Assembly: GCA_025210265.1 (NCBI GenBank)
Contig: JAOASD010000032.1
Location: 72,280 to 136,279 of the forward strand
Direction: 5' to 3'
Source of the DNA: Pelagimonas sp.
GTDB taxonomy: Bacteria; Pseudomonadota; Alphaproteobacteria; Rhodobacterales; Rhodobacteraceae
Length of the DNA: 64,000 bases
The notes beneath the pieces are model-generated. The model saw only the letters and a program-made list of their open reading frames with translations, ran no database searches and had not been told where the DNA came from. Position numbers and translations under genes: made by a program. Below, piece after piece: positions 1-64,000 of this stretch (positions are counted from its first letter, which is position 1; each line of letters opens with the position of its first letter).

Positions 1-537
1 GTCCGCAAGGGCGAGATCGGCAAGGATCTGAAAAAGGTCCGCAATGTCAAACCTCTGTGGTCGAAATATGGCCTGACCGCCAGCCTTGCGATTGGTGGCT
101 TTGACATGTGGACCAACACGCTGGGCTTTTCGCTGCTGGGCACGTTGAAACATGGCAAAACCGACGCGGCGGCGACCGGTGTTGCGTCTGCGCATAAGCC
201 GATCGACTACCCCAAACCCGATGGCAAGCTGTCCTTTGATCGCCTGACCAACGTGGCGTTCTCGTTCACCAACCACGAAGAAAGCCAGCCCGCGCATCTG
301 CGTCTGAACGACAAACATGTGCCGATCCTGACCAACTTGCCGCAATTCGATGAGCCGGCTCAGCGGTACTGCCCGGCTGGCGTTTACGAAGTCGTGGAGA
401 AGGATGGCGAAAAAGAGTTCGTGGTGAACTTCCAGAACTGCGTCCACTGTAAAACCTGCGACATCAAAGACCCCAGCCAGAACATCACCTGGACGGTGCC
501 GCAGGGCGGTGACGGGCCGAACTACCCGAATATGTAA
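1..537 (+). CDS. Electron transfer flavoprotein-ubiquinone oxidoreductase (ETF-QO), C-terminal part; 5' end outside window
   Basis: Frame 1 is open from nt 1 (VRKGEIGKDLKKV...), so the ATG at 106 is internal. The 4Fe-4S motif NCVHCKTCDIKDP and the tail WTVPQGGDGPNYPNM are typical of ETF-QO. TAA at 535-537. Confidence 0.85.
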   Translation, partial: VRKGEIGKDLKKVRNVKPLWSKYGLTASLAIGGFDMWTNTLGFSLLGTLKHGKTDAAATGVASAHKPIDYPKPDGKLSFDRLTNVAFSFTNHEESQPAHLRLNDKHVPILTNLPQFDEPAQRYCPAGVYEVVEKDGEKEFVVNFQNCVHCKTCDIKDPSQNITWTVPQGGDGPNYPNM

Positions 538-562
538 ATGCCCCACGCCTTGGTGCGGGATG

Positions 563-594
563 GCCAGAGCCTCTTTGGGGCTCTGGCTTTTTTT
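563..594 (+). terminator. Rho-independent terminator after ETF-QO
   Basis: Perfect 9-bp stem gccagagcc / ggctctggc (563-571 / 579-587) followed by a T7 run (588-594). Confidence 0.8.
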
Positions 595-702
595 GGCGGT
601 TTTCATAGGTGATCTTGCGTCAACATGTTGAAAAACGACCTGGCCTAACCCTCTGTTTACGCAAAGCGGGCATCCTCACGGTAACTTTGCCAAGAGGAAA
701 AA

Positions 703-999
703 ATGCAGCCAAGAGCAGAGAGATGGCCCAGTGCCTGGGTTGTGGAACTCAAAACAAGCTATGGCCCGGTTCCGATCCGAATCGTGAATGTCAGCGTCAC
801 AGGCATGTATTTCGTTGGGGCCGTGCCGCGCCGTGCGGGTGAAAAAGTATCGTTTGTCACGTTGGGTGACAAAATTTCCGCGCGCGTGGTGCGCCGGGAT
901 CGCAAAGGCGGGGCGCTGGCCTTTGACGAAGAACTGAACGAGGCGCAGCTGGGCAGTTTGCGTCAGATCCGCGATGCGGCGCAGGCAGGGTTGGCATAA
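703..999 (+). CDS. Single-domain PilZ-like protein (putative c-di-GMP receptor)
   Basis: 98 aa. N-x-S-x-x-G motif (NVSVTG) lies about 22 aa after an arginine pair (RAER). GAGGA SD lies upstream of the ATG. Confidence 0.6.
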   Translation: MQPRAERWPSAWVVELKTSYGPVPIRIVNVSVTGMYFVGAVPRRAGEKVSFVTLGDKISARVVRRDRKGGALAFDEELNEAQLGSLRQIRDAAQAGLA

Positions 1000-1109
1000 C
1001 GCATAAATCGCGACCGTCCTGCGGGGATGTGAACAGGGATGGCGGTGGCGTGACTTGCCTCAGCGCGCCGCAGCACCTACGCTGATTCTACATCATAGCG
1101 GGAGGAAAG

Positions 1110-2825
1110 ATGGGAATTCGGTCGATTTATGTGGGGCTGCTGGCCAGTTTTCTGACCACCGCGCCGCTTGCTGTCGCAGCAAACGGGGTTGCCGGGGATT
1201 ATCTGGCCGGGCGCCAGGCCAGTTTTCTGGGCGATTACAAAGCCGCCGCGCATTATTATGGCCGGGCGATCCTGTTTGACCCCAAAAAGCCGGAGCTTCT
1301 GGAACGCGCGGTTCTCGCCAATATCGCACTGGGCGAAGTGACCCATGCGGCGAATCTGGCGGATCGCCTGACGGATCTTGGTCTGTCCAGCCAGCTGGCG
1401 CATATGGCGCAGGTTGCGCGCGCCGCCCGTGATGAAAATTTCGAAGAGGTGATTCAGGCCATTGCCAATGATCGGGGGCTGGGCCCGCTTTCGGATGGTC
1501 TGGTCACGGCCTGGTCTCAGCTGGGCCTGGGCGATATGAGCGCGGCCCTGATCGGTTTTGATGAGGTGGGTAAGATCCAGGGGCTCGCGCCCTTTGCAAC
1601 CTATCATAAGGCGCTTGCCCTGGCATCTGTCGGGGATTTCGAAAGTGCAGAGGCCCTGTTCGCCACGGATGGCGGGACTGTCATGGGCGGCACCCGGCGC
1701 GCTGTGATGGCGCGCGCGGTGATTCTGGCCCATCTCGACCGTCAGGAAGAGGCGCTGACCCTGCTGGAAACCGCCTTTGGCAAGGATCTGGATCCAGAGC
1801 TGTCCGATCTGCGCGCTGCGCTGGGCGAGGATACCCCGCCCCCCTTTACCTTTGTACGCTCTGCCCGCGACGGCCTGTCCGAAGTGTTTTTCACGCTTGG
1901 CCGCGCCCTGGCCGCCGAATCCAGCGATGATTTCACCCTGGTTTATGCACGTTTGGCGGAATATCTGCGCCAGGATCACGTGGATGCGATCCTGCTATGT
2001 GCCGAGCTGCTGGAAGAGCTGCAGCAATATGATCTTGCGGTGGCGACCTTCGCGGATGTGCCGCAGGAGAGTTCTTCGTTCCATGCGGCCGAACTGGGCC
2101 GGGCCGAGGCGCTGCGCGCGCAGGACAAACTGGAAGATGCGGCAGAGGTGCTGCAGAACCTGTCCCGCACCCACGGGGATCTGCCGGTTGTGCATAGCTC
2201 GCTTGGGGATCTGCTGCGCCAGCTGGAGCGGTTCGAAGAGGCCGGTCAGGCCTATACCGACGCGCTCGAGCGGTTCGAGGAAATCAGCGATCGGCAGTGG
2301 TTTCTGTACTATGCCCGCGCCATCACATTTGAACGCCGCGATATGTGGGAACAGGCAGAGGCCGATTTTCGTAAGGCCTTGGAACTGAACCCGGATCAAC
2401 CCAATGTGCTGAATTATCTTGGTTATTCTCTGGTCGAGAAACAGATCAAGCTGGACGAGGCCCTGTCGATGATTGAGCGCGCTGCCGCCGCGCGTCCCAA
2501 TTCAGGCTACATCACGGACAGTCTGGGATGGGTGCTGTATCGCCTGGGGCGGTATGAGGAGGCCGTCATTCACATGGAGCGCGCAGCCGAATTGATGCCG
2601 ATTGATCCGATCATCAACGATCATCTGGGCGACGTATATTGGGCTGTCGATCGCAAGATGGAGGCCCGCTTCATGTGGAAACGCGCCCTGTCGTTTGTCG
2701 ATTGGGAAGAAGCCTCAGAAGAAGCGGATCCAGAGCGCATCCGTCGCAAGATCGACCAAGGTCTGGACCAGGTGCTGGCCGAAGAGGGCGCGCCGCCGCT
2801 GAAATCGGCCAATGCCGGTGACTGA
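1110..2825 (+). CDS. Tetratricopeptide-repeat protein with N-terminal signal peptide
   Basis: 571 aa. Hydrophobic N-terminus ...LASFLTTAPLAVAANG, multiple TPR-like A/Y/L-rich 34-aa units and a GGAGGA SD. The stop overlaps the ispE start. Confidence 0.8.
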   Translation: MGIRSIYVGLLASFLTTAPLAVAANGVAGDYLAGRQASFLGDYKAAAHYYGRAILFDPKKPELLERAVLANIALGEVTHAANLADRLTDLGLSSQLAHMAQVARAARDENFEEVIQAIANDRGLGPLSDGLVTAWSQLGLGDMSAALIGFDEVGKIQGLAPFATYHKALALASVGDFESAEALFATDGGTVMGGTRRAVMARAVILAHLDRQEEALTLLETAFGKDLDPELSDLRAALGEDTPPPFTFVRSARDGLSEVFFTLGRALAAESSDDFTLVYARLAEYLRQDHVDAILLCAELLEELQQYDLAVATFADVPQESSSFHAAELGRAEALRAQDKLEDAAEVLQNLSRTHGDLPVVHSSLGDLLRQLERFEEAGQAYTDALERFEEISDRQWFLYYARAITFERRDMWEQAEADFRKALELNPDQPNVLNYLGYSLVEKQIKLDEALSMIERAAAARPNSGYITDSLGWVLYRLGRYEEAVIHMERAAELMPIDPIINDHLGDVYWAVDRKMEARFMWKRALSFVDWEEASEEADPERIRRKIDQGLDQVLAEEGAPPLKSANAGD

Positions 2826-3624
2826 GCCGGTATTCGCCCCGGCCAAAATCAACCTGACCCTGCATGTCACCGGCCAGCGCGCCGATGGCTATCACCTGCT
2901 GGATTCGCTGGTGATGTTTGCAAATGTCGGTGACAGGCTATGGGTGCGCCCTGCACAGCATATGCATCTGCGGGTGACGGGGCCTTTTGCGCATGGGGTG
3001 CCCACGGATCGGCGCAACCTGTGCTGGCGCGCGGCAGAGCTGTTTGGCGAAGCGGTTGAAATCACTTTAGAAAAGAACCTGCCACATCCTGCTGGCATCG
3101 GTGGCGGCTCTTCTGACGCAGCGGCTGTGATCCGCGCGATGGAGCAGCTCTTTGATCGTGCGCTGCCTGGCGACGCCCTGACTTTGGGGGCGGATGTGCC
3201 GGTTTGCCTGACACCACGCGCCGCACGGATGCAGGGCATCGGCGAGGCTGTGTCCCCTGTCGAGATGCCGAACCTGCAGGCGATCCTGATCAATCCAGGC
3301 GTGGATCTGCCCACCGGTGCCGTGTTTGGCCGACTGCACAGCAAAGACAATCCGGCGATGTCCGCGCTGCCAGACCCCGCAACCCTCTGGAACTGGCTTG
3401 CTGATCAACGCAACGACCTGGAGCCCCCGGCACAGGCCGTCCAACCGGTGATCAAACAGGTGCTCGCGGCGCTGGAAACCAGCAGTGCGCGCCTGTCGCG
3501 TATGTCAGGCTCTGGGGCGACCTGCTTTGGCCTGTATGACGCGGATGCGGATACCGCAGAAATCGCCAGCCAATTGCAGGAAAAACACCGGGGTTGGTGG
3601 ATCATGCCCACAATTCTGCGCTAA
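2812..3624 (+). CDS. ispE: 4-diphosphocytidyl-2-C-methyl-D-erythritol kinase
   Basis: N-terminus APAKINLTLHVTGQRADGYHLLDSL and GHMP-kinase motif PAGIGGGSSDAAA. 270 aa. Confidence 0.9.
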   Translation: MPVTEPVFAPAKINLTLHVTGQRADGYHLLDSLVMFANVGDRLWVRPAQHMHLRVTGPFAHGVPTDRRNLCWRAAELFGEAVEITLEKNLPHPAGIGGGSSDAAAVIRAMEQLFDRALPGDALTLGADVPVCLTPRAARMQGIGEAVSPVEMPNLQAILINPGVDLPTGAVFGRLHSKDNPAMSALPDPATLWNWLADQRNDLEPPAQAVQPVIKQVLAALETSSARLSRMSGSGATCFGLYDADADTAEIASQLQEKHRGWWIMPTILR

Positions 3625-3631
3625 CTTTGCG

Positions 3632-3725
3632 TTTCTTCTTGGTCAAAATACTCTGGGGGTGAATTGGCCATCAGGCCAAGAGGGGGCAAAGCCCCCTGTC
3701 CCCGCCCGCCGCAGGCGCCGCCCGT
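3632..3725. repeat. Extragenic 3'-end repeat, family B (core TTCTTGGTCAAAATACTCTGGGGG plus GC hairpin)
   Basis: The core at 3636-3659 matches 61147-61172 and, inverted, 30272-30300. It is followed by the hairpin agggggc-aaa-gccccct (3681-3697) and the GCCGCAGGCGC motif also seen at 35092-35106 and 35244-35256. Confidence 0.7.
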
Positions 3726-4724
3726 TTAGCTGACGCGCGCAACGACAAAATCGTTGATGTCGATCAACAGATCGCGCAGCTCGCTTTGCGGCAGGGTCTC
3801 CATGGCGGATTTTGCCTTGGCTGCCCATGTCAGCGCCTCTTGCCGTGTGGCCTCAAGCGCGCCATGGGTGTTCAGCAAGTCCAGCGCGCGTTCCAGATCG
3901 CCCTCGCGCTGATCTCCCTTTTCGATCACCCGCTTCCAGAACGCTTTTTCTTCGTCATTGGCCGAGGCATAGGCCTTGATCAGCGGCAGGGTCAGCTTGC
4001 GCTCGCGGAAATCATCCCCGACATTTTTGCCGGTCGCATCGCCGCCCCAGTAATCCAGCAGGTCATCCACAATCTGGAACGCAATGCCCAAAGCGTCGCC
4101 ATAATCGAACAGCGCCTTGACTTCATCCTCGGGGCGTCCGGCGATCACACCGCCCACTTCGGTCGCAGCAGAGAACAGCGCAGCGGTCTTCCCGCGCACC
4201 ACCTGCAGATAGATGTCTTCGGTCGTGGTCAGATCCTGCGCGGCGGTCAGCTGCAGCACCTCGCCCTCGGCAATGGTGGCGGCAGCATTGGACAGGATGC
4301 GCAGCACCTGCAGGTTTTCCGTATCAGTCATCAACTGAAAGGACCGCGCAAACAGGTAGTCGCCGACCAGCACGCTGGATTTGTTGTCCCACAGCAGGTT
4401 GGCGGTGGGGCGACCGCGCCGCTTTTCGCTTTCATCGACCACATCATCATGCAGCAGGGTCGCGGTGTGGATGAACTCCACCGTCGCGGCCAGATGGATG
4501 TGATAGGGGCCGTCATAGCCACACATCTTGGCCGCAGCCAGGGTTAGCATCGGGCGCAGGCGCTTGCCGCCTGCCTCGACCAGATGCGCTGTGACCTCGG
4601 GGATGCGCGGCGCGTGTTTGCTGGCCATCCGCTCGCGGATCAGCGTGTTCACCGACTCCAGTTCCGGTGCCAGCACTGCTGCCAGACGTTCATGCGGCTT
4701 TGTGGCTTGATCCATCACGTTCAT
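3726..4724 (-). CDS. ispB: Polyprenyl (octa/decaprenyl) diphosphate synthase
   Basis: Two DDxxD motifs (LLHDDVVDESEKRRG and FQIVDDLLD). Start trimmed to MNVMDQATKP (332 aa); the 35-aa upstream extension in the ORF track has no family support. Confidence 0.88.
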   Translation of the reverse strand: MNVMDQATKPHERLAAVLAPELESVNTLIRERMASKHAPRIPEVTAHLVEAGGKRLRPMLTLAAAKMCGYDGPYHIHLAATVEFIHTATLLHDDVVDESEKRRGRPTANLLWDNKSSVLVGDYLFARSFQLMTDTENLQVLRILSNAAATIAEGEVLQLTAAQDLTTTEDIYLQVVRGKTAALFSAATEVGGVIAGRPEDEVKALFDYGDALGIAFQIVDDLLDYWGGDATGKNVGDDFRERKLTLPLIKAYASANDEEKAFWKRVIEKGDQREGDLERALDLLNTHGALEATRQEALTWAAKAKSAMETLPQSELRDLLIDINDFVVARVS

Positions 4725-4778
4725 CACACTCCCGTGCAAGGGTCGACAAATGCCCGCCCTTGTCCTTACATCCCCATC

Positions 4779-4994
4779 ATGGAAGAGCTTCTGCGCACCA
4801 CCGACATCACCCTGATCCCGCTGGTACAAACCCTCCTGAACGCGGAGGGTATAGACAGCTTTGAGTTGGACGTAAATATGAGCGTATTAGAAGGGTCTAT
4901 TGGCATTCTGCCGCGCCGCCTGATGGTGCCCGCCGATCGGCTGGACCAGGCCCGGCGGGTTCTGCGCGAAAACGGGGTCCGTTTTGAGGGCTGA
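4779..4994 (+). CDS. Small DUF2007-like protein (putative signal-transduction fold)
   Basis: 71 aa starting MEELLRTTDITLIPLVQTLLNAEGI. Divergent from ispB, and its stop overlaps the next gene's start. The upstream part of ORF 4584..4994 is antisense to ispB. Confidence 0.6.
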   Translation: MEELLRTTDITLIPLVQTLLNAEGIDSFELDVNMSVLEGSIGILPRRLMVPADRLDQARRVLRENGVRFEG

Positions 4995-5757
4995 GCCCTT
5001 TGCCCCGCAGGATCTGCGCCGCGATGCTTTTCAGGGTGGCAAGGTCATGCTGTGGCAACCGATCACCGGCTATCGGGCCGGGGTGGACCCGGTGATTCTG
5101 GCGGCCAGTGTGGCGGCCAAGCCAGGCCAATCGGTTCTGGAGCTGGGCTGCGGGGCAGGGCCTGCGCTGGCCTGTCTGGGCGCGCGGGTGCCGGGGCTGC
5201 GGCTGGGCGGGATCGAAGTGCAGCCCGCCTATGCGGATCTGGCGCGACGCAACCTGCGGGAGAACGGGCAAGAGGCCGAGATCTGGACCGGAGACCTTGC
5301 AAACCCGCCCGCCAGCCTGCGCCAGCGCAGCTTTGACCACGTGATTGCCAACCCGCCCTATTTTGAAACCGCACGCGGTTTGCGGGCCGAGGATGCCGGG
5401 CGCGATGTAGGGCGCGCCGGGGATGTGCCGCTGGCAGATTGGGTGCAGATCGCCGCCAAACGCTGTACGCCACGGGGCTATGTCACCTTTATTCAACGTG
5501 CGGAACGCCTGCCTGAACTGCTTGGCGCGTTTCAGGCCCATCTGGGCGCGATTGAACTTTGGCCGCTGCTGCCGCGCGCGGGGCGCGGCCCGCGTCTGAT
5601 CCTGCTGAGGGGGCGCAAATCCGGCCGCGCGCCGTTCCGGTTTCATCCCGGTCTGGTCCTGCATCATGGCGCGCGCCACGAAAGCGATGCGGAGGATTAC
5701 AGTCCGCAGGTTCTTGCCGTGCTGCGCGAAGGGGCGGCGCTGCCCTTTCCGGCATGA
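4984..5757 (+). CDS. SAM-dependent N6-adenine methyltransferase (tRNA1(Val) m6A37 methyltransferase-like)
   Basis: SAM motif VLELGCGAG and catalytic NPPY (VIANPPYFE). The start is ambiguous: TTG at 4984 or ATG at 5047. Confidence 0.75.
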   Translation: MRAEPFAPQDLRRDAFQGGKVMLWQPITGYRAGVDPVILAASVAAKPGQSVLELGCGAGPALACLGARVPGLRLGGIEVQPAYADLARRNLRENGQEAEIWTGDLANPPASLRQRSFDHVIANPPYFETARGLRAEDAGRDVGRAGDVPLADWVQIAAKRCTPRGYVTFIQRAERLPELLGAFQAHLGAIELWPLLPRAGRGPRLILLRGRKSGRAPFRFHPGLVLHHGARHESDAEDYSPQVLAVLREGAALPFPA

Positions 5758-5873
5758 ATCCGCCTCTTTTGCTGCGGTTTGTCATAAATCAACGCTAAGA
5801 TGCTGCACCTGCGGCGTGACTTGTCCTGAAAGTTGTGCTGCACTGAAATTCTGATGATCATAAGGAGGATGCC

Positions 5874-6050
5874 ATGAGTTTGAGTTCGCACCTGCAGGTC
5901 CTGAAGCAGAAGCACCAATCGCTGTCTGATGCTGTTGAACAGGCGCAGGCTTCTCCGGGGATGGATGACCTGCGTGTCGCTGAACTGAAAAAGCAAAAGC
6001 TGCGTCTGAAAGAAGAGATCGCCAAGATCGAGGCGCAGCCCGTTCATTAA
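5874..6050 (+). CDS. DUF465 (YdcH-like) small coiled-coil protein; absent from the ORF track because it is under 60 aa
   Basis: ATG at 5874 is preceded by AAGGAGGA (5862-5869). 58 aa: MSLSSHLQVLKQKHQSLSDAVEQAQASPGMDDLRVAELKKQKLRLKEEIAKIEAQPVH. TAA at 6048-6050, with a terminator downstream. Confidence 0.75.
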   Translation: MSLSSHLQVLKQKHQSLSDAVEQAQASPGMDDLRVAELKKQKLRLKEEIAKIEAQPVH

Positions 6051-6096
6051 GATGTTTTAAGGCATTTCGCTGGTCCGATGGGCCAGCGGGACACCC

Positions 6097-6126
6097 GGCC
6101 TGCCCGTTTTGGGCGGGCCTTTTCTA
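6097..6126 (+). terminator. Rho-independent terminator after the DUF465 gene
   Basis: Stem ggcctgccc / gggcgggcc with one G-T pair, loop gtttt, then a TTTTC T-run. Confidence 0.65.
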
Positions 6127-6167
6127 TTTTGGCCTATCCTGTTTTGACCCCGTCTGTTCTGGCCAGC

Positions 6168-7121
6168 CTATTCAGGCATGTCGTGCTGCTGTTCCACGGG
6201 AATCAGTGTTTTTCCAACCAGCACATCGGGCAGGGCGGCGACCTCGCTTTGCAGCCAGTCCAGAAAGGCGGCGATGCGTGGGTGGGTTTCGGCCCCCTGG
6301 CGACACAGAACGCGGAATTTTGCGCGGGTGGTCAGGGCGATGTCAAACGGCGCGACCAACTGCCCCCGCGCCAGATACTGCACTGCCAGAGAGCTGCGCG
6401 ACAGCACCACGCCGCTGCCGCTCAGCGTGGCATCCAGCGCATGATCGGCCTGTGAAAACCGGGCTGCAGGCACAGGGTCGTGCTCGATGCCATTGGCGTG
6501 GAACCAGCTGTGCCAATCAACTTTGGGGCGCAGAAAATCCACAGAGTCATCCTGTAAAAGGGGGGCGGTCAGCAAACTGTCCGGGTTGGGGTATTGCGCC
6601 ACCAGATCGGGATGCATCATCGGCAGTACGGCTTCGTCGATCAGGTGGTGACTGAACAGATCGGGATCGGGGCCATAGCCGTAACGGATCGCCACATCCA
6701 CCCCGTCCCGCTCCAGATCCATCCGGCGCAGAGTGGCGGCAAAGCGCAGTTCAATGTCGGGATGCGCCTGTGCAAAGGCGTATAGCCGAGGGGCCAGCCA
6801 TTTCGCGGTAAAGGCCGGGCCTGCAGTGACCGACAGAACCTGCGTCTGTCCGGTTTCCCGCGCGGCGCGCCAGGCGCCATGCAACCGGTCAAACCCATCG
6901 CTGCATCCGGGGGCCAGCGCCGCGCCTGCGTCGGTCAGGCTGACGGCGCGGTGTTGGCGTAGAAACAGGGGCTGGCCCAGATGGTCCTCTAGATTGCGGA
7001 TCTGCAGCGACAGCGCCGCAGGGGTGACATTCAACTCTTGCGCGGCGCGGGCAAAGGACAGATGCCGGGCGGCTGCCTCAAAGGCGCGCAGGGCATTCAG
7101 CGGGGGCAGGCGATCGGTCAT
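6168..7121 (-). CDS. LysR-family transcriptional regulator (GcvA/AmpR-like)
   Basis: N-terminal wHTH LNALRAFEAAARHLSFARAAQELNVTPAALSLQIRNLEDHLGQPLFLR. 317 aa. Confidence 0.9.
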   Translation of the reverse strand: MTDRLPPLNALRAFEAAARHLSFARAAQELNVTPAALSLQIRNLEDHLGQPLFLRQHRAVSLTDAGAALAPGCSDGFDRLHGAWRAARETGQTQVLSVTAGPAFTAKWLAPRLYAFAQAHPDIELRFAATLRRMDLERDGVDVAIRYGYGPDPDLFSHHLIDEAVLPMMHPDLVAQYPNPDSLLTAPLLQDDSVDFLRPKVDWHSWFHANGIEHDPVPAARFSQADHALDATLSGSGVVLSRSSLAVQYLARGQLVAPFDIALTTRAKFRVLCRQGAETHPRIAAFLDWLQSEVAALPDVLVGKTLIPVEQQHDMPE

Positions 7122-7192
7122 GGGTTAGAAAACCTAAAGTGATGTGCAGAAAGTCTCGTTTGTGATTAGGCCTTATTGGCTCCATTTTCACA

Positions 7193-7211
7193 ATCAGAAA
7201 GAAATTCTGAT
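7193..7211. promoter_or_regulatory. Inverted repeat ATCAGAA-N5-TTCTGAT; candidate LysR operator
   Basis: Perfect 7-bp arms lie 72 bp upstream of the LysR start, in the divergent region. Confidence 0.35.
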
Positions 7212-7430
7212 GAAAGGAGACGTCATGTTCGCATCTGTTCCCGATCAACGCCACCGGGACGCCATTCGCGCGGCCCATGTCGCACGCGGGCGTCTTGTGG
7301 CTGCGCTTTGGCAGCGTTTGGTCTCGCGCGGAGAGTGACCGCAGAAGGGGCCGCCCTTCCGACGGTCTGCGCGTGGTCAGGCGTCCCCGAACCGAATTGG
7401 CTGCGGGGGCGTCTGGTTTTGGGATTCCAA

Positions 7431-7464
7431 AACGTAAAAGGCCCGCCAAAGAGGCGGGCCTTTC
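7431..7464 (-). terminator. Terminator downstream of phaB
   Basis: Stem ggcccgcc / ggcgggcc (7440-7447 / 7453-7460). On the minus strand it is followed by TTTTACGTT. Confidence 0.7.
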
Positions 7465-7495
7465 GTATGTCTGTCAGGTGCTCTGTCAGGTGCAA

Positions 7496-8221
7496 TCAGA
7501 CAAAGAACTGCGCACCGTTGGCCGAGATGGTCGACCCATTGATAAAGCCCGCATCGTCGGAGGCCAGGAAAGCCACGCAACGTGCGATTTCTTCGGGCTC
7601 GCCCAGACGGCCAGCGGGGATCTGCGGGATGATCTTGGCGTTCAGAACTTCCTCGGGGATCGCGCGGACCATTTCGGTGCCGATATAGCCGGGGCAGACC
7701 GCGTTGGCGGTGATGCCTTTGGCGGCACCTTCCTGCGCCAGCGACTTCACGATGCCCAGATCACCGGCTTTGGTCGCGGCATAGTTCACCTGACCGGCCT
7801 GACCTTTCTGACCATTGATCGAGCTGATCACGATAACGCGGCCAAAGCCACGTTCGCGCATTCCCGGCCAGACCGGGCGCACGGTGTTGAACACGCCGGT
7901 CAGGTTGGTGTCGATGACCTTCTGCCACTGCTCGGGCTTCATCTTGTGAAAGAAACCGTCCCAGGTGATGCCGGCATTGGCGACAACCACGTCAACCGGG
8001 CCAAGGTCTGCTTCGACCTGGGCGATGCCTGCGGCGCTGGCCTCATAGTCGGCCACGTCCCATTTGTAGGTCTTGATGCCGGTTGCTTCGGTAAAGGCGG
8101 CTGCCTTTTCGTCATTGCCGGCATAGGTGGCTGCGACCTGATAGCCTTCGGCTTTCAGAGCTTTGGAAATGGCTTCACCGATACCGCGGCTTCCGCCGGT
8201 AACCAATGCGACTCGTGCCAT
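7496..8221 (-). CDS. phaB: Acetoacetyl-CoA reductase (SDR family)
   Basis: 241 aa. MARVALVTGGSRGIG cofactor motif and typical PhaB sequence, GGAGGA SD, adjacent to the thiolase gene. Confidence 0.92.
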   Translation of the reverse strand: MARVALVTGGSRGIGEAISKALKAEGYQVAATYAGNDEKAAAFTEATGIKTYKWDVADYEASAAGIAQVEADLGPVDVVVANAGITWDGFFHKMKPEQWQKVIDTNLTGVFNTVRPVWPGMRERGFGRVIVISSINGQKGQAGQVNYAATKAGDLGIVKSLAQEGAAKGITANAVCPGYIGTEMVRAIPEEVLNAKIIPQIPAGRLGEPEEIARCVAFLASDDAGFINGSTISANGAQFFV

Positions 8222-8280
8222 GATGTCCTCCAGAATGAATGGCTTGTCTTGGTAACGTTGTTATCTACTGGCAATCATAA

Positions 8281-8297
8281 GCGCAATATTATTGCGC
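8281..8297. promoter_or_regulatory. 17-bp perfect palindrome GCGCAATA-T-TATTGCGC upstream of phaB
   Basis: Seen directly. It lies 60 bp upstream of the phaB start and downstream of the phaA terminator. Confidence 0.35.
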
Positions 8298-8324
8298 AAA
8301 GAAATTCCGCACTGCGGCGAAATG

Positions 8325-8353
8325 ACAAAAAAAGAGGCGCCCGAGGGCGCCTC
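8325..8353 (-). terminator. Terminator downstream of phaA
   Basis: Stem gaggcgcc / ggcgcctc with loop cgag. On the minus strand it is followed by a T7 run. Confidence 0.8.
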
Positions 8354-8374
8354 AATATGGTGCGATGCCGGGGA

Positions 8375-9550
8375 TCAGGGGCGCTCCAGGCACATGGCCA
8401 CGCCCATGCCACCGCCGATGCACAGCGTGGCGAGGCCCTTCTTGGCGTCGCGGCGCTTCATCTCGAACAGCAGGGTGTTCAGGATACGCGCGCCCGATGC
8501 ACCGATCGGGTGACCGATGGCGATGGCACCGCCGTTCACGTTGACCACGTCGGGGTTCCAGCCCATGTCCTTGTTCACGGCGCAGGCCTGCGCGGCAAAG
8601 GCTTCGTTGGCTTCGACCAGATCCAGATCCTCGGCCTTCCAGCCTGCTTTCTCCAGTGCCTTTTTCGACGCGTGGATCGGGCCGACGCCCATGATGCGCG
8701 GGTCCAGACCGGCGGTGGCGTAGGACACGATGCGAGCCAGCGGCTCGATGCCGCGCTTTTCTGCCTCGTCTGCGGTCATCAACAGGGCACCAGCCGCGCC
8801 GTCATTGAGACCCGACGCATTCGCAGCCGTGACCGAGCCATCCTTGGTGAAGGCCGGGCGCAGTTTCTGCATCGCAGCCATGGTCGCGCCGTGGCGGATA
8901 TATTCGTCCTTGTCGACGATGATGTCGCCCTTGCGGTGCTTGACGGTGAAGGGCACGATTTCGTCGACGAACTTGCCGGCGTTCTGAGCGGCCTCGGCCT
9001 TGTTCTGCGAGGCAACGGCAAATTCGTCCTGCATGTCGCGGCTGATCTGCCACTGCTCGGCCACGTTTTCAGCGGTCTGGCCCATGTGATAGCCGTTGAA
9101 CGCATCCCACAGACCGTCGCGGATCATGGTGTCGATATATTTCAGATCGCCCATTTTGTGACCGGCGCGCAGATGGGCGCAATGGGTCGAGAGCGACATG
9201 TTTTCCTGGCCACCGGCGCAGACGATCGCGGCATCCCCCAGCTGGATATGCTGCGCGGCCAGCGCAACGGCGCGCAGGCCCGAACCGCAGACCTGGTTGA
9301 TGCCCCAAGCGGCGCTTTCCTGCGGCAGGCCTGCATTGATATGCGCCTGGCGGGCGGGGTTTTGGCCCTGACCGGCGGTCAGCACCTGACCCAGGATGGT
9401 TTCGGAGACCTCGCCCTTTTCGATCCCGGCGCGGGCGACCAGCGCCTCCAGCACGGTGGCACCCAGGTCGTGGGCGGGGGTGGTGGCGAATGAACCGCTA
9501 AAGCTGCCTACGGCAGTTCGGGCAGCACTTGCGATTACAACATTGGTCAT
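8375..9550 (-). CDS. phaA: Acetyl-CoA C-acetyltransferase (beta-ketothiolase)
   Basis: Starts [21 protein letters not shown]; thiolase active-site regions [10 protein letters not shown] and C-terminal [13 protein letters not shown]. 391 aa. Start trimmed from the 433-aa ORF to the SD-preceded ATG at 9550. Confidence 0.93.
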
Positions 9551-9774
9551 GCGATTTCCTCCAGCAATGCGATCTCTGAAGGCATACCGCGATTCCCGCT
9601 GAGGTGGAATCGCACCTTCATGCTCACAGCCGGGATAGCCAATTCCGTTGCGTCTAAGAACCGGACTTTCTGTCACGGGGCCGGGTTTCGGAGTTGGCGT
9701 GCCGTATTTGGCGGGGCGCCGCGGGGCGTTTTAGGCCCGGCGTATCCTGCCAAGATCGACCAGGAATAGAGGTA

Positions 9775-10530
9775 TCAGGCCTTGCGGTTCTTGCGCTCGG
9801 GCACGACACGCCAAGGGGGCGACACAGTGGGCGCGGCAAAAAAGAAGCCCTGCAGGCAATCCACCCCAAGATTGGCCAGGCAATCCGCATCCGCTTGATT
9901 TTCGACATTTTCGGCGACAGTGAACATGTCGAACTGTTCAGCAATCGCCTGCATTGCCCCGACCAGCACCTGATTGTCTGGATCCTGAGCGATGTCGCGG
10001 GCGAACTGGCCGTCCAGTTTCAGCACATCGAACCGGAACTCCTTGAAATGGCGCAGGGCTGTGTAGCCCGCGCCGAAATCATCCATGGCAAAGGCGATGC
10101 CCTGCGACTGCAGGTCGTTCATGAAGGAGACCACCAGTTCCGGCACCAGCATGGCCGAGGTTTCGGTGATTTCCAAAATCAATCGTTCCGCCACTGTGGG
10201 GTCGGCAGAGATCCCTTTATGCAGGGTGCGCATCCACTTTTTATATCCGACAGAGCGGGCGGACATATTGATGGACAGGCGCAGGTCCGGCACGCGGGCC
10301 AGCTCTGCCAGTCCTTTTTCCAATGCGATGCAATCCAGCATCCGACCATATTCGGTTTCTTCGACCGTGGTGATGAAATCCGATGCGGGGATCACGCGGC
10401 CGGTTTCGTCCAGCACCCGGATCAGCCCCTCGTAAAAGGCGACGCTGTCTGGCTTTGCTGCCTGTACGACCGGCTGAAAGGCCAGCAAGGTTTGCCGGTG
10501 CTCGATCGCGCGACGCACCGTGTTCAACAT
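9775..10530 (-). CDS. Stand-alone EAL-domain protein (putative c-di-GMP phosphodiesterase)
   Basis: EAL-domain signature residues: LEITET, DDFGAGYT, KLDGQF, VAENVE and QGFFF. ATG at 10530 gives 251 aa; a TTG at 10623 is an alternative start. Confidence 0.8.
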   Translation of the reverse strand: MLNTVRRAIEHRQTLLAFQPVVQAAKPDSVAFYEGLIRVLDETGRVIPASDFITTVEETEYGRMLDCIALEKGLAELARVPDLRLSINMSARSVGYKKWMRTLHKGISADPTVAERLILEITETSAMLVPELVVSFMNDLQSQGIAFAMDDFGAGYTALRHFKEFRFDVLKLDGQFARDIAQDPDNQVLVGAMQAIAEQFDMFTVAENVENQADADCLANLGVDCLQGFFFAAPTVSPPWRVVPERKNRKA

Positions 10531-10730
10531 ATTCGCATCCCGCGACCACAGCGCATGTTCCAATGCGTTTTTCGGGCCAAGGGCCTGCGCATTGTTTCCC
10601 CCGAATGAACCTGCCACGAGCAACCTCCGTCTTGACTTCGGAAACAGTTGTCCCCGATGTGCTTTAAGTAACGCTTAAAAACGGGATTTGAGGCAATTTC
10701 GCCATATTTGTTAATGCGGGGCGCGCGGGC

Positions 10731-10758
10731 TTGACTCTGCCACGCAGCCCCATATAAG
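10731..10758 (+). promoter_or_regulatory. Sigma-70-like promoter upstream of rpsD
   Basis: TTGACT (10731-10736), a 16-bp spacer, then TATAAG (10753-10758). This implies a 5' leader of about 210 nt before rpsD. Confidence 0.5.
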
Positions 10759-10977
10759 CGCGGCTTCATTGGTGTTGGTGGCCCCCGCAAGGGGATGCCT
10801 GTCATGGGTGAGGATCGCAGATCCAACCCCAAGAGGACAACGCCCTTTAATCGGCATCAGGCCCAGCCCGTTGTCCGGCCCTGCAAGACGGTTGATCCGC
10901 AGACGCGATTTCAGCCCGAAAAGTGGGAACCGGTTTTCGGATCAAGCTGAAATGCCACTTATAAAGGAGATCAGACG

Positions 10978-11598
10978 GTGACCAAACGGACCTCTGCCAA
11001 GTACAAAATCGACCGCCGCATGGGCGAAAACATTTGGGGCCGCCCCAAATCCCCCGTCAACCGCCGCGAATACGGCCCCGGCCAGCACGGTCAGCGCCGC
11101 AAGGGCAAGATGTCGGACTTTGGTCTGCAGCTGCGCGCCAAGCAGAAGCTGAAAGGCTACTACGGCGACCTGACCGAGAAGCAGTTCAAGCGCATCTACA
11201 CCGAAGCCGCCCGTGTGAAGGGTGACACCGGCGAAAACCTGATCGGCCTGCTGGAGCGCCGCCTGGACGCCGTCGTGTATCGCGCCAAGTTCGTGCCGAC
11301 CGTCTTTGCAGCCCGTCAGTTCGTGAACCACGGCCACGTGCTGGTGAACGGCAAACGCGTGAACATCCCCTCCTACCGCGTGAAAGAGGGTGACGTGATC
11401 GAAGTGCGTGAAAAGTCGCGCCAGATGACCGTCCTGCTGGAAGCCGTGCAGCTGCCCGAGCGTGACGTGCCCGACTACATCGAAGCGGATCACTCCAAAA
11501 TGACCGCCACCTTTGTGCGCACCCCCGGCCTGTCCGACGTGCCGTACCCGGTGATGATGGAACCGAACCTGGTTATCGAATATTACGCACAGAACTAA
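10978..11598 (+). CDS. rpsD: 30S ribosomal protein S4
   Basis: GTG start after [33 protein letters not shown]...; 206 aa. Confidence 0.95.
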
Positions 11599-11639
11599 GC
11601 CTGCGGCGGGTTGTTTGGCCCGCAGCAGCAAGGTTTCAG

Positions 11640-11672
11640 GGCCGTCCCATCTGGGGCGGCCTTTCTGTTTTT
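11640..11672 (+). terminator. Rho-independent terminator after rpsD
   Basis: Stem ggccgtccc / ggggcggcc with one mismatch, then TTTCTGTTTTT. Confidence 0.7.
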
Positions 11673-11900
11673 GGTTCTGTTTCATACTGCGTGCTGGGCG
11701 TTGCGGCCGGACGTGCCAGCAGCCGGTCATATCAGTGGCCGGACAGTCGTTGGACAAGCAAAAAGGGCGGCACAAAGGCCGCCCATGTTTGGTCATGAAA
11801 CAAAAACTGCAATATCAGTCGCAATCAAACCCAGAGCCTTAGGCCACCGGATCGCGCTCACTCAACGCTGAGGGTTGGATAGCGATGGAACATGTCAGTT

Positions 11901-12617
11901 TTACGAAAATGCGGTTTCTTTTTCCGCGACTGCCCCGGTGAGCTGGATCCGATTGATCTGGTGGAACTTGCCTGTGCTGTCCTCGCCGCACAGGGTCAGG
12001 GCGTCGATGGCAAGCGGGCGCGCGATCAGAGGCTCCAGATACGCAGAGAGCGCATTTTCTACAGCCTCTTGGTGGGTGTCTTTCACCGGGCCGGTCAGGG
12101 TCATGTGAAACCGGAACTGATCCAGCACATGGGGATAGCCCCACCGCTGCAACATTTGGTCCTGTTCTGGGCTCAGACGGGCGCGCCGGCGGCGTTCTTG
12201 TTCGACGGCGTCCGCGGGGCGGCGATACATATCCAGCCCGCGCAAAGCGGCCGCATGTAGCTGCCCCAACGCTTGTGCGGATTCGGGGCAGGTCAGGGCA
12301 TAAAACCCACCAATGCGCTGCAGGTGCAGGCGCGGCAGCTCAAACCCCGCCAGTCGGGCGCAGAGCGTGGCCAGCTCTTGTTCCAGCCCGGCGGCGTCGC
12401 GGCCCCGTGACAGGAAAAAGGGCGGTTTGATCGTGGCATGAAACCCATAGGGCCGGGGGCGGTCTGTTAGGTTATGGGCGGGCAGGGGCAGGCCTGGGAT
12501 CTCGGGGGGCGTGCAGGTCTGCCCTGTTGCAATGTCCCATCCCAGAAACTGCGCCCCAAAATCGGACAATGCGCCGGGGGGCGGGGTGAAATAGATCGCA
12601 TAGCGTGTAAATTCCAT
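11901..12617 (-). CDS. DUF1045 / 2H-phosphoesterase-superfamily protein (putative phosphonate-metabolism-associated)
   Basis: 238 aa. MEFTRYAIYFTPPPG N-terminus and two H-x-T motifs (GFHATIKPPF and FRFHMTLTGP). Confidence 0.7.
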   Translation of the reverse strand: MEFTRYAIYFTPPPGALSDFGAQFLGWDIATGQTCTPPEIPGLPLPAHNLTDRPRPYGFHATIKPPFFLSRGRDAAGLEQELATLCARLAGFELPRLHLQRIGGFYALTCPESAQALGQLHAAALRGLDMYRRPADAVEQERRRRARLSPEQDQMLQRWGYPHVLDQFRFHMTLTGPVKDTHQEAVENALSAYLEPLIARPLAIDALTLCGEDSTGKFHQINRIQLTGAVAEKETAFS

Positions 12618-12805
12618 GATCGACCTCTGCGTGTCTTAATGATCCCGCCTGTGGCAATTCCAGCCGGGCTTGCGCCAAATATGACTGCGCTTTGGGGCGC
12701 GTGGTATATCAAATGCGCAGTGTCATAAAAAAATAACCTTTTTTTGACGTTTGACAGCACTCTGCTGGGTTTTGCTGCTTGAAGTGGCAGATTTGACAGG
12801 GTTGG

Positions 12806-13474
12806 TCATGTGGTGGGCCGGTCGGGCCAGTGCAATGGCATGTGTCCTGCCTGCTGTTCTTCGTCGATCACATCCCGATAGTGCCGCATGTGGTGGTCGG
12901 GCCCAAAGGTCGAGCGCGCCGCGCGGGCGTGGTGCACCTGGCCCATATGGTGAAACCCGCCGGGCAGATCGCAGACCAGATCGTCATCCCGGTTGATGCA
13001 CAGGCAGAACCCATCGTTGCGAATGCGGCCTTTCGATTTGCGCGGGCGCGGGGCGGCAAAACCGATTCCGGCCACGCCCCAGCTTTTCGACAGGATCTGA
13101 GTGGCCGCCGCCCCCAGAGAATGCCCGATGATATATGTCGGGCGCGCCGGCCCGGCCTCGATCCAGTCAAAGATCTCCTTGGCATGGCGCAGAAACCCCT
13201 GATGCCACTGGGTGCCGGAATGGCCCTTTTCACTGGTCTGACTGCGGATGCTGTATTGCTTGCCGCCAATATGCAGAACGCGGAGATTGAATTTCAGATA
13301 ATCCATCATTGAGTTCGATCCAGGGATCAGCAGAACCCCATTGTCCAGTAAATGCGCCTGCACATCGTCCCGATCCAGACTGCGCGCCAGTCGCGGTTTG
13401 AGAGAGGCATGAGTAAGGGCGGAATAAGACGCCTCGGCCAGCTGCGCAGCCTGCGCGATTGGATAGCGGTGCAT
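12806..13474 (-). CDS. Class-3 lipase-like alpha/beta hydrolase
   Basis: 222 aa. Nucleophile elbow IIGHSLGAAATQ. Flanked by AT-rich intergenic DNA. Confidence 0.65.
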   Translation of the reverse strand: MHRYPIAQAAQLAEASYSALTHASLKPRLARSLDRDDVQAHLLDNGVLLIPGSNSMMDYLKFNLRVLHIGGKQYSIRSQTSEKGHSGTQWHQGFLRHAKEIFDWIEAGPARPTYIIGHSLGAAATQILSKSWGVAGIGFAAPRPRKSKGRIRNDGFCLCINRDDDLVCDLPGGFHHMGQVHHARAARSTFGPDHHMRHYRDVIDEEQQAGHMPLHWPDRPTT

Positions 13475-13764
13475 GGCAATTCCTGTATCTGGGCGATGTG
13501 CCCGAATGGGATCTGGTTAATAAAGCCCAAACATCCCGGATTTTGACACAGCTGACAACCCGTACAGCGCGGATGCGTGGAAGGGGCTGGCGTAGAAGAC
13601 ACCGCCAAAGCGGCCGTCGGTGAATAAATGGCGAAGACCCATGCCTAGTGCATCAAACTATAACTGAACCAACACGTAGAAGACCATGGACTTCTATTCA
13701 ATTTATCAGGCCCATTTACACACCCTGGGTGTGTAGCCACTTTCTTCAATGACATCAGTAAGGC

Positions 13765-13841
13765 TGGCGACCCCGGCAGGATTCGAACCTGCAACCTGCC
13801 CCTTAGGAGGGGGCTGCTCTATCCAGTTGAGCCACGGAGCC
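13765..13841 (-). tRNA. tRNA-Arg (anticodon CCU)
   Basis: Manual cloverleaf, 77 nt. Acceptor ggctccg/cggggtc with two G-U pairs; D arm gctc-aactggata-gagc; anticodon arm gcccc-CUCCUAA-ggggc; T arm gcagg-ttcgaat-cctgc; discriminator G; CCA encoded. Confidence 0.9.
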
Positions 13842-13951
13842 ACGCTGTCGATTCCTTAACCTGCTTTCAAACCCATGTCACCCGGTGAAGCCATCTTGCG
13901 CCCGGCGGCGTTTGCGGTAACGATTGCAGAATAAGAAAAAGGAATAAGCCC

Positions 13952-14977
13952 GTGGCCAATGACGATCCCCGCCCCCTGACCCTGCGTGACGTTTCCGAAG
14001 CATCCGGTGTGTCGGAAATGACGGTCAGTCGTGTCTTACGCAACCGTGGGGATGTGTCTCAGGCGACACGGGAAAAAGTGTTGGAGGCGGCCAAGACGCT
14101 GGGCTACGTGCCCAACAAGATTGCCGGCGCGCTGGCCAGCCAGCGGGTCAATCTGGTCGCGGTGATCATCCCCAGCCTGCGCAACATGGTCTTTCCTGAA
14201 GTCATGTCGGGTATCTCCAAAGTTCTGGAACAGACCGAGCTGCAGCCAGTGGTGGGCGTCACCGACTATATCCCTGAAAAAGAAGAAAAAGTTCTCTATG
14301 AAATGCTGTCCTGGCGGCCGTCTGGCGTGATCATCGCCGGGCTGGAACATACCGAGGCCGCGCGCGCCATGATGCAGGCCAGCGGCATTCCCGTGGTGGA
14401 AATCATGGACACGGATGGCAAGCCGATCGACAGCGCCGTGGGCATCAGCCATCGCCGCGCCGGACGGGAAATGGCCCGCGCCATTCTGAAGCAGGGCTAT
14501 CAGCGCATCGGCTTCATGGGCACCAAAATGCCGCTGGATCACCGCGCCCGCAAACGCTTTGAGGGCTTTACCGAGGCGCTGGCCAAAGAGGGGGTCGAAA
14601 TCGCCGATCAGGAATTTTATTCCGGCGGTTCGGCCTTGGCCAAGGGGCGCGAAATGACCCGTACCATGTTGGAGCGCGACCCGGATCTCGATTTCCTGTA
14701 TTATTCCAACGATATGATTGCTGCGGGCGGATTGATGGAGCTGATGGATCAGGGTATCGACATCCCCGGTCAGATCGGTATCGCGGGCTTTAACGGGGTT
14801 GAGTTGCTGCAAGGGCTGCCCCGTCAGCTGGCCACGATGGATGCGTGCCGCACGGAAATCGGCATGAAAGCGGCCCAGATCATCGCCAACCGGGTCGAGG
14901 GCGAAGCTGAGGATGCGGAAAAGATCTTTGAGCTCGCGCCCAAGATCGCCTTTGGTGATACGCTGAAACGCCGCTGA
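13952..14977 (+). CDS. LacI-family transcriptional regulator
   Basis: GTG start. HTH LRDVSEASGVSEMTVSRVLRN, followed by a periplasmic-binding-protein-like sugar-binding fold. 341 aa. Confidence 0.88.
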   Translation: MANDDPRPLTLRDVSEASGVSEMTVSRVLRNRGDVSQATREKVLEAAKTLGYVPNKIAGALASQRVNLVAVIIPSLRNMVFPEVMSGISKVLEQTELQPVVGVTDYIPEKEEKVLYEMLSWRPSGVIIAGLEHTEAARAMMQASGIPVVEIMDTDGKPIDSAVGISHRRAGREMARAILKQGYQRIGFMGTKMPLDHRARKRFEGFTEALAKEGVEIADQEFYSGGSALAKGREMTRTMLERDPDLDFLYYSNDMIAAGGLMELMDQGIDIPGQIGIAGFNGVELLQGLPRQLATMDACRTEIGMKAAQIIANRVEGEAEDAEKIFELAPKIAFGDTLKRR

Positions 14978-14979
14978 AC

Positions 14980-16179
14980 ATGGTGCGGCTGGACAATGCG
15001 TCGGCGCGGCGGCTGTTTCTGCACGCGCACGCATTGGCCGAGCCGCCGCAAGGCCCCGGCAAAGGGCAGGATCTGCTGGATCTGATCACGCGGTTGGGCT
15101 TTGTCCAGGTTGACAGCGTACGCACGATCGAGCGCGCGCATCACATGATCCTGTTTGCGCGCCGCCCTGCCTATCGGCCACAGGCTCTGGCACCTCTGTT
15201 GGAACGTGACCGAACTCTGTTCGAACAATGGACCCATGATGCGGCAGTGATCCCGACGGCCTTTTACCCCTATTGGCAGCTGCGCTTTGATAAGGGGCGG
15301 GAAAAGCTGCGTGAACGCTGGGAAAAATGGCGGCGCGAAGGCTTTGCCGATAAGTTCGACGCGGTGCTGGACCAGATCCGCGACCACGGCCCCTGCGGAT
15401 CAGCGGATGTCGGCGCGGATGAGGCCCGCAGCAAGGGAGGATGGTGGGATTGGCACCCGTCCAAAACCGCGCTGGAATATCTGTGGCGGGCCGGGGATCT
15501 GGCGGTCTGTCACCGAGAAAATTTCCGCAAGGTCTATGACCTGTCCGACCGGGTGATTCCCGTGGAACACCGCTGGCGCCCAAGCGAAGAGGACAGCGTT
15601 GACTGGCTGTGCCGCGCGGCGCTGGACCGCCTGGGCTTTGCCACGCAGGGCGAGCTGGCGGCGTTCTGGGATACGATTTCACCTGCGCGGGCCGGGATCT
15701 GGGTGAAACAGGCACTGGAACGGGGCGAGATCATCCCGGTCGAGATCGAATTGCACGATGGCAGCTGGCGCAAATCCGTCGCCTATCCCGATATTTTGGA
15801 GCGCATCGCCGCTGCGCCCACGCCGCCGGGGCGGATGCGGGTTCTGTCGCCCTTTGACCCGGCGCTGCGTGACCGCAAACGGGCCGAGCGCCTGTTCGGT
15901 TTTCACTACCGGATCGAGATCTTTGTGCCCGAGGCCAAGCGCGTCTACGGCTATTACGTGTTTCCGCTTCTCGAAGGGGACCGGCTGGTCGGGCGCATCG
16001 ACATGAGCGCGGATCGCAAGGCGGGGGCGCTGGTTGTGCGGGCGCTTTGGCCGGAACGGGGGATCCGCTGGGGACAGGGGAGGCAGGCCCGGCTGGAGGC
16101 CGAGCTGACGCGGGTGCTGCGTTTTGCCGGACTTGAGGAGGTGGTCTGGGAGCCAGGCTGGCTGCGTGAGGCCAAATAG
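14980..16179 (+). CDS. Winged-helix DNA glycosylase-like protein, YcaQ/AlkZ family (DUF1006)
   Basis: 399 aa. RLFLHAHAL...LITRLGFVQVDSVRTIERAHHMILFAR is typical of the family. The ATG lies 2 nt after the LacI stop. Confidence 0.75.
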   Translation: MVRLDNASARRLFLHAHALAEPPQGPGKGQDLLDLITRLGFVQVDSVRTIERAHHMILFARRPAYRPQALAPLLERDRTLFEQWTHDAAVIPTAFYPYWQLRFDKGREKLRERWEKWRREGFADKFDAVLDQIRDHGPCGSADVGADEARSKGGWWDWHPSKTALEYLWRAGDLAVCHRENFRKVYDLSDRVIPVEHRWRPSEEDSVDWLCRAALDRLGFATQGELAAFWDTISPARAGIWVKQALERGEIIPVEIELHDGSWRKSVAYPDILERIAAAPTPPGRMRVLSPFDPALRDRKRAERLFGFHYRIEIFVPEAKRVYGYYVFPLLEGDRLVGRIDMSADRKAGALVVRALWPERGIRWGQGRQARLEAELTRVLRFAGLEEVVWEPGWLREAK

Positions 16180-16183
16180 GCGC

Positions 16184-16254
16184 GGTGGGTTACCCCCCCT
16201 ACGGCACGCCGCGCGCTTTGCGCATCAGGGTAGGGTGGGTCGTTAACCCACCGC
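16184..16254. repeat. REP-like element, family A (paired inverted GGTGGGTT..AACCCACC units flanked by CTAC/GTAG)
   Basis: A degenerate unit ggtgggttaccccccctacgg (16184-16204) and an intact unit gggtagggtgggtcgttaacccaccgcc (16228-16254). Same architecture as 26008-26071. Confidence 0.7.
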
Positions 16255-16263
16255 CACACCGCG

Positions 16264-16968
16264 TCAGACCACTTCGATCACGCTTTTGTCGATCGACAGC
16301 ACATAGCCACGCCGCGCCACGTTTTTCACCAAAAGCGCGCTGACCAGCTGGTTGCCCAACCCGTCACGCAGACGTTTGATCCGCATCGCCCCGGCGCTTT
16401 CTTCGCAATCTGCGGCCTGTTTGCCGGAAATCACCGCTTCGATCTCGGCCCCGCTGAGGATGTCATCATCCATGCGGGCCTCGGCCAGAACCGATAGGGT
16501 TTCCATCAGCGCATCGGTCAGCTTGAACCCCATCGTGTTCAGGTAGACCGTGTTTTCCTGCCGTGAAATCACCAGACTGCTGACCTCGATCCCGGCGCGT
16601 TCGATCTGGGCCATGCGGCGATTCAGACCGACCAGCAGCACCAGAAAGACCAGCGCCGCGACCAGCATGGCCGCCGCAAAGACCAGCAGCACCAGAATCA
16701 CCACCCGGTAGCCCGTCAGCGTGTCGGCAAAGGTGGTGCCCGACTGCGCGAGGATCTCTAGCAGTTTGATTTCCGCCTGGGTGGTCAGGGTGTCATTTTC
16801 CACGAACAGCCGTTCGACCCGCGCATTGAACGCATTGGCATCCGGCAGGGTCAGCATCAGCAGAACACCCGCCCCGATCAGCAGCGTCACGATCGCGCCA
16901 ATGCCCAGTGTCACGATTCGGTTGCCCGAGCGGCGCGTGTCAGAAACGGAGGAAGTAGTCACCGGCAT
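16264..16968 (-). CDS. Membrane-anchored transcriptional regulator with C-terminal OmpR/PhoB-type winged-helix domain
   Basis: 234 aa. Two hydrophobic helices (IVTLGIGAIVTLLIGAGVLLMLTL and VVILVLLVFAAAMLVAALVFLVLLVGL) flank a ~45-aa loop. The C-terminus (FKLTDALMETLSVLAE...MRIKRLRDGLG...VKNVARRGYVL) resembles trans_reg_C. Confidence 0.6.
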   Translation of the reverse strand: MPVTTSSVSDTRRSGNRIVTLGIGAIVTLLIGAGVLLMLTLPDANAFNARVERLFVENDTLTTQAEIKLLEILAQSGTTFADTLTGYRVVILVLLVFAAAMLVAALVFLVLLVGLNRRMAQIERAGIEVSSLVISRQENTVYLNTMGFKLTDALMETLSVLAEARMDDDILSGAEIEAVISGKQAADCEESAGAMRIKRLRDGLGNQLVSALLVKNVARRGYVLSIDKSVIEVV

Positions 16969-17236
16969 TGGCCCTTTGTTGATCCGACGGAGCAGAGGTC
17001 GACAGACCCAGTATATTCAGCAGAACCCAGCCCTGCGCGGCCAGCCGCGATTGCGCATTGCGCTGTGCACGGGCTTTGCCAGGGCAATCGCCGGGCAGGG
17101 CAAGAATGCCGTAATGCAGCCGCAGCGGGCTATCTTGTTTGGCTTTGTATTCCACATAGCACTCCGCATGGGCCGTGCCGGGCGTGACCAGCGAAATCGC
17201 CAGGGAAATTCCGATGATGTGCAACAGATGTCTCAT
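16940..17236 (-). CDS. Small exported protein (signal peptide, two Cys)
   Basis: 98 aa. MRHLLHIIGISLAISLVTPGTAHA then ECYVEYK... Its 3' end overlaps the start of the regulator gene by 29 nt. Confidence 0.5.
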   Translation of the reverse strand: MRHLLHIIGISLAISLVTPGTAHAECYVEYKAKQDSPLRLHYGILALPGDCPGKARAQRNAQSRLAAQGWVLLNILGLSTSAPSDQQRANAGDYFLRF

Positions 17237-17418
17237 GCGATCAAACTGCGCGGGACAGGCTGGAAATTCAATAACAACAGGCGTTTTTGCCGATGTTATC
17301 GATTATCGAGGGGCCGTTATTGCGTGATTTTGCAGGGCGGGGCCAGGGTTTGGGCATGGCTCTGGTCACATGCTGATGGACCGGGGCGCAGGACGCAAAC
17401 CTTATCAGGAGAAACCCC

Positions 17419-17949
17419 ATGTCTGCGAAATTCATCACCGGTATCCTTTGCACTGGCGCTTTGGTTGCGGCGTTGGCAGCGCCGGCCCCGGCCCGCGCCG
17501 ATGATGCCGACACTGCCGCCGCTTTGGTTGGGACGGTGGCTGGTCTATTCATTCTCGGCAAGATCCTTGAGGGGGTCGACAATGACCATGGCTCGGTCCG
17601 GGTGCATCGGGATCACCGGGGGCCGAACTATCGCCACCACCATCACGGTCTGCAAAACGGCCCCGGCCATGCCCACGCCCATGCCACGCCCGGCCACAGC
17701 CATGGGCGCAATGCCAATGATAACCGCGTCTCGCAACGCAAATGGTTGCCCGGTCGCTGCGTGAAAAAGCTGAATGTCAAAGGCGGCGTGCGTGATGTGA
17801 TGCCGCGCTACTGCCTCAAGACCAGCAAGGTGCGGGTCGATACACTGCCCAGCAAATGCATTCATCACTGGAAGGGCAAGAACGGGCACAAGCGTGGTTA
17901 TGCGCTGCGCTGCCTGCAGCGCGATGGCTATCGCATCCGCTGGAACTGA
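17419..17949 (+). CDS. Exported histidine-rich protein with Cys-containing basic C-terminal domain
   Basis: AGGAGA SD. Signal peptide ...AAPAPARA. His tract HRDHRGPNYRHHHHGLQNGPGHAHAHATPGHSHG, and four Cys in the C-terminal 70 aa. 176 aa. Confidence 0.6.
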   Translation: MSAKFITGILCTGALVAALAAPAPARADDADTAAALVGTVAGLFILGKILEGVDNDHGSVRVHRDHRGPNYRHHHHGLQNGPGHAHAHATPGHSHGRNANDNRVSQRKWLPGRCVKKLNVKGGVRDVMPRYCLKTSKVRVDTLPSKCIHHWKGKNGHKRGYALRCLQRDGYRIRWN

Positions 17950-18057
17950 TTGGCAGAACAGTCAGGGGAGGGGGCGCGGCATGACCGCGCCTTTTCTTGT
18001 GTTCGACTGTGCGCGCGCCGTTGCACGTGCCTGCCACAGGCATTATCTGTGGCCCCC

Positions 18058-18537
18058 ATGGCAAAGAAAAAGCAAAAGTCGGACCCCAATTACAAAGTGA
18101 TCGCCGAAAACCGGCGGGCACGTTTTGACTATGCCATCGAGGATGACATCGAATGTGGCGTGATCCTGACCGGGTCCGAGGTCAAATCCCTGCGCGAGAA
18201 CTCTGCCAATGTCGCCGAAAGCTATGCCGCCGTCGAGGATGGCGAGCTGTGGCTGGTGAACTCTTATATCGCGCCGTATGAGCGCGCGATGTTCCCGCAT
18301 ATGGAGCGCCGCCGCCGCAAGCTGCTGGTCTCCAAACGCGAGCTGTCCCGGCTGTGGAACGAAACCCAGCGCAAGGGCATGACGCTGGTGCCCATGGTGC
18401 TGTATTTCAACCATAAGGGCATCGCCAAGCTGAAGATCGGCATCGCCAAGGGCAAAAAGACCGTGGACAAGCGCGCCACGGAGGCCAAGCGCGACTGGAA
18501 TCGCCAGAAACAGCGCCTGCTGAAACAGAACAGCTGA
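18058..18537 (+). CDS. smpB: SsrA-binding protein
   Basis: [29 protein letters not shown]...GSEVKSLR. 159 aa; start trimmed from the ORF-track start at 17950. Confidence 0.93.
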
Positions 18538-18718
18538 CGCTCGGTTCCGTCCCAGCTTTGTCTTGGGTTTGCACAATGTGGGGTCTGATGTGGCCTGTTG
18601 ACCGTGCCGCCTGTCGCAATTGCAGCGCAACGGGGCGCAAAGCCCTGTGCCGCCCTTGTCTCAGCCTTTGCACGGGCGTAAGGACAGGATGTTTCCTGTT
18701 GCAAACCCGGAGTCTCCT

Positions 18719-19597
18719 ATGGCCCCTGACATCTCCAAATCGGATGATCCCCGCACGCTGGTCTCGACCGACTGGCTGGCCCGGCACCTGAAGGATCCCG
18801 ACCTGCGGATTCTGGATGCCAGCTGGTTCATGCCCGGCATGGCGCGGGATGCGCGCGCCGAATATGAGGCCACCCATATTCCCGGCGCCCGTTTCTTTGA
18901 TATCGAAGACATTTCCGACGCGCGGTCCGAACTGCCGCATATGGCGCCGACCGTCGAAAAATTCATGTCACGGATGCGGGCGATGGGCGTGGGCGATGGC
19001 CATCAGGTTGTGATCTATGACAGCGCAGGTATGTTTTCTGCGGCGCGCGTCTGGTGGACCTTTCGCCTTATGGGCAAAACCGATGTGGCCGTGCTGGACG
19101 GGGGCCTGCCGAAATGGCTGGCCGAGGGGCGTGAGGTCGAAGACATGCCGCCCGTCATTCGCGACCGCCACATGACAGTGCAGCGTCAGGCCCATCTAGT
19201 GCGCGATGTGACACAGGTGTCCGCTGCGGCCAAGCTGCGCGATACGGAAATCATCGACGCCCGCGCGCCGGGCCGCTTTACCGGCGACGAACCCGAACCG
19301 CGCGAAGGGATGCGCAGCGGCCATATTCCGGGGTCGAAAAACGTCTATTACCGCACGCTGCTGAATGATGACAGCACGATGAAATCCCCGGACGCGCTGC
19401 GCGCGCTGTTCGAGGCGGCAGGCGTGGATCTGTCCAAACCGGCCATCACCACCTGCGGGTCTGGTGTCACGGCGGCGGTGCTTAGCCTCGCGCTGGAGCG
19501 TTTGGGCAAGTCTGACCATTCCCTTTATGACGGGTCCTGGACCGAATGGGGTCAATTCCCGACCTTGCCCGTCGAAACCGGCCCCGGCGGGGCCTAA
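18719..19597 (+). CDS. sseA: 3-mercaptopyruvate sulfurtransferase (tandem rhodanese)
   Basis: LVSTDWLARHLKDPDLRILDASW and active-site loop CGSGVTAAV. The start is uncertain: ATG at 18719 is preferred, ATG at 18689 is the alternative. Confidence 0.82.
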   Translation: MAPDISKSDDPRTLVSTDWLARHLKDPDLRILDASWFMPGMARDARAEYEATHIPGARFFDIEDISDARSELPHMAPTVEKFMSRMRAMGVGDGHQVVIYDSAGMFSAARVWWTFRLMGKTDVAVLDGGLPKWLAEGREVEDMPPVIRDRHMTVQRQAHLVRDVTQVSAAAKLRDTEIIDARAPGRFTGDEPEPREGMRSGHIPGSKNVYYRTLLNDDSTMKSPDALRALFEAAGVDLSKPAITTCGSGVTAAVLSLALERLGKSDHSLYDGSWTEWGQFPTLPVETGPGGA

Positions 19598-19639
19598 CCA
19601 AGCTGGCCCGGCACGGGTCAAACCAAGAAAGCGAAAGCC

Positions 19640-20824
19640 ATGTTCGAAAGCCTCAAGGAACAACCGGCAGACAAAATTCTGGCGCTTATGGCCGCCTATC
19701 GCGAAGATCCGCGCGAGACAAAGATCGACCTCGGTGTCGGCGTCTACAAAGATGCCGAAGGCAAGACCCCGGTGATGCGCGCCATCAAGGCAGCGGAACA
19801 GAAGGTCTGGGAAACCCAGGACAGCAAAAGCTATGTCGGGCTGGCCGGTGATGCGGCGTTTTCCGATGCGATGATTTCTCTGGTGCTGGGCGATGCGGTG
19901 GCGCGTGACACCATTGCCGCTGCGGCGACGCCGGGTGGCACTGGCGCGTGTCGTCAGGCCTTTGAGCTGATCCGCATGGCGCGCCCCGGCGGCCGTGTTT
20001 TTGTCAGCGACCCGACCTGGCCGAACCACCTGTCGATCCTGAAATTCCTGAACATGGAAATCGTGCCCTATCGCTATTTTGATGGCGAAACCCGCGCGGT
20101 GAATTTCGATGGCATGATGGCCGATCTGGCCGATGTGACCTCGGATGATGTGGTGCTGCTGCATGGCTGCTGTCACAACCCGACTGGCGCGAACCTGAAC
20201 CTGACCCAGTGGCAGGCGGTTGTGGATCTGCTGAACGACAAGGGCGCGGTGCCGATGATCGACATCGCCTATCAGGGCTTTGGCGATGGTCTGGAAGAAG
20301 ACGCGCAGGGCGTGCGTCTGGTGGCCTCTTCGGTGCCGGAATGCCTGATCGCGGCGTCTTGTTCCAAGAATTTCGGCGTTTATCGTGAGCGTACCGGCCT
20401 GTTGATGGCGATCGCCACCGACTCGTCGCGCCGCAAGCTGAACCAGGACACGCTGAACTTCCTCAACCGTCAGAACTATTCCTTCCCGCCCGATCACGGT
20501 GCGCGGATCGTGACCGAAGTGCTGACCGACGCAACCCTGCGCGCCGACTGGCAGGCCGAGCTGGAAGAGGTGCGCCTGTCCATGCTGGGTCTGCGTGAAC
20601 AGCTGGCGGCAGAGCTGCAGCGCCTGTCGGGCTCTGACCGGTTTGGCTTCCTCGCGCAGCATCGCGGCATGTTCTCGCGTCTGGGCGCCAGCCCCGAGCA
20701 GGTCGAAACCCTGCGCCGCGATTTCGGCATCTACATGGTGGGCGATTCGCGCCTGAATATCGCCGGTCTGAACAAGACCTCGGTGCCGATCCTGGCCGAC
20801 GCGATTGTCAAAGCCGGGATCTGA
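19640..20824 (+). CDS. Aromatic-amino-acid / aspartate aminotransferase (class I, AspC/TyrB type)
   Basis: 394 aa. MFESLKEQPADKILALMAAYREDPR..KIDLGVGVYKD and the PLP-lysine region SCSKNFGVYRERTG. Confidence 0.9.
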   Translation: MFESLKEQPADKILALMAAYREDPRETKIDLGVGVYKDAEGKTPVMRAIKAAEQKVWETQDSKSYVGLAGDAAFSDAMISLVLGDAVARDTIAAAATPGGTGACRQAFELIRMARPGGRVFVSDPTWPNHLSILKFLNMEIVPYRYFDGETRAVNFDGMMADLADVTSDDVVLLHGCCHNPTGANLNLTQWQAVVDLLNDKGAVPMIDIAYQGFGDGLEEDAQGVRLVASSVPECLIAASCSKNFGVYRERTGLLMAIATDSSRRKLNQDTLNFLNRQNYSFPPDHGARIVTEVLTDATLRADWQAELEEVRLSMLGLREQLAAELQRLSGSDRFGFLAQHRGMFSRLGASPEQVETLRRDFGIYMVGDSRLNIAGLNKTSVPILADAIVKAGI

Positions 20825-20844
20825 TACCGCGCGATCATGGAAAA

Positions 20845-20875
20845 CGAAAACGGGGCCGTCTGGCCCCGTTTTTTA
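20845..20875. terminator. Bidirectional terminator between the aminotransferase and RTX genes
   Basis: Stem aacggggcc / ggccccgtt with loop gtct. A T-run follows on the plus strand and TTTCGTTTTC on the minus strand. Confidence 0.8.
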
Positions 20876-20894
20876 TCGCGCAAGGTGCTGGGGA

Positions 20895-22334
20895 TCAGAA
20901 AATGAAATCCGCAGCCGAGATCACCTGTCCCACGCCAATATCCGCCGCCGTGTAGCCCTCCAGCAGGATCGAGTTGCTGCCAAAGCTGATCACCGCCCAC
21001 CCCGCCGCCACATCTGCCGACAGATGGTTGGTTGTCAGGTCGTTGAAATCGGTGATTTCGCTCACAGAGGACAGGTCGATCTGTTCGCCATCATTGCTGT
21101 TGAAATCGCGGATCAGGTCATGGCCGCTGTCATCGTCAAAGACGAACTGATCCAGCCCGCTTTGCCCCTGCAATGTGTCATCGCCGTACTCGCCGTTCAG
21201 AGTGTCCGCGCCTTGGCCCCCCTTCATCAGGTCATTTTCAGAGCCGCCCATCAGCAGATCGGCCCCACGCCCCCCGCTAAGCGTATCGGCCCCGGCATCG
21301 CCCTGCAGCTCATCCGCGCCCCGGCCACCGCGCAGATCGTCATTGCCTGTGGAGCCGCGCAACAGGTCGCCCTGATCGCTGCCGGTCAGAATGTCATCAT
21401 AGGCCGAGCCAAGCAGTTGCTCGATCGAGACCAGCTGATCGCCCGCAGCATCCGCGCGCGATCCGGTCCCGGTGCGCAGATTGACTGTCACGCCGCCGCC
21501 GCTGTTTTCATAGCTGGCCATGTCGATCCCATCGCCGCCATTCAGCAGATCGCCCCCGGCATCGCCACGCAGCACATCAAACCCGGCCCCGCCGCGCATC
21601 TCGTCATTGCCGGATCCGCCAAACAGGGTGTCGTCACCAGACCCGCCGCGCAGCGTATCGCGCCCTTCATTGCCGGTCAGGTGATCATGCCCGCCGCGTC
21701 CGCTCAGCGCGTCGCGCCCACCGCCGCCGCCCAGAAAGTTGCCATTGTCGTTGCCCAGCAAAGTGTCATTTTTCTGCGATCCGGCGACAGAGCCCACATT
21801 GACATAGACATCACCCGTGGCGTGACCGCCGGTGATGGTGCCTGCCGCAAGGTCGATATGCACCGCGGTGGGCGAGGTCGTGTAGGCGACAACAGGCGTG
21901 CCCGCGCCGCCCAGAACAAAGGTATCTGCCCCGGCACCGCCCTCAAGAACCACATCGACATTGCCGAACGTGTCGCTGGGCGCCGCAGGAACAGCGGCGT
22001 TCCATTCAAACCGGTCCTGCCCGGCCCCGCCAAACGCCACGATGTTGCTGCCAGACACGGCGATGGTGTCATTGCCACTGCCGCCGTTCAGTACGTTGCT
22101 TTCACTGGAGCCAAAGATCCCACCGGGATCGGTCAGGAAATCATTGCCCGCATCCCCAGACAGCGTGTCCGACCCGGCCCCGCCCGAAAGCCTGTCAGCG
22201 CCCGTATCCCCGATCAGGACGTCATTGCCGTCCAGCCCGTTCAGTGTGTCGCGCCCGCCAAGGCCAAGCAACTGGTCTGCCAGAATGGTGCCATCAAGAC
22301 TGTCATTTCCGCCGGTGCCAAAGAGGATAGGCAT
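20895..22334 (-). CDS. Calcium-binding RTX (hemolysin-type nonapeptide repeat) protein, T1SS-substrate-like
   Basis: 479 aa from MPILFGTGGNDSLDGT (AAGGAA SD). Almost entirely GGxGxDxL/I/F repeats, with no signal peptide. Acidic C-terminal ~80 aa without repeats. Confidence 0.88.
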   Translation of the reverse strand: MPILFGTGGNDSLDGTILADQLLGLGGRDTLNGLDGNDVLIGDTGADRLSGGAGSDTLSGDAGNDFLTDPGGIFGSSESNVLNGGSGNDTIAVSGSNIVAFGGAGQDRFEWNAAVPAAPSDTFGNVDVVLEGGAGADTFVLGGAGTPVVAYTTSPTAVHIDLAAGTITGGHATGDVYVNVGSVAGSQKNDTLLGNDNGNFLGGGGGRDALSGRGGHDHLTGNEGRDTLRGGSGDDTLFGGSGNDEMRGGAGFDVLRGDAGGDLLNGGDGIDMASYENSGGGVTVNLRTGTGSRADAAGDQLVSIEQLLGSAYDDILTGSDQGDLLRGSTGNDDLRGGRGADELQGDAGADTLSGGRGADLLMGGSENDLMKGGQGADTLNGEYGDDTLQGQSGLDQFVFDDDSGHDLIRDFNSNDGEQIDLSSVSEITDFNDLTTNHLSADVAAGWAVISFGSNSILLEGYTAADIGVGQVISAADFIF

Positions 22335-22581
22335 ACTCAATTCCTTTGTCGTTGGTCGCTTATGCAAAATCTGGAGGATAGCGACCAAAATGGCGGTGCT
22401 TTGTCAATGCTTGTGCGGGGAGGCCCGGTATTCTGTAGTGGTAATAGCAGTGGTCCCTGACAGTATTGCCTGCCATCGACCCTGACCTCACGTTCGCACC
22501 CTGACAGCAATGCTTGCAACTGGCGCGTGGGCGGGGCACCTTGTCGGGGTTCCGGTCCGATGAACGCGGAGAAAGATCCCG

Positions 22582-23598
22582 ATGGCCTCACCCAATTCTG
22601 CCCCAGCGGCATCCCCGTCGGATGTCGTCGACACCGCCCTGTTGCCGCAGGTTTCCGAGCCGCGCAATCCGGGCATGGATCTGGATATGGACTGGGTGCT
22701 GAGCGCCCGCGCCAACCGATCCGCCATTGAACGCCGCGCGGCGACCCTGCCGGGGCGGCGCAGCGTGAAAAAGGACTATCAGGCCGCCTGGCTGGCCCGC
22801 GCCATTTCCTGCATCGACCTGACCACGCTGGCCGGGGATGACACCGAGGGCCGTGTGCTGCGCCTATGCGCCAAGGCACGCCAGCCGGTGCGCGCTGACC
22901 TGCTTGAGGCGATCGGCCTGCCGGGCCTGACCGTGGGCGCGGTCTGCGTTTATCATGACATGATCCCGGCTGCAGTGCGCGCGCTTGAAGGATCGGGCCT
23001 GCCCGTGGCGGCAGTGTCCACCGGGTTCCCCGCGGGGCTGTCGCCCTTTCATCTGCGCATCGCCGAGATCGAGGAAAGCGTCAAAGCCGGGGCCAAGGAA
23101 ATCGACATCGTGATTTCCCGCCGCCTTGTCCTGTCGGGCGACTGGCAGGGGCTGTATGACGAAATGCGCGCCTTTCGCGCCGCCTGCGGCGAGGCCCATG
23201 TCAAGGCGATCCTCGCCACCGGTGAACTGGGCACGCTGCAAAATGTCGCCCGCGCCTCGCTAGTCTGCATGATGGCCGGGGCGGATTTCATCAAGACCTC
23301 CACCGGCAAGGAAAGCGTGAACGCCACGCTGCCCGTGTCGCTGGTGATGATCCGCGCGATCCGCGACTATCATGACCGTACCGGGTTCCGGGTGGGTTAC
23401 AAACCGGCGGGCGGGATTTCCAAGGCCAAGGATTCGGTGAATTACCTCGCTCTGATCAAGGAAGAGCTGGGCGACCGCTGGCTGCGCCCCGACCTGTTCC
23501 GCTTTGGCGCGTCTTCGCTGTTGGGCGATATTGAGCGGCAGCTGGAACATCACGTGACCGGCGCCTATTCCGCCAGCTGGCGCCACGCAGCGGGCTAA
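22582..23598 (+). CDS. deoC: Deoxyribose-phosphate aldolase, long (DERA-like) form
   Basis: IDLTTLAGDDTEGRV..., AVCVY, EIDIVI, FIKTSTGKESVNAT (Schiff-base Lys region) and GYKPAGGI. The length and N-terminal extension resemble eukaryote-type DERA. Alternative start at 22675. Confidence 0.88.
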   Translation: MASPNSAPAASPSDVVDTALLPQVSEPRNPGMDLDMDWVLSARANRSAIERRAATLPGRRSVKKDYQAAWLARAISCIDLTTLAGDDTEGRVLRLCAKARQPVRADLLEAIGLPGLTVGAVCVYHDMIPAAVRALEGSGLPVAAVSTGFPAGLSPFHLRIAEIEESVKAGAKEIDIVISRRLVLSGDWQGLYDEMRAFRAACGEAHVKAILATGELGTLQNVARASLVCMMAGADFIKTSTGKESVNATLPVSLVMIRAIRDYHDRTGFRVGYKPAGGISKAKDSVNYLALIKEELGDRWLRPDLFRFGASSLLGDIERQLEHHVTGAYSASWRHAAG

Positions 23599-23643
23599 GG
23601 CGATGGCCCGCCTGCACTGCCCGTTTTACCCAAGCCTCCCCCC

Positions 23644-26001
23644 ATGCCGGAGACCCGACAAATGACCGTCAAGGATATCTTTGAAACCATGGATTACGGC
23701 CCCGCCCCGGAAAGCGCGGCGGATGCTCTGGCCTGGCTGGTCGATCAGGGCGGGCGCTTTGGCCATTTCATCGACGGGGCGTTCACAGCGCCGGGCGATG
23801 GGTTTGACAGCACCAACCCCGCCAGTGGCGAGGTTCTGGCCACGCTGACCCAGGCCACCCAGGCGGATGTGGATGCCGCCATGGCCGCCGCGCGCAAGGC
23901 CCAGCCGGATTGGGCAAGCATCGGTGGCAAAGCCCGCGCCCGGCATCTGTATGCGCTGGCCCGGCTGATGCAGAAACATGCGCGCCTGTTTGCCGTGCTG
24001 GAAACGCTGGATAACGGCAAGCCGATCCGCGAAAGCCGCGACATCGACATCCCGCTGGCGCAGCGCCATTTCTATTACCACGCGGGCATGGCCCAGCTGA
24101 TGGACAGCGAATTGCCGGGCCGCGAGGCGCTGGGCGTTTGTGGCCAGATCATCCCGTGGAATTTTCCGCTGCTGATGCTGGCATGGAAGGTCGCCCCGGC
24201 GCTGGCCATGGGCAATACGGTGGTGCTGAAACCGGCGGAATGGACCTCGCTGACCGCGCTGCTGTTTGCCGATATTTGCCGTCAGGCGGGGCTGCCGAAT
24301 GGGGTGGTTAATATCGTCACTGGCGATGGGGCCGTAGGCGAAATGATCGTCAACGCCGATGTCGACAAGATCGCCTTTACCGGCTCGACCGAAGTGGGGC
24401 GCAAGATCCGTCAGGCGACGGCGGGGCGAGGCATTCCTCTGACGCTCGAACTGGGGGGGAAATCGCCCTATATCGTGTTCGAGGATGCCGATATCGACAG
24501 CGCGGTCGAAGGTCTGGTCGATGCGATCTGGTTCAATCAGGGGCAGGTTTGCTGCGCCGGGTCGCGCCTGTTGGTGCAGGAAGGCATTGCCAAGACATTC
24601 CACAACCGCTTGCGCGCCCGCATGGACAAGCTGCGGGTCGGCAATCCGCTGGACAAATGCGTCGATGTGGGCGCGATCGTGTCCGAGGAACAGCTGGCGC
24701 GGGTTCAATCCCTGCTGGCCGCCAACCCCGAAGGCGACCGCCATGTGGCAGCCTGTGACCTGCCAGACGGATGCTTTCATGCCCCGGTGCTGATTTCCGG
24801 CCTTTCCCCCGCATCGCCCTTGATGCAGGAAGAAATCTTTGGCCCGGTTCTGGTGTCCACGACCTTCCGCACGCCGTCTGAGGCGGTGCAACTGGCGAAT
24901 AACACGCGCTATGGCCTCGCGGCGTCGGTCTGGTCTGAGAATGTGAACACCGCGCTGGATGTCGCGCCCAAGCTCACCGCCGGGGTGGTTTGGGTGAATG
25001 GCACAAATATGTTTGATGCAGCGGCGGGCTTTGGCGGCGTGCGCGAAAGCGGCTTTGGTCGCGAAGGCGGATGGGAGGGGCTGCAGGCCTATACCAAACC
25101 CGTTTCCAAGCCCAAACCGCTGGATCTCGTCACCGGATTTGAAGGCGACACAGTCGAACCGCAGCCCGTGGACCGCACCGCGAAACTGTATATTGGTGGC
25201 AAGCAGGCCCGCCCGGATGGCGGCTATGCGCGCAATATCTATGGCAAGACGGGCAAGCTGATCGGGCAGGCCCCGATTGCCAGCCGCAAGGACATCCGCA
25301 ACGCGGTCGAGGCCGCGCGCGGTGCCGCAGGCTGGACCAATGCCACTGCCCATCTGCGCGCGCAGGTTCTGTATTACATCGGCGAAAACCTGTCCGCCCG
25401 CAGCGAGGAATTTGCCAGCCAGATCAATCGCCTGACTGGTGGGCGTTCAGGCGCGGCGGAGGTCGAGGCCGCTGTCAGCCGCCTGTTCACCTATGCCGCC
25501 TGGGCCGACAAATTCGATGGTCAGGTCAAATCCGTGCCCATGCGCGGTGTGGCCATGGGGATGCGCGAAGCCTGCGGCGTGATTGGTGCGTTCTGCCCCG
25601 ATGAGCTGCCCTTGCTGGGGTTGGTCTCGGTCATGGCACCGGCGATTGCCATGGGCAACCGTGTGGTGCTGGTGGCGTCTGAACCCTTCCCGCTGGTGGC
25701 GACGGATTTCTATCAGGTGCTGGAAACCTCGGACGTGCCGGGGGGCGTGGTGAATATCCTGACCGGTTCGCACGCAGAACTGGCCCCGACCCTGGCGCAG
25801 CATATGGATGTCGAAGCGGTCTGGAGCTTCTCGTCCACAGATCTGGCGCAGGTGATTGAGTCCGGTGCGGCGGGCAATTTGAAACGCAGCTGGGTTAATA
25901 ACGGGCAGGCGCGTGACTGGATGGGCGATGCCGGAGAAGGGCGCGATTTCCTTGAGGCTGCGACCGAGGTCAAAACCGTCTGGGTGCCTTACGGGGCGTG
26001 A
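23644..26001 (+). CDS. Aldehyde dehydrogenase fused to a second, truncated ALDH-like module
   Basis: 785 aa. Module 1 carries ELGGKSP and [12 protein letters not shown] (catalytic Glu and Cys). Module 2 (about aa 505-785) resembles only the N-terminal/NAD-binding half of an ALDH, and I could not find a Cys loop in it. Confidence 0.85.
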
Positions 26002-26007
26002 TCGCGT

Positions 26008-26071
26008 GGTGGGTTGAAAACCCACCCTACGGCCTCTGATCCGGGGTAGGGTGGGTTTATAACCCACCGCC
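26008..26071. repeat. REP-like element, family A (two inverted units)
   Basis: ggtgggttgaaaacccaccctacgg (26008-26032) and ggtagggtgggtttataacccaccgcc (26045-26071). Each unit is itself a hairpin, and the pair forms a larger inverted repeat. Confidence 0.75.
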
Positions 26072-26308
26072 TTTGGGTGCATTGGGGCGCATCGGCCCCA
26101 AACCCGCGACATTCAGCCCGAAAATCCGCAAATATTGAGAATTCACATCCCCGGTGCTATCCTGTAACCACGCCCGGCGCCGGGGCAGTCTGCGGCGCGT
26201 ATCGCAAAGGAGGACATTGTCCTGTTACCTCATGCAGGTGCGGCAGATGCCGCGAACACCGGAACCCCCGCCACCGGGGCAACCGACGCCAAGGTCACCA
26301 GCGACAAA

Positions 26309-26632
26309 GTGCTGGCCACGGCCCTTGCAAGTCTCGATGAAAACAAGGCCGAAGAGGTCGTGCAGATTGATCTGCGCGGCAAGACTTCCGTGTGCGATCA
26401 CATGCTGATCTGCTCGGGTCGCTCGTCGCGTCAGGTCACGGCGCTGGCCGAAAAGCTGGCGGATGCGCTGAAAACCGATCTGGGTGTGCTGGCCAAATCC
26501 GAGGGCAAGGAAACCGGCGACTGGGTGCTGATCGACGCGGGCGACGTGGTTGTCCATGTGTTCCGCCCCGAAGTGCGCGAATTCTATGCGCTGGAAAAAA
26601 TGTGGCAGCCGCTGGCTGACCAGAAAAGCTAA
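26309..26632 (+). CDS. rsfS: Ribosome silencing factor RsfS (Iojap-like); true start probably upstream
   Basis: EEVVQIDLRGKTSVCDHMLICSGRSSRQVTALAEKL and DWVLIDAGDVVVHVFRPEVREFYALEKMW. GTG at 26309 is the first canonical start, but the frame is open from 26168 and a strong SD sits at 26207-26214. Confidence 0.85.
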   Translation: MLATALASLDENKAEEVVQIDLRGKTSVCDHMLICSGRSSRQVTALAEKLADALKTDLGVLAKSEGKETGDWVLIDAGDVVVHVFRPEVREFYALEKMWQPLADQKS

Positions 26633-26657
26633 GGCCTGCCCAAGGGCCTAAACCGAC

Positions 26658-27128
26658 ATGCGCATTCATCTTTGCGTGGTGGGCCGACTGCGGTCAGGCC
26701 CTGAACGCACTCTGATCGACGATTATCTGACACGATTTGACCGGACGGGGCGGGCCTTGGGGCTTGGGCCCTGTCAGGTGCATGAGGTCGAGGACCGCAA
26801 GGGCGGTGGCATGGCCGCCGAGGCCACGCTGCTGCGCAAGTCCCTGCCCAAAGGCGCGCTGCTTTGCATCATGGATGAGCGCGGCAAGGTCATGTCCTCG
26901 CCGGATTTCGCCAATAAACTGGCGGGCTGGCGCGATGGCGGACGGCAGGATCTGGCGATTGTCATTGGCGGCGCGGACGGGATCGACCCGTCCCTGCGGG
27001 CCGAGGCCGATTTTGCCCTGTCCTTTGGTGCCATGGTCTGGCCGCATATGCTGGTCCGCGTGATGATCACGGAACAGCTGTATCGCGCGGCCTCTATCCT
27101 CGCCGGAAGCCCGTATCACCGGGTGTGA
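26658..27128 (+). CDS. rlmH: 23S rRNA (pseudouridine1915-N3)-methyltransferase
   Basis: 156 aa, SPOUT fold. MRIHLCVVGRL..., IVIGGADG and a C-terminal GSPYHR. Classic rsfS-rlmH pairing. Confidence 0.9.
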   Translation: MRIHLCVVGRLRSGPERTLIDDYLTRFDRTGRALGLGPCQVHEVEDRKGGGMAAEATLLRKSLPKGALLCIMDERGKVMSSPDFANKLAGWRDGGRQDLAIVIGGADGIDPSLRAEADFALSFGAMVWPHMLVRVMITEQLYRAASILAGSPYHRV

Positions 27129-28497
27129 TCGGGTCAATCGGAGCCAGATCCAAATCCAGCCTTTGTTCAATGATCCGCGCGGCGTGTAGCAGCGCGGCCT
27201 CTCCGCGCGGTTTGCCGATCAGCTGGATCCCCACGGGCAGCCCCGAATCGGTGAAGCCAACGGGCAAGGACAGCGCCGGCAGGCTGCATAGCGTGGCGGG
27301 CATGGCAAAAACCAGCCAAGACAGGTAATCGCGCGAGGCCACACCCGCGACCTGCGGCGGGAATTCGACCTCGACCGGCAGGGGCGGCAGGCCCGTGACC
27401 GGCGCGGCCAGAATGTCATGGCCTTTGGCGAACCATGCCAAAGCGTCTTGGTATAGCGCACTGCGTTTTGCGATGGCGGCGGCGATGTCGTCGACCTGCA
27501 GCGCGCGGCCCTCGGCAATGTTTTGTTGCAGGGCGGGTTTGTAATGCCTCGTGATCCGCTCTGGCGTCTGGCGGGCCTGCACCCAGAACCCCAGCGCGCG
27601 CAGCGTGCGGAAGCAGGCCTCGAACCCGTCCAGCTTGGGGCATGAGTCGCGCAGGGTGATGCCGTCACCGCTGATCTGTACCAACGCAGTGCGCAACAGG
27701 TCTGCCATCTCGGAGGTCACTGGCGCCTGACCGTTGAAATCGGGGGTAAAGCCGATGGTGAGCGGCGCGGGATCCGCCAGTGCGGCGCTCAGATAGCCGC
27801 CCGGTGCGGCGGGAAAGGACACTGGCCATTGCGGGTCATGCCCGGCCATGGCGTCCAGAAACAGCGCGCAATCGGCAACATTGCGGGCCATCGGGCCCTG
27901 AACTGGCATCGTGTCAAACCCATCGCCGCCATTGCCGCCCGCAATTCCGGGAGAGGGGCGCAGCCCGACCACCCGGCAGAAACTGGCAGGCGTGCGCAGG
28001 CTGCCGCCCAGATCAGACCCGTGCGATAGCCAGACCTCGCCCGTGGCCAGCCCAGCCGCGGCCCCGCCCGAGCTGCCACCCGCATTCATTTCCGTGTTCC
28101 ACGGGTTGCGCGTGGCACCGAATACGGCGTTGAACGTGTTGGCCCCGGCCCCCATTTCGGGCGAGTTGGTCTTGCCCAGAACCACACCACCACGGGATTC
28201 CATCCGCGTCACCAGCGGGTCAGAGGCGGAGGGAATGAAATCCGACAGGCCGACCGTGCCCCAGGTCGTGCGCACCCCTTCGACCGGGGTCAGATCCTTG
28301 ATCCCGATGGGCAGACCGGCCAGCAGACTGTCGCGGGGCGCGGTTTTGGCCGCGTTCAACGCGCGTTCGGCGCAGGATGTGACCATGGCGTTGATCGCCG
28401 GGCTTGTCTGGGACATCCGGGTCAGGCTGTCGGAGATCAATTCATCCGCGCTGATCTGGCCATCCCGCAGGGCGGTGACGACCTCAAGCGCGGTCAT
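27094..28497 (-). CDS. Amidase (amidase-signature family)
   Basis: GGSSGGAAAG signature and GSDLGGSLR. Start trimmed to MTALEVVTALRDG (467 aa). Its 3' end overlaps the rlmH 3' end by 35 nt (convergent). Confidence 0.85.
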   Translation of the reverse strand: MTALEVVTALRDGQISADELISDSLTRMSQTSPAINAMVTSCAERALNAAKTAPRDSLLAGLPIGIKDLTPVEGVRTTWGTVGLSDFIPSASDPLVTRMESRGGVVLGKTNSPEMGAGANTFNAVFGATRNPWNTEMNAGGSSGGAAAGLATGEVWLSHGSDLGGSLRTPASFCRVVGLRPSPGIAGGNGGDGFDTMPVQGPMARNVADCALFLDAMAGHDPQWPVSFPAAPGGYLSAALADPAPLTIGFTPDFNGQAPVTSEMADLLRTALVQISGDGITLRDSCPKLDGFEACFRTLRALGFWVQARQTPERITRHYKPALQQNIAEGRALQVDDIAAAIAKRSALYQDALAWFAKGHDILAAPVTGLPPLPVEVEFPPQVAGVASRDYLSWLVFAMPATLCSLPALSLPVGFTDSGLPVGIQLIGKPRGEAALLHAARIIEQRLDLDLAPIDPITPGDTGFRRG

Positions 28498-28537
28498 GCG
28501 CGTGGTTTCGGGGCCGGAAAAGGCGGCGCGTGGGGTC

Positions 28538-28882
28538 TTAGGCACAAGTGCTATCGGGGGCGGCGCAGAACATTTCATACAGCAGCCCGATCACCCGGCT
28601 CGTGTTTTCATTGGCCAGCGAATAATAGATCGTCTTGCCTTCGCGGCGGGTCACAACCAGCCCCTCTTCGCGCAGGCGGGCCAGCATCTGGCTGACCGCA
28701 GCCTGACGAATGCCCAGCAAGTCCTCTAACTCGCCGACAGAGCGTTCGCCGCCGCCGAGGTGACACAGAATCATCAACCGTCCCTCATGCGCCAGCGTTT
28801 TCAGAAACGCGGCGGCGTTTTGCGCGTTGGCGGCCATTTCACTGGGCGGCGCGGGGGGCTGTTGGATCTCTGTCTCGGCCAT
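28538..28882 (-). CDS. ArsR/SmtB-family transcriptional regulator
   Basis: 114 aa. LKTLAHEGRLMILCHLGGGERSVGELEDLLGIRQAAVSQMLARLREEGLV. Confidence 0.88.
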   Translation of the reverse strand: MAETEIQQPPAPPSEMAANAQNAAAFLKTLAHEGRLMILCHLGGGERSVGELEDLLGIRQAAVSQMLARLREEGLVVTRREGKTIYYSLANENTSRVIGLLYEMFCAAPDSTCA

Positions 28883-28942
28883 GCTTCACCTTGTTTTCCT
28901 CGACTGTAGCAGGGCGATTCGGAAAAGGGTAGGCCCGTGGGG

Positions 28943-30199
28943 TCAGTCGGTGTTGACAGGCGGGCCAACCGGAATTTGCACCGGGGCACCGCCGCCGAAA
29001 CTGTTGGGTTTGTCGTAATGGCAAGGCGCGTCCTGCATCTGCAGATGCAGCCCGTCGCCGGTATAGGGATGGGCGCGGGCCAGAGCCTCGTCGACCTCGA
29101 TCCCCAGCCCCGGCGCGGTTGGCGCGGTGACATAGCCACCTTCGACCCGCATGCTGCTTTTGATCAGCGCATCATGGAACGGGGTTTCGATGGTTTCGGC
29201 GATCAACAGGTTCGGGATCGACACGGCCAGCTGGATATTGGCGGCCCATTCAATCGGACCCGCATATAAATGCGGCGCCATCTGGGCGTTGTAGGTTTCG
29301 GCCAGTGTGGCGATTTTCTTGGCCTCCCAGATGCCGCCGGCGCGGCCAAGCGCGGGTTGCAGGATGCTGGCGGCCCCCTGGCGCAGCACTTGGGCAAATT
29401 CGGCCTTGGTGCTTAGGCGTTCACCGGTGGCGACGGGCACGGGCTGGCCCTGTGCAACCTGCGCCATGGCGGGGATGTTGTCCGGGGGGACGGGCTCTTC
29501 GAACCAGAGCGGTTGATAGGGCGCGATGGCCTGCCCAAGCCTAAGCGCGCCAGAGGTGGTGAATTGCCCATGGGTGCCAAAGAGCAGATCGGCGCGCGTG
29601 CCCACCGCCGCGCGGATGGCTTTGCAGAACTCGACCGACAGCATCAGGTCGGCCAGCGCCGGTTCATGCCCGCCGCGCATGGTGTAGGGTCCGGCCGGGT
29701 CGAATTTCACGGCAGTGTAGCCGCGCGCAACGCAGTCCAGCGCCGCCTCGGCAGCCATATCCGGTGAGGTCCAGAACCTGTCTATGTCGTGATGGGGCAG
29801 GGGGTACAGGTAGGTATAGGCGCGGATGCGTTCGTTCATCATACCGCCGATCAGGGCCCAGACCGGGCGGTCGCGGGCCTTGCCCAGAATGTCCCAGCAG
29901 GCGATCTCCAGCCCGGAAAACGCGCCCATGACGGTCAGGTCCGGGCGTTGGGTAAAGCCCGAGGAATAGCAGCGGCGGAACAGGCGTTCGATATTTTCGG
30001 GGTTTTCACCCTGAAAATATCGCTGGAACAGGTCAGAGATCACGGCCCGCATAGCATCCGGGCCGACCGAGGCAGCATAGCATTCACCCCAGCCGGTGAT
30101 ACCGCAGGCGGTGGTCAGCTTGATTAGGATCCAGTAGCGCCCGCCCCAGCCGGGCGCAGGCGGGGCGGTGATGATGATGTCGAGATCCTGAAGTTTCAT
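28943..30199 (-). CDS. Enolase-superfamily enzyme (mandelate racemase/muconate-lactonizing family, acid-sugar dehydratase-like)
   Basis: 418 aa. MKLQDLDIII...GITGWGECY N-terminal capping domain and barrel-domain motifs (FEEPV, GERL). Confidence 0.8.
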   Translation of the reverse strand: MKLQDLDIIITAPPAPGWGGRYWILIKLTTACGITGWGECYAASVGPDAMRAVISDLFQRYFQGENPENIERLFRRCYSSGFTQRPDLTVMGAFSGLEIACWDILGKARDRPVWALIGGMMNERIRAYTYLYPLPHHDIDRFWTSPDMAAEAALDCVARGYTAVKFDPAGPYTMRGGHEPALADLMLSVEFCKAIRAAVGTRADLLFGTHGQFTTSGALRLGQAIAPYQPLWFEEPVPPDNIPAMAQVAQGQPVPVATGERLSTKAEFAQVLRQGAASILQPALGRAGGIWEAKKIATLAETYNAQMAPHLYAGPIEWAANIQLAVSIPNLLIAETIETPFHDALIKSSMRVEGGYVTAPTAPGLGIEVDEALARAHPYTGDGLHLQMQDAPCHYDKPNSFGGGAPVQIPVGPPVNTD

Positions 30200-30250
30200 G
30201 CGGGTGCTCCGGTTTTTGGAGGGTGTCGGATCGCTGGCGCGATCCGATCC

Positions 30251-30300
30251 GCTGGGGGCGCTGCCCCCAGACCCCCGAGGGTATTTTCAAAGCAAAGAAG
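30251..30300. repeat. Family B 3'-end repeat, inverted copy
   Basis: The reverse complement reads cttctttgctttgaaaataccctcgggggtctgggggcagcgcccccagc. It lies immediately 3' of the minus-strand ADH gene. Confidence 0.65.
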
Positions 30301-30310
30301 GGCCGGGGTG

Positions 30311-31396
30311 TCAGGTGTCGAACAGGATCACATTGCGGCGGGCTTTGCCGGATTTGGTGTCGGCGATGGCGTCGTTGATCTGATCGAGTGTGAACCGGCC
30401 TGAAACAAGTTCGTCCAGTTTCAGGCGGCCTTGTTGATACAGATCGGCCATCCAGGGGATGTCGCGTGAAATCACCACATCGCCCATTTTTGATCCGATG
30501 AAGCCCTGTCCCATAAAGGCGGGGACCACGGGTTCGTATTCGGCCATGGCACCGCTGGCGGGCATCCCGATCATGACCATGCGGCCGCCCCATCCCAGAT
30601 AGCGTGGGGCGCTGTTATAGGCCGGGATTGCGCCGACTGTGACGGCCACCAGATCCGCTCCGCGCCCCATGGCTTTGATCGCTTGTTTCCAGGGGGCTTT
30701 TTCTGTGGCAAGCACACCGTGAGTGGCCCCAAATTCCATGGCGTCGTCCAGTTTGTCCTGGCTCATATCCACGGCGATGATGCGGCGGGCCCCGGCGATG
30801 CGTGCGCCCTGAATGGCATTCAGTCCCACGCCGCCTGCGCCTATGACGACCACGTCTTCGCCTGCGCGCAGCTTGCCTGCATTGACCACCGCGCCGATGC
30901 CGGTGATCACGCCGCAGGCCAGCAATGCCACGGATTCCGGCGGCATTGTGTCCGGCAATTTGACCAGCTGGCTGGCATCCACCACGACTTTTTCCGCGAA
31001 GGCGCCGCAATTCATGGCCTGCACCACCGGCGTGCCGTCGCTGCGGCTGAGAGGGCTGGTTGCGCCACCTGGATCGGCGCAGATCACCGGGCGGCCTGAT
31101 GCGCAATTGGGGCAGGTGCCACAGGCGCGGATCAGGGTGACGCAGACTCTGTCGCCGGTTTTCAGCCCGTTTACGCCGTCACCGATGGCGGTGACGCGCC
31201 CTGCGGCTTCGTGACCGTAAACGGCAGGCAGATCGCCCCCCCAGGCCCCATCGGCATAGGAAATGTCGGAATGGCAGATGGCCACGGCCTCGAGTGTGAC
31301 TTCGACCTCGCCTGTTTGCGGGCTGCGCAGCTCGAGGTCTTCGATGGATAGGGGTGCGCCGAATTCTGTGCAGATGGCGGCTTTGATGCGCGTCAT
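30311..31396 (-). CDS. Zinc-dependent alcohol dehydrogenase (MDR family)
   Basis: 361 aa. AICHSD zinc ligand region, structural-zinc Cys cluster CGTCPNCASG, and GAGGVGL Rossmann motif. Confidence 0.88.
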   Translation of the reverse strand: MTRIKAAICTEFGAPLSIEDLELRSPQTGEVEVTLEAVAICHSDISYADGAWGGDLPAVYGHEAAGRVTAIGDGVNGLKTGDRVCVTLIRACGTCPNCASGRPVICADPGGATSPLSRSDGTPVVQAMNCGAFAEKVVVDASQLVKLPDTMPPESVALLACGVITGIGAVVNAGKLRAGEDVVVIGAGGVGLNAIQGARIAGARRIIAVDMSQDKLDDAMEFGATHGVLATEKAPWKQAIKAMGRGADLVAVTVGAIPAYNSAPRYLGWGGRMVMIGMPASGAMAEYEPVVPAFMGQGFIGSKMGDVVISRDIPWMADLYQQGRLKLDELVSGRFTLDQINDAIADTKSGKARRNVILFDT

Positions 31397-31499
31397 GTGG
31401 TGGATCCTCCCGTCTTTTTCGGCCAGCCTGCGTTGCGCAAGACAGGGCTGGCAAGCGCGAAAGCGGCGTGATGGTCGGAAAGCGACATGCGCCGTGGCG

Positions 31500-32693
31500 T
31501 CAGCGGCGTTGCAGCCGCAGGAACAGGAGGAAGGCCGCGCAGGTCAAAGCCAGCGACACAAGGAACGGCGCGCCGGGGAAATACAGCGCCGCACCGGGGC
31601 GGGTGAAGGCGGCAAAAACCGTGGGCAGGATCAGCGGGGCCAGCACCATGGCGACCGATGTGATCGAGGACAGCGCGCCCTGCAATTCGCCTTGCCGTTT
31701 GGGGCCGACCTGTTGGGACAGCAGCCCCTGCATTGCGGGTGTGAACACGCCGCCAAGTGCGGCAATCGGGGTCAATGCCAGCACGATCCAGCCTGAGGGG
31801 ATAAAGGCGATGGCGGTAAAGGCCACCGCATTGCAGCCCAGGCCGACCAGCGCCGTGCCCCGTTCTCCGCAATGGGTCAGCAGCGGGCGGATCACCAGCG
31901 CCTGCGAGATGGCGATAGAGATGCCAAACACGCCCAGCGACAGGCCGATCATCCCCGCATCCCAGCCAAAGCGCGCCTGACCGAAATAGGCCCAGATCGT
32001 CGGGTAAACTGCAAAGGCCAGCTGGTACAGGAAATAGGTGCTGACACCGCGCGACAGGCCCGGCAGACGGGACAGGGCGCGCAGCGCGCCAAACGGGTTT
32101 GCCCGGCGCCAGTCAAAGGCGCGGCGGGTTTCTTCTGTCACGGTTTCGCGCAGCACCAAAAGGCCCAGGATCAGGTTCAGCGCGGCCAGAATGGCAGCGG
32201 CCCAAAACGGCGCGCGGGTGCCCAGCTCGCCCAGAAGCCCGCCGAGCATCGGACCGATGATGAATCCCACGCCAAAGGCGGCTGAAATCAGGCCAAAGCC
32301 CTGCGCGCGTTTGTCGGCGCTGGACAGGTCGGCCATGCAGGCGGCGGCTGCGGATTGGGTGGCCGCGGTGATGCCTGCAATGATGCGCCCGACGACCAGC
32401 AGCCAGATCGCCCCCGCCAGCGCCATGACCACGTAATCCACCGCCATGAAAAACAGGGCGATCAGCAGAACGGGGCGGCGGCCATAGCGATCGGATAGGC
32501 TGCCCAGCAGCGGCGCGCAGAGGAACTGCATCACGGCAAACACGCCGGACAGCACGCCGCCCCACAGGGCCGCGCGGGACAGGTCTTCGCCTGTGACTTC
32601 GATGATCAGCGCAGGCATGACAGGCACGATCAGCCCGATGCCCATGGCGTCGATCATCACCGTCATCAGCAGGAAAAGGACCGGCAGGCGCAT
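31500..32693 (-). CDS. MFS transporter (TCR/TetA-like)
   Basis: 397 aa, about 12 hydrophobic segments. MFS motif LGSLSDRYGRRPVL. Starts 3 nt after the pcaB stop. Confidence 0.85.
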   Translation of the reverse strand: MRLPVLFLLMTVMIDAMGIGLIVPVMPALIIEVTGEDLSRAALWGGVLSGVFAVMQFLCAPLLGSLSDRYGRRPVLLIALFFMAVDYVVMALAGAIWLLVVGRIIAGITAATQSAAAACMADLSSADKRAQGFGLISAAFGVGFIIGPMLGGLLGELGTRAPFWAAAILAALNLILGLLVLRETVTEETRRAFDWRRANPFGALRALSRLPGLSRGVSTYFLYQLAFAVYPTIWAYFGQARFGWDAGMIGLSLGVFGISIAISQALVIRPLLTHCGERGTALVGLGCNAVAFTAIAFIPSGWIVLALTPIAALGGVFTPAMQGLLSQQVGPKRQGELQGALSSITSVAMVLAPLILPTVFAAFTRPGAALYFPGAPFLVSLALTCAAFLLFLRLQRR

Positions 32694-32696
32694 GGG

Positions 32697-34022
32697 TTAG
32701 TGCGCCCTGGCGGCTTTGGCAAAAGTGAGCGCCTCGTCTGGGGCGCTGCCCAGGTTGCGGGCCGGGTCAAACAGGGTTTCCGGCAGGTCGGGATAGGCGG
32801 CTAGCGCCAGATCACGCAGGCTTTGACCCGTTTCGCGCGCTTCTGCGCACAGGGTTTTGACCTTGGCCTGCGCGTCGGGCCGGGGCATGTCGCCTGCCAG
32901 CGCAAAGCTGAGCGCCTCTGCCAGCAGCATCCCATCCGTGGCGTCCAGATTGGCGCGCATTGCGTTAGCATTCGGCCCCATGCTGGTGCCGAGCGTCTGC
33001 GCATGGGTCAGCGCCGCGGCGCAGCTTTGCACCAGCTGCGGCAGGGTCAGCCATTCGGTGAACCAGGCCGCGCCGTCCCGTTGCAGCCGGTGAACACCCG
33101 CGCCCTGCAATGTCATATTCAGCCCCTGCGCATGTCGCGCCAGCGCCACCAGCACCGAGGGCACCACAGGGTTCTGTTTCTGCGGCATGGTCGAAGAGCT
33201 GCCCGCTGTAGACAGCGCGATTTCGCCAATGCCGGACTGCGCCATCAGCACCAGATCTTCGCCCAGCTTGCCAAGCGCGGTGCAGCAGCGCGCCATCCAT
33301 CCGGCCAGCTCAAGGATCAGGCTGCGGTCGCTGTGCCAGCTGCGACCGGGATCGCGCAGGCCGAGCTTTTCCGCCAGACCCGCGCGCACGATAGCCGGAT
33401 CGGGACCAAGCTCGGATCCGGTGCCCGCCGCGCCGGACAGGCTGACGGGCAGGCCACGATCGCGGATCGCGCGTAGTTCGTCATGCAGGGTCAGCAGCGG
33501 CCAGCCCCAATTGGCCACCAGCGCGCCAAAGCTGGTCGGGGTGGCGTGCTGGCCATAGGTGCGCGCAGCCATGGGGGTATTGGCGTGATCTTCTGCCAGC
33601 GTGGCAAGGGCGCTGATCGTGTCGCCAAGCTGCGTGTCGAACTGCCCCAGCGCCTGCCGCATCCGCAGCATCAGGGCGCTGTCCTGAATGTCCTGACTGG
33701 TCGCGCCCCAATGCAGGTATTGCGCATGTTCGGGGGCCTGCATTTCATCGCGGAAGGCAGCGACCAAGGCCGGGGTGGACACGCCATTGCCCGCTGTGGC
33801 CTTGGCCAGCGCGCCGGGGTCGATCTGGATTTCCATCGCCGCGCGCTGGATCGCCCCGGCCGAGTCCTTTGGAATGATGCCCAGCCCGGCCTGCACCTGC
33901 GCCAACGCGCCTTCGACGATCATCATGGCGCGGATTTCGGCGCTGTCCGAGAACAGGCGCGCGGTGTCCCCGGCGGGGAACAGGCCGGACAGAAGGTGGC
34001 TGTCAAACGGTGTTGCGGGCAT
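32697..34022 (-). CDS. pcaB: 3-carboxy-cis,cis-muconate cycloisomerase (fumarate-lyase superfamily)
   Basis: 441 aa. Lyase signature GSSTMPQKQNP. Directly downstream of pcaD. Confidence 0.8.
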   Translation of the reverse strand: MPATPFDSHLLSGLFPAGDTARLFSDSAEIRAMMIVEGALAQVQAGLGIIPKDSAGAIQRAAMEIQIDPGALAKATAGNGVSTPALVAAFRDEMQAPEHAQYLHWGATSQDIQDSALMLRMRQALGQFDTQLGDTISALATLAEDHANTPMAARTYGQHATPTSFGALVANWGWPLLTLHDELRAIRDRGLPVSLSGAAGTGSELGPDPAIVRAGLAEKLGLRDPGRSWHSDRSLILELAGWMARCCTALGKLGEDLVLMAQSGIGEIALSTAGSSSTMPQKQNPVVPSVLVALARHAQGLNMTLQGAGVHRLQRDGAAWFTEWLTLPQLVQSCAAALTHAQTLGTSMGPNANAMRANLDATDGMLLAEALSFALAGDMPRPDAQAKVKTLCAEARETGQSLRDLALAAYPDLPETLFDPARNLGSAPDEALTFAKAARAH

Positions 34023-34058
34023 GGTCTGGCTTTCTATGAGTTTGGGGGCTTGCGCGGT

Positions 34059-34847
34059 TTAGCAGTGGCCCTGCGCCTTTAGGAAATCGTTGATCAGCGC
34101 GGCATAGGTTTGTGGCGCTTCGACACAGGGCAGGTGGCCCGCGCCGCGGATCAGCTGGAAATCCGATCCGGGGATCAGGTTGATTGTTTCGCGCACCATG
34201 TCAGGCGGGGTGGAGCCATCCTCGGACCCGGCAATGCCAAGCGCGGGCAGGCGCAGCGCGGCGGTTGGCGTGTAGAAATCCGTACCGGCAATGGCATGGG
34301 CGCAGCCCGCCCAGCCTTCGGCTCGGCAAGACAGGAACATATTGCGCCACATGGGAAATTCCGCGCTGTCGCGGAATTTGCGCGAGAACCAGCGTTCCAT
34401 GGTCGGATCAACGATGGCGCTGGGGCCGTTTGCCTGCACTGCGTCGATCCGGTCCTGCCACATTTGCCGTGTGCCGATCTTGGCACCGGTGTTGGACAGC
34501 ACGATGGCGCGCACCAGATCCAGCCGTTTCGTCGCCAGCCCCTGCGCGATCAGCCCGCCAATGGACAGGCCAACAAAGATCGCATCGCGAAAGCCCACAT
34601 GATCCATCAGCGCCTCGGCGTCACCCACCAGCTGGCCCATCGTATAAGGCGCATTGGGACAGTCGCTGAGTCCATGGCCGCGTTTGTCATAGCGCAGGAT
34701 ACGCAGGCCCGTGGGCAGCAGAGGCAGCACCTGATCCCAAAGCCGCAGATACGTGCCCAGCGAGTTGGCGAATACAACCTGCGTGCCGTCTTTGGGGCCG
34801 TCGAGGCGATAGTTCAGATGGATCCCGTTCAGCTGAGCAATGGGCAT
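34059..34847 (-). CDS. pcaD: 3-oxoadipate enol-lactonase (alpha/beta hydrolase)
   Basis: Start trimmed to MPIAQLNGIHLNYRLDG (262 aa). Nucleophile motif GLSIGG. Confidence 0.8.
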   Translation of the reverse strand: MPIAQLNGIHLNYRLDGPKDGTQVVFANSLGTYLRLWDQVLPLLPTGLRILRYDKRGHGLSDCPNAPYTMGQLVGDAEALMDHVGFRDAIFVGLSIGGLIAQGLATKRLDLVRAIVLSNTGAKIGTRQMWQDRIDAVQANGPSAIVDPTMERWFSRKFRDSAEFPMWRNMFLSCRAEGWAGCAHAIAGTDFYTPTAALRLPALGIAGSEDGSTPPDMVRETINLIPGSDFQLIRGAGHLPCVEAPQTYAALINDFLKAQGHC

Positions 34848-35074
34848 GGTCGAACACCTGTTTGTTCCGGTTTGGGGCAATTTAGAATGCACGTCAAAAG
34901 GTGGGAACTGGTTTTTGAATGAATTCTGGGGTGGGGTAAATGCAGGTCTGGCAAGTGGGAGGCGGGAAAAGCTGGGGTGTTGTGATGAGGGTTTCGCTCG
35001 GGCGGGGCCCGAGCGATCCGCGCGGCCCTGCGGGCCGCGCGTTTAAGGTAAGAGGCAAAGCTGTTTCGCCCCGG

Positions 35075-35265
35075 CTGCGCCGGGACGACCCGCGCGCCTG
35101 CGGCGCGTTTTTTTGGGGGGGATATTTGGCTAAGGCTGTTCAGCTCTAGAACTCACCAAAGCAAAAGCTCTGGGTCCGTCCCTCGTCTGATCTGTGCCCT
35201 GACAGGCAACCCGCCCCGCGTCAAGGAAAATAGCCGTATCCCCGCCTGCGGCGCGGAGCCTCGGC
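35075..35265. repeat. Degenerate family B repeat copies inside the 493-bp pcaD / FKBP intergenic region
   Basis: Read on the minus strand: ccttagccaaatatcccccccaaaaaaacgcgccgcaggcgcgc, and a second gcgccgcaggcgggg unit. GCGCCTGCGGCGC occurs at 35092-35106 and 35244-35256. Confidence 0.5.
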
Positions 35266-35340
35266 GATTTTTCTTGTCTCGGGCCGTCCTGCCTGTCCGG
35301 TCAGATGCAGGCGATGGACGGCTCCAGAGCAAAGCTTGGG

Positions 35341-35769
35341 TCAGTTGATCGAGACCAGCTCGATTGCGAAGGTCAGGTCTTTGCCAGCCAGCGGGTGGTT
35401 GGCGTCCAGCGTGACTTCGGTTTCGGTGATCTCGACGACTGTGACGGGGATGACCTGACCGGTGGGGGCTTGCATTTGCAGCTGCAGGCCCTCTTCGAGC
35501 GGGATCTCGGCGGGGATTTCACCGCGCGGGATGGCCTGGCGGGCGCTGGGATCGGGCTGGCCATAGGCTTCGTCGGCGGGGATGTTCACGGTTTTCTTGT
35601 CACCGATTTCCATGCCGGGGATGGCTTTGTCGAGGCCGGGGATGATCTGGCCCGATCCAACGGTAAATTCCAGCGGGTCGCGGCCTGCGCTGGAATCAAA
35701 GGTGGAGCCATCGGCCAGGGTGCCGGTGTAGTGAAGGCGCACGGTGTCGCCGGATTTGACCTGCGTCAT
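35341..35769 (-). CDS. FKBP-type peptidyl-prolyl cis-trans isomerase
   Basis: 142 aa. VRLHYTGTLADGSTFDSS...PLEFTVGSGQIIPGLDKAIPGM. Confidence 0.9.
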   Translation of the reverse strand: MTQVKSGDTVRLHYTGTLADGSTFDSSAGRDPLEFTVGSGQIIPGLDKAIPGMEIGDKKTVNIPADEAYGQPDPSARQAIPRGEIPAEIPLEEGLQLQMQAPTGQVIPVTVVEITETEVTLDANHPLAGKDLTFAIELVSIN

Positions 35770-35942
35770 GAAAGGTTCCGATCTGTGAGGCTGGGGAGCG
35801 TGTGAATGGACTGGCCCGGTTTGCCGGGGTTCAGAAGCGATAGGGCAGGGTAGGCCTGATATGTGCTGAATGCAAACAGGTGGGGTTTTCTCTGCGGGCG
35901 GGGCGTGTAACTTTGGTGATGAGCTGACTTGGGGGGAACGGC

Positions 35943-36620
35943 ATGGCCATCACGACCTGTGTGTTTGACGCGTATGGCACGTTGTTTGATGTGTCGGCAG
36001 CGGCGCGGATTGCGGCAGAAGAGCCGGGGCGCGGGGCGCTGGCGGCGGTGCAGGCTGAGCTGGCCGAAGACTGGCGGCGCAAGCAGTTGGAATATAGCTG
36101 GCTGCGGGCGGTCACTGGGGATTATGTCAGTTTCTGGCAGGTGACACAGGATGCGCTGGATTGGGCGATGGCGCGTCAGGGCTGGGATGATCTGGAGCTG
36201 CGCGAACGCCTGCTGGCGCTGTATTGGGAATTGGCGCCTTATCGCGAGGTGCCCTTTATGCTGGCCCATCTGAAGGCACGCGGGATGCAGGTCGCGATCC
36301 TGTCCAATGGCAACCCCGATATGTTGGACGGGGCGGTGGATCATTCCGGTTTGCGCAGTTATTTTGATGCGATCTTGTCGGTCGAAGAGGTCGGGATCTT
36401 TAAACCCTCCTCGCGGGTTTATGACCTTGTGGGCGCGCGCTTTGGCTGTGCAAGAGATGAGGTGTTGTTCGTGTCCTCGAATGGGTGGGACGTGGCGGGG
36501 GCGTCGAAATATGGCTTCCGTACCGTGTGGGTGAACCGCGCCGGGCTGCCGCAGGATCGACTGATGGCCGACCCGGCCCATGTGTTGAACGAATTGTCCA
36601 CCATCCCGGAGCTGATCTGA
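35943..36620 (+). CDS. Haloacid dehalogenase, type II (HAD superfamily)
   Basis: 225 aa. Nucleophile motif CVFDAYGTLFDV, with SNG and later SSNGWD motifs. Confidence 0.85.
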   Translation: MAITTCVFDAYGTLFDVSAAARIAAEEPGRGALAAVQAELAEDWRRKQLEYSWLRAVTGDYVSFWQVTQDALDWAMARQGWDDLELRERLLALYWELAPYREVPFMLAHLKARGMQVAILSNGNPDMLDGAVDHSGLRSYFDAILSVEEVGIFKPSSRVYDLVGARFGCARDEVLFVSSNGWDVAGASKYGFRTVWVNRAGLPQDRLMADPAHVLNELSTIPELI

Positions 36621-37444
36621 TGCCGCGTTTCTTTACCTCTGATGGCCTGTCCCTGCACTACACGGATGAGGGGGCTGGCCTGCCTGTGCTGTGCCTTGCT
36701 GGGTTGACACGGGATGGAACGGATTTTGATTATGTCGCGCCCCATCTGGAGGCCGTGCGTCTGATCCGTTTGGATTATCGCGGGCGGGGGCAATCCGATT
36801 GGGGTCCGCATGAGACCTATCAGATCCCGATCGAGGGGCGCGATGCGATTGAGTTGCTGGACCATCTTGGGATTGAAAAGGCGGCTGTGCTGGGCACGTC
36901 GCGCGGTGGCCTGATTGCCATGGTGCTGGCCGCGACGGTCAAGGATCGTTTGCTGGGGGTGGCCCTGAACGACATCGGGCCCGAGATCGCGGATGCCGGG
37001 TTGGAGGTAATCAAGAATTATCTGGGCCGGAACCCGGTTTGGAAAACCCATCAGGAGGCGGCGGAAAAGCGCGCTGCTGTGATGACTGCGTTTGAAGACG
37101 TCCCGGCAGAGCGGTGGCTGGATGAGGTAAAGCGCCTCTATATCCAGACGCGTGAAGGGCTGCGCATTCCGTATGACCCAAAGCTGCGCGATGCGGTGCT
37201 GGGTGCGGGCGCGCAGCCTGCGCCGGATCTGTGGCCGCTGTTTGAGGCGCTAGGGGGCTTGCCGCTTTGTGCGATCCGGGGGGCAAATTCCGATCTTCTC
37301 AGCCCGGAGTGTTTTGCGGAAATGAAGCGGCGGCGTCCCGATATGGTGGCGGCAGAGGTGCCGGGACGCGGGCATATTCCGTTTCTGGATGAACCCGAGG
37401 CGCTGGATGCGCTGACCCGCTGGCTGGGCATGTTGCGCCCCTGA
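36620..37444 (+). CDS. Alpha/beta hydrolase
   Basis: The ATG overlaps the dehalogenase stop (TGATG). MPRFFTSDGLSLHYTDEG, nucleophile elbow GTSRGG. 274 aa. Confidence 0.8.
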   Translation: MPRFFTSDGLSLHYTDEGAGLPVLCLAGLTRDGTDFDYVAPHLEAVRLIRLDYRGRGQSDWGPHETYQIPIEGRDAIELLDHLGIEKAAVLGTSRGGLIAMVLAATVKDRLLGVALNDIGPEIADAGLEVIKNYLGRNPVWKTHQEAAEKRAAVMTAFEDVPAERWLDEVKRLYIQTREGLRIPYDPKLRDAVLGAGAQPAPDLWPLFEALGGLPLCAIRGANSDLLSPECFAEMKRRRPDMVAAEVPGRGHIPFLDEPEALDALTRWLGMLRP

Positions 37445-37465
37445 ACCCGCTTGAGGTCGGGGCGC

Positions 37466-37510
37466 AAAAACCTTTCAAAGGTTTTTGGTAAATCTCTTTG
37501 AAAGAGATTT
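37466..37510. terminator. Two adjacent 21-nt AT-rich perfect palindromes between convergent genes (putative bidirectional terminator)
   Basis: AAAAACCTTT-C-AAAGGTTTTT (37466-37486) and AAATCTCTTT-G-AAAGAGATTT (37490-37510). The function is inferred from position only. Confidence 0.4.
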
Positions 37511-37517
37511 GGGCGCG

Positions 37518-38429
37518 TTACGCGGGTTTTACGAACACCCGTGAGGGGTGCAATTCGCCTGCGCGAAAGATACCCACGGCGACCGGTTCCCCGTCAAACG
37601 AGGCCCAGGCTTCGTCGCCATACTCCACGTCATTGGCGATCACCATGCCGGGATTGCCATTGCGCAGGCGCGTGGCCCCCTCGGCGGTGGCCTTGAGTTC
37701 GGGCAGATCCTGCAGCCCGTCTTCGATCGGGCGCAGATGGGTGTCCAGTTCCGGTGTGCGGGCCATTTGGTCGATCTGTTCGATGCTCAGCCCGTCGCTG
37801 GCCTCGAACGGGCCGGACCAGATGCGGCGCAGGGTCAGCACATGGCCATGGCAGCCCAGCGCTTCGCCCAGGTCGCGCGCGACCGAGCGCACATAGCCGC
37901 CTTTGCCGCAGACCAGTTCCAGCACCGCGTGATCGGCATCGGGACGATCCAGCAGGACCAGCGATTCGACCCAGAGCGGACGCGCGGCGATCTCCACATC
38001 CTCGCCATCGCGGGCCAGTTTATAGGCGCGCTGGCCGTCGATCTTGATCGCCGAGAATTTGGGCGGCACCTGCTGGATATCACCGATGAACTGGCCCAGC
38101 TGGGCTTTGATTTCGTCATCGCTGGGGCGGATGTCGCTTTGTGCGATCACCTCGCCTTCGGTGTCGTCTGTGTTGGTGGCCTGCCCCAGTCGAACTGTAA
38201 ATTCATAGGCTTTCAGCGCGTCGGTGATGTAGGGCACGGTTTTGGTCGCCTCGCCCAGCGCGACGGCCAGCAGGCCTGTGGCCTCGGGGTCAAGGGTTCC
38301 GGCATGGCCGGCCTTCTTGGCCTCAAGCGCCCAGCGCACCTTGTTCACCACAGCGGTGGAGGTGATGCCTGCGGGTTTGTCGACGATGAGCCAGCCGGAA
38401 ATATCGCGGCCCTTGCGCTTGCGTGCCAT
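37518..38429 (-). CDS. truB: tRNA pseudouridine(55) synthase
   Basis: Start trimmed to [24 protein letters not shown]. Catalytic Asp motif GHAGTLDP. 303 aa. Confidence 0.93.
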
Positions 38430-38480
38430 GGGGTGCCCTTTTTGATGAGGGCGGCGGGGTAGCAAGCGCGCCGCGCCCTG

Positions 38481-38981
38481 TCAATTGTCCGCAGGGGTCC
38501 AGAGGTAGATATTGTTGGGATAAGCCCGGTCGCCCAGGACAAAATCGGTGCAGCCGGCATGGGCAAAGCCCTGCGCCAGATAGAACCCGATGGCCGGGCT
38601 GTTTTTGGCATTGGTGGTCAGCCAGATCGGCCGCTGTGCATGGGCTTGGGCGGCGCGCAATAGGGCCTGTCCGATCCCGCGCCCATGATGGCGGGGCTGC
38701 ACATACAGCGTTTCGATCTCGACTGTCGCCTGAAGCGCGTCCGGCGCGGCACGGTCCAGCCCCAGATGCAGCACTCCGTCAATGCCGTCACTATTCTGTG
38801 ACACAAAGCTGACCCGCTTAGGATCGTTCAGCAGGACCAGCGTTTTGTCGATGGTAAAATGAGACAGGACATAGTTGGCAAAGGCCGGGGTGATGCCCTG
38901 TTTCACATAGGTGCTGAGCCAGACCTCGATGGACAGCGCCGCAATTGCGGCGGCGTCCTCAGGGCTGGCCTGCCGGATCAC
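38481..38981 (-). CDS. GNAT-family N-acetyltransferase
   Basis: 166 aa. GTG start 3 nt after the metG stop. Acetyl-CoA motif QPRHHGRGIGQALL. Confidence 0.8.
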   Translation of the reverse strand: MIRQASPEDAAAIAALSIEVWLSTYVKQGITPAFANYVLSHFTIDKTLVLLNDPKRVSFVSQNSDGIDGVLHLGLDRAAPDALQATVEIETLYVQPRHHGRGIGQALLRAAQAHAQRPIWLTTNAKNSPAIGFYLAQGFAHAGCTDFVLGDRAYPNNIYLWTPADN

Positions 38982-38984
38982 GGG

Positions 38985-40697
38985 TCAGTCCCGTTTCCCG
39001 GCAAAGCGTTCCTGCCACTCTTCGCGTTCCGCATCGGTGATCTTGCGGAAGGTCACGTCCGGCACGGTAAAGGCATGGCCTGCGGGCAGGGCATTCAGCG
39101 CCTCGGCAATGTCGCCGGGCCAGTCGGCGCCTTCGGCATTCATGGATGTGAGCAGGTCGGCGCAGGCATCGGGGATGAACGGGGCCGAGATCACCGCGTA
39201 GAGGCGGATCATGTTCAGCGCCAGACGGATCTGCGCGGCGGCCTGATCCGGGTCGGTCTTGATGGTCGACCAGGGCGCGACCTCTTGCAGGTATTCATTG
39301 CCCAGCACCCAGGCGGCGCGCAGGGCGGTTGCCGCCTTGCGGATTTCGATCGCTTCCATATGGGTCTGATATTCCGCAATCTTTGCACTCAGATCTGCGA
39401 TCAGCTGCTCTTCGCGCGGGCCATAGCTGCCGCCTTCGGGCACGGCCTCAGAAAATTTCGAGCGGCAGAATTTGGTCACGCGGCTGGCAAAGTTGCCCAG
39501 CACGTCGGCCAGATCCTTGTTCACGCTGATCTGGAAGTTTTCCCAGGTGAATTCGCTATCCGCGCTTTCCGGCGCGTGGCTCAGCAGCCACCAGCGCCAG
39601 TAATCGGCGGGCAGGATGTCCAGCGCCTGATCCATGAACACCCCACGCCCGCGCGAGGTCGAGAACTGGCCGCCATCATAGTTCAGGTAGTTGAAGGATT
39701 TGATGTAATCGACCAGTTTCCACGGCTCGCCCGAACCCAGGATCGTGACCGGGAAGGACAGGGTGTGGAAGGGCACGTTGTCCTTGCCCATAAACTGAGT
39801 ATAGCGCACATCCTCGGCGCCCTGATCGGTGCGCCACCAGCGTTGCCAATCCGCGCCTTTGCCCGCATCGACCCATTCCTGAGAGCAAGCGATATATTCG
39901 ATCGGGGCGTCGAACCAGACATAGAACACTTTGCCTTCCATGCCGGGCCAGGGCGCGTCGCCCTTTTGCACCGGCACACCCCAGTCCAGATCGCGCGTGA
40001 TGCCGCGATCCTGCAACCCATCCCCGTCATTCAGCCATTTCTTGGCAATCGAGGTGGTCAGCACGGGCCAGCCTTCGCGCGTGTCGATCCACTTTTCCAG
40101 ACGGTCTTTCATCTGGCTCTGGCGCAGATACAGGTGCTTGGTCTCGCGCATCTCCAGATCGGTCGAGCCCGAAATGGTCGAGCGCGGGTTGATCAGGTCC
40201 ACCGGGTCCAGCTGTTTGGTGCAGTTGTCACATTGATCGCCGCGCGCATCCTCGAACCCGCAATTGGGGCAGGTGCCCTCGATATAGCGGTCGGGCAGAT
40301 AGCGGCCATCGGCATGGGAATACATCTGGGTTTCGCTGACCTCGGCGATCAGCCCCTGCTCATCCAGCACCTTGGCGAAATGCTGGGTCAGGGTGCGGTT
40401 CTGATGGCTGGACGAGCGCCCGAAATGGTCAAAGGACAGGCGGAACCCGTCGGCCAGCTTGGACTGGGCTTCCCACATCTCGGCGCAGTACTCTTCGACC
40501 GGTTTGCCCGCCTTGGCCGCGGCCAGTTCGGCAGGTGTGCCGTGTTCGTCGGTGGCGCAGAGGAACAGAACCTCGTGGCCGCGTCCGCGCAGGTAGCGGG
40601 CGTAAAGATCGGCAGGCAGCTGGCTGCCGACCAGGTTTCCAAGGTGTTTGATGCCATTGATATAAGGAATGGCCGAGGTGATGAGATGGCGTGCCAT
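38985..40697 (-). CDS. metG: Methionine--tRNA ligase
   Basis: 570 aa. Class I aaRS with a HIGH-like motif ([11 protein letters not shown]), a Zn knuckle CPNCG...CDNC and a KMSKS-like region. Confidence 0.93.
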
Positions 40698-40863
40698 GAC
40701 AGGGTCCGTAATCTGGGGTTGGTTTCCTCTAGCTCAAACAGGCGGGCGTGACCATAGGGCGATGGCACCGGACCCCGTTGCCTGCGCATTCCGGGGCGTG
40801 TAGGACTTGGGCCGTGAATATCCCGTGCGCTGGTTTTCACGCTGTTGCAACACGGGAGCCTCC

Positions 40864-41265
40864 ATGCCCATCAGCTATGAAATCGCCGCAGATAAAAGCC
40901 ATGTGCACACGCATTACACGGGCATGGTGACGCGGGCGGATTTCCTGAACACCTTTGCCAGCTTTCAGCAGGAACCGGACTTTCGTGTGGATATGCCGCA
41001 GGTGACGTGCCTGACCGAAATGACCGGGACGGAATATGCCTTTGACGAGATGCTGCAGGATTTCGCGGTGTTCGAAGCCCCGTTCCGCGCGGCAGGGGTG
41101 CAGCTGGCCATTGCCGTTTATGGCGCGCATGACCTGACATATGGTCTGGCGCGTATGTTCATGGCGCTTAGCGAAAATTCCCCGTTTATGGTGACACAGC
41201 TGTTTGACACCCGCGCAGAGGCCACCGCCTGGGCGCTGGGCCTGGCCGGAACAGCTGGACCCTAG
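40864..41265 (+). CDS. Hypothetical protein (133 aa)
   Basis: ORF with coding-like composition; ATG at 40864. I recognise no family (possibly a STAS-like fold). Its stop overlaps the convergent MFS gene end. Confidence 0.45.
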   Translation: MPISYEIAADKSHVHTHYTGMVTRADFLNTFASFQQEPDFRVDMPQVTCLTEMTGTEYAFDEMLQDFAVFEAPFRAAGVQLAIAVYGAHDLTYGLARMFMALSENSPFMVTQLFDTRAEATAWALGLAGTAGP

Positions 41266-42485
41266 CGTTTCTCTCTGAACGCTGAAAACAGACGCCCAAC
41301 CGCAAAGCTGGTGCGGGGCACCGCCACATAGGGCGTGCGGGTTTCTGCGGTGGGGCGGGCGCGGCTGCGGATCACGCTGAACAGGACCAGCGCCAGATGC
41401 CCGGCTGCAATCAGCATGAACAGCGCAGGCGGGCCAAAGCGCGCAATCAGTGCCGAGGCAATCCAGGGCGCGGCGATGGCCCCTGTGGCGTACCAGAACA
41501 TCAGCGCAGCGGAGAGTTCCACCCGCTCATGGCTGTTGGCAAAGTCATGGGCATGGGCGGCAGCCACCGAATAGATCGGAAAGGTGGTCAGCCCGAACAA
41601 GGCCGCGGTGGCCATGATGCCAAAGGTGGGCAGATCCTGCCCCATCACCGTCAGCAGACAACTGAACACCGCCGCCACCGACAGCCAGATCAGCACGCTG
41701 CGGCGGTCGAATTTGTCCGCCAGCCAGCCCACCGGCAACTGAGACAGCGCGCCTCCGCCGACAAAGGCCGCGAGGAAGATGGCGATCTGGGACACGTCCA
41801 GTCCGACCTCGGTGCCATAGACCGGGCCGACCATCCGGAACGAGGCCGAGGACAGCGCCGCCACCAGCACCCCCGCCACCGCCAGCGGTGACCGGTGCCA
41901 TGCCAGCCCCGGTGCCAGTCGCGGCGCGCTGGGCGTTTCGGGCTGGTTCACGCGGGTCAGGGTCAGCGGCAGCAGCGCAGCGGTACACAGCAAGGCCAGC
42001 AGGGTGTAGCTGACGTAATGCGCGGGCGGCAGCACCGAAATCAGCATCTGCGCCGCCAGCGATGCCCCCATATCGGCCACGCGATAGGCCCCCATCGTGC
42101 GGCCCCGTGTTTCGTTTGTGACCTTGGATTGCAGCCAGGCTTCGACCACGGTGTAACAGCCCGCGATACAGATCCCCTGCGCGATGCGCAGCCCGGCCCA
42201 GGCCATCGGGTCGTTGGTCAGCACATGGCCCAGGATCCCGATGGTCCCCAGCGCGGTAAAGGTGGCAAAGCCTCGGGAATGGCCGACGCTGCCCATCAGG
42301 CGCGGTGCCCACCAGCAGCCAATGAAAAAGCCAAGGAAATGGGCCGAGCCCAGCAAACCGATCTGCGTGGTGCTAAAGCCCAGTTCGAACCCCGAAAGCG
42401 CGTCCAGCGGCCCAACCCCGCCCGAAGAAAGCTGCAGCAGGATGACCGATAGGAACAGGCTGGCGAAAGACAGGATCAGGCGCAT
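41262..42485 (-). CDS. MFS transporter
   Basis: 407 aa, about 12 hydrophobic segments throughout. Confidence 0.82.
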   Translation of the reverse strand: MRLILSFASLFLSVILLQLSSGGVGPLDALSGFELGFSTTQIGLLGSAHFLGFFIGCWWAPRLMGSVGHSRGFATFTALGTIGILGHVLTNDPMAWAGLRIAQGICIAGCYTVVEAWLQSKVTNETRGRTMGAYRVADMGASLAAQMLISVLPPAHYVSYTLLALLCTAALLPLTLTRVNQPETPSAPRLAPGLAWHRSPLAVAGVLVAALSSASFRMVGPVYGTEVGLDVSQIAIFLAAFVGGGALSQLPVGWLADKFDRRSVLIWLSVAAVFSCLLTVMGQDLPTFGIMATAALFGLTTFPIYSVAAAHAHDFANSHERVELSAALMFWYATGAIAAPWIASALIARFGPPALFMLIAAGHLALVLFSVIRSRARPTAETRTPYVAVPRTSFAVGRLFSAFREKR

Positions 42486-42685
42486 AACGTGCCATGCTGA
42501 TCACCGGTGCCGTGCAAAATCCGCATCTGTTCCGACCTGCCATGTCGTTTTACGCCGCTTTGCGGATTTTTTGGTCCTGTGGCCTGTGCTGGGCCTGTGC
42601 GTCGGGGCTTGGCTTTGTGTGTCCGGGCGTTATCCTGCGTGGCAAATTCAGGACCACGCGGCAGCGCCGCGACAGGAGAAACGCA

Positions 42686-43726
42686 ATGAAGATGAACCCT
42701 TTGGGGCGCACCGGGATCCAGGTCTCGGAGCTGTGCCTTGGCAGCATGACCTATGGCCGCGACACGGATGAGGCCGATGCCCATGCGCAGATGGAGTGTG
42801 CTCTGGATGGGGGAATCAACTTTCTCGACACGGCAGAAATGTACCCGGTGAACCCGATTCAGGCCGAAACCGTGGGCAATAGCGAGCGCGTGATCGGCAA
42901 TTGGTTCGCCCGCACCGGGCGGCGCAGCGACTGGGTTGTGGCGACCAAGATCACCGGGTCGGGCTGCAAACCTGTGCGCGACGGGGCAGAGGTCACGCCG
43001 GATCTGGTCCCGCAGACGGTGGAGGCTTCGCTGAAGCGGCTGCAGACCGATTATATCGACCTTTATCAGCTGCACTGGCCCAATCGTGGCAGCTATATGT
43101 TCCGCCAGAACTGGCACTATGACCCGTCCAGCCAGAACCGCGCCGACACGGTGCAGCATATGGCCGATATGATGGGTGTGCTGGGGCGCGAGGTAGACCG
43201 CGGCACGATCCGCGCCTTTGGCCTGTCCAATGAAAGCGCCTGGGGCACGTCCATGTGGCTGCGCGCCGCCGAGGAAAGTGGCGGTCCGCGGGTGGCCTCG
43301 ATCCAGAATGAATATTCGCTGCTCTGCCGTATGGCCGATACGGATCTGGCCGAGCTGATGGTGAACGAGGATGTGGGCCTGTTGCCGTTTTCGCCGCTGG
43401 GCACCGGGCTTTTGACCGGGAAATATCAGGATGGCATCCCCGAGGGATCGCGCGGCGTGGTGAACCCGCAGCTGGGCGGACGCATGAGCGACCGGGTGCT
43501 GCCCGCCGTAGCCGCTTATCTGCAGGTTGCCGCTGATTTTGGTCTGGATCCGATCCATATGGCGCTGACTTGGTCGGCGCGGCGGCCCTTTGTGGCCTCG
43601 TCGATCTTTGGCGCGACCCATCTGCCGCAGCTGGAGCATATCCTGAAAGGGGCGGATACGGAGCTGAGCCCGGAGCTGCTGGCGGCGCTGGACGACACCC
43701 ATCGCGCCCATCCCATGCCATACTGA
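42686..43726 (+). CDS. Aldo/keto reductase (Tas-like NADP(H)-dependent oxidoreductase)
   Basis: AGGAGA SD, then MKMNPLGRTGIQVSELCLGSMTYG...FLDTAEMYPV. 346 aa; start trimmed from the 410-aa ORF. Confidence 0.88.
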   Translation: MKMNPLGRTGIQVSELCLGSMTYGRDTDEADAHAQMECALDGGINFLDTAEMYPVNPIQAETVGNSERVIGNWFARTGRRSDWVVATKITGSGCKPVRDGAEVTPDLVPQTVEASLKRLQTDYIDLYQLHWPNRGSYMFRQNWHYDPSSQNRADTVQHMADMMGVLGREVDRGTIRAFGLSNESAWGTSMWLRAAEESGGPRVASIQNEYSLLCRMADTDLAELMVNEDVGLLPFSPLGTGLLTGKYQDGIPEGSRGVVNPQLGGRMSDRVLPAVAAYLQVAADFGLDPIHMALTWSARRPFVASSIFGATHLPQLEHILKGADTELSPELLAALDDTHRAHPMPY

Positions 43727-43793
43727 CCGGGACCGGCGGGCGCCGCTGTTCAGCACGCTGAAGGCGCCCCGCCCGCCGTCCCGTATCCTGCGC

Positions 43794-44654
43794 TCAGCCC
43801 AGTCGCTTGCGCAGATCGCTCAGGTGGTCGGGCAATTGCCGGGCTGTGATGCTGGCCTCTTTCACCAGATGGTCAAAATGGGCGGTAAAGGCGCTGATCC
43901 TTTCCGCATCCCGAAAGGCCAGATAGGTTTGCCCCAGATACAGCACCGCCAGACGCGGCCCGAACAGGGTCAGCGGCGCGGAATACAGCCGGCGGGCATC
44001 AAACAGATACAGGCGCAATCCGGGGTACAGGCTGTCGCTGAGCGCAATCAGCTGATCCAACTGGGCGCGGCGGGTCTGCACCGGCAGGCCGTCATAGTAA
44101 CCTGTGCCGCTGGCGAAACTGTCGATTTCATGCAGCGGCAGGGCGATTTCGTAATCCGAGCGCGAGTCCCGCATCAGATCCAGCCGGTCGCTTGAGGCGT
44201 TGATCGCCTGTTCTGCGGTCTTGCCCAGATGCGGCCCGTATTCCCATTCCAGCATGGCGCGGGTTTTCAGCATGTCGGGCATGGTCGCGGGCACATGGCG
44301 GATCTTGTAGCCCTCGGCCTCCAGATGCCAGCGAAAGATGGTTTCGTCGATCAGGGCGCGGGGGGCCTCGGTCATCTCCATCGAGGTGGCCAGCAGGTCC
44401 GCCGCGCTTTCGGGATGTTCCGACAGACCCAGCAGCCAGTCGGTCGACACGCCCAGCACCTCGGCGCAGGCCCCGACCAGCTGGGCATTGGGCAGGCGCG
44501 CGCCCTGATCCTTGAGCAGTTGCGAAATGGTCGAGCGTTCCACCCCGGCCTCTCGCGCCAGCGCGGTCTGGTTGGTCCCGGCCTGCGCCATGGCCTGTGT
44601 CAGGCGGGTGCGGAACAGGGTGGCGCGGTCGCGTTTGTCAATCTTATCCAGCAT
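43794..44654 (-). CDS. XRE-family HTH regulator with C-terminal ScfR/ImmA-like domain
   Basis: 286 aa. HTH NQTALAREAGVERSTISQLLKD. Divergent from the DUF2061-desaturase operon. Confidence 0.78.
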   Translation of the reverse strand: MLDKIDKRDRATLFRTRLTQAMAQAGTNQTALAREAGVERSTISQLLKDQGARLPNAQLVGACAEVLGVSTDWLLGLSEHPESAADLLATSMEMTEAPRALIDETIFRWHLEAEGYKIRHVPATMPDMLKTRAMLEWEYGPHLGKTAEQAINASSDRLDLMRDSRSDYEIALPLHEIDSFASGTGYYDGLPVQTRRAQLDQLIALSDSLYPGLRLYLFDARRLYSAPLTLFGPRLAVLYLGQTYLAFRDAERISAFTAHFDHLVKEASITARQLPDHLSDLRKRLG

Positions 44655-44760
44655 ATGTCTAGTTTTATCACATAACGGGAGTTTTGTTAATCAGAGACAG
44701 AATAGTCCGCCCCCGCCCGCCTGAGTAACATTTCTGTGAATGCAGCAGGCAGGAGGCAGA

Positions 44761-44964
44761 ATGGAAACGCGGGCGCGCAGTTTGGTGAAAACGGTGATTT
44801 GGGTCTTGCTGGGCCTGGTCATGATGGCGATCGTCGGGTTTGTCCTGACAGGATCTTTGTTCACCAGCAGCGCCATGGCGCTGATCAATTCGGCGCTGGG
44901 GTTCGTGTCTTATCTGATTTACGAACGCATCTGGGCCGGGATCCGCTGGGGCCGCCATGTTTGA
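44761..44964 (+). CDS. DUF2061 small membrane protein
   Basis: 67 aa from METRARSLVKTVIWVLLG...; two hydrophobic helices. Its stop overlaps the desaturase start. Confidence 0.6.
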   Translation: METRARSLVKTVIWVLLGLVMMAIVGFVLTGSLFTSSAMALINSALGFVSYLIYERIWAGIRWGRHV

Positions 44965-45856
44965 GCGGCTGCGCGGCATCGAATGGCCGACACTGGCGAT
45001 GCTGGCGCTGTGCTACGGGCTGTGGGCGCTGGGCACGGTCTGGGTGGCGGCGCTGTGGCTGCCATTGGGCATGGGGCTGACGGCCCTGGGCGCGGCGCTG
45101 CATTCCTCGCTGACCCATGAGATGCTGCATGGCCATCCCAGCCGAAACCCGCTGATAAACGCCGCGCTGGTCTTTCCGGCGCTCAGCCTTGCGGTGCCAT
45201 ATCTGCGGTTCAAGGACACCCATCTGGCGCATCACCGGGATTCGATACTGACCGACCCTTATGACGATCCTGAAAGCAACTATTTTGACCCCAAGGTCTG
45301 GCATGGTTTGTCCCGTGGGAGGAAACGCCTGCTGCGTCTGAACAACACGCTTGCCGGGCGTTTGCTGATCGGTCCGGCGCTGGGCAGCTGGGCCTTTGTG
45401 GCGCAGGATATGCGGCTGATCCGGGCCGGGGATCGTCGTGTGCTGCTGGGCTGGCTGCTGCATATTCCGGCTGTGGCGGTGGTCCTGATCTGGGTGGGGA
45501 TGCTGGGCCAGATGCCGCTCTGGGCGTTTTTGCTGTCCAGCTACGCGGCGCTGTCGATCCTGAAAATCCGCACCTTTCTGGAGCATCGCGCCCATGAGGA
45601 TGCGCGCGGGCGCACCGTGGTGATCGAGGATCGCGGCCCGCTGGCGCTGATCTTTCTGAACAACAACCTGCATGTGGTGCATCACATGCACGCCGCCGTG
45701 CCGTGGTACCGCCTGCCGCGGCTTTATCGGCAGAACCGGGATCGCTATTTAAGCCGCAACAAGGGCTATCATTACCAATCCTACGCACAGATCTTTGCAC
45801 GCTATTTCTGGCGCGCCAAGGATCCGGTGCCGCATCCGCTGTGGCCGGGGGAGTAG
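44957..45856 (+). CDS. Membrane fatty-acid desaturase family protein
   Basis: 299 aa. Three His boxes: HEMLHGH, HLAHHRD and HVVHHMH. Confidence 0.85.
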   Translation: MFERLRGIEWPTLAMLALCYGLWALGTVWVAALWLPLGMGLTALGAALHSSLTHEMLHGHPSRNPLINAALVFPALSLAVPYLRFKDTHLAHHRDSILTDPYDDPESNYFDPKVWHGLSRGRKRLLRLNNTLAGRLLIGPALGSWAFVAQDMRLIRAGDRRVLLGWLLHIPAVAVVLIWVGMLGQMPLWAFLLSSYAALSILKIRTFLEHRAHEDARGRTVVIEDRGPLALIFLNNNLHVVHHMHAAVPWYRLPRLYRQNRDRYLSRNKGYHYQSYAQIFARYFWRAKDPVPHPLWPGE

Positions 45857-45893
45857 GCTGGCATTTTGCGGATATTGCCGTCATAGCTTGCCC

Positions 45894-46799
45894 ATGGAGC
45901 TTTGGATCATAGCCACGCTTGCGGCGGCCAGCTTTCAGACCGTGCGCTTTATGCTGCAAAAAGTGCTGTCTGCCGGGGTGCTGAGCGCCACGGGCAGCAC
46001 ATTCGCGCGCTTTGCCTATGCCATGCCGGGGGCGTGGCTGATCCTGATCGGGTATCTTTGGGGGACGGGGCAGGGCCTGCCTGCGCTGGGCCCGGATTTT
46101 TGGTTTTGGGCGGTGATTGGCGGCGGCGGACAGATCCTGGCCACGGTGCTGGTGGTGATGACCTTTCAGACCCGCAATTTCGCCGTGGGCATCACCCTGA
46201 AAAAGACCGAGGTGATCCAGACCGCGCTGTTGGGGCTGATCGTACTGGGCGAGGTGATCTCGCCCACCGGCTGGCTGGCCATTGGGTTGGGGTTGGTCGG
46301 GGTGCTGACCCTGTCGCAGCAATCGGGCGCGTCGCCACGTGACATTCTGGCCGGGCTGGGCAGCCGGGCGGTGCTGCTGGGGCTGGGGTCAGGCGCGTTT
46401 TTTGCTGTGGCCGGGGTGGGCTACCGCGCCGCCACGTTGGAAATCGCCAGCGAAGACCCGTTGCTGCGGGCCAGCGTGGCGCTGGTCTGTGTGACCCTGC
46501 TGCAAAGCCTGTCTTTGGCGGTCTGGCTGCGTTGGCGCGAACCGGGGCAGATCTCGGCGGTCTGGGCCGCGCGGGGCAAGGCCATCTGGCTGGGCGTGAC
46601 CTCTATGTGTGGCACGATGGGGTGGTTCACCGCCTTCACGTTGCAGACCGCCGCCTATGTCTATGCGCTGGGACAGGTTGAACTGATCCTGTCGCTGGCG
46701 GCTTCGGTCCTGTTCTTTCGCGAAAAGGTCAGCGCGCGGGAATATGCGGGGATTGCGGTGCTGACCCTGTCGATCCTGCTGCTGGTGCTGGCGGTCTGA
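45894..46799 (+). CDS. DMT (EamA-like) family transporter
   Basis: 301 aa from MELWIIATLAAASF; about 10 hydrophobic segments. Confidence 0.75.
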   Translation: MELWIIATLAAASFQTVRFMLQKVLSAGVLSATGSTFARFAYAMPGAWLILIGYLWGTGQGLPALGPDFWFWAVIGGGGQILATVLVVMTFQTRNFAVGITLKKTEVIQTALLGLIVLGEVISPTGWLAIGLGLVGVLTLSQQSGASPRDILAGLGSRAVLLGLGSGAFFAVAGVGYRAATLEIASEDPLLRASVALVCVTLLQSLSLAVWLRWREPGQISAVWAARGKAIWLGVTSMCGTMGWFTAFTLQTAAYVYALGQVELILSLAASVLFFREKVSAREYAGIAVLTLSILLLVLAV

Positions 46800-48962
<2,163 letters not shown>

Positions 48963-48968
48963 ACCAAA

Positions 48969-48998
48969 GCCCCCGCGCGGGACATCCTGCGCGGGGGC
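48969..48998. terminator. Bidirectional terminator between fadH and the first RTX-propeller gene
   Basis: 10-bp GC stem gcccccgcgc / gcgcgggggc. T-rich on the minus strand (TTTGGTTT), and GTTTC on the plus strand. Confidence 0.7.
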
Positions 48999-49021
48999 GT
49001 TTCAGCCAGATTTGGCTGTGA

Positions 49022-51313
49022 TCAGATGATGTCGTTGATCAGGTCGTTCAGCATCATGTTCTCGATGATGACCCGGCCATCAACACCGAAATCCAGCACC
49101 GCGTCGGCGCCGTTCTGTGTGCCCACGCTGGCCACCAGAGCCGAGACCGAGGCAAAGCCAAGCCCGGCAAGGTCCAGATCCAGTTCGTCAATATTGTCTT
49201 CGAAATCAAGGATGCGCAGCGTGTCATCCCCGATGTTAAAGACAAAATCATCCGACCCGCTGCCGCCGGTGGCCCGGTCGCTGCCTTCGTTGCCAATGAT
49301 CGTATCCGCACCACTGCCGCCATCCAGCGTGTCATTGCCAGTGCCGCCGGTCATGTTGTCCGACCCGTCGCCGCCGATCAGGATGTCCTTGCCAGCTTCG
49401 CCCAGCAGCGTGTCATTGCCGGTGCCGCCATTCAGGCTGTCCCCCCCAGCGCCAGCCTGCAGCAGATCCGCAGCGGACCCGCCAATCAGCGTATCAGCAT
49501 CGTCGCCGCCATAAAGCGCATCGGCATTGGCGCCCCCGATCAGCGTGTCGTTGCCCGCATCCCCATACAGCGTGTCCGCGCCTTTGCCGCCGATCACGCT
49601 GTCATCGCCGTTGCCGCCTCCGACGGCATCATCGCCGGTGCCGCCATCAACGGTGTCATTGCCGCGCTCACCTTCCAGCGAATCATCGCCGCCGCCGCCT
49701 TTCAGCAGGTCATCGGCACGGCCACCACGCAGTGTATCCACGCCCCCGCCGCCGGACAGGGTATCGGTGCCCTGACCGCCGAGCAGATAGTCCAGGCCGC
49801 TGCCGCCCAGCAGGGAATCCTCGCCATGGCCACCGAACAGGGTGTCATCGCCATTGCCACCATTCAGGGTGTCATTCCCGGCCGCACCGGATTGGCTGTC
49901 ATCACCATTGCCGGTGCGGATGTTTTCCGAATTTTCCAGCGATCCAAACACGGTCACATTGGCATCGCCCTGGGTGGTGAAGTTGAAGGCAAAATTGTCG
50001 AGGTGGAATTTGATATCGAACGGCACAGGCAATACGCCAAAATCCACGGTCAGATTGTCCCGCATCACCTGAACAATCTCATCGGTCTCTGAATACAGCC
50101 CCGCATCGGCAAGTGTGATGGTGCTGCCGGCCTCGGCCAGCTCAACCGCGCCTTTGATGGTTTCGCTCATCTCATAGGTCGACCCGTTATAGGCGACCGA
50201 CACGGGCAGATCCAAACGGAAGGCCGAAAACCCATCATCGTTGCGCCCGCCGACATAGACAAACGGGACACCGTCGATATCGACCAGGACCGGTTGAATG
50301 GCGCCAAGCAGTTCCAGCGTGGCATCATCGGCCACGCTGAATACCTCGGTCAGCGATCCGTCGTTGTTGACACGCAGGATCGACACACCACTGTCACTTT
50401 GCCCCGCAACCGTCAGATAATGGATTCCGCCGATCACATCCATCGACATATCATATGCGCCGAACAGTTCCAGCGTGCCTGCATCAAGCAGATTGTCGAT
50501 CCAGACCAGCGATCCATCGCTGCTCATCTCAAAGATGTCGACCCGACTATTGCCGAATTGCGAGACATAGACATATGTGGCACCGTTGATTTGCGCGGTT
50601 TTGACGTTCTCAGCTGAAAAGAACCCCGAGTCCGCGTCATCCGCAAAGTCGAACGTGCTGGTCAACAAACCGTCCGCGCCGATTTCAAAAACTGACAGAC
50701 CGGTGTCTAACTCGGCCACAGCCAGCAAAAAGGTCTTGGCCCCGATTGTGACGGTGGTCAGATCAATGACCCCGCTTAGATAGGTTGAAACGGTGTCATC
50801 GACATTCTGAAGATTGACAAGGACACCCCCGTCTGTCACACGAAAGACCGAGATCCCGCTATCGTCGTACCCGGCTGTGTACATATACACATTCCCGTTC
50901 GAGAGCTCGATTGTTTCGATCCGAAAGACCCCGTTCAGGTTCAGCGTCGCGGTATCGCTCAGATGGTTGCGTGCTTCCAGGGTGCCGTCATTGTTGATCT
51001 CAAACAGGGAAATGCCATCATCACTGAAGCCGGGCACAGCCAGCATTGGCGTGCCGTTGACCTCAAAGAAATGCGGATTGGCCGCGCCTAACAGTTCGTA
51101 CACGGCGTCGTCGCTGTCCTGAATGGTCTGGATCAGGGTCGGCGTCCCGTCGCTGGCCAACTGATAGACATTGAGCGCATTGCTAAAGCGGCCAGAGATG
51201 TACAGGTAATTTGTGCCCCCGATATTTGCCTTGGCAATGCCTTCGACGGCATCCAGCAGAGCGCCATCATCGCCATTCATCACATTGGCGACACTCACAA
51301 GATTTGCAGACAT
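49022..51313 (-). CDS. RTX exoprotein paralogue 1: N-terminal 7-fold beta-propeller-like repeats, RTX Ca-binding repeats and a T1SS-type C-terminus
   Basis: 763 aa with no signal peptide. Seven units of the type YLYxxGxxDxGISVFxIxxDGTL, about 25 GGxGxD nonapeptides, and a C-terminal DDFVF...LNDLINDII. Confidence 0.85.
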   Translation of the reverse strand: MSANLVSVANVMNGDDGALLDAVEGIAKANIGGTNYLYISGRFSNALNVYQLASDGTPTLIQTIQDSDDAVYELLGAANPHFFEVNGTPMLAVPGFSDDGISLFEINNDGTLEARNHLSDTATLNLNGVFRIETIELSNGNVYMYTAGYDDSGISVFRVTDGGVLVNLQNVDDTVSTYLSGVIDLTTVTIGAKTFLLAVAELDTGLSVFEIGADGLLTSTFDFADDADSGFFSAENVKTAQINGATYVYVSQFGNSRVDIFEMSSDGSLVWIDNLLDAGTLELFGAYDMSMDVIGGIHYLTVAGQSDSGVSILRVNNDGSLTEVFSVADDATLELLGAIQPVLVDIDGVPFVYVGGRNDDGFSAFRLDLPVSVAYNGSTYEMSETIKGAVELAEAGSTITLADAGLYSETDEIVQVMRDNLTVDFGVLPVPFDIKFHLDNFAFNFTTQGDANVTVFGSLENSENIRTGNGDDSQSGAAGNDTLNGGNGDDTLFGGHGEDSLLGGSGLDYLLGGQGTDTLSGGGGVDTLRGGRADDLLKGGGGDDSLEGERGNDTVDGGTGDDAVGGGNGDDSVIGGKGADTLYGDAGNDTLIGGANADALYGGDDADTLIGGSAADLLQAGAGGDSLNGGTGNDTLLGEAGKDILIGGDGSDNMTGGTGNDTLDGGSGADTIIGNEGSDRATGGSGSDDFVFNIGDDTLRILDFEDNIDELDLDLAGLGFASVSALVASVGTQNGADAVLDFGVDGRVIIENMMLNDLINDII

Positions 51314-51328
51314 GGTTTTTCCCTACCC

Positions 51329-53629
51329 TTAAATAATATCGTTGATGAGGCTGGCCAAAGTCGTGTTTTCGACAATGATGCGGCCATCGACCCCGAAATC
51401 CAGCACCGCATCGGCGCCGTTCTGTGTGCCCACACTGGCCACCAATGCCGAGACCGAGGCAAAGCCAAGCCCGGCAAGGTCCAGATCCAGCTCATCAACA
51501 TTGTCTTCGAAATCGAGGATGCGCAGCGTGTCGTCCCCGTTGTTGAACACAAAATCATCCGATCCTGTGCCACCCGTAACGCGGTCGCTGCCGGTACCGC
51601 CAGTCAGGGTATCATTACCCGACCCGCCATCCATCGTGTCATTGCCGCTTTCGCCCAGCATGATGTCGGCGCCATCGCCACCCAGCAGGATGTCTTTGCC
51701 TGCGCCACCGGTCATGCTGTCCCCACCCGCGCCGCCGGACAGGCTGTCGCCGCCCGCATCGCCGAGCATCTCATCCGCGGCCGCGCCCCCGACCAGTGTG
51801 TCCGCGCCTTCGCCGCCCTCCATATAGTCGGCATTCGCCCCGCCATTCAGGCTGTCATTGCCGTCGCCACCGAGCAGCGTGTCAGAATGCCGACCGCCCG
51901 ACAGCACGTCATCGCCGTTTTCGCCCAGCAGGAGGTCATCGCCATTGCCGCCGGTCAGCGTGTCTTTGCCACGCTCGCCGGTCAGGGCATCGTCCCCGCC
52001 GCCGCCGGACAGGCTGTCATCCGCGCGCCCCCCATAAAGCGTATCCGCGCCGCCATTGCCCCACAGGGTATCGGTGCCCTGACCGCCATCCAGCGTGTCG
52101 CTGCCGGAACTGCCGCTCAGCTGGTCCAGCCCGTGACCGCCAAAGATCAGGTCATTGCCCTTGCCCGCATTCACCGTGTCATCCCCGCCCGAGGCGACAA
52201 TCGTGTCATCGCCATCGCCGGTGCGGATGTCTTCGGAATTGATCCCATCGCCATGGACCAGCACGGATTTATGACCAGTGGTGGTGAAATTGTAGGCAAA
52301 GCCTTCGAGGTCAAAGCGCACCGCGCCGTCAATCGTGTCATTGCCGAAATTGACCCGGATATTGTCCTGATCCACCACAGCGGTGTCACTGGTTTCGGAA
52401 TAGATCGCGGAATGCAGGACCGAAATCACCGCGCCCCCCGGTGCATCGCGCATCAGCCCGGCAAAGGTTTCGCCCGTGTCATAGGTCACGCCATTGTAGC
52501 TGGCCGCCAGGGGCATATCGATGCGAAAACTCGAGATCCCGTTGTCGGTAAACCCTGTGCCAAACAGATAGGTAAACCCATCAATCCGCATGAAATCGAG
52601 GCCCGAGGCCTCGTTCAAATTCACCGTGGAATCATCCTGAATGGACCGCACGTGGACCAGACTGCCGTCAGAGTCGATACGGAACAGGGTGATGCCGTCA
52701 TCAATATATCCCGACACCCCCAGGTAATCCTGCCCACCAATCCGCACAGGCTCTGCGATGAAAGCGCCGCTCAACTCGGTCGATGAATTGTCCCCGATGC
52801 TGTCAATGTAGCGCAGGCCGCCGCTGGCAGTGACCTCGAACACCGACACGCCGTCGTCGTTATATCCGGTCGCATAGACATAAGTACCGGTTTCGGTGCT
52901 GACCACCGCACCGTCAAAATTGCTGTCCATCAGGTAATTGCCATTCTGGCTATCCCGGACATGGGACAGGGCGGTCAGCGTGCCGTCACTTTCGATACGG
53001 AACACCGAAAACCCGTCATCACCGTTCCCGCCAATCACCATGTAGCGGGTTCCGGCGATCTCGAAAGGTTCAATGTAATAGGGGTTGTCGATGTTCAGCG
53101 TGCCGGTGTCCTGAATGTTCTGAACATTGCCGATGATTGACCCTGCCGCGCTGAGGCGGAACACCGAGACGCCCGAATCCGTCGTGCCGCCAACGTACAA
53201 AAAGGTGGTGCCGTCGATTTCCACCGTATTCATGGTTAACGCGCCATCCAGTTCCAACGAGACGGTGTCAAACGCGCTTCCGGCCAATTCCAGCGTGCCG
53301 TCATTGTTGATCTGAAACACCGCCACGCGATCGCTTGATCCGCCGGCAACGCTCAGAAAAGGCTTGCCCTCGATTTCAAACACATGGACCTGAGTGGCGC
53401 TGAACAGGGCGTAGTTCGGATCGTCGGTGGCCAGCAGAGTCTGGATGTCCGTCAGGGTGCCATCCGCGCCGACCTCAAACGCAACCAAAGAGTTGGAGTT
53501 CAGGCTCACCGCATAAAGAAAGCTGCGATCAGCGATCTGGACAGTGTTGACGCCATAGGCCCCAGATATGGCCAGGCCGGGATGGGTTGTTATGGAAACA
53601 TTGTCGGTGTTGAAAAAATTGATGCTCAT
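51329..53629 (-). CDS. RTX exoprotein paralogue 2 (same architecture)
   Basis: 766 aa. AAAAGGA SD. Its stop lies 15 nt upstream of the paralogue 1 start. Seven blade-like units, RTX repeats and the same C-terminal domain. Confidence 0.85.
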   Translation of the reverse strand: MSINFFNTDNVSITTHPGLAISGAYGVNTVQIADRSFLYAVSLNSNSLVAFEVGADGTLTDIQTLLATDDPNYALFSATQVHVFEIEGKPFLSVAGGSSDRVAVFQINNDGTLELAGSAFDTVSLELDGALTMNTVEIDGTTFLYVGGTTDSGVSVFRLSAAGSIIGNVQNIQDTGTLNIDNPYYIEPFEIAGTRYMVIGGNGDDGFSVFRIESDGTLTALSHVRDSQNGNYLMDSNFDGAVVSTETGTYVYATGYNDDGVSVFEVTASGGLRYIDSIGDNSSTELSGAFIAEPVRIGGQDYLGVSGYIDDGITLFRIDSDGSLVHVRSIQDDSTVNLNEASGLDFMRIDGFTYLFGTGFTDNGISSFRIDMPLAASYNGVTYDTGETFAGLMRDAPGGAVISVLHSAIYSETSDTAVVDQDNIRVNFGNDTIDGAVRFDLEGFAYNFTTTGHKSVLVHGDGINSEDIRTGDGDDTIVASGGDDTVNAGKGNDLIFGGHGLDQLSGSSGSDTLDGGQGTDTLWGNGGADTLYGGRADDSLSGGGGDDALTGERGKDTLTGGNGDDLLLGENGDDVLSGGRHSDTLLGGDGNDSLNGGANADYMEGGEGADTLVGGAAADEMLGDAGGDSLSGGAGGDSMTGGAGKDILLGGDGADIMLGESGNDTMDGGSGNDTLTGGTGSDRVTGGTGSDDFVFNNGDDTLRILDFEDNVDELDLDLAGLGFASVSALVASVGTQNGADAVLDFGVDGRIIVENTTLASLINDII

Positions 53630-53715
53630 GGACGTGGTCCTTTTTGCCTGATGCGCAAAGCGCGTGGCGAGATGTCAGACCCCGGCGGCGGGCGCGCGGC
53701 CCGGCCAGCGCGGGC

Positions 53716-56010
53716 TTAAATGATGTCGTTGATCAGATCACCCAGCTGGGTGTTTTCGATGATGATCACGCCGTCGACGCCGAAATCCAGCACCGCATTG
53801 GCGCCGTTCTGCGTGCCGACCAGCGACACCAGCTGCGTGACCGAGGCAAAGCCAAGCGCCACAAGGTCAAGGTCGATCTGGTCCACATCGTCTTCGAAAT
53901 CGAGAACCCGGTCCGTGCCATCGCCGATCTCGAACACAAAATCATCCGATCCCGCGCCACCGGTTAGCCGGTCATTGCCGGTGCCACCCCGAAGCTGGTC
54001 ATTGCCATCGCCGGCATCCAGCGTGTCATTGCCGCTATCGCCCAGCAGCGTGTCGGCACCGCTGCCACCCAGCAGCCGGTCCTTGCCGGAGCCGCCTGCG
54101 ACATAGTCATTGCCCGTGTCGCCATTCAGCGTGTCCGCGCCCGCGCCACCGGCCAGCGTATCCGACGCTGATCCGCCATCCAGCAGGTCCGCGCCCTCGC
54201 CACCGTCTATCAGGTCGCTATTGGCGTCGCCGGTCAGGCTGTCATTGCCTTCGCCGCCAAACAGTTGGTCGGCCCCGTCGCCACCAAATATGCTGTCATC
54301 GCCAGAGGCACCAAAGATGAAATCATTGCCTGTGCCGCCGACCAGAATGTCTTTGCCGCGCTCGCCCAGCAGCGTGTCATTGCCGGTGCCGCCGGTCAGG
54401 GAATCATCCGACCGCCCTCCGTGCAGGCTGTCGTTACCGCCTTCGCCATGGATCGTATCAGCGCCCTGACCGCCAAAGCCCGTATCCGTCCCGCTGTCCA
54501 GCATGACCAGATCATTGCCATGGCCCGCCTTGACCAGATCATCGCCGCGATTGCTGTTCAGCGTGTCATTGCCCGCTGCGCCAAAAATCACGTCATCGCC
54601 ATAGCCCGTGCGGATGTTTTCCGAATTGATGCCCGACCCAATCACCCGCACCGCGCCATCGCCGCTGGTGGTGAAATTGAAGGCAAAATCATCCAGATGG
54701 AAATCCAGCTGGGCTCCGGTGTCGCCCAGCTCCAGCCGGATATTGTCCTGCGTGACGGAAACGGATTCGCGGCTCACGTCATAATCCATCGGCGCGACCA
54801 TTTCGATCCGCGTGCCGCCCGGCGCGTTCTCCAGCAGTCCTGCGATGGTTTCGCCCGTGCCAAACAAATTGCCGTTGTACGAGGCCTGCAACGGCATATC
54901 CATGCGAAAGACCGAAACGCCATTGCTGTTAAAACCACTGACAATCAGATGCGGGATATTGTCCAGAACAACAAAGGTGCTGGAGGTTGTAGCCAGCAGA
55001 TTTCTGGGTGCCGCATGATTGACCGAGTCAAGTTCGGTCAGCATGCCGTCCTCTTCGACCCGAAACAGGGAAAAGCCGCTCTCTGACTGAGACACCACCG
55101 ACAGATAAGAGGTGCCGTTGACCTCAAAGGTGCTGCTGCGCCAGATCATGCCCAAATTCAGGCCGGTGGTATCCGCAACCGGGCCGATATGGCTCAGCGT
55201 GCCGTTCGGGTGCAGTTCGAAAATCGACAGGCCATTGTCATTAAGCCCGCCTGCATACAAAAACGTGCCAGCCGATGTCTGCGCAACGGACAGGGAATAC
55301 TGCCCGTTCATCAGGTATGCGGCATTTTCGCTGTCGCGCACATTGTCGGTATTGGTCAAAGTGCCATCGAAATTGACGCGGAACACCGAAAACCCTTCAT
55401 CGGTGGTGCCCCCGGAAATGACAAAATGCGTGCCGCCGATCTCGACGGTTTCCATGTAAAAGGGAAACAGGATGTTCAGCGTCGGCGAGTCTCCGATATT
55501 CTGGACATTGCTGTTGATGGTGCCATTGTCATTCATGGCAAAGACGCTGATCCCGTGATCGTCTAGCCCGGCCACATACAGATAGGTCGTCCCGCCGATC
55601 TCGACCGAGGTCATGTCAATGGCGCCGTCCAGTTCATAAAGGCCTGCATCGGGCACGATCTGGGTGATCTCAAGCGTGCCATCATTGTTGACCCGAAAGA
55701 TCGTGATCCCGTCATCATCCCGGCCAGAGGCCACAAGGAACGGCTCCCCGTTGATTTCCATTGGGTGGATGTAATTGATCCGGTCCAGCTCATAGGTTGG
55801 GTCGTCGCTGTCATTAAAGACCTGTAGCGCCGTCAGCGACCCGTTTGTGGCGATTTCATAGGCGGACAGGCGGTCAATGGTCACGGCAGAGACATACAGA
55901 AAGCTGCGCGTGCCGACCTGAATGGTTTCGATGGAAAACGGGACATTTAACGGCAGCGTGGTGTCGTTGAAAACATCCGGGTTCTGCGTATTGACGAGGG
56001 AGAGGCCCAT
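53716..56010 (-). CDS. RTX exoprotein paralogue 3 (same architecture)
   Basis: 764 aa from MGLSLVNTQNPDVF (AAGGAA SD). The 44-aa upstream extension of the ORF-track call was rejected. Confidence 0.82.
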   Translation of the reverse strand: MGLSLVNTQNPDVFNDTTLPLNVPFSIETIQVGTRSFLYVSAVTIDRLSAYEIATNGSLTALQVFNDSDDPTYELDRINYIHPMEINGEPFLVASGRDDDGITIFRVNNDGTLEITQIVPDAGLYELDGAIDMTSVEIGGTTYLYVAGLDDHGISVFAMNDNGTINSNVQNIGDSPTLNILFPFYMETVEIGGTHFVISGGTTDEGFSVFRVNFDGTLTNTDNVRDSENAAYLMNGQYSLSVAQTSAGTFLYAGGLNDNGLSIFELHPNGTLSHIGPVADTTGLNLGMIWRSSTFEVNGTSYLSVVSQSESGFSLFRVEEDGMLTELDSVNHAAPRNLLATTSSTFVVLDNIPHLIVSGFNSNGVSVFRMDMPLQASYNGNLFGTGETIAGLLENAPGGTRIEMVAPMDYDVSRESVSVTQDNIRLELGDTGAQLDFHLDDFAFNFTTSGDGAVRVIGSGINSENIRTGYGDDVIFGAAGNDTLNSNRGDDLVKAGHGNDLVMLDSGTDTGFGGQGADTIHGEGGNDSLHGGRSDDSLTGGTGNDTLLGERGKDILVGGTGNDFIFGASGDDSIFGGDGADQLFGGEGNDSLTGDANSDLIDGGEGADLLDGGSASDTLAGGAGADTLNGDTGNDYVAGGSGKDRLLGGSGADTLLGDSGNDTLDAGDGNDQLRGGTGNDRLTGGAGSDDFVFEIGDGTDRVLDFEDDVDQIDLDLVALGFASVTQLVSLVGTQNGANAVLDFGVDGVIIIENTQLGDLINDII

Positions 56011-56294
56011 GAGAATTCCTTCTGGAATAACCGCCTGACGGAGGAGCGTGAAAATAAACTGACCCAGCGTAACACAAAACGGACATTCAGGTTGAATATT
56101 TTGTGTCCGAAAGATGGGGATGGGACAGGCAGGCCCTGTCAATTTTGACTGTCTGCGGGGCGGGTGCGCCTGACGTTTCCATCGCGCAAACGATCGGTCG
56201 AAAACCCCGATATTGTCCGAAGCCTGTCCAAATGCTGCCTTGATTGAGCAGCAGATATGATCCTCAAGAACGGATTACGAAAAGGTCGTCAGAC

Positions 56295-57200
56295 ATGGAT
56301 CGCCTCACGGAAATGGAAGCCTTTGCAACGGTTGTAGACCAGGGCGGCTTCACCGATGCTGCCAAGAAAATGGGCATCTCCAAATCCGCTGTCTCCAAAC
56401 ATGTGTCCTCGCTTGAGGCCCGTCTGGGCGCGCGCCTGCTGAACCGCACCACGCGTCGCGTCAGCCCGACCGAGATCGGCCTGGCCTATTACGACCGCGC
56501 CCGCCGCGTGTTGAATGACGCAGGCGAGGCCGACGCGCTGGTGACCTCGATGCAATCCGCGCCCTCGGGCCTGCTGCGCATTTCGGTGGCGACGGATTTT
56601 GGCGTGAACCACCTGTCGCCCGAGCTGGGGGATTTCCTGGCGGAATTCCCGGACATCACCGTCAACATGGTGCTGAACAACCGCTATGTGGAGCTGATCA
56701 GCGAAGGCTTTGACATGGCGATCCGCATTGGCGAGCTGGAAGACAGCACACTGCGCGCCCGCAAGCTGACCGACACGACCAAACGCATGATCGCCTCGCC
56801 GCGCTATTTCGAACAATATGGCCGTCCGCAGCGCATCGACGATCTGAACGAACATAAGCTGCTGCATTATTCCAACCAGTCCGCAGGCAGTGTCTGGAAG
56901 CTGACCGCCCCGTCGGGCGAAAAGCGTCAGGTGCGCACGGCGGGCTGGCTGACGGTGAATGATGGCCAGTCGCTGATGAACGCCTGTATCGCCGGTCTGG
57001 GCATCGCCTATCTGCCCTCTTACCTTTATCACGACGCGATGGAGCAGGGGCTGGTCGAGGATGTGATCCCCGATCTGCCGGTCGAAACCCAGGGCATTTA
57101 CGCGGTCTACCCGCCGGGCCGCTTTACCCAGCCCAAGGTCCGCGCTTTCATTGATTTCCTCGTGCATGCCTTTGCCGAAAAAGGCCCGCATGAGTGGTGA
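56295..57200 (+). CDS. LysR-family transcriptional regulator
   Basis: MDRLTEMEAFATVVDQGGFTDAAKKMGISKSAVSKHVSSLEARLGARLLNRTTR. 301 aa. Divergent from RTX paralogue 3. Confidence 0.9.
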   Translation: MDRLTEMEAFATVVDQGGFTDAAKKMGISKSAVSKHVSSLEARLGARLLNRTTRRVSPTEIGLAYYDRARRVLNDAGEADALVTSMQSAPSGLLRISVATDFGVNHLSPELGDFLAEFPDITVNMVLNNRYVELISEGFDMAIRIGELEDSTLRARKLTDTTKRMIASPRYFEQYGRPQRIDDLNEHKLLHYSNQSAGSVWKLTAPSGEKRQVRTAGWLTVNDGQSLMNACIAGLGIAYLPSYLYHDAMEQGLVEDVIPDLPVETQGIYAVYPPGRFTQPKVRAFIDFLVHAFAEKGPHEW

Positions 57201-57231
57201 GTGACCCCTCGTATTGTCTTCCTCATGACTG

Positions 57232-57259
57232 CCCCCGGTTCTGCCGGGGGTTTCTTTTT
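57232..57259 (+). terminator. Rho-independent terminator after the LysR gene
   Basis: Stem cccccgg / ccggggg with loop ttctg, then TTTCTTTTT. Confidence 0.75.
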
Positions 57260-57284
57260 GGTCAGAGGGCTTTGGCAGGGCGGG

Positions 57285-58259
57285 TTATTCGGTGGAAATC
57301 AGCACCGCCTCGACCCGACGGTTCAGGCGGCGGCCCGCTTCGGTCAGGTTGCTGGCCAAGGGGGCAAGGAAACCGGCCCCTTCGGCGCTGATCTGATCGG
57401 CAGGAATGTCATGCCTGTCGCGCAGATAGGTCACGGCGGCGCGGGCGCGCTGCAGCGACACGCGCTGGTTGGCCTCAAGACTGCCGGTGGCATCGGTATG
57501 GCCGACAAACATCACCCGGCGCGTCGGGTTCTGACGCAGATAAGCGGCCAGCTGGTCCAGACTGTCGACCGGGCCGGGGGTCAGTGCGCTGGCACCGCTG
57601 GCAAAGCGCATATCGCGCAGCACCGCATGGCCGGTTTCTTCCAGCTGCAGATCAATCGGACCCTGCGCTGTGTCGGGCAAAGGGTGGGGCAGCCCCGGCA
57701 GCGCGGCATCGGTGGTTTCGCCGGGAAACGGGCCTTCGCCCCCGGCGCGGATGATCTGCAGATAGGCCGAGGTCGCATCGCGGCTGGCCAGCAGCGCCAC
57801 CGCGCGCCCATCGGGCGAAACCGCCGAAATCGCGTGGAAATCGCTGAGATCGACAAACATTTCCGGCGCCGGCAGCACCAGTGTGTCAAAATGGAAATCA
57901 AACCCGCCACAGGCGCGGTCGATGCAATCCAGCAGGATCTGGAAATCCGCATTGGCCAGCTGTTCGCGCAACGGGTCAATCAGCTGCAATGGCGTCAGCC
58001 CCGATCCCTCAATACGCCAGGCCTGCACCAGCACGCGGCCCTCGAACCGGCGCTTGGCCACGCCGCGATCTTCGTGCCAGGGGGCGATGGGCAGGTCATA
58101 GGCCCCGATCTGACGGGCAACTTGCGCGCTGCGGTCCGCCCCCGCGGGCAGAGCCAGATCCTGCGCCGCGCCCGCGCCCGCCATCACAGCAAGCAGCGCA
58201 GCACAAAAGGGCAGGGCGATCCGGGCGCGCTTAGCGGAACTGGGCGTGGTATTCGTCAT
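57285..58259 (-). CDS. OmpA-family (OmpA_C/peptidoglycan-binding) exported protein
   Basis: 324 aa. Signal peptide ...LLAVMAGAGAAQ. C-terminal OmpA-like motif VGHTDATGSLEANQRVSLQRARAVTYL...NRRVE. Confidence 0.82.
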   Translation of the reverse strand: MTNTTPSSAKRARIALPFCAALLAVMAGAGAAQDLALPAGADRSAQVARQIGAYDLPIAPWHEDRGVAKRRFEGRVLVQAWRIEGSGLTPLQLIDPLREQLANADFQILLDCIDRACGGFDFHFDTLVLPAPEMFVDLSDFHAISAVSPDGRAVALLASRDATSAYLQIIRAGGEGPFPGETTDAALPGLPHPLPDTAQGPIDLQLEETGHAVLRDMRFASGASALTPGPVDSLDQLAAYLRQNPTRRVMFVGHTDATGSLEANQRVSLQRARAAVTYLRDRHDIPADQISAEGAGFLAPLASNLTEAGRRLNRRVEAVLISTE

Positions 58260-58800
58260 TGGGGCGCATATCCGTCGCGCTGGCCACTCGGTTTGTCATG
58301 TTGAAAAAGCCGGTGACATTGGCAATGTCCCAGATGTCGCGATCGCTGAACCCCGCATCGCGCAGTGCCTCGCGGTCATATTCTGCGATCTCGGCGCTGG
58401 TTTTTGTGACCTTTTCGGCAAAGGTCAGCATGGCGCGCTGGCGGTGATCCAGATCAGCCGAACGCCAGTTCATCACCAGCATTTCGCCCAGTTTGGGGTC
58501 GCCGGACAGCTCGCGCACTGCCGCGCCATGGGCGGTCAGGCAGTAGAAACATTTGTTGATGGAGCTGACCACCACGGCGATCATCTCGCGCTCCAGCTTG
58601 CTGACCCCGCTATTGGCCAGCATCAGGTCGTTATACATCGCGGTAAAGGCGTTCAGCTTGTCGATGTCAAACGCATAGGCCTGCAGCACATTGGGGATCA
58701 TGCCCAGCTTGTCCTGGCAGATGTCGAAATATTTCTGCGTGTCTTCGGGCAGAGGGTCGACCATGGGCAGGTCAAGCGCGGTAGGACGGGGCTGGGTCAC
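58231..58800 (-). CDS. AhpD-like / carboxymuconolactone-decarboxylase-family peroxidase-related protein
   Basis: CxxC-type motif KCFYCLTAH. GTG at 58800 overlaps the upstream stop (GTGA); an ATG at 58764 is the alternative start. Its 3' end overlaps the OmpA-family start by 29 nt. Confidence 0.75.
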   Translation of the reverse strand: MTQPRPTALDLPMVDPLPEDTQKYFDICQDKLGMIPNVLQAYAFDIDKLNAFTAMYNDLMLANSGVSKLEREMIAVVVSSINKCFYCLTAHGAAVRELSGDPKLGEMLVMNWRSADLDHRQRAMLTFAEKVTKTSAEIAEYDREALRDAGFSDRDIWDIANVTGFFNMTNRVASATDMRPNDEYHAQFR

Positions 58801-59579
58801 GATGCATCGCTTTCGGCTAAGGGTTTCAGTCGGTAATGGTACTGGCCGGCCAGGTCCATGCCCAAGGCCCGGTACAGGCCATTGGCCGCGTCGTTTTCCG
58901 TGGTGCAGATCACGCTCAGCCAGTCTGCGCCATTGTCGCGCGCCCAAAAGGCGGCAGAGCGCATCATCCAGGCCGCCAGCCCCTTGCGGCGGCAGGGTTC
59001 AGTGACCTCAACCGCATGGACCATGGCAATGCCCTGATCCATCGCACAAAAGGCCGATCCGGCGGGCTTGTCGGTGATGCGGCCAAAGATCCCGGTTTTC
59101 GGCCCCTTGGCCCGGTCCATCACACGCTGCCGTGCCGCCCCAATGCCACCCTTTTCCCAGATCTCGCGCATGATCGCGAGAGGTTCCCAGATGTTAAAGG
59201 CCGTGACACGGGGAATCGGCAGGTCACATAGGGCCTGCGCAGGAATCACATAGATATTCACCGGATCGACGACCTGATAGCCCCGCGCGTCCAGTGCCTG
59301 ATCCAGCGCCTGTTCCGCCGCGCCCAGACCGGGGCGGATCATGAACAGCGCGGGCTGATCCATCAGCGCCATCGCTTTTTCCGCAGCCTGCAGGTCATCG
59401 TCGGTCCAGCTGTCAGCCAGATCCCCCCGCAATGTCGTGGCCGAGACACGTTTGCCGCCGCCCCGACCTTCGCGCAGGATCCAAGGCCCGGCCTCGACCA
59501 TCGCGGCAGCGGGCCAGGTGCCATCCACCACCTGCATTAATTGCTCAGCACTGGGGCTGTTTGTCATTTTCTTATCCAC
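58797..59579 (-). CDS. GNAT-family acetyltransferase-like protein
   Basis: 260 aa. C-terminal acetyl-CoA-binding-like segment VTEPCRRKGLAAWMM. Confidence 0.6.
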   Translation of the reverse strand: MDKKMTNSPSAEQLMQVVDGTWPAAAMVEAGPWILREGRGGGKRVSATTLRGDLADSWTDDDLQAAEKAMALMDQPALFMIRPGLGAAEQALDQALDARGYQVVDPVNIYVIPAQALCDLPIPRVTAFNIWEPLAIMREIWEKGGIGAARQRVMDRAKGPKTGIFGRITDKPAGSAFCAMDQGIAMVHAVEVTEPCRRKGLAAWMMRSAAFWARDNGADWLSVICTTENDAANGLYRALGMDLAGQYHYRLKPLAESDAS

Positions 59580-59627
59580 GGCTGCGTTTATGGCCTGCGC
59601 AGACCGTGCTGTCCATGCCGTGCGTGG

Positions 59628-60359
59628 TCAAGCCTGATCCGCAGGGAACAGCGACGCCAATTCCGTCATGGCCCGGTCCACCGCTGCCCCGTCGGCCCCG
59701 CGCACAACCACATTTGCCCCATAGGCCCCGTCTTTTTGAAACGGATAAGATCCGATAGACAGATCCGGGAACCGCGCTGCCAACGCGCCCAGAGGGGCCG
59801 CGATTTCACCCTCACCGCGCATGATGCGCAGGGTCTGGCTCAGCAAAGGCGCGCCGCCGGTCAGCGTCGGTAGCAGGCTGGCCACCATGGCCTGAAACAC
59901 CGAAGGCACCCCGGCCATCACATGCACATTGCCAATGGAAAAGCCCGGCGCGACGGAAACGGGGTTGTCGATCAGCGTGGCGCCCTCGGGGATGCGGGCC
60001 ATGCGCTGGCGGGCTTCGTTGAACTCCACACCCTGCCGGTCGTAATGCGCCTGCAGCAGCGCGCGGGCATCGTCGCGCACCCTGATTGACACACCAAAGG
60101 CCTGGGCCACACAATCCGCCGTGATGTCGTCATGGGTCGGCCCGATCCCGCCGCTGGTCACAACCAGATCCGCACTGGCGCGCAGCGCGTTCAACGCCGA
60201 CACAATCGCCTCGGGATCATCGCTGACAATCCGCACCTCTTTCAGGTCGATCCCGTGGCGGGTGAATTCCTGCGCCAGAAAATGCATATTCGCATCGCGG
60301 GTCCGTCCGGACAGGATCTCGTCTCCGATCACCAGCATCGCGGCTTTGGGGTTTGTCAT
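59628..60359 (-). CDS. CinA-like competence/damage-inducible protein (MoCF-biosynthesis domain)
   Basis: AAGGAGG SD. MTNPKAAMLVIGDEILSGRTRDANMHFLA...VTSGGIGPTHDDIT. 243 aa. Confidence 0.85.
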   Translation of the reverse strand: MTNPKAAMLVIGDEILSGRTRDANMHFLAQEFTRHGIDLKEVRIVSDDPEAIVSALNALRASADLVVTSGGIGPTHDDITADCVAQAFGVSIRVRDDARALLQAHYDRQGVEFNEARQRMARIPEGATLIDNPVSVAPGFSIGNVHVMAGVPSVFQAMVASLLPTLTGGAPLLSQTLRIMRGEGEIAAPLGALAARFPDLSIGSYPFQKDGAYGANVVVRGADGAAVDRAMTELASLFPADQA

Positions 60360-60405
60360 GGCGGCCTCCTTGCCTGAGCCTTTCCTCAGGTATAGGTCCG
60401 GGGAC

Positions 60406-61110
60406 ATGCGCTTTCAAACCGATCTGATCCCCGCCACGCTGATCCGCCGCTACAAACGCTTTCTGGCCGATTGTGTGCTGGAGGATGGGCGCGAAATCAC
60501 CGCCCATGTGGCCAATCCGGGGTCGATGCTGGGGTTAAAAGACGAAGGCCTGCGCATCTGGCTGGAGCCCAACGACGACCCCAAACGCAAACTGAAATTC
60601 GCCTGGCGGCTGGTGGAACATCCCGGCCCGCATTTCACCGGGGTCGACACGGCCATCCCGAACAAAGTGCTGCGCGCGGCGCTGATGGCAGGCGAAGTAC
60701 CGGGGCTGCAAGGCTATGATCTGGTCCGCCCCGAGGTCAAATACGGCGAAAACAGCCGCATTGATTTCCTGCTGACCAGCGCAACCCGCCCCGATTGCTA
60801 TGTCGAGGTCAAATCCATGACCCTGTCCCGCCAGCCCGGCCTGGGCGAATTTCCCGACAGCGTCACAGCACGCGGCACAAAACACCTGATTGAGCTGGCC
60901 AATATGGCCCGCGCTGGCCACCGCGCCGTGCTGCTCTTCCTCGTGCAGCGCACAGACATCACCCAAACAACCCTGGCTGCCGATATCGACCCGACCTATG
61001 CCACAGCCTTTGATCAGGCCCGCGCCGCCGGTGTCGAAACTCTGGCCTTTGGCTGCAACATCACCCCGCAGGGCATCACGCTGGGCGCGCAGCTTCCCTT
61101 CGCACAATAG
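60406..61110 (+). CDS. sfsA: Sugar fermentation stimulation protein homologue (DNA-binding/nuclease fold)
   Basis: MRFQTDLIPATLIRRYKRFLADCVLEDGREITAHVANPGSM. 234 aa. Confidence 0.9.
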   Translation: MRFQTDLIPATLIRRYKRFLADCVLEDGREITAHVANPGSMLGLKDEGLRIWLEPNDDPKRKLKFAWRLVEHPGPHFTGVDTAIPNKVLRAALMAGEVPGLQGYDLVRPEVKYGENSRIDFLLTSATRPDCYVEVKSMTLSRQPGLGEFPDSVTARGTKHLIELANMARAGHRAVLLFLVQRTDITQTTLAADIDPTYATAFDQARAAGVETLAFGCNITPQGITLGAQLPFAQ

Positions 61111-61143
61111 AAAAAGGGCAACGCCCGCGCGCCGCCCTTCCTG

Positions 61144-61210
61144 TTTCCTCTTGGTCAAAATACCTCCGGGGGAGCGCCAAAGGCGCGGGGGCCGAGCCCC
61201 CAACCCCGGC
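61144..61210. repeat. Family B 3'-end repeat
   Basis: Core cctcttggtcaaaatacctccggggg (61147-61172), followed by the hairpins gcgccaaaggcgc and gggggccgagccccc. It lies between the convergent sfsA and ppaC genes. Confidence 0.7.
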
Positions 61211-61215
61211 TGCAA

Positions 61216-62136
61216 TCAGACCTTCAGGTTCGGAATGATCTGCTTCTTACGGCTCATGATGCCGGGCAGCACAACCGAGTCACCCTCAACCGATGCGCCA
61301 AAGCTCTTTTCCGCAACACCCTTCACCAGATCGTTGGGCACCAGCAGCGTGGCCTCTTCCTTCAGGATGTCCACGACGAACAGCAGAACCTCGTCCACAC
61401 CGTCTTCTTCGCGGATGGTGGCATAGGTTTCCATGATCGACGCTTTGCGCGACAGCGGGATCTCGGGCGCGGTGGTTTCCAGAACCGACACGCGGAACTT
61501 GGTGCCCTCAACCGCGTATTCCTTGCTGTCCATGCGGATCAGCTCGGCATCCGAAAACGCCGACACATCGGATTTCGCAGCGAACAGTTCAGACGCGTAG
61601 GCGTTCAGGTCCAGGTTCAGCTCGGCGGCCAGTTTCTCGGCCAGCGCCTTGTCGTGGTCGGTGGTGGTCGGCGAGCGGAATTCCAGCGTGTCCGACAGGA
61701 TGCAGCTCAGCATCGCGCCCTTGATGTTGTCGGGCATCTTGTCCGCATCGTCGCCCATCAGGTCATGCATGATGGTCGCGGTGCAGGCCAGCGGGCGGAT
61801 GGTGATGTCGATCGGGCCTTTGGTTTCCAGACCGCCGACCAGCTTGTGGTGGTCGATGATCGCCTGGATGTCGGCGTCGTTGATCGCGTCGGGCAGCTCG
61901 GCGGGGTTGTTGGTGTCCACGATCACAACCGGGGCACCGGCCTCGACGCCGTCGATGATCTCGAGCTTGTCAAAGCCCCATTTTTCCAGAACAAAGGCCG
62001 CTTCGGTGTTGGGCTCGCCCAGCAGGACGGGCTTGGCCGGGGTGCCTTTGATTTCATTCAGATACCAGGCCCAGATGATCGGGGAGCCGGTGCTGTCGGT
62101 ATCGGGGGACTTGTGGCCGAAAACCTGGATGGTCAT
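61216..62136 (-). CDS. ppaC: Manganese-dependent inorganic pyrophosphatase (family II, DHH)
   Basis: MTIQVFGHKSPDTDS, IDHH motif and DHHA2 C-terminal domain. GAGGA SD supports the ATG at 62136. 306 aa. Confidence 0.9.
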   Translation of the reverse strand: MTIQVFGHKSPDTDSTGSPIIWAWYLNEIKGTPAKPVLLGEPNTEAAFVLEKWGFDKLEIIDGVEAGAPVVIVDTNNPAELPDAINDADIQAIIDHHKLVGGLETKGPIDITIRPLACTATIMHDLMGDDADKMPDNIKGAMLSCILSDTLEFRSPTTTDHDKALAEKLAAELNLDLNAYASELFAAKSDVSAFSDAELIRMDSKEYAVEGTKFRVSVLETTAPEIPLSRKASIMETYATIREEDGVDEVLLFVVDILKEEATLLVPNDLVKGVAEKSFGASVEGDSVVLPGIMSRKKQIIPNLKV

Positions 62137-62270
62137 GGGAATCCTCATGCGCTTTGGGTCAATTTGCGCGCCTTCTAGCTTTGCACGCGCAGAAAGTCAC
62201 CCCACAGCGATGAGGGTGCGACCATGCGGTTGCTGCATGGCAACATCGCCTCGCGGGATCCGGCATGGGA

Positions 62271-63071
62271 CTATGAACAGTGTTTTTTGGCGTAGGTCGC
62301 CAGGGCCCTCGCAAAGTCCTTTGCTGCCGTCATATCAGCCAGCTGAAGTGAAATCGGCGCAGGCGAAACGATGGCCCCGGTGAGCAAACTGTCGGACTGT
62401 GGCGCATTCCCAAGATAGGTCAATGTCATCGCAAAGTTCATTTCGGCGTCATTGGTTAACAATGATTGCGCGAACCGATGAAAGGCTGGGGCATCCTTGT
62501 GCGGGCGCGGAGCGTCCCAATTCCCATTCTCATCCTGTGTCAGCAGCGTCGACAACTGGAAACTGAGGCGCTGGCCGGGCGTTTTCAGGATTTCCGCGAT
62601 CTCCTTGCGACGCGTGGTCTTGTCCATCGCAGCGAAATCTTTGGGTGCTTCTGTAATTTGCCCGCCGGAATTTGGGAGTAAAGTCAAACTCCCCTTCCGC
62701 GAAGGGATGTCAGAGGGCACACTGCCCGCGACCCCCATCACCTGAGTGATCAGGCTGGAGGAGCGTGTCTTATGCTGTGCCGTATAGTATGTTTTGCCGT
62801 TAGGGGCTGGTTTCAGATTGATCTGGTGCAGAATATAGTGACCCAGATTGAGGCGCAGAACACTGTGTTGAAAACTGCCGCTGTCCATTGCGGAAATCCT
62901 GGAGCGTATGGACAAATCGCACCCAGACAGCGCGACATCTGCTTCGGCACTCTCTGGCAGGGAGGTCTTGAATGCCGCGACGATGTGATCTGCATCACTG
63001 TCCTTGGCAACCCAGTATGCCGCCGCGCCAATCACGCATATCGACATGGCGACGAGAAAAGCTCTTTTCAT
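62271..63071 (-). CDS. Hypothetical exported protein (no recognised family)
   Basis: MKRAFLVAMSICVIGAAAYW signal/anchor sequence, about 266 aa. Lower G+C than its neighbours (hand count of 62761-62880 gives about 48%). Confidence 0.5.
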   Translation of the reverse strand: MKRAFLVAMSICVIGAAAYWVAKDSDADHIVAAFKTSLPESAEADVALSGCDLSIRSRISAMDSGSFQHSVLRLNLGHYILHQINLKPAPNGKTYYTAQHKTRSSSLITQVMGVAGSVPSDIPSRKGSLTLLPNSGGQITEAPKDFAAMDKTTRRKEIAEILKTPGQRLSFQLSTLLTQDENGNWDAPRPHKDAPAFHRFAQSLLTNDAEMNFAMTLTYLGNAPQSDSLLTGAIVSPAPISLQLADMTAAKDFARALATYAKKHCS

Positions 63072-63101
63072 CAAAATACCCAAATAGACGTTTCTGAAAG
63101 T

Positions 63102-64000
63102 CTACCGCGGCATCGGGTGCCGGGCCTTGTTGTAATCCGCCCAGTCGGTGATTTCCGGGTAATGCTGTTTGCGCCAGGCCCAGACCTTTGGGTTCATGAT
63201 CCGTTTCCACAGCGGAGGGATCATGGCCGCCGCCGTCATCAGCGGATAGCCATGCGGCAGTTGCGGCGCGCTGTCCGCAGGATATGTCTGCAACAAGGGA
63301 AACCTCCGGTCGGGTTTATAATGGTGATCCGAATGGCGTTGCAGGTTGATCATCAGCCAGTTGGTCGCCTTATGCGCGGCATTCCAGGAATGATGCGGTT
63401 TCACATGTTCATAGCGCCCGTCGCCCAGATGTTTGCGCGTCAGCCCGTAATGTTCAACATAATTCACCACCTCCAACTGCCAGATCGCGACCCCGGCCTG
63501 CACGGCAAACAGCAAAATTCCATAGGCCCCGCCCACCAGATACGCCAGCAGGGCCATGCCCGCCTGCAAGGTCAGATACAGCCAGAACGGATTGCGCCGC
63601 GCATACCAGGGCAGACCGCGCCGCGCGAGCAGATCGCGCTCTGCGGTGAAAGACGACACCAGGCTTTGCCGCAACACGCGAGGGTAGAACCGATGGAAGC
63701 CCTCGTTATAGCGCGCAGTGACCGGATCGCGTGGCGTCCCGACATAACGGTGATGCACCAAAAGATGCTCGGACCGGAAATGGCTGTACAGAACCATGGC
63801 CAGCAACAGATCTCCCAGGATGCGCTCCAGCCGGTTGCGCTGATGCAGCAGCTCATGGGCATAAACGATCCCCACTGTGCCGCTCATGACGCCCATGCCG
63901 AACATCACGCCAAACACCTCCCAGCCCCCCAGATGGGGGGCGCGGCTGACATAGGCGATCAGGCCAAACAGGGTCAGGACGTGCAGGGGCACCCAAATCT
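63102..64000 (-). CDS. alkB: Alkane 1-monooxygenase (AlkB-type membrane di-iron hydroxylase); 5' end outside window
   Basis: His boxes HELLHQ, EHLLVHHRYVGT, NYVEHYGL and LQRHSDHH. The ORF is open to the window edge. Confidence 0.85.
   Translation of the reverse strand, partial: IWVPLHVLTLFGLIAYVSRAPHLGGWEVFGVMFGMGVMSGTVGIVYAHELLHQRNRLERILGDLLLAMVLYSHFRSEHLLVHHRYVGTPRDPVTARYNEGFHRFYPRVLRQSLVSSFTAERDLLARRGLPWYARRNPFWLYLTLQAGMALLAYLVGGAYGILLFAVQAGVAIWQLEVVNYVEHYGLTRKHLGDGRYEHVKPHHSWNAAHKATNWLMINLQRHSDHHYKPDRRFPLLQTYPADSAPQLPHGYPLMTAAAMIPPLWKRIMNPKVWAWRKQHYPEITDWADYNKARHPMPR

Follow-up and report, generated by a model that had tools for sequence, protein, structure and literature searches.

What do three adjacent, similarly built RTX genes of a Pelagimonas contribute: enzymes, toxins, components of the cell surface, or binding proteins? 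The window analyzed here, a 64-kb stretch of Pelagimonas sp. DNA, carries an array of three co-oriented minus-strand open reading frames, referred to as A, B, and C, with products of 763, 766, and 764 aa. The genes are separated by gaps of 15 nt (B/A) and 86 nt (C/B). These coordinates agree with a preliminary description of the locus, which had also attributed a single architecture to all three proteins; a propeller, a linker, an RTX block, and an acidic tail are indeed found in each. The array and its flanking features are listed below.

57285–58259: OmpA-family gene near the array
56244–57200, plus strand: LysR-family regulator gene (HTH_1 and LysR_substrate), transcribed divergently from the array
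56011–56243: 233-bp spacer shared by gene C and the divergently read LysR gene; putative promoter/operator region
53716–56010, minus strand: gene C, 764 aa counted from the ATG, heading the array
54901–56010: gene C propeller, residues 1–370
54610–54900: gene C linker, residues 371–467
53908–54609: gene C RTX block of 26 nonapeptides, residues 468–701
53716–53907: gene C acidic tail and stop
51329–53629, minus strand: gene B, 766 aa, middle of the array; product identical to N4A53_15235 (Pelagimonas sp. MAG)
52514–53629: gene B propeller, residues 1–372
52223–52513: gene B linker, residues 373–469
51521–52222: gene B RTX block, residues 470–703
51329–51520: gene B tail and stop
49022–51313, minus strand: gene A, 763 aa, end of the array
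50207–51313: gene A propeller, residues 1–369
49916–50206: gene A linker, residues 370–466
49214–49915: gene A RTX block, residues 467–700
49022–49213: gene A tail and stop
48969–48983, minus strand: terminator-like GC hairpin with a T-rich tail, 39 nt past the gene A stop

The open frame of gene C extends beyond the ATG to a TTG at 56142. The ATG start is supported because the resulting N-terminus is colinear with those of A and B and because an AAGGA motif lies 8 nt upstream. Gene A is probably co-transcribed with gene B, given that it starts only 15 nt past the B stop codon. Pairwise identity among the three proteins is 46–50%, with a minimum in the propeller (about 25–50%) and a maximum in the tail, and the genes are ancient duplicates, that is, old paralogs. 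We judge the chances to be about even that A, B, and C are binding proteins that leave the cell by type I secretion, fold with Ca2+, and have three specificities.

The propeller head and its nearest relatives

The N-terminal ~370 aa of each protein form a seven-bladed, four-stranded beta-propeller, as judged from AlphaFold modeling and the blade alignment. The AlphaFold (AF2) models are confident (pLDDT 92.7 and 90.5), and DSSP assigns 27 strands to the propeller in addition to an N-terminal strand (residues 4–12) that closes blade 7. Structure prediction and blade counting had been proposed in the preliminary description as a check on its seven blade-like units. The outcome bears it out, with seven units visible in the sequence and seven blades in a confident model. 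Its comparison of the blade to the lactonase/YVTN style also stands: Pfam Lactonase (PF10282) matches all three proteins with E values of 1e-8 to 1e-10 and 36.9, 41.5, and 34.7 bits, above the gathering threshold of 21.7. A named Pfam family is reached where none could be assigned by eye, at the level of the repeat only and without a function attached. Each match is partial, and its register differs between A, B, and C, which marks the similarity as one between blade repeats only.

The main rival of a binding function is that the three proteins are secreted enzymes. According to this explanation, which we consider unlikely, the propeller would be an active PF10282 lactonase/cycloisomerase that, for example, hydrolyzes or isomerizes extracellular sugar lactones, signalling lactones, or algal exudates, with three substrate ranges for the three paralogs and an RTX block serving as an export/folding module only. 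The PF10282 scores favor such an activity, as does the profile search against PDB sequences, in which Pgl-type enzymes or structural-genomics proteins are the closest entries with solved structures (3hfq, E 3e-8; YbhE, 2e-5; Pgl, 5e-4). The same search counts against a binding function, since the receptor-binding protein LGI1, discussed below, was sub-threshold at E 0.1. Furthermore, the fold matches include Pgl, CMLE, and PpgL, many homologs are named '6-phosphogluconolactonase (cycloisomerase 2 family)' by JGI, and T1SS proteases and lipases (serralysins, lipases) classically consist of an enzyme head followed by RTX repeats.

Other observations argue against catalysis. In addition to the partial Pfam stretches with their unlike registers, the NCBIfam Pgl equivalog NF008258 (6-phosphogluconolactonase) scores only 27–30 bits against a cutoff of 370 and gives no full-length colinear match. 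The residues conserved across the family make up one structural motif that recurs in all seven blades. Fourteen Asp residues are conserved, one in each BC loop and one in each DA loop. No conserved polar residue unique to a single blade was seen in the family-wide alignment, where whole-blade slippage could hide such a residue, and channel-lining strand A is the element least conserved between the paralogs (4/59 residues invariant). A residue-level definition of the Pgl/YbhE-type active site was not found in the searchable literature. Known PF10282 proteins (E. coli YbhE/Pgl 1RI6, Klebsiella Pgl 6NAU, L. plantarum lp_2219 3HFQ, P. aeruginosa PpgL 6IGB, and Neurospora CMLE 1JOF) resemble A, B, and C in having seven four-stranded blades and a motif composed of a hydrophobic strand, an Asp-Gly turn, (I/V)SVF, and DG.L. 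However, they are ~340-aa cytoplasmic or periplasmic single-domain enzymes, whereas in A, B, and C the propeller is joined to an RTX export module and superposes less well on PF10282 structures (TM 0.60–0.75) than on the non-enzymatic EPTP propeller. Six-bladed Ca2+-lactonases (SMP30/SGL PF08450, PON, Drp35, CJ1041C), a family whose channel holds invariant Ca2+-binding E/N/N/D residues (PMC13578688), were rejected as relatives: the model has seven blades, and PF08450 gave no match at E <= 0.1.

The top Foldseek match of the propeller model is the EPTP domain of human LGI1 (TM 0.83–0.84, rmsd 3.5 Å, E 2.6e-15, ~330 residues). As in the propeller model, the LGI1 EPTP/EAR propeller (PDB 5Y2Z, 9KZC) has seven four-stranded blades, with an N-terminal strand completing blade 7. 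The LGI1 domain is secreted and non-enzymatic; it binds ADAM22 at the rim of its channel and holds Ca2+ in the channel (PMC5906670). Sequence identity to LGI1 is only 9–11%. LGI1, from metazoans, carries an LRR domain and disulfides; the three array proteins contain no cysteine. Pfam EPTP (PF03736) reaches 22.1 bits in B (threshold 21, without a significant stretch) and 14.1 bits in C, and does not match A. Given that the closest fold is a receptor-binding one and that one conserved motif recurs in all seven blades, the head would most likely be a non-catalytic binding module.

RTX block, tail, and the predicted export route

A linker of about 95 aa (372–466 in B) with the motif ASYNG.TY..GET, already noted in the preliminary description, lies between the propeller and the RTX block. 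It has neither a Pfam match nor a separate fold match, and it is restricted to A, B, C, and their orthologs, apart from one further protein, P0143. The RTX block, previously estimated at about 25 nonapeptides, consists in each protein of exactly 26 in a single continuous register; position 6 is Asp in 26/26, 26/26, and 25/26 units. Pfam HemolysinCabind (PF00353) matches the block with E values of 3e-41 to 2e-48, and the repeats are predicted to form a parallel beta-roll (AF2 pLDDT 95–98 over the repeats). In Foldseek searches, the C-terminal half matched CyaA RTX blocks, Pseudomonas/Serratia lipases (PML), serralysins, and AlgE R-modules.

Partial matches of the NCBIfam models RTX_toxin and EhxA to the nonapeptide block, together with the JGI name 'Ca2+-binding RTX toxin-like protein' given to the proteins, might suggest pore-forming RTX cytotoxins of the HlyA/CyaA/LtxA type. 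This explanation is effectively refuted by domain content. The matches reach 105–131 bits against cutoffs of 1000–2000 and cover the repeats alone, a hydrophobic pore-forming domain is lacking, and the N-terminal 370 aa are a soluble propeller. Neither acyltransferase (rtxC/hlyC-like) nor transporter genes lie beside the array.

Composition counts confirm the acidic C-terminus described earlier: the tail comprises 75 aa, with 15–16 acidic and 1–2 basic residues, and ends in LINDII. It is the segment most conserved between the paralogs (A vs B, 98% over columns 700–750). This conservation operates at the protein level, because third-codon-position identity in the tail is near background. Gene conversion was considered for the near-identical A and B tails and rejected (third-position identity of 0.72–0.77 compared to 0.5–0.7 gene-wide; longest exact match, 44 nt). 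The same acidic-plus-hydrophobic ending is present in other Pelagimonas RTX proteins. The reported lack of an N-terminal signal peptide is likewise upheld: the initial residues lack basic or hydrophobic character and form a propeller strand in the model.

The C-terminal half invites comparison with serralysin/lipase passengers (AprA, PrtC, PML, LipA) and AlgE R-modules, which share the GGxGxDxUx beta-roll, a functional head placed before the RTX repeats, and, as a putative signal in A, B, and C, an uncleaved acidic C-terminus ending in Asp plus hydrophobic residues. Their heads are metzincins, lipases, or beta-helices, whereas that of A, B, and C is a propeller. In contrast to those passengers, the three proteins have a much longer RTX block (26 uninterrupted repeats) preceded by a subfamily-specific linker.

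These features suggest a type I route with Ca2+-dependent folding. The proteins would be exported unfolded, C-terminus first, by a type I secretion system with genes at another locus; this system would recognize the conserved, uncleaved acidic 75-aa tail with its terminal Asp and hydrophobic residues. Outside the cell, the 26 nonapeptides may bind Ca2+ and form a long beta-roll, which could drive and stabilize folding of the remaining protein. T1SS genes (ABC, MFP, TolC-like) are absent among the scanned genes of the 64-kb window, so we infer the export route; this absence agrees with the earlier statement that the transporter is not linked to the array. None adjoins the homologs in the neighborhoods examined either. 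The gene for a T1SS substrate need not be linked to the transporter genes.

In Roseobacter exoproteomes, RTX-like proteins dominate; they have no signal peptide, and their genes lie apart from those of transporters (PMC2953401, PMC3933643, PMC5489592). The T1SS exoproteins described in these papers include R. pomeroyi YP_165496/YP_165625, Phaeobacter ZP_02147451, and Nautella italica EEB69465. They have much in common with A, B, and C: an origin in marine Rhodobacteraceae, C-terminal RTX repeats, a serralysin-like tail, no signal peptide, very few basic residues, genes apart from the transporter operon, and no assigned function. No propeller head has been reported for them, and the words 'propeller' and 'lactonase' are absent from all three papers; A, B, and C differ in their defined seven-bladed head and tandem triplication. 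We conclude that the array products probably belong to the abundant, uncharacterized roseobacter RTX-like exoproteins, a widespread class and not a new type of system.

Another explanation, which we regard as quite unlikely, is that the proteins remain cell-attached after T1SS export as S-layer-like, biofilm-matrix, or RTX-adhesin components, building or bridging a surface layer instead of diffusing off. The nearby OmpA-family gene would fit such a role, as would a weak fold match of the C-terminal half to the Caulobacter S-layer protein RsaA, which is borderline at an E of about 1e-2 and a TM below 0.32. The proteins have no N-terminal retention module, Ig-like extender repeats, or anchoring domain, their N-terminus is buried as a propeller strand, and their size of about 80 kDa and layout resemble those of released T1SS passengers. 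Giant RTX adhesins (LapA/MpIBP) combine an N-terminal retention module with arrays of Ig-like extenders, whereas Pfam finds no Ig-like or extender domains in the ~765-aa array products. The LapA/MpIBP-type layout is present in some distant members of the propeller family.

Homologs, paralog divergence, and possible specificities

The preliminary description regarded the fusion of a propeller to RTX repeats as an unusual layout. This view does not hold: marine Alphaproteobacteria commonly carry fusions of this family, and PF10282 and PF00353 are combined in at least 30 of 87 homolog matches. The propeller family comprises 3558 clusters at 50% identity, and 31 plasmids of roseobacters or rhizobia carry distant copies. 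When genome and metagenome collections were scanned by pattern, only 3 and 2 loci, all distant, came up. PF27112, given for most homologs, was dismissed as a spurious, 'faint' YrzR_Zn_ribbon match. Outside the array, homologs are single-copy genes in unrelated contexts, as drawn from exact-protein look-ups; the triplication alone is lineage-specific. No neighboring gene is kept across the homologs, which speaks against the structural surface role.

The propeller also occurs, often in multiple copies, in giant proteins of 2000–5000 aa together with Big_12, cadherin, FG-GAP/VCBS, FN3, and dockerin modules. The company of adhesin-typical modules supports a binding function and argues against catalysis, and the frequency of the family in giant repetitive proteins of surface type is also a point in favor of a structural surface role.

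Sequence variation was examined both between the paralogs and relative to a close relative 96% identical in nucleotide sequence. Among the paralogs, 15% of the residues in the BC and DA loops are invariant, compared to 35% in the bottom loops (p = 0.009). Recent substitutions, counted against the close relative, are enriched in the BC/DA top loops of gene A (28/100 vs 37/268, p = 0.002) and gene B (8/100 vs 4/268, p = 0.004). The dN/dS values of the array genes are 0.05–0.25; all three genes are under purifying selection and hence functional. Positive selection was considered but is not supported, as dN/dS in the propeller is raised (0.27–0.34) yet below 1. With omega below 1, simple relaxed constraint would equally give faster change in surface loops.

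The concentration of variation in top-face loops lends indirect support to the earlier idea of three specificities. If the array products are binding proteins, the top face and the channel rim, built by the D-to-A and B-to-C loops, may recognize the ligand, and the paralogs, differing chiefly in these top-face loops, would have three specificities. Conceivable ligands are glycans or proteins exposed on algae, animal hosts, particles, or other microbes. Binding in place of catalysis is suggested by fold, conservation, and domain context.

A much broader proposal, which we consider very doubtful, is that the propeller is the bacterial counterpart of metazoan EPTP/EAR, representing a large, overlooked prokaryotic secreted-ligand family that bridges Pgl-type and EPTP folds, and that the array is a T1SS-exported, diversifying toolkit for host or partner recognition (algal or animal surfaces). 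If true, the array would serve recognition of specific host surface molecules and would encode neither enzymes nor toxins. The structural link between a bacterial 'lactonase' propeller and the epilepsy protein LGI1 is by itself a modest point for domain evolution.

The locus reveals no new secretion mechanism and no new class of system. Its value lies in the context: among the proteins secreted by roseobacters, a dominant group of marine bacteria, the RTX-like ones are the most abundant, and almost all of these are without an assigned function. The array offers a clean, well-modeled case, with a defined head, three old paralogs, and differences mapped to top-face loops. It thereby enables a testable hypothesis, namely that the products are secreted binders of distinct specificity.

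Flanking sequences

The intergenic region upstream of gene C (56011–56243) may have a regulatory role. It contains a perfect 8-nt inverted repeat, ACACAAAA/TTTTGTGT, at 56072–56079 and 56099–56106, which surrounds an ATTCA-N3-TGAAT dyad and spans 56072–56106, 62–96 nt 5' of the gene C ATG. A scan for sigma-70 promoters upstream of gene C found no sigma-70-like site. The divergent LysR gene (56244–57200) is, by position alone, a candidate regulator of the array. In an Rfam scan of the array and upstream region, the sole match was a sub-threshold P6 on the terminator-like hairpin. This hairpin (48969–48983) belongs to a set of terminator-like sites whose overall count is not above shuffled expectation; given its position between gene A and a convergent fadH-like gene, it probably marks the end of the array transcription unit.

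The propeller-RTX array and its products

All three genes are encoded on the minus strand, with gaps of 15 and 86 nt between them. The preliminary description had given their sizes, strand and spacing correctly, the coordinates match exactly, and its interpretation as a whole proved largely right.

49022-51313, minus strand: gene A, ORF, 763 aa
51329-53629, minus strand: gene B, ORF, 766 aa
53716-56010, minus strand: gene C, ORF, 764 aa counted from the ATG; frame open up to a TTG at 56142

N4A53_15235, from a Pelagimonas sp. MAG, has the same sequence as protein B. Overall pairwise identity among A, B and C is 46–50%, with 25–50% in the first 400 residues and 55–70% in the repeat block, and reaches 98% in the tail (A versus B). 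HemolysinCabind was detected in all three (Pfam, E 3e-41 to 2e-48), and each RTX block consists of 26 nonapeptides in a single unbroken register; the block reported earlier is therefore present, with its count corrected from about 25. As had been described, the tail is 75 aa long, strongly acidic and ends in LINDII. Cysteine is absent from all three proteins, and just 24–27 of their about 765 residues are basic. NCBIfam matches were all far below threshold, including RTX toxin (105–131 versus a cutoff of 1000), 6-phosphogluconolactonase (27–30 versus 370), the serralysin C-terminal region, the SMc04171 Ca-repeat protein and the EglC tail.

In a full-length AlphaFold2 model of B (62-sequence alignment; mean pLDDT 92.7), residues 24–371 contain 27 strands that form the seven four-stranded blades of the propeller anticipated from sequence, the fourth strand of blade 7 being supplied by N-terminal strand 4–12. 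Closure of blade 7 by this strand in the model precludes a cleaved signal peptide at the N-terminus, in agreement with the earlier reading that there is none. Residues 372–470 are modeled as a beta-rich linker with one helix at lower confidence (pLDDT 75–86), residues 470–700 as a regular beta-roll, and the tail as short strands and helices. A second model, of residues 372–766 (pLDDT 90.5), matches CyaA RTX blocks, PML and Serratia lipases, serralysins and AlgE R-modules; in this search the linker alone had no structural match of its own. Beyond A, B, C and their orthologs, the linker occurs in just one further protein, P0143.

The preliminary description did not regard the triplicated propeller-RTX fusion as a textbook RTX layout. 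The layout is not rare, however: A, B and C belong to a widespread, uncharacterized propeller-RTX class. In annotations its members appear as 'beta-propeller fold lactonase family protein', 'calcium-binding protein' or 'RTX toxin-like'. A deep HMM search for the propeller returned 3558 clusters at 50% identity, 497 of them at E <= 1e-30. New locally are the tandem triplication, the subfamily-specific linker, the predicted EPTP-like fold and the pattern of top-face variation.

Fold and possible role of the propeller

Lactonase PF10282 matched A, B and C at 34.7–41.5 bits (gathering score 21.7), bearing out the suggestion of a lactonase/YVTN-style blade; an EPTP match in B was marginal. Since the Lactonase matches cover only part of the profile and differ in register from paralog to paralog (A, residues 193–324 on profile positions 202–330; B, 144–273 on 2–122; C, 55–172 on 223–334), they reflect a generic blade motif and not colinear enzyme homology. 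The best PDB fold match was the human LGI1 EPTP domain (E 2.6e-15, TM 0.83–0.84 normalized to target, rmsd 3.5 Å), ahead of YbhE/Pgl (TM 0.75), Klebsiella Pgl (0.70), lp_2219 (0.66), CMLE (0.60) and PpgL (0.60), and also ahead of WD40 proteins. LGI1 EPTP is a seven-bladed, four-stranded propeller closed by an N-terminal strand, features shared with the B model, and binds ADAM22 at the rim of the central channel (PMC5906670). Sequence profiles gave the opposite ranking (3hfq E 3e-8, YbhE 2e-5, Pgl 5e-4, LGI1 0.1). Judged by its profile matches, the propeller is of the PF10282 sequence group, yet in predicted shape it more closely resembles a receptor-binding propeller that is not an enzyme.

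An asymmetric active site would require a conserved polar residue unique to one blade. In the 62-sequence family alignment, all columns conserved at >=60% fall in one motif repeated in all seven blades, and no conserved polar residue confined to one blade was found, although alignments of repeats may be shifted by an entire blade. Across the three paralogs, conservation is lowest in blade strand A, which lines the channel (4/59 residues invariant), and fewer residues are invariant in top-face loops (15/100) than in bottom loops (16/46, p = 0.009). Many clustered homologs are 2000–5000 aa long with several propeller copies; examples pair the propeller with Big_12, cadherin and RTX domains, and others with FG-GAP/VCBS, FN3, Hint or dockerin modules, company that is typical of extracellular binding and adhesion modules. 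Blade-motif conservation, paralog variation and this domain company favor a binding head, to which we give roughly even chances, over the main rival, a secreted enzyme, which we consider rather improbable.

In every blade the motif has two conserved Asp residues, one within the B-C loop and the other where the D-A loop begins (B propeller 52514–53629; alignment A1). The resulting top-face ring, of up to 14 residues, is partly lost in blades 1–2 of the window proteins; these Asp residues may act as structural caps or provide further Ca2+ sites. A 1082-aa 'hypothetical protein' with several propeller copies is encoded at 14830–18078 of Rhizobium sp. RCAM05350 plasmid CP087975.1 (577 kb), adjoining an outer-membrane beta-barrel gene; tblastn found 5 places in this record.

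Divergence of the array

The duplications are old, as synonymous sites are saturated between paralogs. Each of the more distant propeller-RTX homologs (Algicella, Oceanicella, another Pelagimonas, P0072, P0143) occurs as one copy in an unrelated neighborhood, which indicates that the triplication is lineage-specific and has no conserved partner gene. Recent gene conversion was rejected as the source of the A/B tail near-identity, which is conserved at the protein level, as a common secretion signal would predict. G+C of the array (window 49000–56000) is 0.575–0.585 versus 0.61–0.64 in the flanks, and GC3 is 0.69–0.72 versus 0.76–0.80; an Asp/Asn/Thr-rich composition or foreign origin could account for these values.

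A 13-kb metagenome contig with 96% nucleotide identity (L001) also carries the array, beside the same fadH, EamA, desaturase, HTH, AKR and MFS genes. Omega values against L001 (Nei-Gojobori) of 0.25, 0.135 and 0.05 show that all three array genes are under purifying selection. The propeller halves (omega 0.27–0.34) evolve 5–8 times faster than flanking genes (0.04–0.06). The dS of gene A is 0.26 (49022–51313 versus L001 3698–5989), ~3x that of B, C and flanking genes (0.08–0.13), suggesting that recombination with a more distant lineage may have replaced this allele. Amino-acid substitutions relative to L001 are enriched in the B-C/D-A loops of gene A (28/100 versus 37/268, p = 0.002) and gene B (8/100 versus 4/268, p = 0.004). 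This enrichment fits a diversifying ligand-binding face, with relaxed loop constraint as a possible alternative.

Candidate transcription signals, neighborhood and probable export

The B-A gap spans 15 nt, with a purine-rich run, GGGTAGGGAAAAACC, ahead of the ATG of A, and argues for probable co-transcription of the two genes. Gene C and a divergent LysR gene share a 233-bp intergenic region, in which no Rfam family matched.

39 nt after A: terminator-like hairpin
56072-56079 and 56099-56106: perfect 8-nt inverted repeat enclosing a second dyad, C-LysR intergenic
20895-22388, minus strand: fourth RTX protein, unrelated, without propeller, 497 aa, PF00353 E 3e-44

The nested dyad (56072–56106) reads ACACAAAA-T-ATTCA-ACC-TGAAT-GTCCG-TTTTGTGT and looks like a candidate operator; that the LysR protein regulates the array is a guess from gene position. 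A convergent fadH-like reductase gene neighbors A. One flank encodes EamA, desaturase, HTH regulator, aldo-keto reductase and MFS transporter proteins, and the other the LysR regulator, an OmpA-family protein, and CMD, GNAT, CinA-like and DHH proteins.

No ABC/MFP/TolC set was found among the window ORFs scanned against Pfam, and a T1SS never adjoined the distant propeller-RTX homologs. The RTX-like proteins that dominate published roseobacter exoproteomes lack signal peptides, have few basic residues and are unlinked to transporter genes (PMC2953401, PMC3933643, PMC5489592). The tails of other Pelagimonas RTX proteins are organized in the same way, with a D.IDL box and an end made up of Asp plus hydrophobic residues. 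From these matching tails and the exoproteome pattern, we strongly infer that A, B and C are exported by a T1SS. With the fourth RTX protein, several T1SS-type passengers would lie within 35 kb of each other; the tail of that protein belongs to another subtype and ends in AADFIF.

Window ORFs 7277–9493 (+), 60535–61215 (-) and 62271–63083 (-) have coding-like GC3 (one product is 738 aa) and no Pfam match at E <= 1e-5. In an uncultured Pelagimonas sp. (GCA_947498515.1, locus L002, 1–22031), at least 8 consecutive RTX exoprotein genes, including a subtilisin(S8)-RTX fusion and a 676-aa propeller-RTX protein, adjoin glycosyltransferase and phosphomannomutase genes. Their RTX tails, about 70 aa long and nearly identical, end in (G/S/D)D(L/F)IL and thus form a tail class apart from the window array.
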